Source: an uncultured Lentisphaerota bacterium
GTDB taxonomy: Bacteria > Verrucomicrobiota > Lentisphaeria > Oligosphaerales > CAITYL01
Direction: 5' to 3'
DNA: 64,000 bases
NCBI GenBank assembly: GCA_903921725.1
Contig: CAIXRA010000003.1
Location: 39,428-103,427 of the forward strand
A model generated the notes under the pieces. It did not search any database. It was not told the origin of the DNA and saw nothing but the letters and a program-made list of their open reading frames with translations. The position numbers were made by a program, and so were the translations under genes. Shown one piece after another: positions 1-64,000 of this stretch (the stretch's first letter is position 1; the number at the start of each line of letters is the position of its first letter).

Positions 1-144
1 GACGATCCCAACATTTTGGACACGGTCATCTCCTGGCTGGAGAAGGAAAAACGCCAGGGTCGCCGGCGGATCCGCTTGAGCGCGGGGGCGCAGCGCGTTT
101 TTGCTGAGACGAAGCCGTCGGCGGGAGCGGCGAGATCCGCACCG

Positions 145-194
145 GCGCCGGGCGGGACGCCCGGCGGAAGCGGGCGGGACGCCCACGCTCCCGT
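145..194. repeat. copy 1 of a roughly 50-nt dispersed repeat (partner at 44654-44704)
   Basis: gcgccgggcgggacgcccggcggaagcgggcgggacgcccacgctcccgt versus gcgccgggcgggacgccgcggcgaaagcgggcgggacgcccacgctcccgt. There is an internal duplication of GCGGGCGGGACGCC. Confidence 0.8.
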
Positions 195-223
195 GGGAAC
201 CGCCCGATCGCCCGACCGTCCGA

Positions 224-313
224 CCGCCACACCGTCATACCGTCACACCGCCACACCGGTTCCGGCACCGGCCCCCGCGCTTCAACACGAAACACGCAAC
301 GCGCAACACGCAA
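224..313. repeat. short-period tandem repeats: 4 x 8 nt (CCGYCAYA, 224-255) and 4 x 7 nt (CRCGMAA, 286-313)
   Basis: ccgccaca ccgtcata ccgtcaca ccgccaca, and cacgaaa cacgcaa cgcgcaa cacgcaa, read directly. Confidence 0.8.
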
Positions 314-342
314 CGGTATCCGACATCCCCAGCGACCTTTCC

Positions 343-909
343 ATGCTCGATCTTGCGGCCTACACGCTGGAGACGCTGCCCGCGGCCGTGGCCGCCTGCA
401 AGCGTTGCCGGCTGCATGCGCTGGGGCGGACTCGGACGGTGTTTTCCGATGGTAGCCCGACCGCGCGGCTCATGTTCATCGGCGAGGGGCCCGGAGCGGA
501 CGAGGACGCGCAGGGCGTGCCGTTCGTCGGCGCGGCGGGACAGCTTCTGACACGGATGATTGAGGCGATGCGGTTGAAGCGCGGCGAGGTGTACATCGCC
601 AACATCGTGAAATGCCGTCCGCCGGGCAACCGCACGCCGCTGGAGGACGAGGGGGGCGCCTGCCTGCCGTACGTCCAGCGGCAGGTTGAACTGGTCAAGC
701 CCGAGGTGATTGTCGTGCTGGGCGCGACGCCGTTCCTGCATCTGCTCGGCCAGAAGGGGATCATGGCGGGCCGGGGCAAATGGTACGACTACCGCGGCAT
801 TCCGGTGATGGCGACCTATCATCCAGCGTTCCTGCTGCGAATGTCCGGGAAAAAGGCCGAGGCTTGGGCCGACCTGCAGCAGGTCATGAAGAAACTTGGA
901 ATTCAATAG
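343..909 (+). CDS. uracil-DNA glycosylase, family 4 (Fe-S type)
   Basis: Motifs GEGPGADEDAQGVPFVGAAGQLL, NIVKCRPPGNR, HPAFLLR and Cys motif CKRCRLH in the 16..909 ORF. Start placed at ATG 343 because 145-313 holds a dispersed repeat and period-8/period-7 tandem repeats. The frame is open back to nt 1 (track start 16 is TTG), so a longer N-terminus or a start outside the window cannot be excluded. Confidence 0.8.
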   Translation: MLDLAAYTLETLPAAVAACKRCRLHALGRTRTVFSDGSPTARLMFIGEGPGADEDAQGVPFVGAAGQLLTRMIEAMRLKRGEVYIANIVKCRPPGNRTPLEDEGGACLPYVQRQVELVKPEVIVVLGATPFLHLLGQKGIMAGRGKWYDYRGIPVMATYHPAFLLRMSGKKAEAWADLQQVMKKLGIQ

Positions 910-937
910 CCCGAAGCGGGCCGGGGAGTTTGTGGAG

Positions 938-1375
938 ATGGCGGAAGAAAAACAATGCGGTGCGTGCATGTCGCCGGCGGGGGCGTGTGCCTGCGGAAAA
1001 AGTCCGTCGCGGCGGACGCCGCTGGCTTTCCTGCGCGCCTGGATCCGGCTTGCCGCCGGTTTTTTTGCCGGCTCGCTCTTCAGCCGGCAGATGCGCGGCC
1101 GGCTCCGTCGTTTCTGGGCGGGAAACTTCCGCCGCGGCTATGTGAAGCGGCAGCTCGCCCGCCGGCGCGGCGAATGCGGCCAGTGCGGCGTCTGCTGCGC
1201 CCTCGGCATCACCTGTCCCGCGCTGCGCCAGGCCGGCTGCTGCTCGATCTACACCACCGGCGGCCGCCCCCGGAACTGCGAGATTTTTCCGCTCGACGAG
1301 AAGGATCTTGCGGATGTGAAACTCTCCGGCGGCGCCTGTGCCTACTGGTTTGAGCCGGAGACGAAGGCGGGGTAG
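938..1375 (+). CDS. Cys-rich protein, YkgJ-like CxxCxxCC zinc/iron-chelating domain (tentative)
   Basis: ORF 896..1375 contains GECGQCGVCCALGITCP and CSIYTTGGRPRNCEIFP, resembling the CxxCxxCC family. ATG 938 (MAEEKQ) avoids overlap with the UDG gene. Confidence 0.5.
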   Translation: MAEEKQCGACMSPAGACACGKSPSRRTPLAFLRAWIRLAAGFFAGSLFSRQMRGRLRRFWAGNFRRGYVKRQLARRRGECGQCGVCCALGITCPALRQAGCCSIYTTGGRPRNCEIFPLDEKDLADVKLSGGACAYWFEPETKAG

Positions 1376-1435
1376 CCCGCCCGGAAACAGGCGAGGCCGG
1401 AACCGCCGGTACGCCGTCAAACGGGGCGATTGCAG

Positions 1436-2059
1436 ATGCATCTCTTCCAGCACATCGAATATGTGACCTCGGCGCACGCGTTGACCCAACTTCCGGCGGA
1501 CGCCGTTGCGGAGGTCGCGTTTGCCGGGCGTTCCAACGCCGGAAAGTCGAGCGCGCTGAACACGCTGGCGCACCGCAAGAAGCTGGCGCACGTCAGCAAG
1601 ACCCCGGGCCGCACGCAGCTCATCAATTTCTTCGCGTTCGCCCCCGGCGTGTTTCTGGTCGATCTGCCGGGGTACGGGTACGCCAAGGTCCCCGACAAGA
1701 TTCGGGGGCACTGGGAGGCGTCGCTCGGCGCCTATCTCCGCAAACGCCCCCAAATCCGCGGCATGGTGCTGCTCATGGACGCGCGCCGGCCGCTGACGGA
1801 GATCGACCGGCAGATGCTCGATTTCTACCGGCCGTCGCCGAACCGTCCCGTCCACATCCTCCTCAGCAAGGCGGACAAGCTCACACGCCGCGAGGCCGCC
1901 GCCACGCTGGCCGCCGCCACGAAGGAGTGCGCGGCTTGGACGGGATGCACGGTCCAGCTTTTTTCCAGCCTTTCCAAGCTGGGCGTGGAGGAGGCCGTGG
2001 CGGTTGTCGAAGGCTGGATCGCGCCGTACCTGCCGGAAACGTCTGCCGCCCCTGCGTAA
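1436..2059 (+). CDS. engB: ribosome biogenesis GTP-binding protein YihA/YsxC
   Basis: G1 motif AFAGRSNAGKSSALNTL, then DLPGYGYA and SKADKL (NKxD-like). Track start 1430 is TTG; first ATG is at 1436. Confidence 0.9.
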   Translation: MHLFQHIEYVTSAHALTQLPADAVAEVAFAGRSNAGKSSALNTLAHRKKLAHVSKTPGRTQLINFFAFAPGVFLVDLPGYGYAKVPDKIRGHWEASLGAYLRKRPQIRGMVLLMDARRPLTEIDRQMLDFYRPSPNRPVHILLSKADKLTRREAAATLAAATKECAAWTGCTVQLFSSLSKLGVEEAVAVVEGWIAPYLPETSAAPA

Positions 2060-2255
2060 CCCGCCCGGATGTCCGGCGTTCAACGTCCCGTCGGCACGCA
2101 TGCTTGAAGGGCGGGCTGCGGCCGTTCATGCGCACCGTGCGCGTGGACAGGATTACAGGGGTCTACGGATTGGGGAGGTGGAATCCCTCTTCAACCATCC
2201 CACACAGCCCCATCCTGAAAATCCTGTCATCCTGTCTAAACGAACAGGCTTGGGG

Positions 2256-2576
2256 TTACGGCAGTTCCGTGTAGCCGCGTCCCGCCGTCGTGGCGGATGA
2301 GGCCTTCGCCGCCGGAGCGCCGCTCTTGCCGGCGGCGGGGCGGCCGGCCTGCAGTTTCGCCGGGGGCGGCGGGAGATGCACCTGGACTTCCTTGTTGCGC
2401 GGCGACTGGTTCTGGAGGAGCGTCTTCTGCTGTTCCAGCGACTGGCGCTGCATTTCCTGAAGCTGCCGGATCTGTGCTCGCGTGCCGTCGTTGGCCTCCT
2501 CCTGCTTCTGAATCTGGAAGCAGGAGAAGCCGACGGATGCCGCGGCGCCGAGCAGTGTCAGGATGAGGATGGTCAT
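2256..2576 (-). CDS. small membrane-anchored coiled-coil protein (hypothetical)
   Basis: N-terminal hydrophobic helix MTILILTLLGAAASVGFSCF, then a Q/E-rich heptad-like segment and a P/A-rich tail. It is the most protein-like of three overlapping ORFs here. Confidence 0.45.
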   Translation of the reverse strand: MTILILTLLGAAASVGFSCFQIQKQEEANDGTRAQIRQLQEMQRQSLEQQKTLLQNQSPRNKEVQVHLPPPPAKLQAGRPAAGKSGAPAAKASSATTAGRGYTELP

Positions 2577-2662
2577 GGTCCGTCAATGCCCCCGTTGGTT
2601 GGCGTGGAAAATAAGGCAGGTGCGGTGCGAAATCAAGGCTGACCGTAAAGTTTGCCGGCGGG

Positions 2663-4207
2663 TCACAGGATCGGCGTGAAAAGGCTGCACAGATTTTCCA
2701 GAAGCTTGCGGCGGAGCGGGCGGGCGCGCCAGGCTGCGAGATTGATCTCTCGGCCGCACGCCATCTCCTGCAAGGCGAGCTGGCGGATCTCAGCCACGAA
2801 CGCGGCGTCGTACACGGCCAGGTTCGTCTCGTAGTTCAGGCGCAGGCTGCGGATGTCGAGGTTGGCGGTGCCGACCAACGCCAGCGTGTCGTCCATGATC
2901 ATCGCCTTGGCGTGCATGAAAGGCGGGGCGCGCTCGAAGATGCGGACTCCACAGGCGAGCAGATCATCGTAGAGCGCCTGACCGGCAAGTCCGGCGTAGG
3001 CGTGGTTGTTGGCGAGCGGAACGGTTAGGCGCACGTCCACGCCCCGCCGCGCGGCGGCGCGCAGCGCCTGCATGATGTCCGGCCCCGGCACGAAATAAGG
3101 GGTGGTGATCCACAGTTCGCGCCGCGCCGAGATGATGGCCAAGAAGAAGACTTCGTTGATCGCCTCCTGCTCCACCGAAGGGCCGCTGTTGATGACCCGC
3201 ACCGGCATCGTCCCCGCCGCCGGTACCGCCGGGAAGTGCGCCGCCTGCAGGAGCACGCCGGGCTCCTCATCGGTCATGTAGGACCAGTCGCGGAGGAAGG
3301 AGAACTGCAGTTCCTGCACCACGGGGCCCCCGACCTCAAAATGGTAGTCGCGGATGGCCTCGGGCGTGTGCGCGGAGTGATGCCCGTCGTGGAGGTTGAT
3401 GCCGCCGGTGAAGGCGCGCACGCCGTCCACGATCAGCACCTTGCGGTGGTTGCGCAGGTTGAGCTGGAACTGGGCCTTGAGGAGGTTGACCTGACGCCAG
3501 CCGGCAATCTTCAGGTTCGGGATGTTGCGGTAGCGCCGGAAGAAGCGCCCCCAGACCGCATGCGTGGAGCCGAAGCGGTCGTAGAGCAGGCGGACGGTGA
3601 CGCCGGCGCGGGCGCGTTCGGCCAGCGCCTCCATGAACTCGCGGCCGACGGCGTCGTTGCCGAAGATGAAGCTCTGGAGGTGGATGTGGTGCCGCGCGGA
3701 GCGGATCGCCTCCAGCATCGGCGGGTACGCCTCGTCGCCGTCGACCAGCGGGAGCACCCGGTTCCCGGCCAGCAGCGGGTATTCCTCCAGCATGCCGTCG
3801 AGCGAACGGTTGAAAAGGCGCCCCTCCTCCGATGGCGGCTCGCAGCTCCGGGACTCATGCACCGCCCGCCAGTAGGCCATGGACAGGCTCGGCTCCTCGC
3901 GCTGTCGGCGCTCCTCCGCGAACTGTTGGTCCGCGCGGTGCTTGAGCTTGGCCTTCTCCGGCAGCCGGTAGATGCCGAACAGGAGGTAGAGCAGGGGGCC
4001 GGCAACGGGGATGAACCAGGCGACGTTCAGCCAGAGCAGGGCGGAGGCCGGCTCCCGCCGGTGGCGCAGGCAGTGCCCCGCCACCAGCGCGAACGCCGCC
4101 ACATGCATCAGCGAGCCCAGCGAAACCCATTCCCACAGCGGGGGTTGTGCGTTGCCGGCCGCCGGGACGGCGGCGGACAACAGCAGGATGTGCGGCAGCG
4201 TGTGCAT
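2663..4207 (-). CDS. cls: cardiolipin synthase (PLD superfamily, two HKD motifs)
   Basis: N-terminal TM helices and two HxK(x)4D motifs (NHRKVLIVDG and HAKAMIMDD). Track start 4216 is GTG; first ATG is at 4207. Confidence 0.9.
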   Translation of the reverse strand: MHTLPHILLLSAAVPAAGNAQPPLWEWVSLGSLMHVAAFALVAGHCLRHRREPASALLWLNVAWFIPVAGPLLYLLFGIYRLPEKAKLKHRADQQFAEERRQREEPSLSMAYWRAVHESRSCEPPSEEGRLFNRSLDGMLEEYPLLAGNRVLPLVDGDEAYPPMLEAIRSARHHIHLQSFIFGNDAVGREFMEALAERARAGVTVRLLYDRFGSTHAVWGRFFRRYRNIPNLKIAGWRQVNLLKAQFQLNLRNHRKVLIVDGVRAFTGGINLHDGHHSAHTPEAIRDYHFEVGGPVVQELQFSFLRDWSYMTDEEPGVLLQAAHFPAVPAAGTMPVRVINSGPSVEQEAINEVFFLAIISARRELWITTPYFVPGPDIMQALRAAARRGVDVRLTVPLANNHAYAGLAGQALYDDLLACGVRIFERAPPFMHAKAMIMDDTLALVGTANLDIRSLRLNYETNLAVYDAAFVAEIRQLALQEMACGREINLAAWRARPLRRKLLENLCSLFTPIL

Positions 4208-4315
4208 GGGGTACACTACCGCGGCGTTGCGCAGTACGCAAGACTGGACGGCGTACGGTGGCGGGGAAAAGAAAGATACGTGGATGACGGGGGGGTGATG
4301 GAAGCCGCCCCTCGC

Positions 4316-5368
4316 TTACTTCCCGCCGAAAAGCCTGCGCCAAAGCCCCGGTTTTGCCGCTGCCTCCTCCATCCTCTTTGCGATGTCGGCGCGGTGGCGT
4401 AGTTCCTGCCGGTGGATGTCTGCAAACATGGCGCGGATTTCGGGGGAGGCCGATTCCTCCGTGAAAACCCGGAACGAATCGTTCTCAATGGTCTGGTTTT
4501 CGACCGTGCTGGCGATGCCGAGGGCCACGTCCTCCGTGACCGGCCCCCGCTGGGCGGCGGCGATCTGCTCCTCGATGAACGCCGTGGAGGAGCGGATGGT
4601 TTCGAGTGCGAAGCGATCCGCGGAAAAGTCCAGCTCCCCCGCCGCAATCCGCTCCCCGATCCGGGCCAGGATGGCGGCATGTTCCGCCTCTTCGCCGGCG
4701 AGGCCGTTCCAGAAAGCCGCCGCCGCCGGGAAAAGCCGGGCATATTCGCCGTAGAGCCGGGCGACGGTTTTTTCGTGCCGGACCATGCCGGCGAGGACGG
4801 TCTGCCTGGCCATGGCGGCGGCAATCCGGGACGGCACCGCGGGCGGGGCGATGACCGTCTCGCCCCTCCACAGGGGCGCTGCCTGGTTGTCGGGGGCCGC
4901 GGGTGAAAGTCCCAGCACAATCTGCCGGTGATACAGTGATTCGCGGTACAATTGTTCGGCGACTTTCCGGAAGGGGCTGTCGTCCGCCGCCGGCGCCGCA
5001 CTGAAGAGGAAGCTCTCCACCAGCGCGGATTCCAGCAGGAGCGCGTTGGCGACGGCGCGCGTCTCCGTCACATCGCCGGCCGTGGCCTTCTCCAGCATGA
5101 CGGCAATCTGGGAGGTGATGAAATCGAGCGTGCCGGCCTGCAGTTTCTCCATGGGAATCTGTGCCAGTTCAGCGACCGCGCCGCTCAAGATCCCCTCCAA
5201 GCTGGCCCTGTGTTTCTCCTCCGCGCGGGCGAGGACGGCCCACGTTTCAGCCTGCTTCGGAAACTGCGCCGCATAGCACCCGTACAGCCGGCCGATGGCC
5301 GCCTCGTTTTCCATGGCCTGGCTCAGAAGCTTGATCCAGGCCTTCTGAATGTGGATGATGTCCTGCAT
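4316..5368 (-). CDS. tandem ferritin-like (rubrerythrin-type diiron four-helix-bundle) domain protein, function unknown
   Basis: Two homologous halves (AIGRLYGCYAAQFP...EEKHRASL vs TVARLYGEYARLFP...EEAEHAAIL). Each half has E / ExxH / E..E / ExxH-like ligand spacing. Confidence 0.6.
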   Translation of the reverse strand: MQDIIHIQKAWIKLLSQAMENEAAIGRLYGCYAAQFPKQAETWAVLARAEEKHRASLEGILSGAVAELAQIPMEKLQAGTLDFITSQIAVMLEKATAGDVTETRAVANALLLESALVESFLFSAAPAADDSPFRKVAEQLYRESLYHRQIVLGLSPAAPDNQAAPLWRGETVIAPPAVPSRIAAAMARQTVLAGMVRHEKTVARLYGEYARLFPAAAAFWNGLAGEEAEHAAILARIGERIAAGELDFSADRFALETIRSSTAFIEEQIAAAQRGPVTEDVALGIASTVENQTIENDSFRVFTEESASPEIRAMFADIHRQELRHRADIAKRMEEAAAKPGLWRRLFGGK

Positions 5369-5569
5369 ATGAAACCCCGGGGGGGGAGGAATCCCCTTTT
5401 TTGTTTATGATAGTATAGCGTCCCCGACCTTCCGGCGCTCCATTCCCTTTCCACGCATTGCGGGATTTGGCGCGCGCCGCCGGCCCAACTGGCCGATGCG
5501 GATTCCGCAACGATATTATCAGGCTTTCCGGAATCTGCGCAATCTGTGTAATCTTGTGGATGCCCACCC

Positions 5570-7216
5570 ATGCCTCCTCCGTCCAATTTCGAGTCCGAAA
5601 TCGCGCGCCGCCGCACCTTCGCCATCATCTCGCATCCGGACGCCGGCAAGACGACGCTCACCGAGAAGCTGCTGCTCTACGGCGGCGCGCTGCACCTGGC
5701 CGGCTCGGTCCGCGCCCGCAAGAACCAGCGCTCCACCACCTCCGACTGGATGGAGCTGGAGAAGCAGCGCGGCATCTCCATCTCCTCCACCGTCCTCCAG
5801 TTCGAGTACGGCGGCTGCGTGGTGAACCTGCTCGACACCCCGGGCCACAAGGACTTCTGCGAGGACACCTACCGCGTCCTCACCGCCGTGGACAGCGTGG
5901 TGATGGTCATCGACGCCGTGAAGGGCGTCGAGGAACGCACGCGGAAACTCTTCGAGATCTGCCGGATGCGCAAGATCCCCATCTTCACCTTCGTCAACAA
6001 GATGGACCGTCCGGCGCGCGGGCCGCTCGACCTGATGGACGAGATCGAGAAGGTGCTCGGCATCGGCGCCTTCCCCGTTACCTGGCCGATTGGCGACTCC
6101 AAGGACTTCAAGGGCGTGTACGACCGGCTCGCGCTCCAGGTCCACCAGTTCGAGCAGACCGAGCACGGCGCGCACAAGGCCCCGATGCAGGTTTCCGGCC
6201 TGCACGACGAGTCGTTCAAAAGCCAGCTCCACCCCGAGCAGTACAAGAACTGGATTGAGGAGGTCGAGATGCTGGCGCTGGCCGGCGAGACGTTCGACGC
6301 GGCGAAGGTTATGGCCGGCGAGATCACCCCGATCTTCTTCGGCAGCGCCATCACCAATTTCGGCGTGCAGCATCTGCTGGACTATTTTGTGAAGTTCGGC
6401 GCGCCCCCCGGAGCCCGCAAGTCCGACTCCGGCGTCGTCCGTCCCGAAAACCCGGAGTTCACCGGCTTCGTCTTCAAGGTGCAGTCCAACATGAACCCGA
6501 AGCACCGCGACAGCCTGGCCTTCCTGCGCGTCTGCTCCGGCGTGTTCGAGAAGGACATGGTCGTTCCCGATCCGCGCGACCTGTCGCGCACCATCCGCCT
6601 GGCCTATCCGCAGAAGCTGTTCGGCCAGGACCGCATCTCCGTCGAGAGCGCGTTTCCCGGCGACATCGTCGGCCTGGTCAGCCACGGCAATTTCCGCATC
6701 GGCGACACGCTCACCGCCGTCCCCGGCCTCAAGTACCACGAGATCCCGCGCTTCCCCCCCGAGGCGTTCTGCTACCTCCGGAATCCGGCGCCCTCGCGCT
6801 ACAAGCAGTTCCGCGCCGGCCTCGACATCCTGCTGGAGGAGGGCGTCATCCAGTCGTTCAACCCGCTCGACACCGCCTACGGCCAACAGGCCGTGTACGG
6901 CGCCGTCGGCCAGCTCCAGTTCGAGGTCGTCCAGCACCGGCTCCTGACCGAGTACAACGCGGAGTCCAGGCTCGAACCCGCGCCGGTCTCCCAGGTGCGC
7001 TGGCTGTCGGCGGATGTGACGGCGGAGGAGTTGAAGGATCTCTTTTTGGGTACCGGTGTTTCGTTGGCGCGCGACATCGCCGACGACCTGGTGCTGCTCT
7101 TCCCGAACGAATGGAGCATCGCCTACTTCCAGGAAAAGAACCCGAAACTCGAGCTCCACACGGTCTCCCCGGCCGACTCCGACCGCATCAAGCACCATAC
7201 GCCTCCGGCGGAATGA
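5570..7216 (+). CDS. prfC: peptide chain release factor 3
   Basis: FAIISHPDAGKTTLTEKLLLYGGA G-domain, DTPGHKDF, NKMDR; length 548 aa is typical of RF3. Confidence 0.95.
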   Translation: MPPPSNFESEIARRRTFAIISHPDAGKTTLTEKLLLYGGALHLAGSVRARKNQRSTTSDWMELEKQRGISISSTVLQFEYGGCVVNLLDTPGHKDFCEDTYRVLTAVDSVVMVIDAVKGVEERTRKLFEICRMRKIPIFTFVNKMDRPARGPLDLMDEIEKVLGIGAFPVTWPIGDSKDFKGVYDRLALQVHQFEQTEHGAHKAPMQVSGLHDESFKSQLHPEQYKNWIEEVEMLALAGETFDAAKVMAGEITPIFFGSAITNFGVQHLLDYFVKFGAPPGARKSDSGVVRPENPEFTGFVFKVQSNMNPKHRDSLAFLRVCSGVFEKDMVVPDPRDLSRTIRLAYPQKLFGQDRISVESAFPGDIVGLVSHGNFRIGDTLTAVPGLKYHEIPRFPPEAFCYLRNPAPSRYKQFRAGLDILLEEGVIQSFNPLDTAYGQQAVYGAVGQLQFEVVQHRLLTEYNAESRLEPAPVSQVRWLSADVTAEELKDLFLGTGVSLARDIADDLVLLFPNEWSIAYFQEKNPKLELHTVSPADSDRIKHHTPPAE

Positions 7217-7247
7217 CGCGGCGGCGCCGCTCCCCCCTCCGCCGTCC

Positions 7248-7263
7248 GGTACAAAATTGTACC
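7248..7263. promoter_or_regulatory. 16-bp perfect palindrome GGTACAAAATTGTACC, candidate enhancer-binding-protein (NtrC-like) site
   Basis: Perfect 6+4+6 inverted repeat about 112-127 nt upstream of the sigma-54-type element at 7375-7391. This distance is typical of bacterial enhancer sites. The half-site differs from the E. coli NtrC consensus. Confidence 0.3.
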
Positions 7264-7374
7264 ACGACGGGAACGTTTTTGGATTTAACCGGGCGGCCGG
7301 GCAGTAGCTGCTGCGGGTTTAATCTGTTGCTGCTTGCTTGTATTCAACCGATTATGCCGATTCTGTGTGCGGAT

Positions 7375-7391
7375 GGCACGGCGCATGCTTA
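7375..7391 (+). promoter_or_regulatory. sigma-54 (-24/-12) type promoter upstream of glnN
   Basis: TGGCACGGCGCATGCTT matches TGGCACG-N4-TTGCW with correct GG-to-GC spacing (12 nt) and one mismatch. It lies about 97 nt upstream of the glnN ATG at 7488. Confidence 0.55.
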
Positions 7392-7487
7392 AACGGAAAC
7401 AGTCCTGTTTTCTAGAACTTCCGGCGCCTTCCGGCCACCCATTCCTTGATCCACAAATGCCAAACCCAAGACAAAAGGAAGAAACAG

Positions 7488-9635
<2,148 letters not shown>

Positions 9636-9663
9636 GCGCGGGAGCGGAAAAACGGAAGCGTGC

Positions 9664-9697
9664 AGGCCCGGACGGCATCCGCCGCCCGGGCCTTTTT
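9664..9697 (+). terminator. rho-independent terminator after glnN
   Basis: 8-bp GC stem AGGCCCGG (9664-9671) / CCGGGCCT (9686-9693) followed by TTTT, about 30 nt after the glnN stop. Confidence 0.6.
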
Positions 9698-10021
9698 CAC
9701 CCGGCAAAGAGACCGGATCCGCGGTATATTGCGGTTCTCCCGCGCGGCCGGCGGAGGGCGCCGCAATATCGGACGCCCATGGCGGCGAGCCAGGGAAGGT
9801 GCGCCTTCAGCCGGGTGCTTGCGGGTTTTGATTCAGGCTTCATCTTTTTGTCGCCTATTGGGTGTATTGTGACATGAGGTGTAATGTTTATGGCCTTGGT
9901 GAAATGCGGTATATGCTTTTAACTGCTTTGCTTTTATTGCGTTGTATTTTTTAAAATATCGGCATTGTTCTTTCTATCATTGCCGGATGAAGCGGTGCAG
10001 GTACAAGGACGGCAGGGGGAG

Positions 10022-14665
<4,644 letters not shown>

Positions 14666-14676
14666 GAGGGGGGGGC

Positions 14677-14722
14677 GTTCGATGACGTCGATGGCGCCGA
14701 CAGCGTCGATGGCGTCGATTTC
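14677..14722. repeat. five tandem copies of a 9-nt unit (consensus GTCGATGGC) just after the gltB stop
   Basis: gttcgatgac gtcgatggc gccgacagc gtcgatggc gtcgatttc, read directly. It starts 12 nt after the TAA at 14663-14665, in the gltB-gltD spacer. Confidence 0.8.
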
Positions 14723-14780
14723 CAAGCCCCGCCCCGTGAACCAGGAACCGTTTCATTTCGAATCATAAAGGGGGGACCCC

Positions 14781-16211
14781 ATGGCCAAGCCAACCGGATT
14801 TCTTGAGTACCCGCGGCAGGACGCTCCGAAGCGGCCGGTGGCCGAGCGCATCCAGGACTTCAAGGCGGTCGAGCAGCCGCTGCCGGAGGCGGCGCTGGAG
14901 ACGCAGGCCGCGCGCTGCATGGACTGCGGCATCCCGTTCTGCCACATGATGGGCTGCCCGCTGAAGAACCTGATCCCCGAGTGGAACGACCTGGTGTACC
15001 GCCGGCAGTGGCGCGAGGCGCTGGAGCTCCTGCACGGCACGAACAACTTCCCGGAAATCACCGGCCGCATCTGTCCGGCCCCGTGCGAGGCCGCCTGCAC
15101 GCTCGGCGCGAATGACAAGCCGGTGACGATCCGCCAGATCGAGCTGGCGCTCGTCGAGCGCGGCTGGGCCGAGGGCTGGATCACGCCGAAGCCGGCGGCG
15201 GCGGTGAGCGGGAAGCGCGTCGCCATCGTCGGCTCCGGCCCCGCCGGCCTCGCCGCGGCGCAGCAGCTCGCCCGCGCCGGGCACCGCGTCCGCGTGTACG
15301 AGACGGACGACCGCATCGGCGGCGTGCTCCGCTACGGCATCCCCGACTTCAAGCTTGAAAAAGGAGTGCTCGACCGCCGCATCCGGCAGATGGAGCAGGA
15401 AGGGGTCGCCTTCGAGACCCGCGTGCGCATCGGCGAGGACATCGCCACGCCGTACCTGCGCCGCGCCTACGACGCCGTGCTGTTCACCGGCGGCGCGCGG
15501 GTTCCGCGCGACATGCAGGCGCCGGGCCGCGAGCTGGCCGGCGTCCATTTTGCCATGGAGTTCCTCACGCAGCAGAACCGCCTCGTCGCCGGCGATGTGA
15601 TTGCGGCGGATGCGCTCATCTCCGCCAAGGGCCGGCGCGTGCTGGTGATCGGCGGCGGCGACACCGGCGCGGACTGCGTCGGCACCTCCGTGCGCCAGGG
15701 CGCGGCCGGCATCCTGCAGGTTGAAATCCTGCCCCGGCCGCCCGAGAAGCGCGACCCGGCGACGCCGTGGCCGCTCTGGCCGAACATGCTGCGCACCTCC
15801 AGTTCGCACGAGGAGGGGGGCGAGCGCCGCTGGAGCGTCCAGACCCGGGAATTCCTCGGCAAGAACGGCAGGCTGTGCGGCGTCCGCGCCGTCGAGGTCG
15901 AGTGGAAGAAGGACGGCAAGGGCCGCTTCATGCCGACCGAGAAGGCGGGCTCCGAATTCGAGATCCCGTGCGACCTGGCGCTGCTGGCGATGGGGTTCAC
16001 GAAGGAGGGCAACGCCGCGCTCCTGAACCGCTTCGGCATTGAGACCACGCCTGCCTGCGACCCCGTGCTTGACGCCAACGGCATGACGAACCTGCCGGGC
16101 TTCTTCGTCGCCGGCGACCTCTCAAAGGGCGCCTCGCTCGTCGTCCGAGCCATCCAGGACGGCCGCACCGCCGCCGCGAACGTCAACCGCTGGCTGGCGG
16201 AAAAGAAGTGA
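14781..16211 (+). CDS. gltD: glutamate synthase small subunit (NADPH)
   Basis: MAKPTGFLEY start, Fe-S Cys motifs (CMDCGIPFC, CPAPCEAAC) and dinucleotide fold VAIVGSGPAGLAAAQQLARAGH. Confidence 0.95.
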   Translation: MAKPTGFLEYPRQDAPKRPVAERIQDFKAVEQPLPEAALETQAARCMDCGIPFCHMMGCPLKNLIPEWNDLVYRRQWREALELLHGTNNFPEITGRICPAPCEAACTLGANDKPVTIRQIELALVERGWAEGWITPKPAAAVSGKRVAIVGSGPAGLAAAQQLARAGHRVRVYETDDRIGGVLRYGIPDFKLEKGVLDRRIRQMEQEGVAFETRVRIGEDIATPYLRRAYDAVLFTGGARVPRDMQAPGRELAGVHFAMEFLTQQNRLVAGDVIAADALISAKGRRVLVIGGGDTGADCVGTSVRQGAAGILQVEILPRPPEKRDPATPWPLWPNMLRTSSSHEEGGERRWSVQTREFLGKNGRLCGVRAVEVEWKKDGKGRFMPTEKAGSEFEIPCDLALLAMGFTKEGNAALLNRFGIETTPACDPVLDANGMTNLPGFFVAGDLSKGASLVVRAIQDGRTAAANVNRWLAEKK

Positions 16212-16265
16212 AGGGCGGCGGCGGTCTCCACGCCTCTGTTGGGACAGGCATCCGCAGGGGTGCGC

Positions 16266-17210
16266 TTACGTCGTCTCGTGCGGGAAGGCGACGACCTCCG
16301 CGATGGACGCGGCGCCGGTGATTGTCATCAGCAGGCGGTCGACGCCGAGGGCGATGCCGCCCGACGGGGGCATGCCGGACTCCAGCGCCTCCATGAAGTT
16401 GCGGTCCATCGGATAGACGATCCGCCCGTCGCGGCGGCGGATATCCGCGGACTCCGCAAAGCGGCGGGCCTGTTCGGCGGGGTCGGTCAGTTCGCTGTAG
16501 GCGTTGGCGATTTCCAGCCCGCCGATGTAGAGCTCCCAGCGTTCCGCGCGGTCGGGGTGTTCCGGGCAGCGGCGCGCCAGCCCTCCGAACGGCAGCGGGT
16601 AATTGCGGAGCACGCACGGGCGCTCCAGGCCGAGGCGTGGCTCGATCTTGGCGACGATGTCGTGCTCGAACTCGCCGGCGGCCATGGCCTCCTCCGGCGT
16701 GCGGCCCGCGAACGCAGCAAAGGCCGCGTCCACCGTCAGCTCCTCCCACGGCGCCTCCACGTTCACCGCGTGTCCGGCGTAGTGGCAGAAGCGTTCGCCG
16801 GTGACCGCGCGGCAGGCGTCGCGGACGAGTTCGACGGTATCCTTCAGGATGGCATCGCAGCCGCTGTCGGCGCGGTACCATTCGAGCATGCAGAATTCCG
16901 GCTGGTGGCGGACGCCGCACTCGCCCTGGCGGAAGCACGGGCCGAGCTGGAAGAGGCGCGGGTAGCCGGCGGCCAGCATCCGTTTCATGTGCAGTTCGGG
17001 CGAGGTGCGCAGGAACCAGCCGCCGGCGGGTTCGGCGTCGATGTAGTCCTCGATGGCCGGTGCGGGGATGCGCAGCGGGGTTTCGACCTCAAGGAACTCC
17101 CGCTCCTCGAAGAAGCGCCGGATGGACCGCACCATCCGTTGCCGCGCCTCAAGCGCCGGGCGCGCGGCCCGAAGGCGGTCAAGGTCGGGGTTGGCGGCGG
17201 GCTGTTTCAT
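16266..17210 (-). CDS. epmA: EF-P--(R)-beta-lysine ligase (GenX/PoxA)
   Basis: Truncated class II LysRS-like core: [39 protein letters not shown]. It lies directly downstream of efp. Track start 17228 is TTG; ATG is at 17210. Confidence 0.85.
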
Positions 17211-17225
17211 GGCGGGAATGTAGCA

Positions 17226-17266
17226 CAAAAAAACGGGGACGGGCTCCGTGCGGAACCTGTCCCCGT
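17226..17266 (-). terminator. hairpin plus U-tract between efp and epmA
   Basis: Minus strand reads AACGGGGAC-loop-GTCCCCGTTTTTTT, with an 8-bp stem and a T7 run. Confidence 0.55.
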
Positions 17267-17302
17267 TGTTCGGACATCTCGCGGCCCCTGCGGGCGCGGG
17301 TC

Positions 17303-17878
17303 TTACTTCCTGTTCAGGATGCGTTCGTTGTAGGAGCCGGTGCGGGTGTCGATCTTCACCCAGTCGCCCTGGTTCACGAACAGCGGCACCATGATCTCGT
17401 AGCCGTTGTCGATCTTGGCGGGCTTGAGCGTGTTGTTGGCGGTGTCGCCGCGGACGCCGGGCTCGGTGTGCGTGATCTGCTTCTCGATGAAGATCGGCAG
17501 GGTGATTTCGATCGGCTTGTCGTTGTAGAAGAGGATTTCGCAGTCGGCATTCTCGATGAGGAAATATTTCTGGTCGCCGAGCACGGTGGCGGGGACGTGG
17601 TACTCCTCGTAGGTCTCGCTGTCGGAGAAGACGCAGAAATCGCCTTCCGCGTAGCTGTAGTGCACTTCGCGGTTGGAGAGGTTCGGCGTCTCGACGCGGT
17701 CGGCGGAGCGCCAGGTCCGGTCCATGGTGGAGCCGTTGATCATGTTCTTGAGCTTGCAGCGGTAGAGCGCCTGCCCCTTGCCGGGCTTGCAGAAGTCAAA
17801 ATCGCTGACGATGTACGGCATCCCGTCAATCTCAAGCTTTGCGCCCTTGCGCAGATCGGAAACTGGAATCATGCTCAT
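17303..17878 (-). CDS. efp: elongation factor P
   Basis: [37 protein letters not shown] with the conserved KPGKG loop; 191 aa. Confidence 0.95.
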
Positions 17879-17985
17879 AGAACAAGACCCTTCTGTGGTT
17901 CCGTCCGGACTGCGGATTCATTCCGTTCCGGCGGACATCCTGTTGACCTGTCAAAACTTCCACACAAAAAACAAAGCCCGATAAT

Positions 17986-18720
17986 TTAAAGTATCCCGCG
18001 CCGAAAACAAGCGGAGAGCCGCCGCCGCACTCCCAACCGGCGAATCTTCGGGGCTGTCGAGGCAGAGTTTTCGCGTAGCTCATCCCATAGGTGCTCGGCG
18101 GGGTTAAGCTCGGGCGAATATGGAGGCAGGCACAGAATTGCCATGTTATCCGGAACTTTCAACATCTCTCCCTTATGGGAACTGGCCCCATCCACAACCA
18201 TCAATATGTAATCCTCTGCATACTTCTTGGAAATCTGCCGGAGAAACAAGTTCATGTTCATGGGGTTCATCTCTTCCGTTACCAACCAATCCACATCCCC
18301 CTCAAAAGGACTCACCGCGCCGTAGATGTAACGAAACTCACGCTCAATCGCCGCTGAAACAACCGGGCGGACTCCCGGTGGCGCCCAAGGCGGAGCGGAT
18401 AACAGGGAGCCAGCCAAAACGCGCCTCGTCCTGGAACATGATTCTCAGGGTACGTCCGGCGATTGCCGCTTCGGCGGCAACCACCTCGACGGCCTCCGGA
18501 AACACTTTTTTTGAACTCTTCTTGCTTCTCGGGATCCCCTTTCGGATGAACTTTATCTGGCACAACTTTTCGCCACCCCGCGCGGTACATGAAATTGTAT
18601 GCCGTCTGAAGACTCATGGGCGTGCCACGCTTCTTCTCAATATGAGCCTTGACCTGTGCGGCACCGACAATCTCCCCCGTTGCCGCACGAGCCTCAAGTT
18701 CCAGACGCCAGCGCCCGCGT
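17986..18720 (-). pseudogene. IS630-family transposase remnant (5'-truncated, spread over three frames)
   Basis: Frame a: RWRLELEARAATGEIVGAAQVKAHIEKKRGTPMSLQTAYNFMYRAGWRKVVP (wHTH). Frame b: GRTLRIMFQDEARFG. Frame c: ILMVVDGASSHKGE...LPPYSPELNPAEHLWDELRE (DDE region). The first HTH is absent. Confidence 0.8.
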
Positions 18721-18871
18721 CGTGATCATGGCGGCGGCGCGCGTATTCAATGGATTGGGTCGGCCAGCCGTCCATGCGCCCCGAAAATCTCCGCATCCCC
18801 GCGGCTTCTCGCGCGCAAAATGTTCGTAGTTGTGATACAATACAAAGGGCGGAGCGCGAGGGCCACCTGAC

Positions 18872-21397
18872 ATGAACCGGGAATCCACGGAAGCGGAGGA
18901 TTCGGAAATGAACGACGGGGCGGACAAGGCGAAGGATCCGGCGGAGGAGCTTCCTCACCCGCAGGCAGGGAAGGACGGCGGCAATGGCGGTGGCGCGGGC
19001 GGCATCGTGCTGGCTGCACACGAGATGCCGGACCGCATCCTGCTGCTGCCGGCGGGGAGCAAGCCGGTGTTTCCGGGGTTGCTGTTCCCGGCCATCCTGA
19101 CGCCGGGGCCGGCGGCGGACGTACTGAAGCTCGCGGCGCGCGAGGTGCCGGGGCGCATCGTCGGGCTTGTTCTCGCCAAGAAGGAACCGGAGGGGGCGCC
19201 CGAGTCCGCCGACGGCGTCCGCAGGCACGACCTCTACAGCATCGGCACGGCGGCGCGAATCCTCAAGCTCCAGGAGACGGAAGGCGGCGCGGTGCAGGCG
19301 CTCTTGCAGGGGGAGAAGCGGTTCCGCATCCTGAAGGCGGCGGAGCGCGACGGGAAGCTCGTGTCGCAGGTGGCGTACCTGGAGGACGTCCACGGCGATC
19401 CGGAGGCGACGCGGGCGCTGGGGCTGGCGATCACCAACGCGATGCGCGACCTGATCAAGCACAACCCGCTCTTCTCGGAGGAGATCAAGATCTTCCTGTC
19501 GCGCGCCGACTGGAACGATCCGGGGCGGCTGGCGGACTTTGCGGTGACGATGACCTCCTCGACGCGCGAGGAGCTGCAGGACGTGCTGGAGTGCCTGGAC
19601 GTGAGGGCGCGCCTGGAGAAGGTCCTGTTCCTGATGCGCAAGGAAGTGGATATCAACGAGTTGAAGGAAAAGATTCAGCACAGCATCGAGGAGACGATTT
19701 CCACTCAGCAACGGGAGTTTTTCCTCCGCGAGCAGCTCAAGGCGATCAAGAAGGAGCTGGGACTGGAGAAGGACGAGAAGGACGAGGAAATCATCCGCTA
19801 TGCGGCGCGGCTGAAGGAGCTGACGCTGCCGAAGGAGGCCGGGGAGCGCGTCGCGGAGGAGATCGAGAAACTGAAAGTGCTGCCGCAGCAGTCGCCGGAG
19901 TACGCCGTCTCGCGCAACTACCTCGACTGGCTTACCGGCGTGCCGTGGGGGATTTATTCAAAAGACCTGCTGGATGTGGCGGCGGCGCGGCGGGTGCTGG
20001 ACCGCGACCATTACGGGCTGGAGGACGTGAAGGCGCGAATCCTGGAGTTCATCGGCGTCGCCAAGCTCCGTGGCTCGGTCGACGGCTCCATCCTCTGCCT
20101 AATCGGGCCGCCGGGCGTCGGAAAGACCTCGCTGGGCAAGGGGATTGCCGAGGCGCTGGGGCGCAAGTTCTTCCGCTTCTCGCTGGGCGGCATGCGCGAC
20201 GAGGCGGAGATCAAGGGGCACCGGCGGACCTACATCGGCGCGCTGCCGGGCAAGGTCATGCAGGCGCTCAAGGTCGCGGGGACCGCAAACCCGGTGGTCA
20301 TGCTTGACGAGATTGACAAGGTCGGCGCCTCCTTCCAGGGCGACCCGGCCTCCGCGCTGCTGGAGGTGCTGGATCCCGAGCAGAACGCGGCGTTCCGAGA
20401 CCATTACCTGGACGTGCCGTTCGACCTCTCCAAGGTGCTGTTCGTCGCCACCGCCAACATGCCGGACACCATCCCGCCCGCGCTGCTCGACCGCATGGAA
20501 ATCATCCGCCTCTCCGGCTACATCATGGACGAGAAGATTGAGATTGCCAAACGGCATATCGTGCCGAAGCTGCTCGCCAAAAGCGGCCTGGAACCGGCGC
20601 AAGTGCGGGTCACGGCGGCGGCACTCCGGCTGCTGGCGGATGGCTACGCCCGCGAGGCCGGTATCCGCGCCATGGAGAAGGCGATCGGCCAGTGCCTACG
20701 CAAGATCGCCGCGGGCCGCGCCGAGGGCACGATCACAAGCCGGGTGGTGCTGACACCCGCCAAGGTCCGCGAACTGCTCGGCAAACCGCGCTTCACCGAC
20801 GACCCGTTGATGAAGCACGGGCGTGCCGGCGTGGTCATGGGGCTGGCCTGGACGCCGCTCGGCGGCGCCACGCTCTACATTGAGGCGATGGCGGTGCCGG
20901 GCGAACGCGGCATGAAGCTCACCGGCCAGCTCGGCGAGGTGATGGTTGAATCCTCGCACATCGCCTATTCCATGGTCACCTCGCAGCCGCGTCTGTTCGG
21001 AGTGCCCAAGGATTTTTTCAAGGACAGGACCATCCACATCCACGTTCCGGCTGGCGCGACGCCCAAGGACGGCCCCTCGGCGGGCATCACCATGGCAACG
21101 GCGCTGCTCTCCTTGGCGCGGCGGCAGAAGATTCCGGCGCATCTGGCCCTGACCGGCGAGCTGACGCTGACCGGGCGCGTGCTGCCGGTGGGCGGAATTA
21201 AGGAGAAAGTCATCGCCGCCAAACGCTCCGGCGTCACGGACATCATCCTGCCGAAGGAGAACCAGAAGGATTTCGAGGAGATTCCCGGCCGTGTTCGCGA
21301 AGGCGTCACTCCGTACTACGTCGAGGAATACCGACAGGTCTTCATGCGGGTCTTCCAGGCGGCCGTTCCGGGCAAGGCGGTGCCGTCCTCCCCGTGA
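18872..21397 (+). CDS. lon: ATP-dependent Lon protease
   Basis: LON N-domain, Walker [21 protein letters not shown] and protease Ser motif [17 protein letters not shown]; 841 aa. Confidence 0.95.
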
Positions 21398-21632
21398 CAG
21401 ATTCCACCGGCATCGAGCGTTGGAGGATGCGGCGGAAATAATCCCGACTTTTTTTGTCGGGAAGCCTTGCTTGATCTTTTCACGGCCTATAGTAGGAACG
21501 GTTATCTTTTCCCCGAAGACGGCTGTTTTTTTCCCGCCCGCGCCTGCCTTAACGGCCGGAGAATGGAGCGGGCGGGGGCAGGGGTCCCGGAAGCACAATT
21601 CCTCAATCGCGAACAGGGTTGGAGTCCGGCAC

Positions 21633-22460
21633 ATGGGTGTTGCCTCAAGCGAAATACTGGACAAGGTCGCCGGCTTGCTGGTCTGCCCGGCCTGCCACGC
21701 CTCCCTGCGGATGGAGACATCGCCCGTGGCCTGCACGGGATGCAGCCGGACCTATGCCATCTCTGACGATGTGATCCAGTTCGCGCCTGGCGAGGCTTGG
21801 CAGCCGCCGGCCACGCAGGAAACCAGCATTCCCTACCAGCGCAAGTTCATGGGGGATGAGGGGGCGGCGCAATACCGCCGTCTCTACGAAGGGACGCTGT
21901 CCAAACGCCTGACCACGCGTCGCGAAAAAAGTATGCTGACCCGGCTTCTCGCCACCCAAGGTCATTGCAGCTCCATTCTTGACATCCCCTGCGGCAACGG
22001 ACGCGTCAGTTCGCCGATTGCCGCCGCCACCGACCTGCTGCTGGAGGCGGACATCGGCCCCGGCCAGGTCATGCTGGGGAGGCAGATGGCCGAATGGAAG
22101 ACGCCGACGGTCTGGATGACGGCTTCCGCCTTCTCGATCCCGCTCCGCGACAACGCCGTGGACGGCACCGTCTGCGTCCGGCTGATGCATCACCTCCCGT
22201 CCATCGAGGAACAGGAACGGCTCGTCGCCGAACTGCTCCGGGTCAGCCGCCGCTTCGTGCTCCTGACCTTCTTCGACAGCCAGTCGCTCAAGCAGATCCT
22301 CAGCCGGCTCTGCGGCCGGAAACAGCGCCGCCACCGGCTGTCGCTGAGGGCGATCGCGAGCCTGGCGGAAATGCACGGCGGCCGGCTTGCCATGACGCCG
22401 CGCCTGTTCCCCATCGGCACCGGCCAGCGCTACGCGCTCCTGGTCAAGAACCAGGCGTGA
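21633..22460 (+). CDS. class I SAM-dependent methyltransferase with N-terminal Trm112-like zinc ribbon
   Basis: CPACHASL...CTGCSRTY zinc ribbon, then ILDIPCGNGR (motif I) and a Methyltransf_11-like core. ATG 21633; the upstream part of ORF 21291..22460 overlaps lon and looks non-coding. Confidence 0.7.
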   Translation: MGVASSEILDKVAGLLVCPACHASLRMETSPVACTGCSRTYAISDDVIQFAPGEAWQPPATQETSIPYQRKFMGDEGAAQYRRLYEGTLSKRLTTRREKSMLTRLLATQGHCSSILDIPCGNGRVSSPIAAATDLLLEADIGPGQVMLGRQMAEWKTPTVWMTASAFSIPLRDNAVDGTVCVRLMHHLPSIEEQERLVAELLRVSRRFVLLTFFDSQSLKQILSRLCGRKQRRHRLSLRAIASLAEMHGGRLAMTPRLFPIGTGQRYALLVKNQA

Positions 22461-22506
22461 TTGAAGCCTCCCTCCGTTTCCGCCGCGGGCCGCGCACGGC
22501 CGGAAT

Positions 22507-23616
22507 TCAGGCTGGACGCGGTGAAACGGAAAGCTTGACGGCGTCCACCTCGATCTCGAAGAGAAGGTCGTCGCGGCAGATGTCGGCGTGGGCGATGGCC
22601 AGCGGGAACGGCGGGATGCCATGCTCCCCGCAATAGTGCGCGTAGATCGCGCGGTCCGCCATGTCGGTGAAGTAGGCGATGCCGCGGGAGACGTCGCCCC
22701 AGTCCATGCCGCGCGAGCGGAGCAGGGCGTCCACGACTTCCATGGTCAGCGCGATCTGGCGGGCGTGGTCGCCGGTGTGCAGCGTCTTCCCGTCCGGCGC
22801 GATGCTGGCCGTGCCGGAGATGATCAGGCTGCGGTGCGTGGGGAACTCCATCTCGACGGCGCGGCTGAAGGAACTCCTGTACTCCTGTGCGGGGCACTGC
22901 AGCGGCGAGGGTACGGACCGGATGCGGACGCCGCCGTGCTTGGGCTGGACGGCCAGCAGGTCGCAGGTCAGGGCCGCACCGGAGGGCGTGCCGGCGCCGA
23001 TGCCGGTGCTGGCGGGGACCATCTTTTCAAACACCCCTTTTTCCGTGAAGAACGCGGTGCGCACCGTGTTGAACTCCTTGTACCATTCCAGCAGCCGGTC
23101 GAGGTAGAACCAGGTGCGGACCGTGTCGGTGAAGAGGAAGCCGTGCTCCTGAAGAGCGTCGTCGAGGATGCCGAAGACCTCGCGGGTCTGCTCTTCCCGC
23201 GACGCATGCGGATCGGAAGGCGTGACGCCGGCGAGGCGGCACCAGCGCGCGTCCCCGTCCTCGTACACAAAGCCCAGCAGATGCCCGTTGCGGGTGACGG
23301 GTGAGACGGCGGTGCCGGAGACGGTGAAGGATTGCATGCAGGAGACTTCGCCGCCGCGGCAGGCGTCGCCCTGGAGCCAGACGACGCACCCTTCCGCGTC
23401 GGGGCACATGCGCCGGAACGCGCCGTAATGGCTGCGCCCCGCAAAGACGAAGCGGGTGAGGGTGCGCGCCTTGCGGGCGGACGCCTCGCGGAGCAGGATG
23501 CGGTTCATCTCCCCGGCATCGCTGTTGCGGGCGGTGATGACATGCTCGGCGCGGGAGGGGAGGGCGAGCGTGAAGACGGCGGCGTCCCCCTCACTTTTTT
23601 CGATTCGGGCCTGCAT
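22507..23616 (-). CDS. RidA/YjgF-fold protein resembling FkbO/Hyg5-family chorismatase (tentative)
   Basis: C-terminal LIISGTASIAPDGKTLHTGDHARQ...L is typical of chorismatase/RidA-like domains as I recall them; about 369 aa fits the two-domain architecture. Confidence 0.5.
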   Translation of the reverse strand: MQARIEKSEGDAAVFTLALPSRAEHVITARNSDAGEMNRILLREASARKARTLTRFVFAGRSHYGAFRRMCPDAEGCVVWLQGDACRGGEVSCMQSFTVSGTAVSPVTRNGHLLGFVYEDGDARWCRLAGVTPSDPHASREEQTREVFGILDDALQEHGFLFTDTVRTWFYLDRLLEWYKEFNTVRTAFFTEKGVFEKMVPASTGIGAGTPSGAALTCDLLAVQPKHGGVRIRSVPSPLQCPAQEYRSSFSRAVEMEFPTHRSLIISGTASIAPDGKTLHTGDHARQIALTMEVVDALLRSRGMDWGDVSRGIAYFTDMADRAIYAHYCGEHGIPPFPLAIAHADICRDDLLFEIEVDAVKLSVSPRPA

Positions 23617-25948
23617 GGGTGCCTTTCGTTGCCGGCGGGGGTTCCGCCGTTTTTTTCGGAGTTTTGGGTGCTTCCACGACCTTGAAGGGGACGGCGGGCA
23701 TCGTGAAAACGAGCTGGCGCGTGATCATCAGTGGTTTCTTCGGTGTTTCCGCTGCCGGCGGCGAGGATGCCGCAGGCTGGGCGGAGGGCGGCTGTGCGGC
23801 CGCTCCCGCTGCCGGCGTGGTGGCGGCGGTGCCGGCAAGGACGGCGGCCTTTTTCGCCTCACGCGCCTCGATCCGCGCGCGTTCCTCCGGCGTCGCCTCA
23901 CGCTCGATCGGCGTCGAGGCGGCGAAGATCAGGTTCGATCTCAGCGCGAGCTCGACCTTGGCTTCCGTGCGCAGGGTGACGGTGCCTGTGTTTTTTCCGG
24001 CCGCAATCCAGCCGTTCCGGAGCGTGACGCCCTTCGGCGGGTTTACCAGATGAAAACGGATCGGACCGCTGAACCCCGGCTGCCGGGCCACGCTGACCGG
24101 GAACGCCGTCTCCTTCCCCGCCGGAAGCGCCAGCAAGCCCGAAGGGGGAATCGCGATCGAGGCGGAGAACAGTGCCGCCGGTTCCCTGAGCACCACAACC
24201 TGTTCCCGGAACGGCATCAGGTGCTGGTAGAGAAACGCCTGCATGAGATCTTCGGCGGGAAGTACCGGGCGGGAAACCGTTTTCCCGTCGATTACGGCCG
24301 TTCCGGCGAGCCGGGGGAAGATGGCGGGGCCGGCGGCGTTCGCCGCGGCGGAGACGGTCATGCGGACTGTGTCCACACCCGCCGGAACCAGCGCGCCGTC
24401 CAAGCGCAGCCCCTCGCCGCCGGCCTGCGAAATCCGGACCTCGCCCTTGAACCCGTCCCGGCGGATGGCGTGGAGGGTCAATTCCACCGAGGCGCCGCGC
24501 GGCACGGCGACCGCCGCCGGGGTCACGCGCAGCTCAAAATCCGGCATGGGCGGGGAGATGCGGAGGCGGTAGGCGTATTCGTCGCCGCCGCGCCCCTGCG
24601 TGTCGTCGAGGCGCACGGTGTAGACACCGTCCGCGGGAAGCGTGACGGCAAGCTCGGAGTCGGCCGGGTGCGTGAGGAAGCCCTCCGCCGGATCCTTGAC
24701 GTCGTCGTTCTCCCCGATTTTGGCGCCGCCGCCGTCCAGAAGCGTGATGCGCGAATCGAGCGGCGATCCGAGGCGCCGGGCCATGACTTCCAGGCAGAGG
24801 CTCTGCCCCTTCACGCCCTGGAAGCGGAAGGAGTCCGTTTCACCCGGCGCGCGGATGCGCCCGTTGATGAGCGCCGGCACCTCCACTTTTTGCCCCTTTT
24901 CCCGGCGCGCGTCCGCCTCGTCCTCCATGAGCTCCGGCAGGTCGTCGGCGGCGAACGGGACGCTGTTCGAGAGCCGGCCGTCCCGCGTCACGGAAACCGG
25001 CTGGACCGGTGCGTCCGAGGCGGGGATGACTGTGGCGGTGGCGTCTGGCAGGTTCCACCCGGCGAGCGTGACGGTGACGGGCTTACCGCCGCGCTGCGCC
25101 CCGAGCGGGAAGATGCCCGTGATGAAGGGAAGTTCACCGGCGCGGATGCGGTACACGAAATCCTCGCGGCCGCGGTAGATCGAATCTCGCACCGCCAGCA
25201 GGTAGTCGCCGTCGGCCGGAACCTCGTAGAACAGCACGGGATCCTGGCGGAAGCGGAAGCTGTCGGAGACGGCGAGCTCCCGCCCCTGCGCGTCCCGCAG
25301 CGAGAGGATTGCCTGGAACCAGCCCGGCACCGCGTCGGCGATGTACGGGATGAGCGCGCGCGCCGAGGCTTCGAAGACCAGGCGCTGCCCCTTTTTGGCG
25401 GAAAAACGGAAGAGATCCTCGTCGCCGGGCATGATCCGCCCGTTGACCGTCACCGGCAGCGCCAGCAGCGGGTTCGGCGTCCGCTTGTCGTTCGGTTCGG
25501 CCTCCAGAACTTCCTTCAGTTGTCCGACCTGGAAGACCAGCTTGTTGGAGACGCCGCCGGGTGCGGCCAGGCAGAAATCGTGCTCTCCGGGCGCGGCGTC
25601 CGGCGCGAGTGTCACCTTCAGCTTCACGAGCTCGTCGAGGACGGTTTGGTTCTTTTTTTTCTGTTTTTTCTTGTCGGGATCCTTTGCGCTTTCCGGCTCC
25701 GCGGCATCGAGAATCTGCACGGAGACGCCCTTGCCGGACAGGATGGCGGCGGTCGCGCCGTACACGTTTTCACCGCCGACCGTCACCTCGACGGAACTGC
25801 CCGCCTGTCCGCCGGCCGGATAGAGGAACGCGATGTGCGGCGGCTTGCGGTCCGCGTTTCCCTGCTGCGCCAGCGCGGCGGCCGCCGGGAACACGCAGGC
25901 CAGCAAGGCGGCGGCGAGGCCCATACGGATGATGGATGGCCGTTTCAT
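23591..25948 (-). CDS. secreted multi-domain protein with pre-peptidase-C-terminal (PPC)-like beta-sandwich repeats
   Basis: Signal peptide MKRPSIIRMGLAAALLACVFPAAAALAQ. Recurring segments of the type GRI.PGE.D.FRF..KGQ.L..EV.ARRLGSPLDS.L.L. Confidence 0.65.
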   Translation of the reverse strand: MKRPSIIRMGLAAALLACVFPAAAALAQQGNADRKPPHIAFLYPAGGQAGSSVEVTVGGENVYGATAAILSGKGVSVQILDAAEPESAKDPDKKKQKKKNQTVLDELVKLKVTLAPDAAPGEHDFCLAAPGGVSNKLVFQVGQLKEVLEAEPNDKRTPNPLLALPVTVNGRIMPGDEDLFRFSAKKGQRLVFEASARALIPYIADAVPGWFQAILSLRDAQGRELAVSDSFRFRQDPVLFYEVPADGDYLLAVRDSIYRGREDFVYRIRAGELPFITGIFPLGAQRGGKPVTVTLAGWNLPDATATVIPASDAPVQPVSVTRDGRLSNSVPFAADDLPELMEDEADARREKGQKVEVPALINGRIRAPGETDSFRFQGVKGQSLCLEVMARRLGSPLDSRITLLDGGGAKIGENDDVKDPAEGFLTHPADSELAVTLPADGVYTVRLDDTQGRGGDEYAYRLRISPPMPDFELRVTPAAVAVPRGASVELTLHAIRRDGFKGEVRISQAGGEGLRLDGALVPAGVDTVRMTVSAAANAAGPAIFPRLAGTAVIDGKTVSRPVLPAEDLMQAFLYQHLMPFREQVVVLREPAALFSASIAIPPSGLLALPAGKETAFPVSVARQPGFSGPIRFHLVNPPKGVTLRNGWIAAGKNTGTVTLRTEAKVELALRSNLIFAASTPIEREATPEERARIEAREAKKAAVLAGTAATTPAAGAAAQPPSAQPAASSPPAAETPKKPLMITRQLVFTMPAVPFKVVEAPKTPKKTAEPPPATKGTHAGPNRKK

Positions 25949-26011
25949 GTCTGTTCCCCTTGTGCCGGTTCCAGGCCGGTCGGATTTTCCCTGCGCGTCA
26001 TCCCGTTGCCG

Positions 26012-27382
26012 TCACATGATTTCCCGAAGAAGACCACCGGTTTCCTTGGCCGGGATCGCGTTGTCGGCGAACGGCGACACTGCCATCTGCGCGCCCTGCG
26101 GCGTCGGCAGTTTCGCGTTGCCGTCAATCCCGAGCAGTTCGTACATGCTGCCGATGAGGTCGCACGGATAGATGGGGCGCTCCACCACCGTCTCGCCGTG
26201 CTCGTCGGTTTTTCCGACGACCGTGCCGCCGCGGAAGCCGCCGCCGGCCACCAGCGCGGAGAACGCCTTGCCGTAATGCCCGCGGCCGCCGTTCCACGGC
26301 GCCTCCCACAGCACCTTCGGCGTCCGCCCGAACTCGCCGCTGACCCAGACGATCGTGCTGTCAAGAAGCCCGCAGGCGGCCAGATCCTGCAGGAGGGCCG
26401 AAACCCCCTTGTCGAGATCGGGCAGCTTCTGGCCCATGCTCTGGAAATGCTGCTTGTGGGTGTCCCATCCGCCGTGATTGATGGTGATGAACGGCACACC
26501 GCGCTGCACCAGCCGCCGGGCCAGCAGGCAGGACTGGCCGAAGCGGCTGCGGCCGTAGCGGTCGCGCACCTCGGGTTTTTCCTCGCTGAGGACGAACGCC
26601 TTGCCGGCGTCGCCCAAAATCACGTCGTAGGCCTTCCGCTGGCTGGCCTCCACGGCCTGCACCGCCGGATCGGCGCCCCTCTCCTTCGCGAAGGAGTCCA
26701 GCCCCTCCAGCAGTCCCCGGCGTTCCCGCTGCCGCGCTTCGGTGATATTTTCGGCGACGACGCCCTCGACCGCAAACGGGTCGCGGCTCGGGTCGCCGCC
26801 CGTCGAGAACGGCTTGTACTTCGAGCCGAGGAAGCCGGATTCGGAGAAACGCCCCTGCGGCGAGGTCACCGTGATGTACGGCGGCAGCATCCCCTTGTAG
26901 CCGCCGTTGTACCCCTTGAAATAGGAAGTGACGGCGCCGATGCCGGGATAGACCAGGTTCCCGCCGGCCTTTTGGCCCGTCTGAACCATGTATGTGGCCG
27001 TCTCGTGGCTGCCGTTGCCGTGGGTCATTCCCCGGAGCAGCGCGTACTTGTCCGCCATCTTCGCCAGGAGCGGCAGCATCTGGCAGAGCTGGATGCCGGC
27101 GACGTTGGTGGCGAGCGCCTTGTTGTACGGGCCGCAATAGTCGCGCCCCGCGTCGGGCTTTGGGTCGAACGTGTCCAGGTGCGACGGCCCGCCCCCCAGC
27201 CAGATCTGGATGACGGCCTTCGCCTTCCTCCCGCGCGTCGGTGCCGGAGGCGAGGTTTCTCCGGCGCAGGCCCGCAGCGTCAGCCAGTCGGCCATCGCCA
27301 GTCCGGCCGCGCCGTACATCCCGTACCGCAGGAAGTCGCGCCTCGAGATGCCGTTTTCCCCGGATGTCCTGTTCCTGCTCAT
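26012..27382 (-). CDS. DUF1501 domain protein (sulfatase-like fold, Tat signal)
   Basis: Twin-arginine leader SRRDFLRYGMYGAAGLAMA and DUF1501-type core (WDTH, GEFGRTP). Confidence 0.85.
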   Translation of the reverse strand: MSRNRTSGENGISRRDFLRYGMYGAAGLAMADWLTLRACAGETSPPAPTRGRKAKAVIQIWLGGGPSHLDTFDPKPDAGRDYCGPYNKALATNVAGIQLCQMLPLLAKMADKYALLRGMTHGNGSHETATYMVQTGQKAGGNLVYPGIGAVTSYFKGYNGGYKGMLPPYITVTSPQGRFSESGFLGSKYKPFSTGGDPSRDPFAVEGVVAENITEARQRERRGLLEGLDSFAKERGADPAVQAVEASQRKAYDVILGDAGKAFVLSEEKPEVRDRYGRSRFGQSCLLARRLVQRGVPFITINHGGWDTHKQHFQSMGQKLPDLDKGVSALLQDLAACGLLDSTIVWVSGEFGRTPKVLWEAPWNGGRGHYGKAFSALVAGGGFRGGTVVGKTDEHGETVVERPIYPCDLIGSMYELLGIDGNAKLPTPQGAQMAVSPFADNAIPAKETGGLLREIM

Positions 27383-27436
27383 GGCTCGTTCCTTTCCCGT
27401 TTTGACGCCCGGACGGATCCGGCGGTTCCGTGCCGG

Positions 27437-29176
27437 TCAATGCTTCAGGATGAATTCCTTGGTGTTGAGCAGCGCCCATGTCAGGTCGAATACCGCAGCT
27501 GCCGGCTGGCGTCCGGGTGCTTTGAGGTAGGCGAGCGCGGTCTTTTTTTCGTCCGCCGCCGGGAAGCGGGAGAGGATGCGCAGGTACAACTCCTCCACCA
27601 GCAGTTTCTGCCGGTCCGGTTCCACCACCATCGGCTTGCGGATGCCGCCCGGCACTATTTTCGCCTCCCGCACCGTGACCCCGTTCTTGCCTTTTCCCTG
27701 CTGTTTGGCGGCGGGCGGTTCCTTGGCGGGGCGGGGCGGGACCGGCCGGACCGATGTCAGCTGCCGCAGCACCGGACTCTGTTCAATCTTCTTCTGGATG
27801 TGGCTGGAGTTGAGCATGTGCTGGGCCTGGAAGACGGAGGAGGCCGCGCTGCGTTCGGACTCGAACGAGCTGTTGCGCGGCGGACGGCCGAACAGCTCCA
27901 GGAAGGAGGACTCGACGCTGCCGTCCGCCAGGCAGATTGCGCGCAGGTCGCCGGGGAGGAAGGTGAACGGTTCGGGAATGTTGCTGGTGTAGCGCTCGCC
28001 TGTGCCCAAGACCTGGTTGACCGCATCAAGCAGCGGCTCCGCGTCAAGCCGCCGGATCCGGTAACGGGAAAAGCCCTCCATATCCGCCGAATTCCAGGCG
28101 TCCGGGGTTGACGAAAGCTGGTAGGTGTTCGAGTTCAAGATGATGCGATAAATATGGCGGATGTCGTACTTGTGGTCGACCAGCTCTTTCTCCAGGTACG
28201 CGAGCAGCTTCGGGCTCCACGGCTTGTTGGACGGTGCCAGGTTGTCCGGTTCGTGCACGATTCCGCGCCCGAGCAGCCAGAACCAGACCCGGTTCACGGC
28301 GTTGCGTGCGAACCACGGATTCTTCGGGGAGGTGAGCCAGTCGGCGAACGCCGCCCGCGGATCGGCGCCGGGGGCGAGCCTGAGTGGACGCCCGCCCAGC
28401 GGCGTCGGGCGCACCGGGTCGCCGCCCTTCGGATCGGCCAGCTGCCCGTCCGGGTTGAAGAAGACAATCTCCTCCTTCCACTCGTCCGTGTTCTTGTAGC
28501 CGATCTTGGCGAAAAAAGCGGAGAACCCGAGAATCTGCTCCTCCGTCAGTCCGGCGTCGCCGAGGCGGACGCCCATGAAGACGAGCGCGGCGTTGTCGGC
28601 GATCTGGCGCGGTGTCCGTTCCTGGAAGGCGCGGTAGAAATTCGCCGGCGGATTGCGGAAATTGCTGCCGCTGGCGGTGAGCAGTTCCCGCGCGAACTGA
28701 TCGCACGGCATGTTGGCCCGGATGCAGGTGCGGATCCAGCGGTCATAGGCCTGCACCGCGTTCGGCCAGAGATTGCTGGGGAATTCCGATTTCAGCCGGA
28801 GCAGATCTTCCCAGCGGAGCGCCAGGTAGTCGGCGAATTCCCTGCGGGCCAGCAGATCGTCAATCAGGCGGCTGCGCTTGCCCGGGCTCGTGTCGGCAAG
28901 GAATTTCCGCACGTCAGCGGGCGTCGGCAACGTGCCGGCGGCATCCAGGAAGACGCGCCGCGCAAAAACCTCGTCCGTGCATCTTTCCGAGGGCGGAATC
29001 CCGCGCGCCTTCAGTTCCGCTCCCACCAGCTGGTCGATGCGGCTGTCGGAGTCGGCGAGGAGGGCGAAGCGCTCCGGCGGCGGGTTCGCGTCGGCAGCGC
29101 GCGCCACCTGCGGTTGCGGTGCAAAAAGAAGAAGAACCGTCGCCATGGCGGCGGTCATGTGCCAGCGGTATGTCAT
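27437..29176 (-). CDS. DUF1549/DUF1553 domain protein (PSD1-like)
   Basis: IDQLVGAELKARGIPPSERCTDEVFARRVFLDAAGTLPT (DUF1549) and C-terminal LYLRILSRFP...DLTWALLNTKEFILKH (DUF1553). Start at ATG 29176 (MTYRWH plus hydrophobic leader); the longer track ORF would overlap the rubrerythrin gene. Confidence 0.85.
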   Translation of the reverse strand: MTYRWHMTAAMATVLLLFAPQPQVARAADANPPPERFALLADSDSRIDQLVGAELKARGIPPSERCTDEVFARRVFLDAAGTLPTPADVRKFLADTSPGKRSRLIDDLLARREFADYLALRWEDLLRLKSEFPSNLWPNAVQAYDRWIRTCIRANMPCDQFARELLTASGSNFRNPPANFYRAFQERTPRQIADNAALVFMGVRLGDAGLTEEQILGFSAFFAKIGYKNTDEWKEEIVFFNPDGQLADPKGGDPVRPTPLGGRPLRLAPGADPRAAFADWLTSPKNPWFARNAVNRVWFWLLGRGIVHEPDNLAPSNKPWSPKLLAYLEKELVDHKYDIRHIYRIILNSNTYQLSSTPDAWNSADMEGFSRYRIRRLDAEPLLDAVNQVLGTGERYTSNIPEPFTFLPGDLRAICLADGSVESSFLELFGRPPRNSSFESERSAASSVFQAQHMLNSSHIQKKIEQSPVLRQLTSVRPVPPRPAKEPPAAKQQGKGKNGVTVREAKIVPGGIRKPMVVEPDRQKLLVEELYLRILSRFPAADEKKTALAYLKAPGRQPAAAVFDLTWALLNTKEFILKH

Positions 29177-29481
29177 GCGGCCCCCGTGTGAAGAAAATCC
29201 ACAACCCCCGTGCTTTGAACGCGCTGAATTGGTTTTTATTATACGGCGGATGGAAAGTTTTTCACGGTGAGGCAAAAGAAGAATCTGAGCCGGCGGCGGC
29301 GGAACGGGCAAAAGTGGCACGCTCCGTCGCGTCGCGCCGTGCCCGGGCAACGTGGTGACGCGGCCGCGCTTCATGCGGGCTTCATGCGAGAGCGCGCAAG
29401 ATTTGCAAGGCCGTCTCCGGCCGCTTATTGTAGGACATGCGGAATTCGTGCGCAGGGGATCCCTGCCGTATGCCAACCACA

Positions 29482-29501
29482 AGTGCTTGTCGATAAGCAC
29501 T
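29482..29501. promoter_or_regulatory. 20-bp near-perfect palindrome AGTGCTTGTC/GATAAGCACT, candidate operator
   Basis: 9 of 10 positions are symmetric. It ends 20 nt upstream of ATG 29521, just 5' of the GAGGAGG ribosome-binding site. Confidence 0.4.
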
Positions 29502-29520
29502 AAACCGAGGAGGGTTTGCC

Positions 29521-30156
29521 ATGATGAAGCGCTGGATGATCGGGATGCTGGGGATTGCGACACTACTGGGGATTGTGGGCGGATGCGGAAAACCGACGGC
29601 GGCTCCGGGGGCTTCCCCCGCCGCCACGCTGGCCAACCTGCAGTCGGCGTACAACGGCGAGTCGAACGCCAGCGCGCGCTATGAGGCGTTTGCAGTCAAG
29701 GCCGACGGTGAAGGCTACAAGACCGTCGCGTCGCTGTTCCGTGCCACCGCCCGTTCGGAAGCAATCCACGCCAAGAAGCACGCCGCCATGATCGTCAAGG
29801 CCGGCGCCGTTCCGAAGTACAGTCCGGAAGCGCCCGAGGTGAAGGCGACAAAGGAAAACCTCGAGGCGGCCGTCAAGGGCGAGACCGGCGAGAAGGACTC
29901 CATGTATCCGGAGTTCATCAAGCAGGCGGAAGCCGACAAGAACGGCGGAGCCGCGCTCACCTTCAAGGGGGCGATGGCCTCCGAGGCGTCGCACGCGGAA
30001 CTCTTCAAGACCGCGCTGGCTGGCTTGGAATCCTGGAAGGCCGGCGACAAGGAGTTCTACGTCTGCCTGGTCTGCGGCTACACGACCATGGACTCGGCCC
30101 TGGTGAAATGCCCCATCTGCGCCGCGCCGCGCGAGAAATTTGAAACGGTGAAATGA
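29521..30156 (+). CDS. rubrerythrin with lipoprotein-type signal peptide
   Basis: Leader MMKRWMIGMLGIATLLGIVGGC (lipobox-like LGIVGGC). Diiron ligands GESNASARY, RSEAIHAKKH, GETGEKDSMYP, SEASHAELF. C-terminal rubredoxin-like CLVC...CPIC. Confidence 0.85.
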   Translation: MMKRWMIGMLGIATLLGIVGGCGKPTAAPGASPAATLANLQSAYNGESNASARYEAFAVKADGEGYKTVASLFRATARSEAIHAKKHAAMIVKAGAVPKYSPEAPEVKATKENLEAAVKGETGEKDSMYPEFIKQAEADKNGGAALTFKGAMASEASHAELFKTALAGLESWKAGDKEFYVCLVCGYTTMDSALVKCPICAAPREKFETVK

Positions 30157-31493
30157 GACGGGCCGCGCTTTACGTCCTGCTTGCCGGCCAGGCCGTCGTC
30201 ATCCTCGGCTTCTGGGCGTGGAACCATGTCCAGCATCCGTTGGGGAGCCTCCTCACGGGCGAACTGGCGGGGCAGTTGCTGGCGTATGGCCGGCTGGCGG
30301 GGCTGCTGGCGGCCTTCGGCGTGCTTCTGCAGCTGGTCCTGGCCGGCCGCATCGGCTGGGTCGAGCATGTTTTCGGACTCGACCGCCTCCTCCGCTTTCA
30401 CCGCATCGCCGGGTTCTCCTTGGTTCTGCTGCTCATCGCGCATCCCGTTTTGTTGGCGTTCGGGCACGCCATGCAGGCGGATGTGGGAGTGCGGGAGCAG
30501 TATATCGATTTCCTGCGCGAATGGAGGGGCGTGGCCGCCGCCGCGGCCGGGCTTGCGCTCATGCTGGCCGCCGTGGGGCTGTCGGTCGCCATTGTGCGGA
30601 GGCGGCTGCGCTATGAGGTCTGGCATGCCACGCACCTGACGTTCTATGTCGCGATTGCGCTGGCGTTCGGGCACCAGCTCGCCGTGGGCAGCGATTTCAC
30701 GGACAACCGGTGGTTCGCCGGTTACTGGGTGGCGCTTTACGCGTTCACCTTCGGGAATCTGGCCGTCTACCGCCTCGTCCGCCCGCTGTTGCTTTTTGCG
30801 CGCCACCGCTTCACCGTGGAGCGCGTTGCGTCCGAGACCGGCGAGGCCACCTCCGTGTACATCGGCGGCCGCGCCATGGAACGGTTCAAGGCCGAGGGCG
30901 GGCAGTTCGTCCTGGTCCGTTTTCTGGCGCCGGGCTTCCGCTGGGAGTCGCATCCGTTCTCGATTTCGCAGCCGCCGGACGGAGTGCGAATTCGGCTGAC
31001 CATCCGGCACCTGGGGGATTTCACGCGGCGGATTCCGCAGCTCCAGCCCGGCACGCGGGTGATCGTGGACGGCCCGCACGGCGTCTTCACCGCGCGCCGC
31101 TGCCGTGCGCCCAAGGCGCTGCTTATCGCGGGCGGCATCGGCATCACCCCGCTCCGCGCCATGGCGGACGGGCTGCTGGCCGCGGGGCGCGACGTCGTCC
31201 TTCTCTACGCCAACCGCAGCCGGGAGGGAATCGTGTTCCGCGAGGAGCTGGAGAGGCTGGCTGCGGTGGCGGGTGGGCGGCTGCGCGTCGTCCATATCCT
31301 GAGCCTGGATCCGGACTGGCCTGGGGAGACGGGGCAGCTCGACGGGCGCCGGATTGCGCGTCTGGTTCCGGATGCGGCGGAGCGGGAGGCGTTCCTCTGC
31401 GGGCCGCCGCCGATGATGAAGGCCCTGCGCGCCGCACTGGTCAAGCTCGGCGCGCCGCGGGCGCGCATCCATTACGAGCGCTTCTCCATGTAG
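30153..31493 (+). CDS. ferric-reductase-like transmembrane flavocytochrome (NOX/FRE-type: 6-TM bis-heme domain + FAD + NAD(P)H domains)
   Basis: Paired His in TM helices (FHRIAGFSLVLLLIAHP; HATHLTFYVAIALAFGH), FAD motif HPFSIS and NAD motif IAGGIGITP. The ATGA overlap with the rubrerythrin stop indicates translational coupling. Confidence 0.85.
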   Translation: MRRAALYVLLAGQAVVILGFWAWNHVQHPLGSLLTGELAGQLLAYGRLAGLLAAFGVLLQLVLAGRIGWVEHVFGLDRLLRFHRIAGFSLVLLLIAHPVLLAFGHAMQADVGVREQYIDFLREWRGVAAAAAGLALMLAAVGLSVAIVRRRLRYEVWHATHLTFYVAIALAFGHQLAVGSDFTDNRWFAGYWVALYAFTFGNLAVYRLVRPLLLFARHRFTVERVASETGEATSVYIGGRAMERFKAEGGQFVLVRFLAPGFRWESHPFSISQPPDGVRIRLTIRHLGDFTRRIPQLQPGTRVIVDGPHGVFTARRCRAPKALLIAGGIGITPLRAMADGLLAAGRDVVLLYANRSREGIVFREELERLAAVAGGRLRVVHILSLDPDWPGETGQLDGRRIARLVPDAAEREAFLCGPPPMMKALRAALVKLGAPRARIHYERFSM

Positions 31494-31525
31494 GATCCGG
31501 GCGCGCGCTGCGGCCGGTGGCCGGG

Positions 31526-32749
31526 TCAGTTCTTGAACTCGACCTCTTCGACGATTACATGCCCCTGCGTCGAGCGCTCCATCTCCACCCAGATGCAGGA
31601 GGAGGGCGCCTTCATCGTCAGCGGGATTTCGACCCAGCCGGTTTTCCTTGTTGACGGCAGTGTTTTCGTGGCGATTACGTTTCCGCGCGCCTTCGACGTC
31701 CCGTCATAGAGAGTGATGGTGGCGGGCATTCCCGAGTCGTTGTTCCATGTGTCGCAGCCAAAGATGAAAATTCGGAATGTCCGGAGCGTCGCCTCGAAGG
31801 GGAACATGAAGCAGGCAGGGGGCGGCCTTCCATGCCAGCCGACCGAGAACGGACTCACCTGGTGCTTCTGCGAGACCTTTCCGTCGGTCAGTTTCGAGCA
31901 CTGCGGATCATCGAGCGTCGCGGACACATAGCTGTTGTACTCGTTGTAGTAGTAGGTCATCGGGGTGGATTCGTCGCTGTAAACCGCCGTCGAGCCGCCA
32001 TTGTTTCCGTTGGCATGGCGGGGGGTCTTGTAGAAATATTTGACGACCTTTTTCTGATCGTCCCACCGGAAGAATTTGGGAGCCGGCCCGATTTCTATTT
32101 CGGGGACGGCGGTCTCCGCCCCGGCTTCGCCGCCACCCTCTTTTTGCGCCGGGTTGGGGGTTTTCGTGTTGGCGGCACCCGGGACCGGTTTGGGCGGAGG
32201 CGTGATGGCGGGGGTTTCCTTGGTGTCCGGTGCCGGGGTGGTTTTCCAGCCCGCCTTTGCGTCCGCCAGAAGCGCGTCAAAGCTGATGTCGCCGACGTTG
32301 CGGTTCTTGGCCTTCATCAGCTCGATCAGGGCCATTTCGTTCTCCGGCTGCACGAAAAGGACGGCACGGAGGAACAGGAGGCGCTGCCGCTGCGGACGTT
32401 TCGTGTCGGCCGCCGCTTTCAGCAGGAGATTGACGTATGCCGCGCCGCCGTCCGCCAGCTTGACGTTTTCCAGGGGGAGGCTCTCCTCCAGCTTTGCCTG
32501 GAGCATGAGCGCCTTGCGGCTTTCCGGAGAAAGCGCCAGGGCGAACTTGAGCAGCCCTTCTCCGTCGGCGCTCACCCGCGACTCCCGAAGCTTCGCCGTC
32601 GCGATCACTACGGCGCCTTCCGCGAGGCTTTGCAGCTCCGCATCCGCCGCCGGCTTCGCGGCGGCCGGCTTCGCCGCCGGAGCGCCCTGGACGGCCGCCG
32701 ACACAAGCATGGACAGCGCCGCCGAAAAACAAACCATTATTCGTCGCAT
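31526..32749 (-). CDS. secreted hypothetical protein (helical N-domain, P/T-rich linker, beta-rich C-domain)
   Basis: Signal peptide MRRIMVCFSAALSMLVSAAVQGA, linker TPAPDTKETPAITPPPKPVPG and a C-terminal roughly 180-aa domain rich in aromatic residues. Confidence 0.6.
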   Translation of the reverse strand: MRRIMVCFSAALSMLVSAAVQGAPAAKPAAAKPAADAELQSLAEGAVVIATAKLRESRVSADGEGLLKFALALSPESRKALMLQAKLEESLPLENVKLADGGAAYVNLLLKAAADTKRPQRQRLLFLRAVLFVQPENEMALIELMKAKNRNVGDISFDALLADAKAGWKTTPAPDTKETPAITPPPKPVPGAANTKTPNPAQKEGGGEAGAETAVPEIEIGPAPKFFRWDDQKKVVKYFYKTPRHANGNNGGSTAVYSDESTPMTYYYNEYNSYVSATLDDPQCSKLTDGKVSQKHQVSPFSVGWHGRPPPACFMFPFEATLRTFRIFIFGCDTWNNDSGMPATITLYDGTSKARGNVIATKTLPSTRKTGWVEIPLTMKAPSSCIWVEMERSTQGHVIVEEVEFKN

Positions 32750-32901
32750 GCAATCACATCCTTTAATAACGTTGACCCTTTACAGACCGGCTGGCCGTCC
32801 AACCCCGAAAAACTGGGGCAAGTCACCACCCGCCAGACACCCTGCATAATAATATTCGCAGATAAAAAAGCAAGCGCCCGCATCGTGGGGTGGCCCGCGT
32901 C

Positions 32902-34182
32902 TCAGCGCCGGAAAACCCATTTTCCGCCGACCATCGTCCCCGCCACGCCGCCGCGGCAGATCCGGTTGAGGAACGGCGTGTTCCGCGAGCGGGACCGGAG
33001 CATGTCCGGACCGATGCGGATCTCGCATTCCAAGTCGAGTACGGTGAAATCCGCCGGTGCTCCCGGTTCCAGAAGGCCGAGCGGCAACCGGAGCACGCGT
33101 CGGGGGCCGGTGGTGAATTTGGCGACCAGCTCCAGCAGGGGCAGCACGCCGCCGCGGTATAGTTCCGTGAGGCACAGCGGAACCGCCGTCTCCAGGCCGA
33201 TGACGCCGAACGGCGCCTCTGAAATCGGTCGCGCCTTTTCATCGTCGGAGTGCGGCGCGTGGTCGGTGGCGATCACCTCGATTGTGCCGTCGCGCAGCCC
33301 TTCCAGGATGGCCAACCGGTCCCGCTCGGTGCGCAGGGGCGGATTCATCTTCGCGTTGGTGCCGTGTTCGCAGCAGGCCCGTTCCGTGAGCACGATGTGG
33401 TGGGGCGCGACCTCCGCGCTCAGGGGTATGCCCTCCTCCTTGGCCCAGCGCACAAGGGAGACGGAGCGTGCGCTGCTCAGATGCTGGACATGCACGGGGA
33501 ATCCGAGCTCCGCCGCCAGGATGGCGTCGCGCGCCACGACCAGTTCCTCCGAGCTTGCGGGAATTCCCTTCAGCCCGAGTTTTTTCGCAATTTCTCCCGC
33601 GTGCAGGATGCCGCTGGCCGTCAGCGACATCTCCTCGCAGTGGTCGATCACCGTGATGCCGGCGCTCCGCGCGTTCAGCAGCGCCTCGCGCATGAGTCCG
33701 GCGTCCTGGATGCAGCTGCCGTCGTCGGTCAGCGCGACGGCGCCGGCCTGTTTCAGCGCCGCGGCGTCCGTCAGCTCCCGGCCTTTGCGCCCCAGACTGA
33801 GCGCGGCCGTCTGCAGCACGCGCACGGCACCGACCTCGGCGTTGCGCCGGACCAGCGCGGCGACTACTTCCGGCGAATCGACCGTCGGCGAGGTGTTCGG
33901 CATCGCGACAACGGAGGTGAAGCCGCCCGCGGCCGCGGCGAGCGTCCCGGAGGCGATGTCCTCCTTGTGCGTCTGGCCTGGTTCGCGCAGATGCACGTGC
34001 AGGTCGGTGAACCCGGGGCAGAGTACGAGCCCCCTTAGGTCAATCACTTCGGCACCCTGCATGGCGAATCCCGCCACGTCCGCAATCCGTCCGTCCGCCA
34101 CGCACACGTCGCGCACCCGCTGCTCGTTCGTCTCCGGATTTACCACGAGCGCGCCGCGCAAAATCAGCCGGTTCTCCGTCAT
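32902..34182 (-). CDS. pyrC: dihydroorotase (amidohydrolase superfamily)
   Basis: DLHVHLREPG, NTSPTVD and ATDHAPH motifs. Start at ATG 34182 (MTENRLILRG); the upstream extension of the track ORF is low-quality. Confidence 0.85.
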   Translation of the reverse strand: MTENRLILRGALVVNPETNEQRVRDVCVADGRIADVAGFAMQGAEVIDLRGLVLCPGFTDLHVHLREPGQTHKEDIASGTLAAAAGGFTSVVAMPNTSPTVDSPEVVAALVRRNAEVGAVRVLQTAALSLGRKGRELTDAAALKQAGAVALTDDGSCIQDAGLMREALLNARSAGITVIDHCEEMSLTASGILHAGEIAKKLGLKGIPASSEELVVARDAILAAELGFPVHVQHLSSARSVSLVRWAKEEGIPLSAEVAPHHIVLTERACCEHGTNAKMNPPLRTERDRLAILEGLRDGTIEVIATDHAPHSDDEKARPISEAPFGVIGLETAVPLCLTELYRGGVLPLLELVAKFTTGPRRVLRLPLGLLEPGAPADFTVLDLECEIRIGPDMLRSRSRNTPFLNRICRGGVAGTMVGGKWVFRR

Positions 34183-34409
34183 GCCGCATTCCTTCCTGCT
34201 GGAATTCACCCACAAGGGCCTCGACCTCCAGCACTGTACTACGGGAGCGAGGGAACGGCAACAGCACGGGCGCGGACGGGTTGTGCGGAACCCGCGCTCG
34301 GCTGTTGAAAATTTCCGGGGATGCGGTAGGTTTTGACCGTCGGTGCGGGCGCTGTCCCGCATCCCGTGCAGATCCGTGCGTGCAACCACACCAAGGCAGG
34401 TCCCCTCCC

Positions 34410-36779
34410 ATGAGCCCCCGCCCCGAACAGGATGAATCCGTCGGCGCCGCCCCCGTGACGCTGGCCCGCCTCAACTATCGCTACGCCGCCCTGCTGGTGG
34501 GCTGCGCCGTCGCGTTGCTGGCGCTTCTCTCCTACGACGACCGCGACTCCATGCTGCGTTACGGCGGCACGGGCGGGGACGCGCTGGTGCACAACTGGTT
34601 CGGGAGCTGGGGCGCCGGCTTTTCGCGCGCCATGCTGCTTGTGTTCGGGCTTGGCGCGTTCTGCTCGTTCGGGTTCCTCGCCCTCGCCGCCGTCCGGCGC
34701 TTCGTCGGCGGCCCCGGCGTGAAGCGTTCCGCCTGGCCGTACTGGGGCGCGCACCTGCTGGCCGCCGTCGGTTTCAGCATGTTCTTCGGCAGCTGGCTCT
34801 GGCCGGAATATCTCGCCGGCCTTCCGGAACGCTTCAACATCGACATGACCGCCGGCGGCGTCCTCGGCCAGCGCCTGTGCGACCCGAAGTACGGCTGGAT
34901 GCAGTCCGTGCTGAACCCGTCCGGAAACCTCCTCGTCGCCGCCGCTGTCATTTTCGCCGCCGCCGCCCTCATCTGGAGCTACGACTGGTACGGCTTCATG
35001 CCCTGGCGCCTGTTCCGGCGCAGGTCCGCGCCAGCCACGGCGGAACCCGCCGCCGGTGCGGCCGCGGCAAAAGAGGGGGAGGGCGCCTTTGCCCGCCTCC
35101 GCGCCAAGCTCTCCACCCCGGCGGAAAAACCCGCGCCCAAAAAAGAGGCCCGTCCGGAACCGGAGCACCCGTTCCTTCCCGGCACCGACCCCGCGCCCGC
35201 CAAGTCAGCCGCCCCGTTCCCGCTGCCCAAGGCGAAAAGCGCCAGCACCTCCGGGAAACCGTACAAGCTGCCCGGCACCGACCTCCTAAACAAGGGCAAC
35301 GACCGCGAAACCGCCGTCGAACCCGATGAGGTCGAGCGCAAGAAGGCCCTCATTCAGACCACGCTCGACCATTTTGAGATCGCCGCCAAGGTCGGCAACG
35401 CCACCTGCGGCCCGCGCGTCACCCTTTTCGAGGTCCGCCCCGAGCCCGGTGTCCAGGTCGAGGCGATCGCCCGCATCGAGAACAACCTGCTGATGGAGCT
35501 CCAGGCGCCGAGCATCCGCGTACTCGCCCCGATCCCCGGCCGCAATACCGTCGGCATCGAGGTGCCCAACGCCAAGGCCGCCACGGTGAGCCTCCGCGGT
35601 CTGATGGAGACGAAGGAGTGGCGGCAGACCCAGGCCCATATTCCGCTGCTGCTCGGCCGCAGCATCAGCGGCGAGACGGTCATCCTCGACCTGGCCAAGG
35701 CGCCGCACCTGCTCATCGCCGGCGCCACCGGCTCCGGCAAGTCCGTCTGCATCAACGCCATCATCGTCTCCATGCTCGCCCGCTTCTCGCCCGAGGAGAT
35801 GCGCTTCATCCTGGTGGACCCGAAGGTCGTCGAATTTCAGGCCTACCAGAAGCTGCCGCACCTGGTCACCCCGGTGATCTCCGACGTGAAGAAGGTGCCG
35901 CTCGCCCTCAACTGGGCCTGCCGCGAGATGGACCGCCGCTACAACGTCCTCGCCAAGGTCGGCGTTCGCAACCTCGAGGGGTTCAACGTGCGCACCCCGG
36001 AGAACCCGCCGGTCGTGGACGCCGACAACAACCCGATCCCCGCCCGCATGCCGTACATCGTCGTCATCATCGACGAGCTGGCCGACATCATGATGACCGC
36101 GAAGGCCGACGTCGAGACCTCCCTGGCCCGCATCGCGCAGAAAGCCCGCGCCGTCGGCATCCACGCCGTCGTCGCCACGCAGCGCCCCAGCGTCAACGTC
36201 ATCACCGGCGTCATCAAGGCCAACTTCCCCTGCCGCATCGCCTTCCAGGTCACCTCGCAGATTGACGCGCGCACCATCATGGACGGCAAGGGCGCCGAGG
36301 CGCTCCTCGGCCGCGGCGACATGCTCTTCCGTCCGCCCGGCGCCGCCAAGCTCGAGCGCAACCAGAGCGCCTACGTCGCCGACGAGGAGATCGACCGCGT
36401 CGTCGCCGCCTGCGCCGCGCAGGCCGAGCAGAAGTTCGAGGCCGAGGTCTTCCGCGTGCCGTCCGTCGGCGGTGCCGGAGGCGGAGAGGGCGGGGAGGAC
36501 GGCGAGTCGCTGAGCCCCGAGGACGAGGAGCTGATCCAGAAGGCCGTTGACGTCATCATCCGCGACCGCCGCGCCACCACCAGCTACGTCCAGCGCCGCC
36601 TCGGCGTCGGCTACAACAAGGCCGCCATCATCATGGAGGTCCTCGAAGGCCGCGGCATCGTCGGCCCGCAGGTCGGCTCCGCCCCCCGCGAAATCCTCAT
36701 CACCCGCGACGAAGCCCGCGACGAAATCGGCGAAGTCCTCAACGAGATCGAGGACGAAGAGGACTCCAAGAAGGGGTGA
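34410..36779 (+). CDS. ftsK: DNA translocase FtsK/SpoIIIE
   Basis: N-terminal TM helices, P/A-rich linker, Walker A GATGSGKSVCINAIIVSML, and C-terminal gamma wHTH SYVQRRLGVGYNKAAIIMEVLEGRGIVGP. Start at ATG 34410. Confidence 0.93.
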   Translation: MSPRPEQDESVGAAPVTLARLNYRYAALLVGCAVALLALLSYDDRDSMLRYGGTGGDALVHNWFGSWGAGFSRAMLLVFGLGAFCSFGFLALAAVRRFVGGPGVKRSAWPYWGAHLLAAVGFSMFFGSWLWPEYLAGLPERFNIDMTAGGVLGQRLCDPKYGWMQSVLNPSGNLLVAAAVIFAAAALIWSYDWYGFMPWRLFRRRSAPATAEPAAGAAAAKEGEGAFARLRAKLSTPAEKPAPKKEARPEPEHPFLPGTDPAPAKSAAPFPLPKAKSASTSGKPYKLPGTDLLNKGNDRETAVEPDEVERKKALIQTTLDHFEIAAKVGNATCGPRVTLFEVRPEPGVQVEAIARIENNLLMELQAPSIRVLAPIPGRNTVGIEVPNAKAATVSLRGLMETKEWRQTQAHIPLLLGRSISGETVILDLAKAPHLLIAGATGSGKSVCINAIIVSMLARFSPEEMRFILVDPKVVEFQAYQKLPHLVTPVISDVKKVPLALNWACREMDRRYNVLAKVGVRNLEGFNVRTPENPPVVDADNNPIPARMPYIVVIIDELADIMMTAKADVETSLARIAQKARAVGIHAVVATQRPSVNVITGVIKANFPCRIAFQVTSQIDARTIMDGKGAEALLGRGDMLFRPPGAAKLERNQSAYVADEEIDRVVAACAAQAEQKFEAEVFRVPSVGGAGGGEGGEDGESLSPEDEELIQKAVDVIIRDRRATTSYVQRRLGVGYNKAAIIMEVLEGRGIVGPQVGSAPREILITRDEARDEIGEVLNEIEDEEDSKKG

Positions 36780-36820
36780 GGGAAAGCGCGGAAGGCAGAA
36801 ACGCCCCTCGCGGCGTGGCC

Positions 36821-36874
36821 GTCCACCCGTCCACAGCCTCCGTCCACTCTGTCCACAAAGTCCACCCGGTCCAC
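36821..36874. repeat. six GTCCAC hexamers at 8-13 nt (mostly 9 nt) spacing just after the ftsK stop
   Basis: GTCCAC at 36821, 36829, 36842, 36851, 36860 and 36869, read directly; the array starts 42 nt after the TGA at 36777-36779. Confidence 0.8.
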
Positions 36875-36966
36875 CCTGCCATAAAACCCCGCCATCACCC
36901 CCGATTGAATCCCGCCGCCGCCTGTGTACCGTTAGCGGCATGAGAAAAATGCCAAGAGGCCACGCC

Positions 36967-37815
36967 ATGAACTTCCCGAAATTCTGGGCTCAGGGAACGT
37001 ACAAGAACTTCTTTGCATGGCGCTGGTCCGACAGCAGTCAGGCCGAGGCGGAGGCGCTGGCCGCCGCCGCCGCGCGCCAGCTCGCCGAGCAGTTCGCCGC
37101 CGACAAGCTGCCGCCTCCGGGGGCGCACTACGGTTATCCCGACCGGCCGATGCGCGAGCCGGTCCTGCGCGAATTCCGCGACCTCTCGGGCGGGCTCACC
37201 GCCGCCGTCACCCGCAACGCCTACGGCTGTCTCGTGCTGAACACGGCGCGGGCCATGTTCGTGGACGTCGACCTGCCGGAGCCGAAACGCGTCGGAGGCG
37301 GGTTCTTTAGCCGGCTGTTCGGCAAGAAACCGGAACCCGCGCCCGCCGGCAATCCGGCCGAGGCTCCCGTACTCGCCCAGGCGGAGGTGTGGTCGCGGCA
37401 AAACCCTGGCTGGAGCTGGCGCGTGTACCGCACGAAGGCGGGGCTCCGCCTGCTGGCCACGCACGACCTTTTCGATCCGGCGTCGGCGGAGACGCAGGCG
37501 GTGTTCGACGCCCTCGGCGCCGACCCGCTCTACCGCAGGCTCTGCCAGGTCCAGAACTGCTTCCGCGCCCGGCTCACGCCGAAACCGTGGCGCTGCGGAC
37601 ACAACAACCCGCCGTCGCGCTGGCCGTGGCCCGACGCCAAAGCAGAAAAACGCTTCAACGCCTGGGAGGCCGGATACCGCGAGGTCTGCGAGGGGTACGC
37701 CACCTGCAGCCTCGTCGCCGTCATCGGCAACGGCCTGGTGCATCCCGAAGTGCGCGCCGTCCTCGACCTCCACGACACCACCACGCTGGCGGAATCCAAG
37801 CTCAAACTCGCGTGA
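36967..37815 (+). CDS. conserved-looking hypothetical protein
   Basis: Coding-like composition. Start at ATG 36967 (MNFPKFWAQG) or 36940. Contains MFVDVDLPE and WRVYRTKAGLRLLATHD. No family recognised with confidence. Confidence 0.6.
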   Translation: MNFPKFWAQGTYKNFFAWRWSDSSQAEAEALAAAAARQLAEQFAADKLPPPGAHYGYPDRPMREPVLREFRDLSGGLTAAVTRNAYGCLVLNTARAMFVDVDLPEPKRVGGGFFSRLFGKKPEPAPAGNPAEAPVLAQAEVWSRQNPGWSWRVYRTKAGLRLLATHDLFDPASAETQAVFDALGADPLYRRLCQVQNCFRARLTPKPWRCGHNNPPSRWPWPDAKAEKRFNAWEAGYREVCEGYATCSLVAVIGNGLVHPEVRAVLDLHDTTTLAESKLKLA

Positions 37816-38131
37816 CGACTCATGTCGGGGGAACGCATGCACAATCTTTTGCATGGATTGAGGCGCCTCGCCTCTTTGGAGTGCCTGCGGCTCGACGCAG
37901 CTTTTTCAATTCCGGCAGAGCCGGTTGTGGCGCGAGGCATGGGAACGGATTGCCGCGTCTCCACCGGTTGCGACCTCTGCGCCGTGCCAAGGAATCCGCT
38001 CCGCTCCAACAGGAAAGCGGTGTCCATCCACCGACACTCCAAGGCGGCGAAGCGCCACAGTGCCTCCGACCGACCGGTTACGACGCCAGGACGACATCCC
38101 GCCGTATTATCGGCAAGGAAAGGTTTTACCA

Positions 38132-38758
38132 ATGCGCTACATCCTTGAGCATTTCGGCGTGGCCGTGGCGGCCGTCACGGGCGTTCTGGCGGCGCGCGGG
38201 AAGCGGGTGGACCTGTTCGGCGTGATTGTGCTCGCCGTGGTCACCGCGTTCGGCGGCGGGACGATCCGCGACCTCTGCCTCGGCAGCGCGCCGGTCTTCT
38301 GGGTCCAGGACCCGCGCTTCCTGCTCAACGCGGTGGTTGTGGCGGTGGCCACCTTTTTCGTGGCGCGGCTGCATCCGTTTCCGGTGACGGCCCTGCTGGT
38401 GGCCGACGCGTTCGCGCTGGCGCTTTTCACCATGGCCGGGGCGGAGAAAGCTCTCAGCCTCCAGGCCTCGCCAGGGATCGTGGTGGCGATGGGCGTGATC
38501 ACCGGCGTGGCCGGCGGCATGCTGCGCGACGCGCTGACGGGCGAGGTTCCGCTGGTGCTCCGCACCCAGATCTACCTTTACGCCACCGCCGCGCTGGCTG
38601 GCGCGCTGGCGTTCGTGCTCCTGAACTGCTGGCTGCCCGACGTGCGGACCAACATGATCGCCGCCATCGTCATCACGCTCGGCCTGCGCCTGGGCGCCAT
38701 CCGCTGGAAGGTCACCCTGCCGGAGTTCGAGCCGAAGCCGGACACGCCGGAACCGTAA
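38132..38758 (+). CDS. UPF0126 / trimeric intracellular cation channel (TRIC)-family membrane protein
   Basis: Two internal repeats carrying the GGGTIRD / AGGMLRD signature and about 7 TM helices. Start at ATG 38132. Confidence 0.85.
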   Translation: MRYILEHFGVAVAAVTGVLAARGKRVDLFGVIVLAVVTAFGGGTIRDLCLGSAPVFWVQDPRFLLNAVVVAVATFFVARLHPFPVTALLVADAFALALFTMAGAEKALSLQASPGIVVAMGVITGVAGGMLRDALTGEVPLVLRTQIYLYATAALAGALAFVLLNCWLPDVRTNMIAAIVITLGLRLGAIRWKVTLPEFEPKPDTPEP

Positions 38759-38806
38759 GGCCGGTCTCCGGCACTCCGGTCACGCCCCGGTCCGCGCCGC
38801 AGTTTC

Positions 38807-39853
38807 TCAGCCCATGCCGGCGGGCGCGACCGGAGCCGGCGCGTCATCGGCCGGAGGCGGAGGCGTGGAGGCGACCCTCTCCGGCGGCGGAACCGGGAAG
38901 ATCTGCAGTTCCGGATGCACCAGCTCCAGGAAATGGACGCGCCAGGCCGTGCAGAACACCGTCATGGGGAGCAGCAGCACGGCGCTGAGATACGGAAGAG
39001 CCATGACGCAGCCGGCAATACAGCAGGTCAGCAGGGTGACGGCAAGGATTGCCCCCACCCAGGCGATTCCGACCGCCATCGAAGTCACCCAATACGCGAC
39101 AAACCATTTCCAGCGTGACTTGAACAGCTTCCACACGTAGGCCAGCGCCGCGCCCGCCGTGATCCGGTACTTGTACATCAGCGGCACGCCGAACGCCTTC
39201 AGCAGCGCCGGCACGATGCCGGCCAGGATCAGCGGCACCATCAGCACCAACGCCACCAGTGCCACCCGCAGCCAGCCCCATAGTCCGACACCGCCCAGCC
39301 CGTTCAAGCTGTAGCCTGCGGACTCCGCCACCATCCAGAGCGTGCCGCCGATCCACAACAGCGCCAGAGGCAGCAGCACGCCCAGGCCGTACCAGAGCCG
39401 CCACCAGAAAAGGGAGTTTCCCTCCGCGCGGAATTCGCTCCACGGCTCTGCGATTCGCTTGTCGTTGCGCGCGATGTTGTCGAGGAACATGAACCTGCCG
39501 CGGGAATTGAGCCAGCACAGCGCCACGGAGAGCACCACGACCAGCAGGAACAGGGCGGCGGCACAGCCTATGATCAGCGTCAGGTGCCCGCGGCACCACT
39601 CCATCGCCTGGGTCATCATCTCCGCGGGGCCGCAGGGGGCGGAGGAATGCTTGCCGTGCGGGTCGCCGCCCCCACCGCCGCTGGGGAAATTGAACCTGCC
39701 GCCGTTTTCGCCCAGCGTCGCCAACCAGGCGGTGAACCCCAGCGCGAACCACTTGCCGAGGTCGAACGGCCGGAACAGGATGGTCACCATCCGCTCCCAT
39801 GCGGCGGCAAGCGAGTCCATTACCGCCGTGAAACCATTTCCAACGCTGTTCAT
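38807..39853 (-). CDS. integral membrane protein, unknown function
   Basis: FRPFDLGKWFALGFTAWLA N-terminus and at least six hydrophobic helices. Chosen over the same-strand overlapping ORF 38844..39890, which is Arg/Gly-rich and not protein-like. Confidence 0.7.
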   Translation of the reverse strand: MNSVGNGFTAVMDSLAAAWERMVTILFRPFDLGKWFALGFTAWLATLGENGGRFNFPSGGGGGDPHGKHSSAPCGPAEMMTQAMEWCRGHLTLIIGCAAALFLLVVVLSVALCWLNSRGRFMFLDNIARNDKRIAEPWSEFRAEGNSLFWWRLWYGLGVLLPLALLWIGGTLWMVAESAGYSLNGLGGVGLWGWLRVALVALVLMVPLILAGIVPALLKAFGVPLMYKYRITAGAALAYVWKLFKSRWKWFVAYWVTSMAVGIAWVGAILAVTLLTCCIAGCVMALPYLSAVLLLPMTVFCTAWRVHFLELVHPELQIFPVPPPERVASTPPPPADDAPAPVAPAGMG

Positions 39854-39981
39854 TGCCGATCCCTTCTCCCGGCCGGCAGATCCGCCGCACCGGGCCGTGC
39901 CCGTTACTCTACCGTGCGGTTTGCCCGATGCCAGCGCCGGGAAATGCCGGATTTCCCGGCAACCGGGACTATGTTACCGGC

Positions 39982-41742
39982 ATGAAAACAATCTGGATAG
40001 TGGCCGGGGAATCCTCCGGCGACCTCTACGGGGCGCACCTGGCCGCCGAACTGAAACGGCAGCGGCCGGACGTCACCGTGCGCGGCATGGGTTCCAACGC
40101 CATGCGTGCCGCCGGCGTCGAGATCCTCGTGGACTCCTCCGAACTGGGGGTCGTCGGCTTCGTCGAGGTCCTCAAGCATCTGCGCATGTTCCTGCGGCTC
40201 TTCGACCGGCTGGTCGCGCGCGCCGCCGCCGAGCGCCCGGACGCCGTGGTGCTGATCGACTACCCCGGCTTCAACCTGCGCTTCGCCAAGCAGATGCGCC
40301 GGCGCGGCATCCCCGTAATCTATTACATCAGCCCGCAGGTCTGGGCCTGGGGGAAGAAGCGGATTCCGGCGATTGCCCGAGACGTCACCCGCATGCTGGT
40401 CATCTTCCCGTTCGAACCGCAGGTGTACGCCGGGACCGGGCTCGACGTCCGCTTCGTCGGCCACCCGCTCAAGCAGATCCTCGCCGCCCGGCGCGACCTT
40501 GCGCTGAAGCGCGACCCGGACACCATTCTCCTGCTGCCCGGCAGCCGCAACAGCGAGCTCGACCGCCTGCTCGCGCCGTTCACCGAAACCGCCGCCTGGC
40601 TCAAGGCGCGCAACTCCCGGCTGAAATTCGTGCTCGCTGCGCCGAACGAGCGCATCGCCGGCATCGTCGAAAAAAAGCTGGCGGCCCTAAACGCGGAACG
40701 CGTTGAGATCGAAATCGTCACCGGCCGGACACAGGAATGGATGCAGCGCGCCGCCTGCGGTCTGGCCGCCAGCGGCACCGTCACCATGGAATGCGCTATG
40801 CTCGGCCTGCCGCTGGTCGTCGCCTACCGCATGAACCCGGTGACCGTCTTCCTCGGCCGCCTGCTGGTCAAGCTCCGCTACTTCACCATCGTCAACCTGG
40901 TCGCCGACCGCTGCATCTTCCAGGAGTTCCTGCAGGGGGACGTCTGTCCGAAAGTGCTCGGCCCCGCGCTGGAGGCGATCCTGCCCGGCGGCGCGCGCCG
41001 CGCCGAGGTCGACTCCGGCATGTCCGAGGCCGTCGCCAAGCTCGGCGAACACACCGACGCCAGCGCGCTTGCCGCCGCCGCCGTACTCGAAGTGGCGGAC
41101 GGACAGGCCGGGCGCACGCCGTTGCCGCCGCGCATGGGGCTGTTCCGCCGCACAACCCTCGCGCTCGCCGTCGCCGCCGCCGCCTACACCACATCCTACA
41201 TCGGCTACCGTGCGACGCACACGGAACTGGATTCCGCCACGCAGATACCCTGTGTTGTTTTCCCGGAATGCAGTACGGTGCTTTACCGGCTCTTCCGTCC
41301 GCTTTCTCTTGCCGACCAAGCACTCACCGGCACAGGCACCCGCCTTGCATCCCACCCGCTTTGGCATCCTGGCGTTGTGGTCGTAGACGCTCCTCTTTCC
41401 AGCTGGCAGGACGGGGGGATTTACATGTTCGATGTCATGGAATACCTGGGGCGCAGCCCGATTGAACACCAGCGCGCACTCATGCTTCTTGATGGCGTCG
41501 GTTATGGCAGGGGGAAGAAAGATTTCGTCTATGTTTTGGAATCAGGCAAGGTTACCGTCAACGGAGAGGTGTTTGATTCAAAAGCGGACGCCATCGCCTT
41601 TATCAAGCGAGAAGGCATCACCCAGCTTCTGGATTGCAGCTGCCGCACCAACTTTGACGCACCCAACAAAGCCTCAACCAATTTCCGCATAGACGGTGTT
41701 GATGTGCAGGCGTTCTACTGGGACAAGCGATCACCGCCATGA
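39982..41742 (+). CDS. lpxB: lipid-A-disaccharide synthase fused in frame to a roughly 214-aa C-terminal TM + unknown domain
   Basis: MKTIWIVAGESSGDLYGAHL, IDYPGFNLR and LLPGSRNSE over residues 1 to about 372. The frame then continues without a stop through MGLFRRTTLALAVAAAAYTTSYIGY (TM) and a lower-GC domain. Confidence 0.8.
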   Translation: MKTIWIVAGESSGDLYGAHLAAELKRQRPDVTVRGMGSNAMRAAGVEILVDSSELGVVGFVEVLKHLRMFLRLFDRLVARAAAERPDAVVLIDYPGFNLRFAKQMRRRGIPVIYYISPQVWAWGKKRIPAIARDVTRMLVIFPFEPQVYAGTGLDVRFVGHPLKQILAARRDLALKRDPDTILLLPGSRNSELDRLLAPFTETAAWLKARNSRLKFVLAAPNERIAGIVEKKLAALNAERVEIEIVTGRTQEWMQRAACGLAASGTVTMECAMLGLPLVVAYRMNPVTVFLGRLLVKLRYFTIVNLVADRCIFQEFLQGDVCPKVLGPALEAILPGGARRAEVDSGMSEAVAKLGEHTDASALAAAAVLEVADGQAGRTPLPPRMGLFRRTTLALAVAAAAYTTSYIGYRATHTELDSATQIPCVVFPECSTVLYRLFRPLSLADQALTGTGTRLASHPLWHPGVVVVDAPLSSWQDGGIYMFDVMEYLGRSPIEHQRALMLLDGVGYGRGKKDFVYVLESGKVTVNGEVFDSKADAIAFIKREGITQLLDCSCRTNFDAPNKASTNFRIDGVDVQAFYWDKRSPP

Positions 41743-41767
41743 GGACAAAAAACCGTAAGCGTGCGCC

Positions 41768-41956
41768 ATGACAAACATTGCCGGAAAACGTATCGATTCC
41801 CCGTGGGCGGAAGAAGCGGAATCACGCATCTCCGCTTATGGTGCGGGACTCATGGTTGCGGACTCCACTGAAAACGTCTTCAAGCGAATCAGCCTGCAGC
41901 ATATTCTGTATCCGGTTGCGGAGTCAAAAACCAAGGAACCGGAATCCATCTCATGA
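41768..41956 (+). CDS. orphan, N-terminally shortened 'putative addiction module component' (Unstab_antitox-like)
   Basis: IDSPWAEEAESRISAYGAGLMVADSTENVFKRI matches the C-terminal signature (AWaeEaeRRlaeydaG...eevf) recalled for that antitoxin family. Its stop overlaps the tcdA ATG (ATGA). Confidence 0.45.
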   Translation: MTNIAGKRIDSPWAEEAESRISAYGAGLMVADSTENVFKRISLQHILYPVAESKTKEPESIS

Positions 41957-42741
41957 CCCCCAAGCCCAACAAGGCGTTTTTCCAGCGGAGCGAACTGCTG
42001 CTCGGGCACGAGGTCATGCGGCGCGTCATGAAAGCGCGCGTGATCGTCTTCGGCGTCGGCGGCGTCGGCAGTTGGTGCGCGGAGGCGCTGGTGCGCTCCG
42101 GCATCCAGCATCTGACGATCGTGGACGCCGACGTCATCTGCGCCACCAACATCAACCGCCAGCTCCAGGCGACCGCCAAAAACATCGGTGAGCCGAAGGC
42201 GGACGAACTGCGGAAGCGGCTGGTTGAAATCAACCCCGCCGCCGAAATCATCGCGCACAAGCTGCTCTACGATGAGACCACCTGCGACCAGTACGACCTC
42301 GCGCAGTACGACTACGTCATCGACGCGATCGACACGCTCAAGAACAAGCTGCTCCTGCTCAAGCGCTGCACGGAGCTGGGCGTGACCGTGTTCGCCTCGA
42401 TGGGCGCCGCGCTCAAGCTCGACCCGACGATGATCCGCACCGCGCGCCTCAGCCGTACCCGGCACTGCCCGCTCGCCCGCATGGTCCGCAAGCGCCTGAA
42501 CCAGCAGGGCGCGGTGGTGGACTGCCTCTGCGTGTACAGCGAGGAGCTGCCGACGGAGAACCAGGGGAAAAGCGCCTGCGGCAGTTCGGAATGCGTCTGC
42601 CCGAAGAAGAACGAGCTGGACCTCTGCTCGATGAAGGCGCAGATCAACGGCGCGCTCGTCCACGTCACCGCCCCCTTCGGCTTCGTCCTCGCCGGACTCG
42701 TCATCCAGGACCTGGCGAAACCGCCACCGGCGGCCGTCTAA
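41953..42741 (+). CDS. tcdA: tRNA threonylcarbamoyladenosine dehydratase (ThiF/E1-like)
   Basis: VIVFGVGGVGSWCAEALVRSGIQHLTIVDADVICATNINRQ; 262 aa. Confidence 0.85.
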   Translation: MTPKPNKAFFQRSELLLGHEVMRRVMKARVIVFGVGGVGSWCAEALVRSGIQHLTIVDADVICATNINRQLQATAKNIGEPKADELRKRLVEINPAAEIIAHKLLYDETTCDQYDLAQYDYVIDAIDTLKNKLLLLKRCTELGVTVFASMGAALKLDPTMIRTARLSRTRHCPLARMVRKRLNQQGAVVDCLCVYSEELPTENQGKSACGSSECVCPKKNELDLCSMKAQINGALVHVTAPFGFVLAGLVIQDLAKPPPAAV

Positions 42742-42755
42742 TCCGCGGCATGCGC

Positions 42756-44450
42756 CTACGCTTTTTTGCGGCGGAGGCGGGCGAGGAGCAGGCCGGTGAG
42801 TTCGCGGAGTTCCTCGCACTTCAGCAGCCAGGCGGCGAGCGCGTAGGCGGCGTAGCCGGCGGCGAGGGGAATCGCCACCTCCGCGCCGCGTTCGCAGAGG
42901 ACACGCAGGCCGGGCTTCATGCCGGCGGGGAGCCGTGCGGCGACACCGACCGCCTCCGTGAGGCGCAGCGCGAAGATTGCGACCAGCGCGGCGGCGCCGG
43001 TGGCGGCGAAGATCTTCAGCGCCGACTGGCGGATGTCGGCCAGGATGTCGATGCCCGTCCGCCGCCGGAAGATCACCATCAGCAGCGCCAGATTCATCAG
43101 CGAGCAGAGCGTGGTCGAGAGCGCCAGGCCGCCCTGCTGCATGCCGCGGAGCGGGGCCAGGTCGAACAGGCTTCCCGGCAGGAGATGCGGCAGGATGACG
43201 AGCAGGTTCATTATGACGTTCAGCACCAGGCAGGCGAGCGTCACCAGCATCGGCGTACGGGTGTCCTGGCGCGCATAGAAGCCGTTGGCCATCGGTTTGA
43301 CGAGGGAGAAGAACGGAATGCCCGGCAGGTAGAACAGCAGCGCCCAAAGGGTGGCGCGCACACTCTCCTCGCCGAAGGAACCGCGCTGGTAGGCGAGGCA
43401 CACGACCGGCTCGGACAGCACGATCAGCAGCGCGGTCATCGGCATGCACATGAAGAGCACGTTGCGCAGGGAATGCGCAAGCTGGCCGCGGAAGGCATCG
43501 CGGTCCCCGCGCGCCCAGGATTGCGACATGGCGGGCAGCGAGACCACGCCGGCGGCGACGCCGAACAGCCCGACCGGCAGGTAGATGATGCGCTGGCTGA
43601 AGTAGAGCGAGGAGAGCGCGGCGGCGCCGAGCACGCTCGCCCAGACGGTGTCCAGCACGATGTTGAACTGGATGAGGCCGGTGCCGAGCAGCGTCGGCGC
43701 CATCAGCAGCGCCACCTTGCGCACCTCCGGCGAGCGCAGCGCCGGATCGAAGCGGAACGGCTCCCCAGCCACCTTCCGCGCCGCCCGCAGATGCACCCAG
43801 ACGTGGACGGCACCGGCCAGCAGCACCGCCGGGACGAGCCACCAAACGCCGGTGCCGTTCTCCACGACGGCCTGGATCTCCTCCGGCGTCCGGCCGCGGA
43901 TGCAGCACCACCAGACGCCGCCCGCCGCCAGGATCTGGAACACGTTCAGGATCAGCGGGGTGACGGACGGCAGCGCGAAGCGCCGGAAGCTGTTCAGCAC
44001 GCCGCCGAAGGCGACCGCGACGCAGATGAACAGCGCGTACGGCATCAGCGCCGGCGTCATCATCAGCGTCTGCCGGTGCAGCTCCTTCGGGAAGAACGGC
44101 AGCAGCCCCCAGCAGACCGCCGCGGCCAGCAGTACGAGCGCGCCGAGCACGAGCGTGAGCACGGAAACCACGCGGCAGGCCGCGCGCCACGCCGCCGCCT
44201 TCCCCTCCTTCTCCAGCGTCTCCGAAAAAACCGGCACGAAGGAGCCGGTGAAACTGCCCTCGCCGAACAGCGCCCGCGTCAGGTTCGGGATGCGGAACGC
44301 CGCGACCCAGATGCCGGTGCCGAGCCCGGTGCCCCAGACGGCGGCGAGCACGACGTCACGCGCAAACCCGAGCACGCGGCTCAGCAGCACGCCGAGGCTG
44401 ACCACCAGCATCGCGCCGCCCATTCCCTTCGGTTTTTCGGACTCGCCCAT
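42756..44450 (-). CDS. murJ: lipid II flippase MurJ
   Basis: VSLGVLLSRVLGFARDVVLAAVWG N-terminus and about 14 TM helices. Start at ATG 44450, or 44423 (which has an AAGGGA SD-like sequence). Confidence 0.9.
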   Translation of the reverse strand: MGESEKPKGMGGAMLVVSLGVLLSRVLGFARDVVLAAVWGTGLGTGIWVAAFRIPNLTRALFGEGSFTGSFVPVFSETLEKEGKAAAWRAACRVVSVLTLVLGALVLLAAAVCWGLLPFFPKELHRQTLMMTPALMPYALFICVAVAFGGVLNSFRRFALPSVTPLILNVFQILAAGGVWWCCIRGRTPEEIQAVVENGTGVWWLVPAVLLAGAVHVWVHLRAARKVAGEPFRFDPALRSPEVRKVALLMAPTLLGTGLIQFNIVLDTVWASVLGAAALSSLYFSQRIIYLPVGLFGVAAGVVSLPAMSQSWARGDRDAFRGQLAHSLRNVLFMCMPMTALLIVLSEPVVCLAYQRGSFGEESVRATLWALLFYLPGIPFFSLVKPMANGFYARQDTRTPMLVTLACLVLNVIMNLLVILPHLLPGSLFDLAPLRGMQQGGLALSTTLCSLMNLALLMVIFRRRTGIDILADIRQSALKIFAATGAAALVAIFALRLTEAVGVAARLPAGMKPGLRVLCERGAEVAIPLAAGYAAYALAAWLLKCEELRELTGLLLARLRRKKA

Positions 44451-44653
44451 CGGGGGAAACGCCTGCCTGTTGCGTGGTGGAGGACTCCGGATTCCACGCA
44501 CGCCGGTTCCGTCAGGCGGAGGCGGGGTGGCGCGGACGTCGAACTATACCATCCCCCGCGGGGATGTCCACGAAGGGGGCACGCAGCCGTTTTTGACGGA
44601 TGCCATTGAACGGGCGTCCGCTTGTTTTTTGTAGTCCCGCTTTCAGTCTGCCT

Positions 44654-44704
44654 GCGCCGGGCGGGACGCCGCGGCGAAAGCGGGCGGGACGCCCACGCTC
44701 CCGT
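44654..44704. repeat. copy 2 of the roughly 50-nt dispersed repeat
   Basis: See 145-194. It lies in the non-coding gap between the murJ 5' end and the 3' end of the HEAT-repeat gene. Confidence 0.8.
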
Positions 44705-44800
44705 CTGCCACAAGCTGGAGCTTGAATTTAGATTTTGGGCCACGGGAAAGCCGATGATTTCCGTCGTTTTCCGCTTTGTGGCAGGACTTTATGCCGAATT

Positions 44801-45469
44801 TTACGCTTCAGATGAGTGCTGTTGTTTCCCATGTTTTTCGGAATGGAATACGCAGTAAAAGCCACAGTCTGCCACACTGCCGTCTTTTGTGCTCATTTCG
44901 TGCGTGGAGTAGTTTCCCGTAGGTGAGGCCCCCGTGGGCTGGAGGGGCGGCGGGGGCTTTGTGGGCGTGGCCGGTTGATGGAGGCGGGCAAGGGCAGCGC
45001 GGGCGGCAACGGCCAGACGGACATCACAGCCGCCCTTGGTGTACCGCTGCAGCGTCTTGCCTGCGTCCTGCGCGGCAGAACCAAGTTGGCCAATGGTGGA
45101 AAACGCCGACATCTTCAGCGAGACGCCGGTATCCGCGGCTGCCAGTAGTTTTCGCGCCTCATTCACCGCTTCTGGATGCTTGAGGATGGTGGCAACCTGC
45201 AATGCGGTGACTCGGCTACCGATTACGGTCTCCTTGTCGCGCAGAAGCTCCATGGCGGACGCTGCAATCTCATCCGCCTTGAAGTCTGGTAGTGCAGAGA
45301 GATCCTTGAGCGCGAGCAGTGCAGTGCCAGCAAAGCTGTCCTTGCGCTCTTTGAGTGCATCCTGGAACAGCTTCCTAATGGCGACCTTGTCCTCGTGGTT
45401 GGTGAGCTTGGGATAAATGTGTCCCAAGAACTGGATGCAATAATCGCGCCAGACTGGAATCTTCGCCAT
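44801..45469 (-). CDS. HEAT/armadillo-like repeat protein (hypothetical)
   Basis: Helical repeats such as ALLALKDLSALPD..., VTALQVATILKHPEAV and RLAVAARAALARL, with a P-rich tail. Confidence 0.6.
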   Translation of the reverse strand: MAKIPVWRDYCIQFLGHIYPKLTNHEDKVAIRKLFQDALKERKDSFAGTALLALKDLSALPDFKADEIAASAMELLRDKETVIGSRVTALQVATILKHPEAVNEARKLLAAADTGVSLKMSAFSTIGQLGSAAQDAGKTLQRYTKGGCDVRLAVAARAALARLHQPATPTKPPPPLQPTGASPTGNYSTHEMSTKDGSVADCGFYCVFHSEKHGKQQHSSEA

Positions 45470-45531
45470 ATTGCATATTCTCCAGATCGTTCGTCTATAA
45501 AGTCAGCCCTGTGACCTTGCGAAAAATGGAA

Positions 45532-45765
45532 TCACCGAGGCGTAGCCTTGAGCGCGTTGTCTTTTCCCGATGATTTAGCCGTACCGGCAAGACTTTTCAA
45601 AGCCGCCTTTGCCGCCACATGCAGCCGGACCTCGTTCCCCGTGGACAGCTTCTCAAGCATGGCCTTGTCCGAGGCGTCGCCCAGCATCCCGACCGCTGCC
45701 ACTGCGGAAATCCGCAGCGGCATGAACGACGCGGCGGATCCACCCGTTGCCGGTTCATTCGTCAT
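45532..45765 (-). CDS. small HEAT-like repeat protein (hypothetical)
   Basis: RISAVAAVGMLGDASDKAMLEKLSTGNEVRLHVAAKAALKSL resembles PBS-lyase HEAT-like repeats. The start overlaps the stop of the upstream gene (45755-45765). Confidence 0.5.
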   Translation of the reverse strand: MTNEPATGGSAASFMPLRISAVAAVGMLGDASDKAMLEKLSTGNEVRLHVAAKAALKSLAGTAKSSGKDNALKATPR

Positions 45766-47170
45766 CTTCGCCCTTTTCTGTTTCTTCCACCATTTCGTTC
45801 ATTTCTTTAAGCCACGCCCAGAAGGAAGCCTTGCGCGAATGTGCTTCCCGTACGGTGCCTGCGTACTCCGCATGCGGCGTGAATCCACGCCAGTCGCTGA
45901 TGATTGCCGCCAACTCCTCCAGCCTCCGCCAGTACCGTGCGCCGTACTGGTATGCCTTGCTTTGCGCCCTCCACAGAATGGAGTTGATTAACGCCCGATA
46001 GATCATGGACGCCGCCAGTGGCCGCTTCGCCGCTTCCAGTTCCCGTGCGAATTGAGGCAGCGTATGATAGTCCTCGCCGTTGAGTTGTTCCACGTGCCCC
46101 AACAGGTAGCGCTCCGCGTCATCCAGCCGTTCCACGGCAAACAGGAACCCGGCATCGTCCAGCTTCAGCCGTTTGTTCTGCAAAATCTTGTCTGCCGCCG
46201 CCGCAATCACCGCCTCCCGCTGTTCCGCGCCGATCTGTTCCAGCAGCGTGCCGAGCGTCTGGGCGCTGCGGTGACCTTCAAATATCCGCCAGGCAACCTC
46301 CGCCTGCTTCGCCTTGTCGCCCAGCATCCCGTAAATCGTTAGCAACAGCCGGTCGCGTTCCCCTTGATAAAACGTCTCGTCGGCCGGAATACACTCCAGC
46401 CAGGACAGAGCCGCTGGCGCATCGCCGCACTCCGCATACACCCGGGCGATCTCCGTGCAAAGGTGGACGTTGGGTATTGCGCCAGATGGGCGGTCGCGCA
46501 TTGCAGAGTACGCAAGCATCAACTTCTCGAACAGCGGTGCGTCCTTGATCTTCCGGGCCAGCGGCGTTGCCAATGACAGCCAGTGCCCATTTTTCTGGTC
46601 GTCGGTTGCCGCCCGTTCCTGAAACAGCGCGATCATGGCGCGGACGTTCGCCTCCGGCAGATACTCCCCGGCGCAAGCCAGTAGGCCGTCGCGCACACCA
46701 TAGCCATCGTGTTCGTTCAATTTTAGCACCAGCTCCGCCAGCCATTCCTTGTCCGGACATTGTCTGGCGTAGTGAACGAACAGCTCCTTGGCTGTAAAAT
46801 CATACACCATGCCGACTTCGCCACCGGAGTCATCACAGCGCTCAAGCACCGCAAGGTCGGTCTCATAGAACGCGGCGACCAGTTCGCAGCCCAGGCGCGG
46901 ATCGCCAACCCCCGCCTTGAGGTCGGCCAGCAAATCCTCCAGTTCGCGGGCGAACCCGTTTCCACCCCGCCAATCCACAAACGTCTTCGCGCGCTTCAAC
47001 GCGGCCATCCGTGCCTTGACCCGCTTCACATTCTCCGCTGGCGACGCAATCAACCGCTCCACTAAATTGACGGCCGCGTCATTCCCGCTGTCTGCCAGCT
47101 CCAGCAGCGCCCCTGACAGCGCCTCCACCCCCAGCTTTACCAACCGTTGTTTTTTGTCGTCGTTCGTCAT
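45755..47170 (-). CDS. all-helical hypothetical protein
   Basis: Long ORF with coding-like composition and C-terminal YRALINSILWRAQSKAYQYGARYWRRLEELA...HSRKASFWAWL. Start at ATG 47170 (MTNDDKKQRL). No family assigned. Confidence 0.65.
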   Translation of the reverse strand: MTNDDKKQRLVKLGVEALSGALLELADSGNDAAVNLVERLIASPAENVKRVKARMAALKRAKTFVDWRGGNGFARELEDLLADLKAGVGDPRLGCELVAAFYETDLAVLERCDDSGGEVGMVYDFTAKELFVHYARQCPDKEWLAELVLKLNEHDGYGVRDGLLACAGEYLPEANVRAMIALFQERAATDDQKNGHWLSLATPLARKIKDAPLFEKLMLAYSAMRDRPSGAIPNVHLCTEIARVYAECGDAPAALSWLECIPADETFYQGERDRLLLTIYGMLGDKAKQAEVAWRIFEGHRSAQTLGTLLEQIGAEQREAVIAAAADKILQNKRLKLDDAGFLFAVERLDDAERYLLGHVEQLNGEDYHTLPQFARELEAAKRPLAASMIYRALINSILWRAQSKAYQYGARYWRRLEELAAIISDWRGFTPHAEYAGTVREAHSRKASFWAWLKEMNEMVEETEKGEDDE

Positions 47171-48620
47171 GTGCTTGACACCCGGTTTTGGAACTACCAC
47201 ACACAGATTGTGCCACGCTGGAAACCAATACGCCAGGGAGAGGCTCAACCAAAATTTGCTTGTCCAAAATTTCTACTGTTACAAACCAAGGGCGCGGAGC
47301 GGCAAGATATTCAGCCGCCATGCGTATGCCAATATCATGGTTTTTGCGGGCAGTATCACATTCTTTCGCCAGCGCCAAAAGTTCGATAGCGTCTGCATTA
47401 TACCCGCTTTTGCGTGAACCAAGATCGCGGGCAGCCAAGGACCACCACATGACCGCCAAGGCATGATGGTTGATAGCGGGCATATCACTTTCTTTGCGTT
47501 TGTTAAAATGATACATGCCAAGGACAAATTGTGCTCGTTGCTCACCTCGCATAGCGTTGTCTCGTGTTTTTGACCACAAGTCTGCCCAAACGCAAGCGTC
47601 ATGCGTAGAAATGGATTGTGCAGCAAAAGCACTCCAGTCCCCTCGCGAAACGGCTATTTTTTGCCAAAAAACAGCTTCTTCCTCTTCTTGTGGATCACAG
47701 TTTCCAATATCCGTGATATGATCATGGAGCCGCAGCATGCCCTTGGTACATCCTCCCAGCGCACTGTTACGATAGCAGATTCTTGCCGCAGCTTGGTTGC
47801 ATTTTATCCCTATTCCATGCTCAAATAGCATTCCGTAAACACAAAGAGCAAAGGCGCTGCCTTCCTGAGCTAAGCGACTAATGAGGGAAAAGAGTGCTGC
47901 TGTATCTTCAGGCTCTGCTTCAATTATCGATTGTGCAATCAATCCAATGGAAAATTGGCGGTCGTCTTCGGGACATGCCTGGTACTTTTTGTAAATTTCG
48001 CTTGTCGCCAACATCATTCGCTTGTCGGCATAATCCCAGTCAGAAGGGTTGCAGGCGCAATACAACCAAAGAAGCTCCGCGCTCCCTCCTCGGTCTATGC
48101 GGGATCGCATTCGTGCGTACAACTCCTCCTTACTCTTCGGCATTCCTCCATCACGCAGACATGCTTCATGCTGCTGTAACATGCGCCGAATGAATGCGTC
48201 TTCCTGTTCGGAAAACGAGGGAATCACGCTAAACGTGCTTTCGTTCTCTACGCCTTGACGATAAGCTTGCATCAGTTCAGGCAATCGAGACTCGCGGCAT
48301 CGCGGTTTTGCCAATGGAAATCTTACGGGTTTCTCCATAAGAGATTCAGCGCGGGGCATGCCATCATTGCCTATGCTTGCCTTAGATCGACATCTATTTT
48401 CTTTTCGTGCAGCGAACAAGGTGTGATACAAGGCATCGTCATCCATCCCATCAGGCAGAGGCCAGCCAAGTTTACACCCTTGAGCCCTGCGGCAATACCA
48501 CGTTGCGGTTCCAACAGACACATCGCACGCATGGGCTACCAAGCGCAATGACAAACCGACGCCAAAGCGTAGTCGAAACATTTCCCGGATCACATGGGCT
48601 GCCAATTTCTCTTGTGCCAT
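47079..48620 (-). CDS. IS21 IstA-type N-terminal HTH fused to Sel1-like repeat domain
   Basis: N-terminus IREMFRLRFGVGLSLRLVAHACDVSVGTATWYCRRAQGCKLGWPLPDGMDDDALYHTLF matches the IstA HTH region. No DDE domain follows. Instead there are Sel1-like units (AQEGSAFALCVYGMLFEHGIGIKCNQAAARICYRNSA; RGEQRAQFVLGMYHF). The body is lower-GC, and the last roughly 190 nt run into high-GC DNA and overlap the next gene. Confidence 0.6.
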   Translation of the reverse strand: MAQEKLAAHVIREMFRLRFGVGLSLRLVAHACDVSVGTATWYCRRAQGCKLGWPLPDGMDDDALYHTLFAARKENRCRSKASIGNDGMPRAESLMEKPVRFPLAKPRCRESRLPELMQAYRQGVENESTFSVIPSFSEQEDAFIRRMLQQHEACLRDGGMPKSKEELYARMRSRIDRGGSAELLWLYCACNPSDWDYADKRMMLATSEIYKKYQACPEDDRQFSIGLIAQSIIEAEPEDTAALFSLISRLAQEGSAFALCVYGMLFEHGIGIKCNQAAARICYRNSALGGCTKGMLRLHDHITDIGNCDPQEEEEAVFWQKIAVSRGDWSAFAAQSISTHDACVWADLWSKTRDNAMRGEQRAQFVLGMYHFNKRKESDMPAINHHALAVMWWSLAARDLGSRKSGYNADAIELLALAKECDTARKNHDIGIRMAAEYLAAPRPWFVTVEILDKQILVEPLPGVLVSSVAQSVCGSSKTGCQAHDERRQKTTVGKAGGGGAVRGAAGAGRQRE

Positions 48621-48762
48621 CCGCATACTCCCGTCACATGTAAACATGTCGCGGCATCCATACAATTCAAGAGATCATTGCCCTTCTGGTTCGAAGTCGG
48701 GTTCCGGGCGGAAAAACGCCTCCAACCATGTCCTGATGTTCGTTTATTCCTATTTGGGTAAC

Positions 48763-48837
48763 ATACCCCGACCCTTGGGTCGCTTGAGTTATCGATAACG
48801 ATATTGGTGTTTTGATACCCCGACCCTTGGGTCGGGG
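48763..48837. repeat. two direct copies of ATACCCCGACCCTTGGGTCG (hairpin-forming) flanking a 12-bp palindrome GTTATCGATAAC
   Basis: Copies at 48763-48782 and 48815-48834. The second extends to a perfect hairpin CCCCGACCC-TTG-GGTCGGGG (48818-48837). The palindrome is at 48788-48799. Confidence 0.8.
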
Positions 48838-48966
48838 AGGCTTCATTATTCGTTACCTTGCAGATAATTGCATGTTAAAATTTGGGAGCTTGTACATTTT
48901 GAAACATCATGGAATTGGACGGGCGAAAACCAACAAAGGGACCAACAATAAAGGCACCAATATTTT

Positions 48967-49752
48967 TTAAGACGGCGGTGGCACGGGGGATGTCTGAGGC
49001 GCGGCTTTGGCGGCGGAGGAAGGCGTGGAGGAAGGAGGCAAGTGCTTGGCGGGAACCAGGACGGCCTTGAGATCGGGCTGCTTGGGAGAGTCGGTCTTGA
49101 AGACGAAGAGCAGCTCCGCATTGGGCGGCAGGGGCGTCCCATCGTCGCGGATGACCTCTATGGGGGCGGAACAGCTCTCGGCCTTGACCGCCACAGGGAA
49201 CGGCGTCGCGCAGCGCCAGCCGTCGGGCAACGTCACGGCGGTCAGGTTGATGACTCCCGAAGGGTTGCAGTTCTCGACCACTGGGGATGCCTTCAGTGCC
49301 TTGCCGGCACGCTGGACCGGGATCCGGTAGCAGTGCGGGTTGAAGCGGAGGCCGACCGAACTGTAGGGCAAGAAGACGTGGAACGAGAGCACCCGCATCC
49401 TGGAGGTCTCATCATTGGACGCCAAGAAGATCGCCTTCTCGATATGCCCCTCATAACCGGCGGAGTGGAAGACGGCCGAAAGCTCGACCTCCTCGCCGGG
49501 CGGGATCTCAGACTTTGGCAGGGTCACAGCCAGACAGGCACACCCACCGCGGATCGAGTCGATCTTGACCGGCTGGTCGCCCACGTTCTTGAGCTTGAAC
49601 GCAAACGGGTAGTTGCCGAGGTTCCTGGCCTGGCGGCCGAACTCCTGTTGCGGCGGAGTGACCTGGAGCTGAGGGGCGGCGGAGGCAGATGGAGCCCAAG
49701 GCAACAGGCCACACAAGAGTAAGGAGATGGTCGTAAAGATTCTTGAAGTCAT
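48967..49752 (-). CDS. DUF1573 domain protein (secreted)
   Basis: Signal peptide MTSRIFTTISLLLCGLLPWAPSASA and FKLKNVGDQPVKIDSIRGGCACL (DUF1573-type beta-sandwich with a C-x-C motif). Start at ATG 49752. Confidence 0.75.
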   Translation of the reverse strand: MTSRIFTTISLLLCGLLPWAPSASAAPQLQVTPPQQEFGRQARNLGNYPFAFKLKNVGDQPVKIDSIRGGCACLAVTLPKSEIPPGEEVELSAVFHSAGYEGHIEKAIFLASNDETSRMRVLSFHVFLPYSSVGLRFNPHCYRIPVQRAGKALKASPVVENCNPSGVINLTAVTLPDGWRCATPFPVAVKAESCSAPIEVIRDDGTPLPPNAELLFVFKTDSPKQPDLKAVLVPAKHLPPSSTPSSAAKAAPQTSPVPPPS

Positions 49753-49914
49753 TCCAACAAACGCCTCGTTACCTAAGTAACCGTCGCATATGACCCATGT
49801 TGCGGGGTTGGCGGCGGCGGGTGATGGTAACGGGTGTCGCGGGTGTGTACGCCCGTCGTGTCCACGCCGGGGCATGCTGGCGCGGCGGCTCTTTTGCAAC
49901 CGAATCGGAACGGG

Positions 49915-51462
49915 TCAGGCTGCCGCCATGGCGGCGGCCTTGGCCTTGAGCCAGTTGTGAGGGAGGAGTTCGGCGACGCGGCTGGCGGGGTGGCCTTGGA
50001 TGCGGGCGAGGACGTCTGCGAGGTATTCGTAGGGGTCGGCACCGATGGCGCGGCAGGTTTGGACGAGTGACAGGAGCGTGCCGGTGGCCTCGCCGCCTTT
50101 CTGGCAGCCGGCGAAGAGCCAGTTTTTGCGTCCGATGGCCAGGGGGCGGATGGCGCGTTCGCTCATCCCGTTGTCGGGGTTGAGGCGCGCGTCCTGCAGG
50201 AAGGTCTTGACGGCATCGCCGAGGTTGAGCAGGTAGTTGACGGCTTTGGCGAAGCGGGAGGATGGCAGCAGGCCGCCTCCATCCAGCATCGCCTGGGCTC
50301 GTTGGATCATGCCGTCGATCAGCGGCGCGATGTGTTTTTGCCGGACGGCGAGGACGGTGGGTCGGCCGAACCAGGAGGCGACGCGCTCCCAGCGGTAAAG
50401 TCTGCGGATGTCTTCAAGGAAGAGCAGGCGCAGTGCGGGCGGCGCGTCTTCCGCCTCGAAGAATTTGCGGCGGATATGCATCCAGCAGGCGCACTCCGTC
50501 ACGCCATCCTGCTCAAAGAGGTCGTCGTATCCGTTGTAGGCGTCGGCATGGATGTAGCCGCGGTAGTTGCCGAGAAATTCCCGCGGCCGTTTTTTGCACC
50601 GGTCGGGGGTGAACTCGTAGTAGCGCAGCGGCGGGCCGTCGCCGCCGGCGACATAGACCCACATGCGCCCCTGTTTGAGCTTGCTGGTGCCCTTGACCTG
50701 GAGATCGACCGGGGTGTCGTCGGTGAAGAGGATGCCGCGGGAGAGAATCTCGGCCTTGAGGCCGGCCAGCAGCGGATTGAGCACCTCGGCGGCGGCGATG
50801 TAGAGGCGCGAGAGCGTCTGCCGGCCCACCTCGACGCCCATCATCCGCAACTGCTCCTCGATGCGGTAGAGCGGCACATGCCTGGCGAGCTTTTCGGTGA
50901 TGAGCATCGCCAGGAACGTCTCGTCGTAGCTGCCGCCGGGGATGGCGAAGTCCGGAGCCGGAGCGCGCACGACGCCCTGCGACGGGTTGGCGGGGGCCGC
51001 GTACTTCGGATAGACATGCACCCGGACGAAGCACTCGCCCGGCTTCCACGCCAGCTTTTCCACGCGATCCTCACCGATCTTCTTCATCGGCAGACCGCTG
51101 ACCAGGTCCACCTTGTCGTCATCGGCGATGTCATGCACAACTTCTACGCGGGGAAGGTCTTCCGGAATGAGTCCCTCCAGGCCGCGACGCGGCTTGGCCG
51201 CCACCGTCGCCCGGCGTGCGACCGTTTCCGCCGAATGGGCGGCCGCCATCGCCGCCTCCAGGCGCGCGACCTCCAGCAGGATCGCGTCCATCTGCAACTG
51301 GGCGGAATCAACCCCGACTTCCCGTTCCGACTTCCGCCCGTACAGCTGAGCTTGGAGCTTTTTCAGCTTCAGGTTGAGAAGCCTAATCTCCGCCTCCAAA
51401 ATGCCGACGACGCGGTCGTATTCCTCGCGCGGGACAGTCGGGTTGGTAGCGGCTTCATCCAT
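49915..51462 (-). CDS. IS66-family transposase TnpC
   Basis: N-terminal coiled coil and zinc-finger region, DDE core (ILFTDDTPVDLQV...HADAYNGY...CWMHIRRKF), C-terminal IS66_C region. Confidence 0.9.
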   Translation of the reverse strand: MDEAATNPTVPREEYDRVVGILEAEIRLLNLKLKKLQAQLYGRKSEREVGVDSAQLQMDAILLEVARLEAAMAAAHSAETVARRATVAAKPRRGLEGLIPEDLPRVEVVHDIADDDKVDLVSGLPMKKIGEDRVEKLAWKPGECFVRVHVYPKYAAPANPSQGVVRAPAPDFAIPGGSYDETFLAMLITEKLARHVPLYRIEEQLRMMGVEVGRQTLSRLYIAAAEVLNPLLAGLKAEILSRGILFTDDTPVDLQVKGTSKLKQGRMWVYVAGGDGPPLRYYEFTPDRCKKRPREFLGNYRGYIHADAYNGYDDLFEQDGVTECACWMHIRRKFFEAEDAPPALRLLFLEDIRRLYRWERVASWFGRPTVLAVRQKHIAPLIDGMIQRAQAMLDGGGLLPSSRFAKAVNYLLNLGDAVKTFLQDARLNPDNGMSERAIRPLAIGRKNWLFAGCQKGGEATGTLLSLVQTCRAIGADPYEYLADVLARIQGHPASRVAELLPHNWLKAKAAAMAAA

Positions 51463-51514
51463 GGCCGCTTAATATAAACTCAAGTTATTGCCGCGCAATC
51501 TATTGCAATCTTTT

Positions 51515-51868
51515 TTAGAAAATATTTTTTACGGGCTCCGGCGCGGCGTACCGCGGCGCCATTTTCAGCGGCACAACCCCTTCCAGAAGAAGCGCCAGCG
51601 ACCGCCGGTCCAGCACCACCCGCCCGTCGCGCGGCTCCGGCACCTTGAACCGCCCCTTCTCCAGGCGCTTTCCCCAGATCGCCAGCCCGTCACCCTCCCA
51701 GCGCAGAATCTTCACCTGCGTCGAGTCGCGGTTGACGAACACATAGTGCGCCCCGTCCACCGGCGAACGCCCCGCCTGGCACACCAGCGCCGCCAGCCCG
51801 TGGTACGACTTGCGCATGCTCACCGGCGACCGCCACAGCAGGATCTCCGATGCGCCGACGCTCAGCAC
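51515..51868 (-). CDS. IS66 accessory protein TnpB (Orf2)
   Basis: VSMRKSYHGLAALVCQ...HYVFVNRDSTQVKILRWEGDGLAIWGKRLEKGRFKVP. GTG start overlaps the tnpA stop. Confidence 0.9.
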   Translation of the reverse strand: MLSVGASEILLWRSPVSMRKSYHGLAALVCQAGRSPVDGAHYVFVNRDSTQVKILRWEGDGLAIWGKRLEKGRFKVPEPRDGRVVLDRRSLALLLEGVVPLKMAPRYAAPEPVKNIF

Positions 51869-52182
51869 GCCGCCCCGCCCAAGCAGTACACCACCCGCCG
51901 CAGCGCCGCCTCGTCAAACACCGAACCGATCACCAGCTCCATCCCCGACGGGAACCGCAACACCAGCCCGCAGCCACGCTCCGGCTCCGCCTGAACCCGC
52001 ACAAAGCCGTCCGAACCGACGGCGCCAGCGCCTGCGGCCACACGACGCTCACGCCGCAGCCAATACTGGAACTTCCACAACGCCAGACTGTTCGCCCGGC
52101 AGAACCCCGCCTGCGAAATCCCGCTTTCACGCCAGCGCGCCGTCACCCCAGCCCAATGCTTCTGCTTCTCCGCGAGATTCAT
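51862..52182 (-). CDS. IS66 accessory protein TnpA (Orf1)
   Basis: MNLAEKQKHWAGVTARWRESGISQAGFCRANSLALWKFQYWLRR (HTH-like). Start at ATG 52182. Confidence 0.8.
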   Translation of the reverse strand: MNLAEKQKHWAGVTARWRESGISQAGFCRANSLALWKFQYWLRRERRVAAGAGAVGSDGFVRVQAEPERGCGLVLRFPSGMELVIGSVFDEAALRRVVYCLGGAAC

Positions 52183-52430
52183 CCGAAAAACTCCCGTCGC
52201 CAAGCCGACCACCGGCCCGCGACGGAAACAACCATACCCCGCACGCTCACGGAAAAACAGATGCGGCATATGCGACGGTTACCGCGCCGTCACCCCCGAC
52301 CAATGCTCCTGCTTCTCCGTGAGATTCATCCGCAAAAACTCCCGCCGCCAAGCCGACCACCGACCCGCAACGGAACCAACCATACCCAGCACGCTCACGG
52401 AAAAACAGATGCGTCATATGCGACGGTTAC
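52135..52430. repeat. tandem 148-nt duplication of the IS66 right end (IR + leader + first 16 tnpA codons)
   Basis: 52135-52282 versus 52283-52430, roughly 90% identical by eye. Copy 2 encodes [16 protein letters not shown] versus MNLAEKQKHWAGVTAR in copy 1. Confidence 0.85.
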
Positions 52431-52952
52431 CTGGCCGTCGAAGTGGACAGCTCGCTCTCCGGGCTGCGGGTCGTGCGGGTGCTGGAGCGGATCGCCGCCC
52501 TGCGCGGCAAGCCGGACCGCCTGCTGACAGACAATGGCCCGGAGTTTTCCGGCAAGGCGCTGGATGCGTGGGCTTATGCGAACGGCGTGCGGCAGGAGTT
52601 CATCGAACCCGGCAAGCCGGTGCAGAACGCCCGCGTCGAAAGCTTCAACGGCCGCATGCGGGATGAGTGCCTGAACGAGCACTGGTTCATCTCCATGAAA
52701 CACGCACGGGAAACCATCGAAAAATGGCGCGAAGACTACAACCACTTCCGCCCGCATGGATCGCTGAAAAACATGACTCCGGCCGAATTCGCGGAAACGT
52801 TCCGCACCGGATAGGCCGCGGCCCCCCCCCCGGGGGAGGGGGACCAGGGGAACACCAGAAACAAAACCAAACCAAGAAACAAACACCAAACACAAGATTA
52901 CAGTACGGACAAGACTCTCATTGCATTTGGTACAGACAATGGGGGCACGTCA
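52431..52952 (+). mobile_element. 3' remnant of an IS3-family (IS407-group-like) element, truncated by the IS66
   Basis: Integrase-core C-terminus [56 protein letters not shown]...[14 protein letters not shown] (to the stop at 52814). The putative terminal repeat TGGGGGCACGTCA ends at 52952 and resembles the TGACCTGCCCCC-type end recalled from memory. Confidence 0.75.
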
Positions 52953-53014
52953 GAACGGCTTTCATGGAATAAGGGAACCGGAAAGCCTATTGCATATCCA
53001 CATGCTTATGCCGA

Positions 53015-53758
53015 CTACAAATCGTAGGACGGTCCGAATGTTGCCAGTTGCTGGCGACGTTGTTCGTAATCGGGCATGACCCGGCCCAAGAGGCGCCAAA
53101 ACTCTGGCGAATGCCGACTGTGGACGATGTGGCAGAGTTCATGGGCCACCACATACGCGACAAGCCGACGTGGAGCCATGATGACCCGCCAGTTAAAGCG
53201 CAGGTGGCCATTTGGGCCACCGCTGCCCCAACGCGTTTTCATGTCCAGCGCCCGCACCGAGGCAAACGCCACGCCCAGTTTTCGTGCAAAGTCGCGGGCC
53301 AAAACATCCAAATGCTCCATGGCGTGTTGCCGATACCAGCGGGTCAAGAGACGGCGAGTAACAACAACGCCCTCGTCATCCGTTAATGCAGGTGGTAGAT
53401 GCACCCAAAAACATCCGCGGGACAGGAGAATTTTCGAATGTTTTGCGGACGCATCCCTAACGATCCGTAGATGGTATTGCCGCCCGAGGTAGAGAAACGT
53501 TTCCCCGCTGACGAACTCTCGCGGCCGTCGCGGGTGATGACGCTGAATCCAGTCCTGCTGCTTCACTATCCAAGCCGCTTTCCGCTGAACTTCAGCGGCA
53601 ATCCGCACCTTTCGTTCTCCCTTTGGGGCGCTCACCATGACGCTCGCATCAGGGTTGACCGTAATGGCGAGAGTTTGCCGGCGGCTACTGCGCCGTACCT
53701 GGTAAACGATCTTGGTACCGCCAAACATGAGAGATGCTGTTTGTGCAGACGTGCTCAT
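53015..53758 (-). CDS. YgjP-like (DUF45 / M48-type) HExxH metal-dependent hydrolase
   Basis: VVAHELCHIVHSRHSPEFWRLL zinc motif. The ATGA overlap with the hsdR stop is a typical type I R-M association. Confidence 0.85.
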   Translation of the reverse strand: MSTSAQTASLMFGGTKIVYQVRRSSRRQTLAITVNPDASVMVSAPKGERKVRIAAEVQRKAAWIVKQQDWIQRHHPRRPREFVSGETFLYLGRQYHLRIVRDASAKHSKILLSRGCFWVHLPPALTDDEGVVVTRRLLTRWYRQHAMEHLDVLARDFARKLGVAFASVRALDMKTRWGSGGPNGHLRFNWRVIMAPRRLVAYVVAHELCHIVHSRHSPEFWRLLGRVMPDYEQRRQQLATFGPSYDL

Positions 53759-56700
53759 CTGAGCCGGATCCTCGCCAAGTCCATGATCTGGCTGGTAATG
53801 TCCTCAAGCTTGTCATCTTCCACATTGTTCAACCGGAGAAGGCGTTTTATTTTCCGGCGCATCTCCCGCTGGACATCCTCTTTGGCTTGCCAATCCAGTA
53901 CGGCGTCTTCCCGCACGGCTTCAAGGATGCCCTCCGCGAGAACCGACATCTGTGATCCGTATTCCTCACTGTCGTCATGCATTTCCATGTTCTTGGAAAG
54001 GATGCCGTAAATCGGGTATGCCGCTTCCGTAACGCCATGTGTCTTGGCCCGTTCCTCGCTGCCCCCCTTCATCTCTTCACGCAAGGACATCAGTACCTTG
54101 AACTCTTCCGTATCGTCAAGGCGTTGTTCCCGGCGGTCATGGATGATTCGTTCCAAACGTTCTTTGATGGACTCATAAAATACCGGATCTTCGTCCAGCT
54201 TGACGGAGATGGTACGTTTGATGGCATGCTCCATGCGACTGGCCTTTGCCCGCGGAGATTGAAGCTTGGCCACCTCCGCCGAAAACCCTTCCGACATGAT
54301 AGGGATTGCTTCCAGGAGGACACGGATTTCCTCTCCCTTGACATGACGGTCAATAAGTTCGCGGACACGTTCATGGCAGTCAGGCAACTGTGTGTCCTCT
54401 TCCTGGAAACAGGTCGCCATTTCCCGGCGCAGCCGGCGCAACCACGCAAAATCCTCCAAGAACGCGATAGCTCTTTGATCCGGCAGCAGTTGCTCGATTG
54501 CTCGGTAAAACTCCCGGTACCGGGCAAGAAAGACCGTGCGCTTGTCCTCAGGTTCAAGCGTCATGATCCACGGCTCGATATTGTCGCGCGTCAAATCAGC
54601 CGCAAACATGGCAAACACATCGGCGCGGCGTTGCTTTAGCGCCTGGTAAGCGGACTCATCGTCGCGGCGGTGTAACACGTCCTCAATGATCAGGTCATCG
54701 GCAAACACCGCCAGCGCCTTGTCCAAGAAGCCAGCAACGCCCCAATAGTCAACGATCAGCCCCCACTGCTTGTCCAACTCCGGCAACGGCCGGTTCACGC
54801 GCGCAATGGCCTGCAACAGGTTGTGCTCCCGCAGCGGCTTGTCCAAGTACAGCACACGTTCGATGGGGGCGTCAAAGCCGGTCAGGTATTTGTCCGCCAC
54901 CACGATGATCGCCAACTTATCGACGCCGTCTTCCTTAAACTGGTCAATGATGGCCTCTTCGTTTTCAAACTGTTTCTTTAGCTCCCACAAATTACTGTCT
55001 TTGGTGGACGGATCGGAAATCAGCAGGGCAACGCGATCCGGGAAGTACTTGCTAAGCTCTTTGTAATACTGCGCCGCCGCCAACTGCGAACAGGCGGCCA
55101 CCTGGGCCTTGAACCCGTCCGCCGCGAAATGTTGCTGGTAGTGGGTGGCAATGTCATGGGCGATCATCACCGTACGGTCGGTCGCCGCTTCGGCAATACG
55201 GCGCTCCGTGATTTCCTGCTGCTTCAATTTCTCCCGCTGCGGCACCGTCAGGTGCGCAAAAGACGCATCAAAGATTGGATCCAGCCGCTTGCCCCAGATG
55301 GCCAGTTCCGGCAACCGGCTTTCATACAGAATCCGCACCGTCGCGCCATCCGCTACCGACTGCGGCATGGTGTACTTATGGATGTATGGCCCGAACTTCT
55401 CCCGTGTCTTGTCAATCGGCGTTCCGGTGAACGCGATAAAGCAGGCATTGGGCAGTGCCTGCCGCATGTGCGCGGCAAACCACAGATATTGCGAGCGGTG
55501 CGCCTCGTCAACCAGGACAAAGACATTCCCCACCTCACTCAAGACTGGATGTTGGCTAACCTTTTTCCGCCCGACCGTTTCCCCTTCGCCGAAGAACTTT
55601 TGCACCGTGGTCATCACCGTCTGTCCCGCCGGCCCGCTGAGCAGTTTGCGGAGATGTAGCACACGCGCCGCCCGCACCGGGTTTTCAAACCCGCATCCTT
55701 GGAAGGTCTTGGAAATTTGCCGATCCAAATCCCGCCGGTCGGTAACGATCAGCAAGGTTGGATTATCAAGTTCTTTGGCACGCCGCAATTTCAGGCAAAG
55801 CCAGAGCATAGTCAGGCTCTTGCCGCTTCCCTGCGTGTGCCAGACAACACCATTGCGTTCCTTTACCGGCAGCTTGCTGGTGGGGTCGGTAATCCGCCGG
55901 ATCGCCTCATTCACCGCCTCGTATTGCTGGTAGCGCGCCAGTTTCTTCACCACGCGCCCGCCATCCCGGTCAAAGGCGACAAAGTTGCGTGCCAGATCCA
56001 GCAGATTCTCCTTGGCAAACAGCCCCGCCAGCGTAACGTCCTGCTTGGTCAGGGGGCGGCCTATCATGCGCTCCAGGTCATATCGGCTGCGCGGATACAC
56101 ACTCTTCCATTCCATGTACCGGTTCAAGGGTGTCTCGACCGTCCCGTATCGTGCATCGCTACGCTTCGTCGCCACGCAGAACAGCACCGTATGGAAAAGC
56201 CGGGTCACCCCTTTTTCCATGTCCTGATAGGCGAGCATGTCTCGTACCGCATGCTCGATCCCATGCTCATCCCCCGGCGCCTTACACTCAACTACGGCCA
56301 AGGGAATGCCGTTGACAAAAAGTACCAGATCCAGACGCCGCGTCGCCCGCGGCCCCCGCACCGTAAACTCCTCGACCACCAGAAACTCATTGTTTAGGGG
56401 ATTGTCGAAATCAATGAACCGTACGCTTGGCGCCACCAATTTTCCGCCGCGCGTCTCCTCCACGGTCACCCAGCGGCTCGCCAGCCGGTAACAAGCCTCA
56501 TTGGCATCCAACAGCCCGGCCACCAGCGGTTGCTGCAGCGCCGCGATGGCCTGCCTTACCCCAACTTCGGTCAGTCCCGGATTGATCTCCTGTAGCTTCC
56601 GGCTCAGCCGGGCGAGCAGCAATACCTCGGTCTCGCTTTCCCGTTCCGCTGCGAACTCCGCCGCTTGTCCGTCCGCATGGTCATAGCCGAATACGTCCCG

Positions 56701-56763
56701 CAGCAATTCGACCGCCGGCCGCTGGACTTCCGTGTATTCAGGTCCGTTTCTGGGCATTGGCAT
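53755..56763 (-). CDS. hsdR: type I restriction enzyme, R (endonuclease/translocase) subunit
   Basis: N-terminal PEYTEVQRPAVELL, nuclease-core region (VNGIPLAVVECK), SF2 motifs WHTQGSGKSLTM and LVDEAHRSQ; about 1000 aa. Confidence 0.93.
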   Translation of the reverse strand: MPMPRNGPEYTEVQRPAVELLRDVFGYDHADGQAAEFAAERESETEVLLLARLSRKLQEINPGLTEVGVRQAIAALQQPLVAGLLDANEACYRLASRWVTVEETRGGKLVAPSVRFIDFDNPLNNEFLVVEEFTVRGPRATRRLDLVLFVNGIPLAVVECKAPGDEHGIEHAVRDMLAYQDMEKGVTRLFHTVLFCVATKRSDARYGTVETPLNRYMEWKSVYPRSRYDLERMIGRPLTKQDVTLAGLFAKENLLDLARNFVAFDRDGGRVVKKLARYQQYEAVNEAIRRITDPTSKLPVKERNGVVWHTQGSGKSLTMLWLCLKLRRAKELDNPTLLIVTDRRDLDRQISKTFQGCGFENPVRAARVLHLRKLLSGPAGQTVMTTVQKFFGEGETVGRKKVSQHPVLSEVGNVFVLVDEAHRSQYLWFAAHMRQALPNACFIAFTGTPIDKTREKFGPYIHKYTMPQSVADGATVRILYESRLPELAIWGKRLDPIFDASFAHLTVPQREKLKQQEITERRIAEAATDRTVMIAHDIATHYQQHFAADGFKAQVAACSQLAAAQYYKELSKYFPDRVALLISDPSTKDSNLWELKKQFENEEAIIDQFKEDGVDKLAIIVVADKYLTGFDAPIERVLYLDKPLREHNLLQAIARVNRPLPELDKQWGLIVDYWGVAGFLDKALAVFADDLIIEDVLHRRDDESAYQALKQRRADVFAMFAADLTRDNIEPWIMTLEPEDKRTVFLARYREFYRAIEQLLPDQRAIAFLEDFAWLRRLRREMATCFQEEDTQLPDCHERVRELIDRHVKGEEIRVLLEAIPIMSEGFSAEVAKLQSPRAKASRMEHAIKRTISVKLDEDPVFYESIKERLERIIHDRREQRLDDTEEFKVLMSLREEMKGGSEERAKTHGVTEAAYPIYGILSKNMEMHDDSEEYGSQMSVLAEGILEAVREDAVLDWQAKEDVQREMRRKIKRLLRLNNVEDDKLEDITSQIMDLARIRLR

Positions 56764-58264
56764 ACGCCTTTCCGTGCAAGCCGTCCGTCTCGCCCCCGAC
56801 ACCAGCGTCCAGCGCCGCCCGCCCCAATGCCGTCAACCGGTATTTCTGCATCCGGCTCTGCGGCTTTTCGGGTAGTGTCATCTCAACCAAGCCAGCGGCC
56901 AATGCGGGCATGACATAGGCCTCCCGTACATGTGTCCGGTCACGCAACCCCAACTCCTCCCGGATCTCCGCCGCGCCAAGTTCCCCACGGTTCGCCAACG
57001 TCCGCAACAGCGCCCCTACTGGTGGGGTGACTGGTGGGGTGACTGGTGGGGTGACGCCCCCTGTTACTTTGCCCTGGCTGCATGGCTTGAACGTCACCAC
57101 CACTGTACGGGCGCTTTCGCTCCAGGCCGGCTCCGGTGCCAGCCCCTCGTTGCACCAGCGCAGGATATTGATGGCACCGCTGCCCCAGCGCTCGATGATT
57201 CCGGCACGGTGTAGCACCGACGCGATGATGGGATTCCACGGACGCGATGCATGCGCACTCCGCAACTTCTCCGACGTGATGCCGAAATGGAACTCGCCCG
57301 GATTCGTGATCTCCAGATGGTCATCGTACATGGCGACTTCCACAGCGCCACCGGCCATGGCGTAGTCACGGTGACAGAATGCATTCGCCAACGCCTCCCG
57401 CGTTGCCCGCGGCGGATAGTCTGGAAAATCCTCCCGCTGCATCTTGCCGGCAACCACCCGCCCGGCAATGTGTACATGGTCAGCCAGAAACTGTTCGGCG
57501 TGCCGGAGCAGGCAGAATATACCGCCCCAGTATTCCCGATTGTCCGCGAACTCCGCCAGCCGGTTGACGCCCCGGAACCGTCCCAGACGCACGCTGAATT
57601 GCGGAAATTGTGCAAACAGCGAACGGTTCGGATGCGCATACAACGCGACCGCGGCGTTCATCAGCCTGCCGTCATCCGCCATGAGATTCAACCCAACCAA
57701 CGCGGCCGTCGTATCCGTGGCGGAAATGGCCCCGAGCCGCCCAAGTTGCTGGGCCGTAATGACAGTCTGCCGAATCTCATCGGCATCCAGGTCGGCAAGC
57801 GTCACCCCCGCCGGGCATGGCTGATTCTCCCAACGCACGGTGCCATGCAATTTCTCGGCCAACCTGAGTTCGTAAAGCGCCTGCGGCATCTCCGACGTCG
57901 TTGGCCCCAGTCGTAGGAACGGCCGCCGCCGATAAGTGAACGGACCACCGCCCCCCGGCACGGTTAAAACGATGGCGGAGCGTCCGGGCACCACGGACAC
58001 CACGTCCAAGTCCGGCACCGTCGCCGGCTGGATTTCCCGGATCGTGGCGGCCACTTCCTCCAGGGTATCCGTCCCCAACTCCTGGCCCAACAGCCGTCCG
58101 TCCGGTGTCACGCCAAAGACCACCCGCCCACCCTCGCCATTCAGCATGGCGCACAACGTCTCCATGGCCCGCGAACGTTGCCCCGTGGACTGCTTGAACT
58201 CAAGCGTCTGGCTCTCCCCAGCAGAAATCAGTTGTTGGAGCTCTGTAAGTGTCATCATGCTCAT
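56738..58264 (-). CDS. AlbA_2 (Schlafen-like) + HATPase_c_4 + C-terminal wHTH protein (often annotated as a RecG-like/transcriptional regulator)
   Basis: ESQTLEFKQS...LCAMLNGEGGRVVFGV (AlbA_2), REALANAFCHRDY...IERWGSGI (HATPase_c_4-like), C-terminal wHTH. It overlaps the hsdR start by 26 nt. Confidence 0.8.
   Translation of the reverse strand: MSMMTLTELQQLISAGESQTLEFKQSTGQRSRAMETLCAMLNGEGGRVVFGVTPDGRLLGQELGTDTLEEVAATIREIQPATVPDLDVVSVVPGRSAIVLTVPGGGGPFTYRRRPFLRLGPTTSEMPQALYELRLAEKLHGTVRWENQPCPAGVTLADLDADEIRQTVITAQQLGRLGAISATDTTAALVGLNLMADDGRLMNAAVALYAHPNRSLFAQFPQFSVRLGRFRGVNRLAEFADNREYWGGIFCLLRHAEQFLADHVHIAGRVVAGKMQREDFPDYPPRATREALANAFCHRDYAMAGGAVEVAMYDDHLEITNPGEFHFGITSEKLRSAHASRPWNPIIASVLHRAGIIERWGSGAINILRWCNEGLAPEPAWSESARTVVVTFKPCSQGKVTGGVTPPVTPPVTPPVGALLRTLANRGELGAAEIREELGLRDRTHVREAYVMPALAAGLVEMTLPEKPQSRMQKYRLTALGRAALDAGVGGETDGLHGKAYANAQKRT
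57019..57054. repeat. 3 x 12-nt perfect tandem repeat (CTGGTGGGGTGA) encoding (VTPP)3
   Basis: Read directly. It is in frame within the linker before the C-terminal wHTH of the AlbA_2 protein. Confidence 0.9.
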
Positions 58265-58270
58265 CCTATC

Positions 58271-58666
58271 TCAGCCGAGTTTTCCGGCGATATACACGAT
58301 CAAGGCCAAATAGCCAACGACATTCAAACAGACCTTGCCCCAGAAGAACCCCAGCGTCGGCCAGTTGATCTTTATGGGAGCTTTCAACACTTTGTCCTCC
58401 TTAACCCCGGCTTTCTCTTTGCGCCGACAGAAAAGCCCCCAAGCCGCCGTAGCGTAAATGTAATGTCCGAGGTCGAATGCCAGCGATACCGCAAACAAGT
58501 AGAGAACCCATAGCAGACTTGGCGCAAATGGGATGCCACCACCGTTCTTGTCACCAACTCGGAATATCCAAATGATGGCAATGCCCGCGAAGTTTAGTTG
58601 ACGAGTGATCTCGCTCAACTTGGCGGAATACCCGTAGTACTCTTGGCGGTAGTCTGATAATTTCAT
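58271..58666 (-). CDS. small 3-TM membrane protein (possibly SLATT-like; unverified)
   Basis: Soluble N-helix YRQEYYGYSAKLSEITRQL followed by hydrophobic helices NFAGIAIIWIF, LLWVLYLFAVSLAF and GKVCLNVVGYLALIVYIAG. Its ATG overlaps the stop of the 59-aa ORF. Confidence 0.7.
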   Translation of the reverse strand: MKLSDYRQEYYGYSAKLSEITRQLNFAGIAIIWIFRVGDKNGGGIPFAPSLLWVLYLFAVSLAFDLGHYIYATAAWGLFCRRKEKAGVKEDKVLKAPIKINWPTLGFFWGKVCLNVVGYLALIVYIAGKLG

Positions 58667-58842
58667 TTGGGCCTTCCTGAATCCCGCTTCGGACCAGTGC
58701 TGCTGGTTTCTTCCTTGTGCCCACGACTGAAACCACCCTGCGGGGTGTCACGGTTACTGATTAATGTGCCCTCGCCATGTCTTTCAACGGGGCGTTGTTC
58801 GTTTGTTTTCGGCGGTGGCGGAACGATTTTCTTGTCGCTCAT
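58663..58842 (-). CDS. 59-aa hydrophilic P/G/K-rich protein (absent from the supplied ORF track)
   Basis: Hand translation: MSDKKIVPPPPKTNEQRPVERHGEGTLISNRDTPQGGFSRGHKEETSSTGPKRDSGRPK*. AAGGAG lies 8 nt upstream of the ATG, and the ATGA overlap couples it to the TM gene. Confidence 0.5.
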   Translation of the reverse strand: MSDKKIVPPPPKTNEQRPVERHGEGTLISNRDTPQGGFSRGHKEETSSTGPKRDSGRPK

Positions 58843-58925
58843 GTGAGTTCTCCTTCGGTTTTCATTATTCTATAGTCTAAACAGCACTACAAATCCAAGT
58901 AAGGTTTATCTGCCATGATGTGTCT

Positions 58926-60050
58926 TCAAAACCCCTGACACCCGTAAGCAGCCAATGTAACATCCGCCACCTCGTAACCATGACGAAACAGGCGGTCATA
59001 CTCATTTGGTGTCAACCGACGGAGAGTGGTTTCGGTGCCTGCCGCCGCCGCAACGTCTTCCTTGCTCATTAACAACGGTTTGTCCGTCCCGGCAGGTGGT
59101 TGCACGCGAGCCATACTCCATATCGCATCGGCCGTATTACCCATCCTAAAGAACGCCCCATTCTTTTTCTGGTTAAAGTGGTCAACGATTGCTCGTGCGC
59201 GTATCGAGCGAACCTGATCGGTCGCGACATCGATGAGTCTAAACGGGGGAATGTATTGCGGCAATCCCCACTGAAACCGCTTGAACTCAAGCCCCAAGGG
59301 CCGTGAAGCGTCACTGACAATATAGAAGTCAACCTCCTTGCGAAGGCCACGTCCGGGCTTAAATATTGCTTCCGATCCAAGATTATCGTACACGCCACCA
59401 TCCCACAGTGTAAGCTTGGGAGCAATGGGATCTACTGGTACGGACGGCTCTCCGCCTGTTTCTTCACCAAAACCCTTGGCGTATTTGAGCCACGCATACT
59501 TCGTTGTTGCTAACCGAAGCGGGCCAATCAGACCAGGTACCGCGGCAGATGCGGCAGCAGCATCTGCAAGCGGAAACGATGGATTTACCACATAGTTCGC
59601 AAGGTAATCCCCCATCCTCTTAGCACAAAACCTCCAACTCTTCCCCGTCTCATAGCAAGTGGCATTGATGACCATACGGGGGTGAAGAGGTAGGTCCTGT
59701 AGGTCTGCATCAATTCCCCACTTGCTCTTCAGTAGTCGAGCAATTATTGAGGCTCTTCCCCTGGGTAGCAACCATGGATTCAGAAGCATTTTCAACATGT
59801 AGGCGCGTTGCAAGTTACAAGTAGTCAGCAGGGTTCGAATGTGGGGCAGAACTTCTTGGTATTGCTTTGCGTCAGGCCACCGTTTTCCGGCTTTCTGGAA
59901 AATTAAGGCTGCGCAGAGACTCCCGCCCGAGACCGTTGACAAAAAGGAGATGTCCCCCCACCGGGGGCCGTTCGCAAGGCGGGAAAGCATACCGAGATGG
60001 AACACCGTTGCTCGTACTCCACCGCCAGAGAGTGAAATGCCGACTTTCAT
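58926..60050 (-). CDS. patatin-like phospholipase
   Basis: Oxyanion motif LSGGGVRAT, nucleophile elbow TVSGGS, catalytic Asp motif WDGGVYDNLG. The TAATG overlap couples it to the upstream MBL gene. Confidence 0.9.
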   Translation of the reverse strand: MKVGISLSGGGVRATVFHLGMLSRLANGPRWGDISFLSTVSGGSLCAALIFQKAGKRWPDAKQYQEVLPHIRTLLTTCNLQRAYMLKMLLNPWLLPRGRASIIARLLKSKWGIDADLQDLPLHPRMVINATCYETGKSWRFCAKRMGDYLANYVVNPSFPLADAAAASAAVPGLIGPLRLATTKYAWLKYAKGFGEETGGEPSVPVDPIAPKLTLWDGGVYDNLGSEAIFKPGRGLRKEVDFYIVSDASRPLGLEFKRFQWGLPQYIPPFRLIDVATDQVRSIRARAIVDHFNQKKNGAFFRMGNTADAIWSMARVQPPAGTDKPLLMSKEDVAAAAGTETTLRRLTPNEYDRLFRHGYEVADVTLAAYGCQGF

Positions 60051-60883
60051 TAGTCGCCCTCATACTGGTTAAACGTATACGCCCCCTCGGGCGTAATTGA
60101 GAAATGGATTCGCCCTTTCTGTTTAGTGGACAAAAACTTCTTTATTTCTCCATTTAATTTCAACCCCAACGGTTTTTCTCGAAAACTCTTGTCGGTCGGT
60201 GATTGCCCTGCAACATCGCTGATCAAGGCAAGGTGTGGGTTTATGCAGTCCATCATGTGCTGTGAGTAACCTGATTCCCGGCCGTGGTGGGGTGCCACGA
60301 GGATTCGCCATTTTGCAGCCTTAATAAGTGGCTCGAAAACTTCTTTCTTAGCGGTCCACAATTCCTGCCAACCGCTGTCTTCGATGTCGCCAGGGCAGAC
60401 GAACAGCCATCCGGCGTATAAGTAGAAAGCTACCACAGAAGTATTATTCCCGGTACATGACTCGGAATAATTGTTATACCCTGCCTTGACTTCGACGCCA
60501 CCATTGTAAGTGGAATTCATTGGACTTTCGGCATCTGCCACCGGCGAAATATAGGTGGTATCAAGTATCCTGAATGTCTTTTGGTAATCCAGTGTAGCAC
60601 TTTTGAATTTCTCTTCCTCGGGCAGGGATTTATTGCGTAGAAGAATCCGCGGATTTCCGAGAGACTCCACAAGTTGCGTCAGATCATTTAAATGGTCGCC
60701 ATCAGGGTGGCTAAGGATCAGGAAGTCAAGTTTGGTGACTGCGTACTTCTCTTTCACCCATTTGCTTGGCGAAAAATCACCTGCGCGACCGGCATCAATC
60801 CAATGATGCTGACCAGCCGGTGTCTGTAGCCAAATAGCGAGTCCATGTTCCACGTCCCAAAGCGTAAATATAAAGTCCGGCAT
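60050..60883 (-). CDS. MBL-fold metallo-hydrolase, ComEC/Rec2-type (HxDxDH variant)
   Basis: WDVEHGLAIWL, ILSHPDGDHLNDL and VAPHHGRESG. Start at ATG 60883 with GAGGTG upstream, 4 nt after the preceding stop. Confidence 0.85.
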   Translation of the reverse strand: MPDFIFTLWDVEHGLAIWLQTPAGQHHWIDAGRAGDFSPSKWVKEKYAVTKLDFLILSHPDGDHLNDLTQLVESLGNPRILLRNKSLPEEEKFKSATLDYQKTFRILDTTYISPVADAESPMNSTYNGGVEVKAGYNNYSESCTGNNTSVVAFYLYAGWLFVCPGDIEDSGWQELWTAKKEVFEPLIKAAKWRILVAPHHGRESGYSQHMMDCINPHLALISDVAGQSPTDKSFREKPLGLKLNGEIKKFLSTKQKGRIHFSITPEGAYTFNQYEGD

Positions 60884-60887
60884 TTTG

Positions 60888-61844
60888 TCACCTCGTATAT
60901 TGGGATTTGATTTTTCCACACCCTGCGTCATCAATTGTTACCCAAATATTTCCACGCCAACGCGTAGACCATACATTTTTACAATAGTTGCTATACTTAC
61001 TCGAAGCGTCAGTCTCCGGCTTTTTCCCGACAGACACAATTGTGTACTCTGGTTGCATTAACGCAACTGCTTTTGCACAATAACCGGTATCACGACCGTG
61101 GTGGCTTGCTTTTAGAATATCGCATTTTAGATCAGCCCCATAGTATTCGGCAACCTCTTCCCATGCCGCCTCTTCGGCATCACCGCCGAAAATAATTTTA
61201 ATGCCATTGTAAGTCAAACGAAGAATGTAGCTGAAGTTGTTAGGATTCTCTGCCGCCGCACCTGTGGCTGATGTATTTCTGCCAAATGGCGGATGTAGAA
61301 TTTCGATACCATCACCAGGCTTTACGCCGGCTGGGTTCTCTCCATAGTAAATCCCACTCGCTCCCCGATTCAATCGTAAAATTTTGTTGCCCCGTAGCCC
61401 CTTTTGATGCGCTTGATATTCGGCCAAGTCTGCGTTGTTTTCATCTTTTAAGGGAGGGACAAAGGAGTGTGCGGTATCCCAAAAGTTGTGGATTTTTCGT
61501 CCATCCGCATATAATGCAGCGAGACCACACATGTGATCCTTATGGGGGTGACTCTGGATATAACGAAAAATATCTTTTCCGGGATACTGTTCACGCAGAA
61601 AATCAATGGGGTTGGTCAAGTCAATGTTGTACCCCTGTGCCGCTACTTTTTCAAGTAACAACGATTCGTTCAATATTTCTTCGCCTTGGGGCAGGCCTAA
61701 TGGATAATATTCCTGCAGTTCGTTCAATGTATCAATATCCATTTCTTGACCATTGTTTATATCAATCATGGTTAGTAACTGACTTGCATGTTGAATGACA
61801 GTGCAGTCCCCATGGCCGACATTTAAGAAATCGATTCTCACCAT
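60888..61844 (-). CDS. MBL-fold metallo-hydrolase, ComEC/Rec2-like (HxHxDH)
   Basis: FLNVGHGDCTVI, IQSHPHKDHMCGL, IFGGDAE and KASHHGRDTG. Confidence 0.88.
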   Translation of the reverse strand: MVRIDFLNVGHGDCTVIQHASQLLTMIDINNGQEMDIDTLNELQEYYPLGLPQGEEILNESLLLEKVAAQGYNIDLTNPIDFLREQYPGKDIFRYIQSHPHKDHMCGLAALYADGRKIHNFWDTAHSFVPPLKDENNADLAEYQAHQKGLRGNKILRLNRGASGIYYGENPAGVKPGDGIEILHPPFGRNTSATGAAAENPNNFSYILRLTYNGIKIIFGGDAEEAAWEEVAEYYGADLKCDILKASHHGRDTGYCAKAVALMQPEYTIVSVGKKPETDASSKYSNYCKNVWSTRWRGNIWVTIDDAGCGKIKSQYTR

Positions 61845-61951
61845 TGCGCCCCCCTTATTTATTTTTCATTCTTACAGCCGTTGAGTCGCCGTCGTCTCGG
61901 TATCGCATGGGCATGAGAAAGGCCGAACAATTGAGACTGGAATGGACAAAA

Positions 61952-63187
61952 TCACTCATCAAGTTCCTCCCCCAGCGGAGATTCTTCTGTGACAACATTA
62001 TTGGGCTGGGGCAGCTGGGGGAACCTACTCTGTTCGACGCATTTTAAGCACTCCGAAAGTTCGGCATACTTCTGCGCGTCTACTGCATCGTAAGAACCTT
62101 TGCTTGCCAGCAATAACTGCTGGCGGGCCATCGACAATCGTTTCAGATACGGAATAACCACGCCACTTACCAGCGATACGAAGGAATCCATGTTTTGCGC
62201 GGTATTGGGAATTTTATACCCTTTGTTACTGCTGGCGATAATAACGCCCTGGCTTCGCAACTTGCCAACGACCTGTGCTCGGAATGTTTGGTGAGTTATT
62301 GGTTCTGGCGTAAACTTGTTAAGGTGTCGAATAATTTCATCTGTATAGACATATTGTGCAGGATCGACTTCATATCGAAACAGTAAGTATCGAAGTGTCT
62401 CTACCTGTACTTCAATCCGCGGGTCATCACTGCCTACATTTGTTGCAAAGAAATCACGAGCAAGCATGATTCCTTGCTGGGCGACCAAATGGTCATGCCG
62501 TTCTTTGTCTTCAATCTCCCCTAATACATCCGGCCTTTTAATGTTGGGCGGCCAGCGCTCGATGATTATGGCCGAGCCGGAGAGTAACGCCAGTACATCA
62601 TCGGGATCACTGCCGGAATAGACGCGCAAGAGGGAACCGGCGATAATGTCTGCGGCCTGCACCAAAGGCTCCGTTGCGCTGTTCGCAAAACGACAGTCCG
62701 CATGGTCAAACAACTCTTTCTGGTATCGCTCCTCCATGTATTTCCGGAAACCGTCCATAAAGTCTGGACTTCCATGCTCGTCCGCAACAACATGCAGGCT
62801 CGCAAAAGCACGGTAGAGCCTTTTGTAGAGTCGGCCATGCAGATACTTGATGAATGATTTTTTGTACTGCAGGCCGGAGGTCGCATCAATATCGTTTTTA
62901 TCTACCACAAATGCACAAAATTTGATACCGGTCGCAACCAGAGCATTTAGGACGTCTTTTCTTCGCGCCAAATTTCCCCCAATGTTAGACGACTTCAGCT
63001 CTCCTTTTCCGCAAAACTTTGATCGAACTTGATCAACTTTGGCGGCAATGGCATCTTTGGCGTTTTCATCCACCAGCACTGCACAGACAACGTAAAATGA
63101 GGACACGTTTTTCTTATGTAGCCCCAAGTGCGGATCACCGGCTTCGTCAATAAACGCCCACTGAGTTGTCTGGGGAATCTCGTTCAT
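61952..63187 (-). CDS. DUF3800 domain protein with C-terminal winged-helix-like domain
   Basis: WAFIDEAGDP...FYVVCAVLV...LVQAADIIAGSL (DUF3800 pattern) and a C-terminal KLRSQGVIIASSNKGYKIP wHTH-like region. ATGA overlap with the hsdS stop. Confidence 0.8.
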   Translation of the reverse strand: MNEIPQTTQWAFIDEAGDPHLGLHKKNVSSFYVVCAVLVDENAKDAIAAKVDQVRSKFCGKGELKSSNIGGNLARRKDVLNALVATGIKFCAFVVDKNDIDATSGLQYKKSFIKYLHGRLYKRLYRAFASLHVVADEHGSPDFMDGFRKYMEERYQKELFDHADCRFANSATEPLVQAADIIAGSLLRVYSGSDPDDVLALLSGSAIIIERWPPNIKRPDVLGEIEDKERHDHLVAQQGIMLARDFFATNVGSDDPRIEVQVETLRYLLFRYEVDPAQYVYTDEIIRHLNKFTPEPITHQTFRAQVVGKLRSQGVIIASSNKGYKIPNTAQNMDSFVSLVSGVVIPYLKRLSMARQQLLLASKGSYDAVDAQKYAELSECLKCVEQSRFPQLPQPNNVVTEESPLGEELDE

Positions 63188-64000
63188 GACTTGCCCCGAC
63201 GATCAGGATGCATTGGGCCGGTCAGTAATGCTTGGCTTAGTGCGGATTTTATGTTTTGTAACCGCATGAACTGGTTAATCTGTTCGTTGCGAACAACGTC
63301 GATTTGTTTTACCGTTTTAGCAATTTGCTGCTGGTCGCTCAATTTGGGAAGGGGGATTGGCAGCGCCTCAAGTATAGCCCGATCAATTTTCTTCATTGAC
63401 CCACTGGTTCCCCGGGCGGTCCGTTCAAAATAAGCTCTACTTGCAGCGGAAAGAAACGCATACGACACAAAGTCGTTATCCACCTTTTTGGGATCGATCC
63501 GAACTCGCATCAGCAAATCTGAATACGAACATCGCGACGGTTTGCCAGAATACACGCCGGCAAGTCCAACTAACTCTTGCGTATTGGAGCGGCTAACAAC
63601 AATGTCGCCAACTTCCAATACGTTTTGTAGAACTCTTTCATCTTCGAGCGGCGCTGGTTTGACTCCCTTTTCGTTGTAGCCCTCTGAAGAAACGGCGGAA
63701 AGGGTTAGTATCCAAATCCCAGACGCCTCCCGTGGACAGACAGGCGAATATCCATTCTTTATAGGTTCTCGCAATAGACTTCCTAATGGTACAACTGACC
63801 AAGTTGCCGGATACTGCGACAGCCATTTGCATGATTTTAACTTTGCTTTTTTTCCCGGTACCCCATGGGTAAGCAGGTCATTGAGGATCGCAGACTTGAG
63901 GCAGCGGGTCTGGGCGATGACGGCATGGGTGGCGTCAATCGCGGCGTCCACGGCGTTCAGGATCTCGGCGATGCGACGCTGTTCGGGAAGAGAGGGTGCC
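63184..64000 (-). CDS. hsdS: type I restriction-modification specificity subunit (partial, continues beyond the window edge)
   Basis: Conserved central/C-terminal helices LPEQRRIAEILNAVDAAIDATHAVIAQTRCLKSAILNDLLTHG and LPIPLPKLSDQQQIAKTVKQIDVVRNEQINQFMRLQNIKSALSQALLTG flank one target-recognition domain. The frame is open to nt 64000. Confidence 0.88.
   Translation of the reverse strand, partial: APSLPEQRRIAEILNAVDAAIDATHAVIAQTRCLKSAILNDLLTHGVPGKKAKLKSCKWLSQYPATWSVVPLGSLLREPIKNGYSPVCPREASGIWILTLSAVSSEGYNEKGVKPAPLEDERVLQNVLEVGDIVVSRSNTQELVGLAGVYSGKPSRCSYSDLLMRVRIDPKKVDNDFVSYAFLSAASRAYFERTARGTSGSMKKIDRAILEALPIPLPKLSDQQQIAKTVKQIDVVRNEQINQFMRLQNIKSALSQALLTGPMHPDRRGKS

Follow-up and report, generated by a model that had tools for sequence, protein, structure and literature searches.

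Embedded genes are described as frequent in type I restriction-modification (R-M), BREX, DISARM and Hma operons in 10.1101/2024.01.29.577857, in which the PADLOC PDC families are also derived from such genes. PrrC, embedded in EcoprrI, is a documented guard in a type I locus (PMC12707154), and the TgvAB pair embedded in a Vibrio cholerae type I operon works by itself (PMC11411939). The precedents used for comparison were PrrC in EcoprrI, TgvAB in Vibrio cholerae VPI-2, the rlo genes in Campylobacter jejuni, and the catalogue of Payne et al. 2024. The window, by which the whole 64,000-nucleotide stretch of DNA analysed is meant, shares with these precedents same-strand extra genes between hsd core genes and a slot that related loci fill differently, and two of its cargo proteins match PDC families that were defined from such embedded genes. 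It differs from them in holding seven ORFs, or about five modules, in one slot (Payne et al. 2024 count three or fewer embedded genes between neighbouring Hma core genes), and in an hsdS whose composition is that of the cargo. The locus is, in our judgement, probably a horizontally acquired type I R-M operon in which the slot between hsdS and hsdR holds about five self-contained defence-type modules.

ORF calling in the 64-kb window gave 10 consecutive ORFs from 53015 to the window edge, all on the minus strand, in the order hsdS, DUF3800, MBL1, MBL2, patatin, 59-aa ORF, 2-TM protein, Schlafen-type gene, hsdR and ygjP. The features are listed below in window coordinates.

63184..64000, minus strand: hsdS, C-terminal 271 codons, truncated by the window edge (Methylase_S, Specificity_I)
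61952..63187, minus strand: DUF3800 protein, 411 aa (PF12686)
61845..61951, no strand: 107-nt gap 5' of MBL1, with the ribosome-binding site AAGGGGGG at its end
60888..61844, minus strand: MBL1, 318 aa, ComEC-like metallo-beta-lactamase-fold hydrolase (PDC-M48B, PDB ComEC MBL)
60050..60883, minus strand: MBL2, 277 aa, second ComEC-like MBL hydrolase (PDC-M48B, PDB ComEC MBL)
58926..60050, minus strand: patatin-like phospholipase, 374 aa (PF01734)
58843..58925, no strand: 83-nt A+T-rich gap 5' of the 59-aa ORF, with the ribosome-binding site GAAGGAG at its end
58663..58842, minus strand: 59-aa hydrophilic ORF, C-terminal motif SSTGPKR
58271..58666, minus strand: 131-aa protein, two membrane helices predicted by hydropathy scan
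56738..58264, minus strand: Schlafen (AlbA_2)-HATPase_c_4-winged helix protein, 508 aa (three Pfam domains)
53755..56763, minus strand: hsdR, 1,002 aa from ATG 56763 (TIGR00348, Pfam)
53015..53758, minus strand: YgjP-like (SprT/WLM-type) zinc metallopeptidase, 247 aa (PF01863)
52443..52814, plus strand: IS3-family integrase-core fragment, 123 aa, at the low-coordinate island border (rve_3, rve, rve_2)
49915..52269, minus strand: IS66-family element of three ORFs (TnpB_IS66, transposase matches)

ATGA occurs at the hsdS/DUF3800, 59-aa/TM and hsdR/ygjP junctions, the ATG start codon of DUF3800 overlapping the hsdS stop, and the patatin start overlaps the MBL2 stop (TAATG). Gaps of 4 nt and 6 nt separate MBL1 from MBL2 and the TM gene from AlbA_2, and the 83-nt gap has a G+C content of 0.37. 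The AlbA_2 ORF overlaps hsdR by 26 nt, given an hsdR start at ATG 56763, which is supported because a 77%-identical orthologue aligns from residue 3. The strand, the gene order and every overlap and gap of the original prediction, including those of 107 nt and 83 nt, were reproduced, as were all of its domain calls (Pfam, PADLOC and NCBIfam); its spacing of about 5 kb between hsdS and hsdR was too short, since the hsdS stop and the hsdR start lie 6,420 nt apart, with the 7 payload ORFs between them. A consensus scan for promoters and terminators over 52800-64000 gave no more sites than shuffled sequence, and no coding-strand promoter or terminator reached its thresholds in the 107-nt and 83-nt gaps, where promoters missed by the scan could lie. 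We infer co-transcription of the ten genes from the ORF overlaps only, the scan speaking neither for nor against a single transcript.

The HsdS fragment in the window matched Pfam Methylase_S and many PADLOC Specificity_I models. Full-length HsdS (P0121, 424 aa, 100% identical over the 271 window residues) was located on a 7,326-bp ENA/NCBI contig, on which a 617-aa HsdM_N + N6_Mtase gene lies directly 5' of hsdS with an overlap of 11 nt; the hsdM predicted upstream of hsdS was found there, next to an identical HsdS on another contig, and not in the window. HsdR scored 487.2 bits with TIGR00348 (NCBIfam cut-off 284.55), matched HSDR_N, SWI2_SNF2, T1R_D3-like and T1RH-like_C in Pfam, and carries GSGKS312, DEAH419 and an ExK nuclease motif. 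Judged by these matches, the locus can be assigned to the type I R-M systems, with HsdR and HsdS in the window and HsdM from the separate contig. YgjP (PF01863, 195.5 bits) has an intact HELCH206 motif, and its pairing with hsdR was also seen in locus L019, in Pontiella (L104) and on a Synechococcus plasmid.

L019, the one close orthologous locus compared (HsdR 77% and YgjP 64% identical), has the order hsdM-hsdS-[four unrelated genes]-hsdR-ygjP, one of the four encoding a PD-T4-6-like Ser/Thr kinase. The same hsdS-hsdR slot thus appears with different cargo, as expected from the proposal that type I R-M loci are landing pads for additional defence genes. Across 47 metagenome loci in which hsdM precedes a gene for a relative of the window HsdR, the distance from the end of hsdM to the start of hsdR had a median of 3.8 kb and exceeded 2.5 kb in 34 and 5 kb in 17, compared with about 1.3 kb in a compact operon.

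The region had been described as a lower-G+C island bordered by IS debris. Its G+C content is 0.45-0.63 over 53-64 kb vs 0.666 for 1-45000, and the spot counts given (29/60 at 61001-61060 and 48/60 at 12001-12060) were exact, but the island is not uniform, ygjP-hsdR-AlbA_2 being at 0.59. What was called IS debris is the 123-aa IS3-type fragment (52443-52814), which matches only C-terminal portions of rve_3, rve and rve_2, plus an apparently complete IS66 element (tnpA/B/C) with a 135-aa ORF in the tnpA position, TnpB_IS66 and a 515-aa DDE transposase. Third-position G+C (GC3) is 0.71 in hsdR and 0.74 in the Schlafen/AlbA_2 gene, vs 0.42-0.54 from hsdS (0.50) through the 59-aa ORF. The Pontiella locus has GC3 of 0.80 in hsdM and 0.79 in hsdR, 0.49 in hsdS and 0.43-0.48 in the cargo; the corresponding values in L019 are 0.89, 0.86, 0.76 and 0.67-0.79. 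The composition of hsdS groups with the cargo and not with hsdR. Because hsdS has the low GC3 of the cargo at three loci, the variable centre of hsdS plus cargo may have been swapped by recombination between conserved hsdM and hsdR flanks, a route suggested by codon-position composition at three loci only (window, Pontiella and L019). Other causes, too, often make the composition of hsdS genes atypical.

The DUF3800 protein (PF12686, 51.2 bits vs a cut-off of 21) consists of an N-terminal RNase H-like domain, in which the motifs D14-E15 (DE) and Q177AAD180 (QxxD) are present, and about 200 uncharacterised C-terminal residues; it has a weak PADLOC match to PDC-M04A. An RNase H-like DUF3800 domain with DE and QxxD in a defence context is also found in retron type VII and in the CRISPR accessory Csx32 / TPR-DUF3800. 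Unlike those systems, the window protein has no reverse transcriptase, Cas or TPR partner, and it has the C-terminal half of about 200 residues and a start overlapping hsdS. Full-length homologues (about 29% identity) were single genes on plasmids, none adjoining R-M genes in the contexts sampled.

MBL1 and MBL2, which are 25% identical to each other, matched PADLOC PDC-M48B with 76.7 and 134.8 bits, respectively, and the ComEC MBL domain in PDB (MBL1 family profile, E = 4e-16; MBL2, E = 2e-14). The residues H99xHxDH104, D222 and H248-H249 are intact in MBL1, and H59xDxDH64, D166 and H199-H200 of MBL2 are invariant in 24 homologues. The B component of PDC-M48, a two-gene candidate cassette in PADLOC (FAM_01875>>FAM_00178), is represented by both proteins, but no window protein matches the PDC-M48A model at E <= 0.01, and PADLOC v2.0.0 does not include the patatin partner. 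The patatin (PF01734, 49 bits) has an oxyanion-hole GGGxR, a nucleophile S41 (TVSGG) and D217 (DGG), invariant in 7 sequences; no solved structure was detectable by sequence. As a patatin-fold Ser-Asp phospholipase, last gene of a defence operon and predicted to kill by membrane damage, CBASS CapV is similar; unlike in CBASS, no CD-NTase cyclase was found among the ten proteins (Pfam, PADLOC, NCBIfam). The PADLOC CBASS phospholipase model did not match the window patatin and matched an orthologue faintly (E = 0.003).

MBL1, MBL2 and the patatin, possibly with the 59-aa/2-TM genes, could instead form one system, a relative of 6A-MBL without cap2_3, its MBL enzymes acting before an effector that damages membranes, and this alternative is considered doubtful. 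In its favour, a contig encoding an MBL2 86% identical to that of the window keeps the order hsdS-DUF3800-MBL1-MBL2 and the start of the next gene, and an MBL enzyme was paired with a membrane protein or phospholipase in every sampled context. In MBL1 homologues of six other lineages, the next gene encodes a multi-pass membrane protein of 209-248 aa; in L013, L016 and L101 the two lie between hmaA and hmaB of intact Hma, and in L005 and L007 they adjoin Hma remnants. The L013, L016 and L101 cassettes (MBL1 53-54% identical), which also show an MBL1-TM-MBL2' arrangement, resemble the window in that MBL1 and a multi-TM protein, with or without an MBL2-like protein, are nested in a methylation-based system; unlike in them, MBL1 of the window directly precedes MBL2-patatin. 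The multi-TM partner was not found in the window, so MBL1, lacking a membrane partner that is present in all other sampled contexts, may not be self-contained here. Behind cap2_3, some plasmid 6A-MBL operons have a patatin that shares 39-40% identity with that of the window, and others an MBL2-like protein 28% identical to MBL2 followed by a 230-aa multi-TM protein; what these operons have in common with the window is accessory genes, not the core.

The separate occurrence of the parts argues against a single system. MBL1 is without patatin in all six other sampled lineages, and MBL2 is followed by patatin without MBL1 in three. In these three lineages the ORFs overlap, MBL2 is 46-61% identical to that of the window, and the patatin has diverged in step with it (patatin/MBL2 identities of 60/61%, 51/51% and 48/46%); the pair lies 3' of a PvuII-type methylase (L102/L103), between hsdM and hsdS in Pontiella desulfatans (L104-106), and alone beside SIR2-HerA (L111-113). 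With the 6A-MBL enzyme model NF058524 (cut-off 220 bits), MBL1 and MBL2 scored far below the cut-off, at 35.7 and 21.7 bits, whereas true 6A-MBL enzymes on plasmids scored 394-402 bits and their cap2_3 607-691 bits, above the NCBIfam cut-offs; no cap2_3 (E2/E1/JAB) was detected by NCBIfam in the ten proteins or by tblastn across the window. The 107-nt gap 5' of MBL1 and the 4 nt between MBL1 and MBL2 are compatible with both readings.

Two hydrophobic segments were predicted in the 2-TM protein by a hydropathy scan. It belongs to a large, unannotated family (1,373 representative clusters reach E <= 1e-3, and 699 of them E <= 1e-10) and has no match in Pfam, PADLOC, NCBIfam or PHROG, as the 59-aa ORF has none in Pfam, PADLOC or PHROG. 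Elsewhere the pair turns up in phage contigs. Of ten viral-contig loci, nine have a small ORF (49-63 aa, with [ST]-x-G-P-[KR] at its C-terminal end) directly next to the 2-TM homologue; in the remaining one, a 200-aa ORF that contains three NGTGPR repeats takes this place.

The Schlafen domain PF04326 scored 53.3 bits (cut-off 25.3) and contains the motif Ex4(E/D)xK as E17SQTLEFK24 (E17-x4-E22-x-K24); with HATPase_c_4 (73.5 bits) and Fic-like_C, a winged helix (75.6 bits), both likewise above their Pfam cut-offs, the protein is a HisKinase-HTH fusion. This AlbA_2, HATPase_c_4 and winged-helix arrangement is that of the pSlfn HisKinase-HTH architecture, which accounts for 19% of prokaryotic Schlafens and is the second commonest (10.1101/2025.07.24.666596). 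Defence by tRNA cleavage is reported there for other architectures, the DUF262-Schlafen and Ig-like-domain fusions only, from which the window protein differs in its HisK-wHTH domains and in its overlap with hsdR. Proteins of the Schlafen-HisK-wHTH type are widely associated with BREX-type loci (PMC12839542).

Alternatively, some or all of the nested genes, the Schlafen gene at the least, might encode PrrC-like guards of the R-M system, kept inactive as long as HsdMSR is intact and freed once a phage anti-restriction protein disables it. We regard this as unlikely, although several observations agree with it: the overlaps hsdS/DUF3800 and Schlafen/hsdR suggest coupled expression, the Schlafen GC3 is like that of hsdR in the window, and a Schlafen-HisK-wHTH homologue occupies the same hsdS-X-hsdR position, between hsdS and hsdR-SprT, in the unrelated cyanobacterial plasmid Synechococcus pIITB7_2. 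Another homologue lies in a Deinococcus type I locus. Schlafen is, moreover, a predicted tRNA-directed RNase like PrrC, itself a documented guard (PMC12707154). Homologues are, however, also found on a small plasmid without R-M genes and, in Azotobacter, within BREX between brxC and pglX, and no Schlafen gene was found in L019, the closest orthologous R-M locus. Neither an ABC-ATPase nor a PrrC-type anticodon nuclease, the PrrC/RloC guard domains, was found in the payload with Pfam and PADLOC, and TgvAB and the Hma-embedded candidates HEC-05/06 function without a host system.

That the intervening genes are non-defence passengers or decaying genes that split and silenced an old R-M operon is very improbable: the island is flanked by IS elements and compositionally mosaic, and MBL proteins are often labelled 'competence protein ComEC' and patatins lipid-metabolism enzymes, but none of the ten ORFs is broken, their catalytic motifs are complete and the start/stop overlaps preserved, the MBL proteins (277-318 aa) consist of the MBL fold only, without the ComEC membrane channel domains, and the same families recur in Hma, BREX, type I and type II systems and beside SIR2-HerA.

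The preferred reading is a type I R-M operon of the order hsdM (beyond the window)-hsdS-...-hsdR-ygjP, with the space between hsdS and hsdR as a probable cargo slot for, in order, DUF3800; MBL1; MBL2-patatin; the 59-aa ORF with the 2-TM protein; and the Schlafen-HisK-like-winged helix protein. The R-M complex would provide first-line discrimination by methylation, and the nested modules would be independent second-line effectors, probably of abortive infection, expressed and transferred jointly with the R-M genes. Schlafen is predicted to cleave tRNA, the patatin to hydrolyse membrane lipids, and the MBL and DUF3800 proteins to cut nucleic acids. The original prediction is supported overall, except that it treated the payload as one cassette, which was found to comprise about five separable modules, each found elsewhere by itself. 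Linkage to R-M genes held in part: in a small sample of 12 gene contexts skewed to long contigs, MBL1, MBL2-patatin and Schlafen recurred in Hma, type I, type II or BREX systems, but DUF3800 homologues and the 59-aa/TM pair were seen only outside R-M.

The seven nested ORFs, with each module also present in other contexts, fit the embedded-cargo definition of Payne et al. 2024, and the locus would be a large new example of an established layout, because embedding in type I R-M has already been published. Two of its gene pairs, MBL2-patatin and small ORF/2-TM, are as yet unnamed candidates that merit testing.

Ten consecutive ORFs were located on the minus strand across positions 53015-64000, in the gene order of the original prediction, and the domain calls made there were upheld by Pfam, PADLOC, and NCBIfam. 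MBL1 and MBL2 (318 and 277 aa) are ComEC-like metallo-beta-lactamase-fold proteins, and the genes between hsdS and hsdR are referred to as cargo.

Genes of the type I restriction-modification (R-M) locus
53015-53758, minus strand, ygjP (YgjP-like, 195 bits)
53755-56763, minus strand, hsdR (TIGR00348, 487 bits against a cut-off of 284.55)
56738-58264, minus strand, Schlafen-type protein (AlbA_2, HATPase_c_4, and a Fic-like C-terminal winged helix)
58271-58666, minus strand, 131-aa protein with two transmembrane segments (2-TM protein)
58663-58842, minus strand, 59-aa ORF
58926-60050, minus strand, patatin
60050-60883, minus strand, MBL2 (PADLOC PDC-M48B match)
60888-61844, minus strand, MBL1 (PADLOC PDC-M48B match)
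61952-63187, minus strand, DUF3800 protein (above the Pfam cut-off; weak PDC-M04A match)
63184 to past the window edge, minus strand, hsdS

Each predicted junction was exact on re-count, and both spot G+C values, 29/60 and 48/60, were reproduced. The distance from the hsdS stop to the hsdR start, put at about 5 kb, is actually 6,420 nt. The region is lower in G+C (0.45-0.63, compared with 0.666 in the first 45 kb) but is a compositional mosaic rather than a uniform island, and the border described as IS debris does contain IS sequences, these being one apparently complete IS66 plus an IS3 fragment. In a scan for consensus promoters and terminators, sites were no more frequent than in shuffled sequence and none fell in the 107-nt and 83-nt gaps; the operon structure is therefore based on ORF overlaps alone. 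The stretch between the IS3 fragment and ygjP (52815-52900) has a C/G homopolymer tract, GGCCCCCCCCCCGGGGGAGGGGGACC, and after it a low-complexity run rich in A and C, CCAGAAACAAAACCAAACCAAGAAACAAACACCAAACACAAG. A second lower-G+C stretch (45000-49000, 0.50-0.61) lies just before IS66, possibly belongs to the same acquired region as the R-M locus, and carries the following genes:
45755-47248, minus strand, DUF6880 protein of 497 aa
47079-48665, minus strand, 528-aa ORF with no Pfam match

The predicted hsdM was found beside an identical HsdS on a separate 7,326-bp ENA/NCBI contig, outside the window. The full-length HsdS on that contig (P0121, 424 aa) is identical to the window HsdS over all 271 residues visible there, and a 617-aa HsdM_N plus N6_Mtase gene directly precedes it with an 11-nt overlap. 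The absence of hsdM upstream had been named as evidence against the prediction; its presence beside an identical HsdS speaks, indirectly, against this objection. This contig stops 45 bp past hsdS; it also carries ORFs of 199 and 140 aa and an IS4-type transposase, which may represent the far border of the locus. Assemblies from ENA samples ERZ1426517 and ERZ1426815, which represent the same organism or a close relative, end at this point past hsdS (the 7,326-bp contig) and inside DUF3800 (a 2,490-bp contig); the cause may be variation between strains at the cargo slot or no more than low coverage.

The interpretation of the locus as a whole was supported: it is probably a mobile type I R-M operon carrying about five independent defence-type modules in the slot between hsdS and hsdR. 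That the slot acts as a landing pad, as predicted, was borne out by the closest orthologous locus (L019), a single close relative obtained by a metagenome scan with HsdR (HsdR 77% and YgjP 64% identical). Its layout is hsdM (617 aa), hsdS, four genes, hsdR, and ygjP, and the same slot holds other cargo (4612-9944), comprising a protein of 799 aa whose N-terminus is restriction-endonuclease-like, a PD-T4-6-like Ser/Thr kinase of 301 aa, and two unknowns (400 and 265 aa). All four are unrelated to the window cargo. No homologues of the window cargo genes were found among 80 loci carrying HsdR relatives. The distance from the hsdM end to the hsdR start was also taken from 47 more distantly related loci in which hsdM lies upstream of the HsdR relative, many of them gut-metagenome near-duplicates and all with measurable distance bounded by a 10-kb flank; the median was 3.8 kb, with 34 loci exceeding 2.5 kb and 17 exceeding 5 kb, compared with about 1.3 kb in a compact operon. 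The window, with an equivalent distance of about 7.7 kb, falls at the upper end of this range and is no outlier.

A YgjP/SprT-type zinc metallopeptidase gene lies directly 3' of hsdR in all four type I loci compared, namely the window (53015-53758), L019 (13000-13740), a Pontiella desulfatans locus (L104, 17373-18125), and L114 (7115-7834). The junction is a 4-nt overlap in the window and L019, a 1-nt overlap in L114, and a 3-nt gap in L104.

Third-position G+C (GC3) in the window is 0.71 for hsdR, 0.74 for the Schlafen gene, and 0.62 for ygjP; hsdS is at 0.50, close to the cargo genes DUF3800 (0.52), MBL1 (0.42), MBL2 (0.52), patatin (0.54), and the 59-aa ORF (0.53), with the 2-TM gene intermediate (0.64). 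The Pontiella locus (L104, 7478-18125) gave 0.80 for hsdM and 0.79 for hsdR, 0.49 for hsdS, and 0.43-0.48 for MBL2, patatin, and a 201-aa ORF, while L019 gave 0.89 and 0.86 for hsdM and hsdR, 0.76 for hsdS, and 0.67-0.79 for its cargo. In each of the three type I loci, the GC3 of hsdS sides with that of the cargo, apart from the frame genes. It is plausible, but unproven, that hsdS and cargo are exchanged as one block by recombination in the conserved flanks.

The MBL2 family profile matches the ComEC MBL nuclease domain in solved structures (E = 2e-14). Besides the window, three lineages have an MBL2 orthologue followed by patatin, the two ORFs overlapping by 1 or 4 nt: 3' of the methylase gene in a PvuII-type type II system (L102/L103; MBL2 61% and patatin 60% identical), between hsdM and hsdS of the Pontiella desulfatans type I locus (L104-106; 51% and 51%), and as a standalone pair adjoining SIR2-HerA (L111-113; 46% and 48%). 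The two identities fall in parallel across lineages, indicating co-divergence, and three of the four lineages that keep the pair, the window included, link it to R-M genes. One phage-contig MBL2 homologue (44%) is without patatin, and a more distant patatin adjoins an MBL gene in divergent orientation. The patatin family is not represented in PADLOC v2.0.0, and a literature search for an MBL plus patatin defence system gave nothing specific, with none of the papers available naming one.

A contig with an 86%-identical MBL2 retains hsdS, DUF3800, MBL1, MBL2, and the start of the next gene; the relative with this MBL2 also carries a DUF2188 gene between hsdM and hsdS (PADLOC PDC-S16 family in Pontiella). 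MBL1, whose family profile likewise matches the ComEC MBL nuclease domain in solved structures (E = 4e-16), has homologues (47-54% identical) in six other lineages with a multi-pass membrane protein of 209-248 aa next downstream; no such multi-TM partner is present in the window. In the metagenome contigs L013/14/15, L016, and L101, MBL1 and a multi-TM partner of about 215-220 aa are nested between hmaA and hmaB of Hma systems, with a 294-aa MBL2-like third gene in the L013 and L101 lineages and a Ser/Thr kinase plus a 259-aa unknown in its place in L016. Hma remnants lie beside the MBL1 homologue in Pelotomaculum thermopropionicum (L005) and in L007.

The closest plasmid relatives of patatin (39-40%) stand last in operons that open with two genes scoring above the NCBIfam cut-offs, one for the 6A-MBL enzyme and one for cap2_3; on Polaromonas pPNAP01 the place of patatin is taken by an MBL2-like protein (28%) and a 230-aa multi-TM protein. 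6A-MBL systems and the window have accessory parts in common, but the 6A-MBL core is absent from the window. The extra genes of bona fide 6A-MBL systems on Gluconobacter, Agrobacterium, Magnetospirillum, and Polaromonas plasmids (L010, L011, L012, L108) vary: patatin is directly 3' of cap2_3 in L010 and L011 and adjoins the system convergently in L012, and in L108 the MBL2-like and 230-aa multi-TM proteins follow cap2_3. Membership of 6A-MBL was rejected because of low scores (35.7 bits for MBL1 and 21.7 bits for MBL2, where the cut-off is 220) and the absence of cap2_3, and CBASS was rejected because no cyclase is present. Homology between the MBL1-associated and Polaromonas 230-aa multi-TM proteins was unsupported (hhalign probability 0.7%, E = 0.08). 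An MBL enzyme of the MBL1/MBL2 kind was partnered with a membrane protein or a phospholipase in all sampled contexts, a pattern that suggests a putative enzyme plus membrane-effector design.

A 30%-identical Schlafen homologue on Synechococcus plasmid pIITB7_2 is the X of an hsdS-X-hsdR-SprT array with overlapping ORFs, and another on Deinococcus pRadio3 follows hsdM-hsdS-DUF262-RelE/HigA; further homologues lie between brxC and pglX in Azotobacter and, with no R-M neighbour, on a small Acinetobacter plasmid. This Schlafen-HisK-wHTH architecture is the second commonest among prokaryotic Schlafen proteins (10.1101/2025.07.24.666596) and is widely associated with BREX-type loci (PMC12839542). 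On plasmids of Leptospira, Dyadobacter, and Mucilaginibacter, full-length homologues of the DUF3800 protein (about 29%) occur as lone genes; the domain is RNase H-like by description and has been tied to retrons of type VII and to accessory genes of CRISPR systems.

The 2-TM family comprises 1,373 representative clusters (E <= 1e-3) and is unannotated in Pfam, PADLOC, NCBIfam, and PHROGs; no plasmid matches and no relatives among about 120 previously gathered comparison loci were found for the window protein. The 59-aa ORF and 2-TM gene form a conserved pair: homologues of about 130 aa occur in ten viral contigs (L121-L130), and in nine of these, as in the window, a hydrophilic ORF of 49-63 aa ending [ST]-x-G-P-[KR] abuts the 2-TM homologue upstream. 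In L123, the exception, that position is occupied by an ORF of 200 aa carrying three NGTGPR repeats, and in L121 the pair comes after a tail-completion gene.

Catalytic motifs are complete in HsdR (GSGKS, DEAH), YgjP (HELCH), the Schlafen protein (E17-x4-E22-x-K24), DUF3800 (DE, QAAD), MBL1 (HPHKDH), MBL2 (HPDGDH), and patatin (GGGxR, S41, D217). Of the alternatives to independent modules, coupling of the nested genes, chiefly the Schlafen protein, to the R-M complex as guards is unlikely, it is doubtful that MBL1, MBL2, and patatin form one single system, and it is highly improbable that the nested genes are passengers unrelated to defence.

Within the preferred reading of independent modules, it is tentatively proposed that MBL2-patatin might be an unnamed autonomous two-gene anti-phage system, mobile with hsdS, and the 59-aa/2-TM pair a second unnamed, phage-borne module. 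MBL2, as a ComEC-like metallo-nuclease, would sense or process invader nucleic acid, and patatin, as a CapV-like phospholipase, would carry out abortive infection, the pair being made of parts also used as 6A-MBL add-on effectors. The pair and hsdS may travel together among R-M loci in the form of a 'specificity plus cargo' cassette, swapped by recombination between conserved hsdM and hsdR flanks.

Embedded genes were shown by Payne et al. (10.1101/2024.01.29.577857) to be frequent in Hma, BREX, DISARM, and type I R-M systems and served there as the source of the PADLOC PDC families; TgvAB (PMC11411939) and PrrC (PMC12707154) are worked examples of defence genes embedded in type I loci. The locus is therefore a new, unusually full case of a known phenomenon, and, since nested defence genes in type I R-M operons are established, it leaves the general picture unchanged. 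The architecture itself is expected, and the value of the locus lies in offering a dense, clearly bounded set of candidates. The leads are the pairing of MBL2 with patatin, that of the TGPK/R small ORF with the 2-TM gene, and the compositional block of hsdS plus cargo. MBL1 is of interest as a candidate whose usual home is inside Hma systems, and the small-ORF/2-TM pair as part of a very large unannotated family that occurs in phage contigs too. That hsdS and cargo are linked by composition in three loci points to a simple route by which specificity could be swapped together with accessory immunity.

Follow-up and report, generated by a model that had tools for sequence, protein, structure and literature searches.

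A small tagged protein and a three-helix membrane protein form a candidate mobile cassette with a toxin-antitoxin-like layout

Two small genes lie directly 3′ of a patatin gene on the minus strand of the DNA that we analyzed (a stretch of 64,000 nucleotides, referred to here as the window). The question they raise is whether they belong to a patatin system, as a first-pass annotation had proposed, or make up a module of their own. The features of the locus that bear on this question are the following.

60050-58926, minus strand: patatin ORF (Pfam Patatin, 1.1e-12)
58925-58843, minus strand: 83-nt gap between the patatin gene and the small ORF
58869-58898, minus strand: TTGGAT-N18-TATAGA, a weak candidate internal promoter (present in the sequence; not in the consensus scan)
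58850-58855, minus strand: AAGGAG, Shine-Dalgarno-like, with a 7-nt spacer to the ATG (direct sequence reading)
58663-58842, minus strand: small partner gene, 59 aa, MSDKKIVPPPPKTNEQRPVERHGEG..., with its start ATG at 58842 (ORF list)
58687-58707, minus strand: tail tag TSSTGPK, 7 codons before the small-ORF stop (family-motif match)
58672-58678, minus strand: AGGAAGG, Shine-Dalgarno-like for the membrane protein gene, in the 3′ end of the small ORF (direct sequence reading)
58663-58666, minus strand: ATGA stop/start overlap consistent with translational coupling (TGA, 58665-58663; ATG, 58666-58664)
58271-58666, minus strand: 131-aa membrane protein with three predicted transmembrane (TM) helices and an N-terminal cytoplasmic helix (ORF list, topology, and AlphaFold2)

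The sequence and the ORF list bear out the 59-codon frame whose TGA overlaps the ATG of the 131-aa ORF, as the first-pass annotation had described it. That annotation also placed AAGGAG 8 nt from the start codon; the motif and the ATG at 58842 are correct, and the spacer is 7 nt. The AGGAAGG sequence lies 5 nt from the ATG of the TM protein gene. We found no minus-strand terminator in the 83-nt gap between the patatin gene and the small ORF. The internal promoter proposed for this gap is present as the string TTGGAT-N18-TATAGA, but it was not reported by a sigma-70 consensus scan and is weak.

The 59-aa protein is rich in proline, glycine, lysine, and arginine, is only mildly basic (net charge of +4), and has no recognizable domain and no match in Pfam, NCBIfam, PADLOC, or PHROGs. 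The frame is kept in three relatives of the locus (L075, L076, and L077; 59 to 63 aa), and the small ORF is already called as a 59- to 63-aa gene on identical or related contigs of other assemblies. Its identity to the L075 copy is 68% for protein and 67% for DNA, and the balance of nonsynonymous and synonymous changes between the two (dN of 0.26, dS of 2.3, dN/dS of 0.11) upholds the earlier view that the frame is coding. The TM proteins of L075 and L076 are 75% and 58% identical, respectively, to the window TM protein. The flanking genes of L076 are wholly different, yet its small ORF retains the C-terminal block GFSRGHK(E/D)ET(S/N)STGPKR. These comparisons indicate that the small ORF is under purifying selection and that it is a real gene, translationally coupled to the TM gene.

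The soluble N-terminal helix and three hydrophobic helices ascribed earlier to the 131-aa protein were recovered by both hydropathy analysis (hydrophobic segments at residues 23 to 38, 43 to 68, and 109 to 131) and an AlphaFold2 model built with 25 homologues (helices at residues 3 to 34, 49 to 85, and 98 to 130; mean pLDDT of 90.8). Counts of lysine plus arginine per segment of 4.0, 0.6, 5.1, and 0.9 for the N terminus, loop 1, loop 2, and the C terminus, respectively, predict an N-in/C-out topology. Alignment of the family showed that residues S18, R22, A27, G28, A30, W33, L62, D65, and K111 are invariant and that E84 is nearly so, and the conservation of the TM helices takes the form of AGIAxxW in TM1, an Asp in TM2, and a Lys in TM3. 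With the N-in topology, the invariant polar residues S18, R22, D65, and K111 and the near-invariant E84 map to the cytoplasmic side.

A word-indexed search with the 131-aa protein returned 55 matches, and an exhaustive profile search at a threshold of E ≤ 0.001 defined a TM protein family of 2,471 clusters at 50% identity. The 74 genome loci that we sampled come from many phyla, including Verrucomicrobiota, Planctomycetota, Bacteroidota, Acidobacteriota, Nitrospirota, Proteobacteria, Chloroflexota, Paceibacteria, and others. The window TM protein had no match in Pfam, NCBIfam, PADLOC, PHROGs, or PDB sequences, and a PDB sequence-profile search returned nothing at E ≤ 10. DUF7420 (PF24195), a family without known function, gave weak matches to 5 of 25 family members (best E value of 0.0017) and none to the window protein. 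No similarity of the TM protein to a known pore-forming effector was found with sequence profiles, Foldseek, or a 25-member scan. A PHROG search with six proteins, the two from the window and four family members, gave no match below an E value of 0.003 and none annotated as a holin, so that assignment to the phage holins is not supported among these six. As judged by these searches, the TM protein belongs to a large, unannotated family that current profile libraries miss.

The first-pass annotation had also supposed that the P/G/K-rich small protein is paired with the TM protein, and the wider family agrees. A coupled co-directional partner ORF was present on the first pass at 68 of the 74 genome loci, and at about 90% of 74 to 75 loci a small ORF in the same direction stops no more than 10 nt from the TM start, which supports the 59-aa frame as a genuine coupled gene. 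The gap between partner and TM gene was within ±10 nt at 59 of the 68 loci, with an overlapping stop and start (4 nt or 1 nt) at 25. At most of the remaining loci the partner ORF lies in a different frame, its tag or motif is a variant, or the copy is degraded, and the partner ORF of L030 is broken by a transposase. The small partner gene is missing from the gene calls of the NCBI assemblies and of the phage record that we examined. We take the gene pair to be obligate on the basis of this sample.

The partners have no overall sequence similarity to one another (mean column identity of 5%), and lysine-rich disordered proteins are among them. A Pfam scan of 73 partners matched HU in seven, HC2 (histone H1-like) in five, Hc1 in one (5e-24), a GcrA-like domain in two, and a papain-like peptidase in one (locus L005), with no match in the rest. 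The HU-HIG profile (PF18291) matched 6 of the 73 (best value of 4.5e-10), and the same partners fit the classical HU profile PF00216 far better (3e-34); the window partner has no HU domain. The 51 tag-bearing partners are mostly rich in lysine and arginine (median pI of 10.8, net charge of +14), and two of them, those of L001 and L054, are acidic. As a group the partners look like DNA binders, being mostly strongly basic or of a nucleoid type (HU, Hc1, HC2, or GcrA-like), and the small P/G/K-rich protein is very probably a dedicated putative binding partner of the TM protein.

The sole feature that the partners share is a 7-residue tag, T-x-S-(T/G)-G-P-(R/K), for which we derived the consensus (G)-T-[GND]-[SGH]-[TG]-G-[PA]-[RK] and which usually lies 1 to 15 residues from the C terminus. 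The 4-residue tag core was found in 51 of the 68 first-pass partners, versus 3.1% of 3,152 control ORFs. When we searched 683 kb in six frames with the form T-x-[STGNHD]-[TG]-G-[PA]-[RK], there were 51 matches to the 7-residue tag within 420 nt upstream of TM genes versus four elsewhere, and three of those four belong to an additional small ORF with a tag that closely follows the TM gene at three Bacteroidota loci (L032, L033, and L043). The six frames of the window contain one match only, the TSSTGPK of the 59-aa ORF. For the Thr, Gly, and Pro positions of the tag, all four synonymous codons are used about equally; therefore, selection acts on the tag peptide and not on an RNA or Shine-Dalgarno element. 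A nucleotide-level tag of either kind was ruled out by this even codon use. These results show, as far as sequence comparison can, that the tag is specific to the pairing of small protein and TM protein and is conserved at the peptide level.

The tag also occurs away from the C terminus. An HU-type partner (L037) carries it at the N terminus, the L036 partner has a glycine-rich variant near the N terminus, a 200-aa partner from an IMG/VR contig (L080) contains the tag three times, and the partners of L046 and L027 contain it twice each. In a natural in-frame fusion (P0081), a lysine-rich tagged segment is joined to the TM protein; AlphaFold2 modeling of this fusion from a single sequence without an alignment gave an uninformative model (pLDDT of 59). 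A position-independent tag is what a docking motif would predict. Of the 15 columns that covary most strongly between the motif and the TM protein, 11 fall in cytoplasmic segments, a result that is suggestive only, coming from 50 related pairs with kinship uncontrolled. A literature search on the motif strings, DUF7420, and HU or histone-like proteins with a membrane effector found no description.

The window cassette is placed in a GC-poor stretch (45 to 53%, versus 62 to 70% in the flanking DNA at 50.0 to 52.6 kb) between HsdS and HsdR/YgjP of a type I restriction-modification (R-M) locus. Its neighbors there include a DUF3800 gene, two MBL-fold genes that match PADLOC PDC-M48B, and the patatin gene, and 6 nt downstream begins a gene for a SLFN_AlbA_2/HATPase_c_4/Fic-like_C protein. 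The conflict-type setting claimed for the locus is thus borne out by the type I R-M, MBL, DUF3800, patatin, and SLFN/AlbA_2 genes around it, and the cassette appears to be one more module in a low-GC defense island inserted in a type I R-M locus.

Across the family, we found no conserved third gene, either by all-versus-all BLAST clustering of neighbors or when 32 downstream and 129 nearest neighbors were scanned with Pfam and PADLOC, and homologues of the window SLFN, MBL, and DUF3800 proteins are encoded at none of the 74 loci. The neighbors are heterogeneous, with TIR, AbiEi, AbiJ, type II restriction endonuclease, dGTPase, HsdR, PIN, and integrase genes as well as genes for ribosomal proteins, Trp synthase, ribonucleotide reductase, Mur ligase, and biosynthetic functions. 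Because such housekeeping genes are among the neighbors, the association with defense is anecdotal and not quantified. Vibrio tasmaniensis and its relatives encode a 45-aa partner ending in ...GTSSGGPRNPYERR, and their cassette has two GmrSD_N genes on one side and a resolvase with RelB/YafQ or HigBA on the other; transposases and a CI/LexA-like repressor are close by. A temperate Vinavirales Vibrio virus carries the cassette after the repressor, at the accessory end of its genome, and the 88-aa tagged partner there is without annotation. Viral occurrence is rare (one phage record and one IMG/VR contig), and a plasmid search for the TM family gave no matches. Taken at the level of gene content, the cassette appears self-contained, horizontally mobile, and independent of patatin.

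The reading that we prefer, with a probability of about 0.45, is that the two genes form an autonomous mobile cassette in which the tag docks the partner on the TM protein and that the whole acts as a toxin-antitoxin-like or abortive-infection module, a function that we infer. As a short linear motif, the tag would let the partner dock on the 3-TM protein at its conserved polar surface on the cytoplasmic side, which comprises the N-terminal helix, S18/R22, D65, E84, and K111. Partner and TM protein would be made in fixed proportion and would form one complex at the inner membrane. The strong conservation of the TM helices suggests that the membrane part does more than anchor, and the TM protein may oligomerize into a channel or pore. 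The partner, which we picture as disordered, probably labile, and nucleic acid binding, would hold the TM protein inactive in the style of a type II toxin-antitoxin or abortive-infection system. If the partner were lost, titrated, or displaced, for example, by phage takeover or nucleoid damage, the TM protein would be freed and the cell depolarized.

The roles of pore-forming effector for the TM protein and inhibitor for the small protein, which are suggested by the toxin-antitoxin-like operon layout and the mobile or defense contexts, are less secure than the docking. Several observations count against this explanation. The family is rare on plasmids and in viruses, which is unusual for classical toxin-antitoxin modules, and it has no similarity to any known pore-forming effector. 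Two partners are acidic, one is a papain-like peptidase, and the window partner has a net charge of merely +4; there are also housekeeping genes among the neighbors.

The main rival to this explanation is a nontoxic tether. Here the tag would be recognized by the 3-TM protein as a receptor, which would bring nucleoid-associated or other basic proteins to the inner membrane without any killing. This account is possible, although we would not call it probable. A tether might organize the nucleoid, sequester a histone-like compaction factor in a regulated way, or trap incoming DNA as a form of superinfection exclusion. The predominance of nucleoid-type proteins among the partners is in its favor, but some partners, including that of the window, are nonbasic or lack DNA-binding features. 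The natural fusion of partner and TM protein and the multivalent partners with repeated tags also suit a tether, whereas the TM helices are far more conserved than a passive anchor needs. Ordinary genes often adjoin the cassette, as a tether would allow; however, the patchy distribution, the variable neighbors, and the mobile or defense islands are a better fit to an accessory selfish or defense module. There is also a precedent, since a membrane-anchored HU has been proposed as a tether of the nucleoid or DNA to the envelope (Burroughs et al. 2017, PMC5499826).

An enzymatic role is improbable. The TM protein would in this case be a small integral membrane enzyme, such as a kinase, transferase, or peptidase, that modifies or cleaves the Thr/Ser-rich tag. 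The tag is indeed rich in hydroxyl residues, and the invariant S18, R22, D65, and K111 could make a catalytic site, but no nucleotide-binding motif was seen and there was no sequence match to any enzyme family. The top Foldseek match of the TM protein against the PDB was the 3-TM kinase DgkA (E value of 0.8, TM-score of 0.54). This match is nonsignificant, and three-helix bundles match one another by topology alone.

The model put forward in the first-pass annotation, in which the TM protein is a SLATT-like pore effector of a patatin system and the 59-aa protein its inhibitor or adaptor, fares worse still, and we regard it as very improbable. The pair does lie directly 3′ of patatin in the window and in the closest relatives, with no terminator between, the GC content of the pair is like that of the patatin gene and unlike that of the SLFN gene, and anti-phage pairs of a hydrolase and a TM protein exist (PMC9122126). 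However, tblastn detected a patatin homologue at none of the 74 genome loci, so that no TM gene there adjoins patatin, and patatin was not among the recurrent families in the Pfam scans of neighbors. Patatin upstream of the cassette is retained only in the closest relatives, L075 and L077, whereas the 58%-identical relative, L076, retains the pair with different flanks. The claim that patatin is a partner is contradicted by these loci, and at the family level patatin does not appear to be a partner of the cassette. In PADLOC the window patatin has only a weak match, to a phospholipase effector (E value of 0.024).

The SLATT part of the claim did not hold either. SLATT/DUF4231 hmmscan gave no match for the window protein (E ≤ 0.1) or for 25 family members even at E ≤ 1, the TM protein had no PADLOC match, and it has three TM helices, not two. 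A linkage test found TIR in only 2 of 129 nearest neighbors, no recurring cyclase, and no SMODS neighbors. Membership in SLATT/DUF4231 finds no support in the profile, TM count, or neighbor tests, and the earlier SLATT/patatin model is already contradicted at the family level as far as gene neighborhoods and profiles can tell.

It is most improbable that the tag works in cis as a leader or as an arrest element of the nascent chain, like SecM, MifM, or VemP, halting the ribosome at the end of the small ORF and so controlling translation of the coupled TM gene, with the small protein itself functionless. The tag does usually lie 1 to 15 codons upstream of a stop codon that touches or overlaps the start of the TM gene, contains Gly-Pro, and has Arg codons biased to AGA/AGG (23 of 34) that overlap possible Shine-Dalgarno sequences. 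However, the HU-type partner of L037 has it at the N terminus, it is repeated internally elsewhere, it is carried within the in-frame fusion P0081, and it is found in ORFs 3′ of the TM gene that no coupled gene follows. Partners also keep folded HU and Hc1 domains, and purifying selection extends over the whole small ORF.

We regard the cassette as a module of a new kind, with neither protein placed in a known family, because matches to known families, SLATT, and hydrolase-TM linkage all fail and our literature searches turned up no account of it. The pair would define a new pair of protein families, with about 2,500 clusters in many bacterial phyla and one temperate virus, and the short tag would be a searchable marker for hidden small genes. 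Should the toxicity model be right, the cassette would amount to a novel form of toxin-antitoxin or abortive-infection system. For annotation of the window, patatin and the TM pair should be treated as separate modules of a defense island and not as one system. By joining nucleoid-type proteins to a membrane protein through a modular scheme, the pair would bear on the coupling of DNA state to the membrane in bacteria and possibly on a new abortive-infection or exclusion mechanism.

A further reading, to which we give a rather doubtful standing, is that of a widespread docking system in which the 7-residue tag, placed on interchangeable histone-like or nucleic acid-binding modules, is read by a dedicated 3-TM receptor. 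Were this reading true, it would mean a modular coupling of DNA or nucleoid state to the membrane and a new principle of defense or exclusion. The membrane would be the site where invading DNA, or an attack by phage on nucleoid proteins, is sensed, and the outcome would be membrane permeabilization or DNA trapping.

The cassette resembles parts of several known systems. With the SLATT/DUF4231 effectors the TM protein shares its small size, a helical membrane part, a soluble helix, and a place in a conflict island. Those effectors, which belong to CBASS-like and related conflict systems, have a 2-TM hairpin, whereas here there are three TM helices, a tagged small partner, and no linkage to a cyclase, SMODS, SLOG, or TIR sensor. 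A HAD-like hydrolase and a TM protein form an anti-phage pair of P4 hotspots (PMC9122126), and the window similarly has a gene for a lipid hydrolase (patatin) followed by the 3-TM gene; unlike in such pairs, the linkage is kept only in the closest relatives of the window and no PADLOC model matches. Assignment to the hydrolase-TM (Rst-type) pairs is not supported, given the 0 of 74 loci with patatin and the 0 PADLOC matches of the TM protein. DgkA has the same plan, in which an amphipathic N-terminal helix precedes three TM helices within about 120 to 130 aa, but the match to it is nonsignificant, at 6 to 9% identity and with no sequence similarity.

Arrest leaders (SecM-SecA, MifM-YidC2, and VemP-SecDF2) share with the cassette a small upstream ORF, a conserved C-terminal peptide, and the start of a membrane-related gene. 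In contrast to these leaders, the tag here also occurs at the N terminus, at internal positions, in ORFs that follow the TM gene, and within a fusion, and the partners keep folded domains and have no signal or TM segments. Membership in this class, in which the peptide is confined to the C terminus of the leader, is contradicted by L037, L080, L032/L033/L043, and P0081.

Type II toxin-antitoxin systems are alike in having two adjacent small co-directional genes (with a 4-nt stop/start overlap in the window), an upstream protein whose N-terminal part varies and often binds DNA and whose C terminus bears a short conserved element, and a patchy distribution in variable, mobile, or defense regions. 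For the direct binding by which one protein would neutralize a toxic other, the support is indirect and consists of the conserved tag, the natural fusion, and the covariation. The systems differ in the putative toxin, which here has 131 aa and three TM helices, whereas most known membrane toxins are tiny peptides of type I or type V. The nucleoid domains of the partners bind DNA nonspecifically, whereas typical antitoxins use operator-specific RHH, HTH, or AbrB domains. Neither protein had homology to a toxin-antitoxin family in Pfam, NCBIfam, or PADLOC, and the plasmid search gave no copies.

The HU-HIG clade has a modified HU domain with an extra N-terminal hairpin and a short glycine-rich C-terminal tail for which partner binding has been proposed, and the source reports no conserved operon partner (PMC5499826). 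The HU-type partners of our family likewise have a short conserved glycine-containing C-terminal tail. The difference from HU-HIG is that HU here is one of many interchangeable N-terminal modules, and it is the tag and the dedicated 3-TM protein that would define the cassette.

In the window, an insertion of roughly 6.4 kb of cargo splits the type I R-M genes (53015-63951, minus strand). Between HsdS and HsdR/YgjP lie a DUF3800 gene, two MBL-fold genes, the patatin gene, the cassette of a small tagged partner ORF coupled to the 3-TM gene (the TM gene), and a SLFN/AlbA_2 gene. The GC content is 45 to 53% in the cargo versus 62 to 70% in the flanking DNA (50.0 to 52.6 kb), and the point where it jumps back to ∼63% coincides exactly with the TM/SLFN boundary near 58264. 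Insertion-sequence remnants mark the border of this island (51800-52900).

Features of the R-M locus, its cargo and the island border
63951-63184, minus strand, HsdS, on one side of the cargo
60050-61844, minus strand, tandem pair of MBL-fold genes that overlap, encoding 294 and 318 aa (PADLOC matches)
56738-58264, minus strand, 508-aa protein with SLFN_AlbA_2, HATPase_c_4 and Fic-like_C domain matches
53755-56802, minus strand, HsdR ORF with a GTG start, from the ORF list
56802-53015, minus strand, HsdR/YgjP, on the other side of the cargo
52443-52814, plus strand, rve-like integrase-core fragment
Within 51800-52900, minus strand, duplicated N-terminal segment, an insertion-sequence remnant

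The SLFN_AlbA_2 gene starts 6 nt past the TM gene stop, and the same gene also comes after the cassette in the two loci most closely related to that of the window (L075 and L077). The listed HsdR ORF and the 3' end of the SLFN gene share 65 nt; HsdR translation probably begins at one of the ATGs inside the ORF (MPMPRNGPEY...).

We analyzed the codons of the tag, the T-x-S-(T/G)-G-P-(R/K) motif of the partner ORFs, in 46 loci. The tag starts 17 to 65 nt upstream of the TM gene start, so its Arg codons could overlap the TM gene Shine-Dalgarno region. Such an overlap may account for the preference for AGA or AGG as the tag Arg codon (23 of 34 cases).

Three Bacteroidota loci (L032, L033, and L043) have a second tagged small ORF directly 3' of the TM gene. 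A dGTPase flanks L033, and the flanks of L043 encode a TIR protein and a CI/LexA-like repressor. L018 has a tandem pair of tagged ORFs upstream. The 200-aa partner of L080 contains three repeats of ∼50 residues, each starting ...MSQNGTGPR(L/V)EVKVGDKVINI..., and is therefore multivalent for the tag. In the GenBank phage record and the NCBI Vibrio assemblies listed here, the TM gene alone is called, and the partner ORF is absent from the annotation.

Tagged ORFs in other genomes and viruses
L033, 6309-6554, second tagged small ORF, directly 3' of the TM gene
L043, 3908-4093, second tagged small ORF, directly 3' of the TM gene
L080 (IMG/VR contig), 4380-4982, 200-aa partner
L079 (PQ189331.1, Vibrio Vinavirales phage), 5725-5991, 88-aa partner
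L081-L083 (NCBI Vibrio assemblies), about 9867-10004, 45-aa partner

Locus L030 (about 3280-3500) illustrates how the cassette decays: the TM gene has lost its 5' end to an IS630-like transposase inserted in frame, and the partner ORF is gone.

Among known defense models, the 508-aa SLFN_AlbA_2 protein, which contains a PVTPPVTPPVTPPV repeat, weakly matches pAgo-associated PADLOC models. Both MBL-fold proteins hit PDC-M48B, a component of a PADLOC candidate system (8e-40 and 5e-22). The window showed no PDC-M48A partner; in another genome, a PDC-M48A match is one neighbor of a TM cassette.
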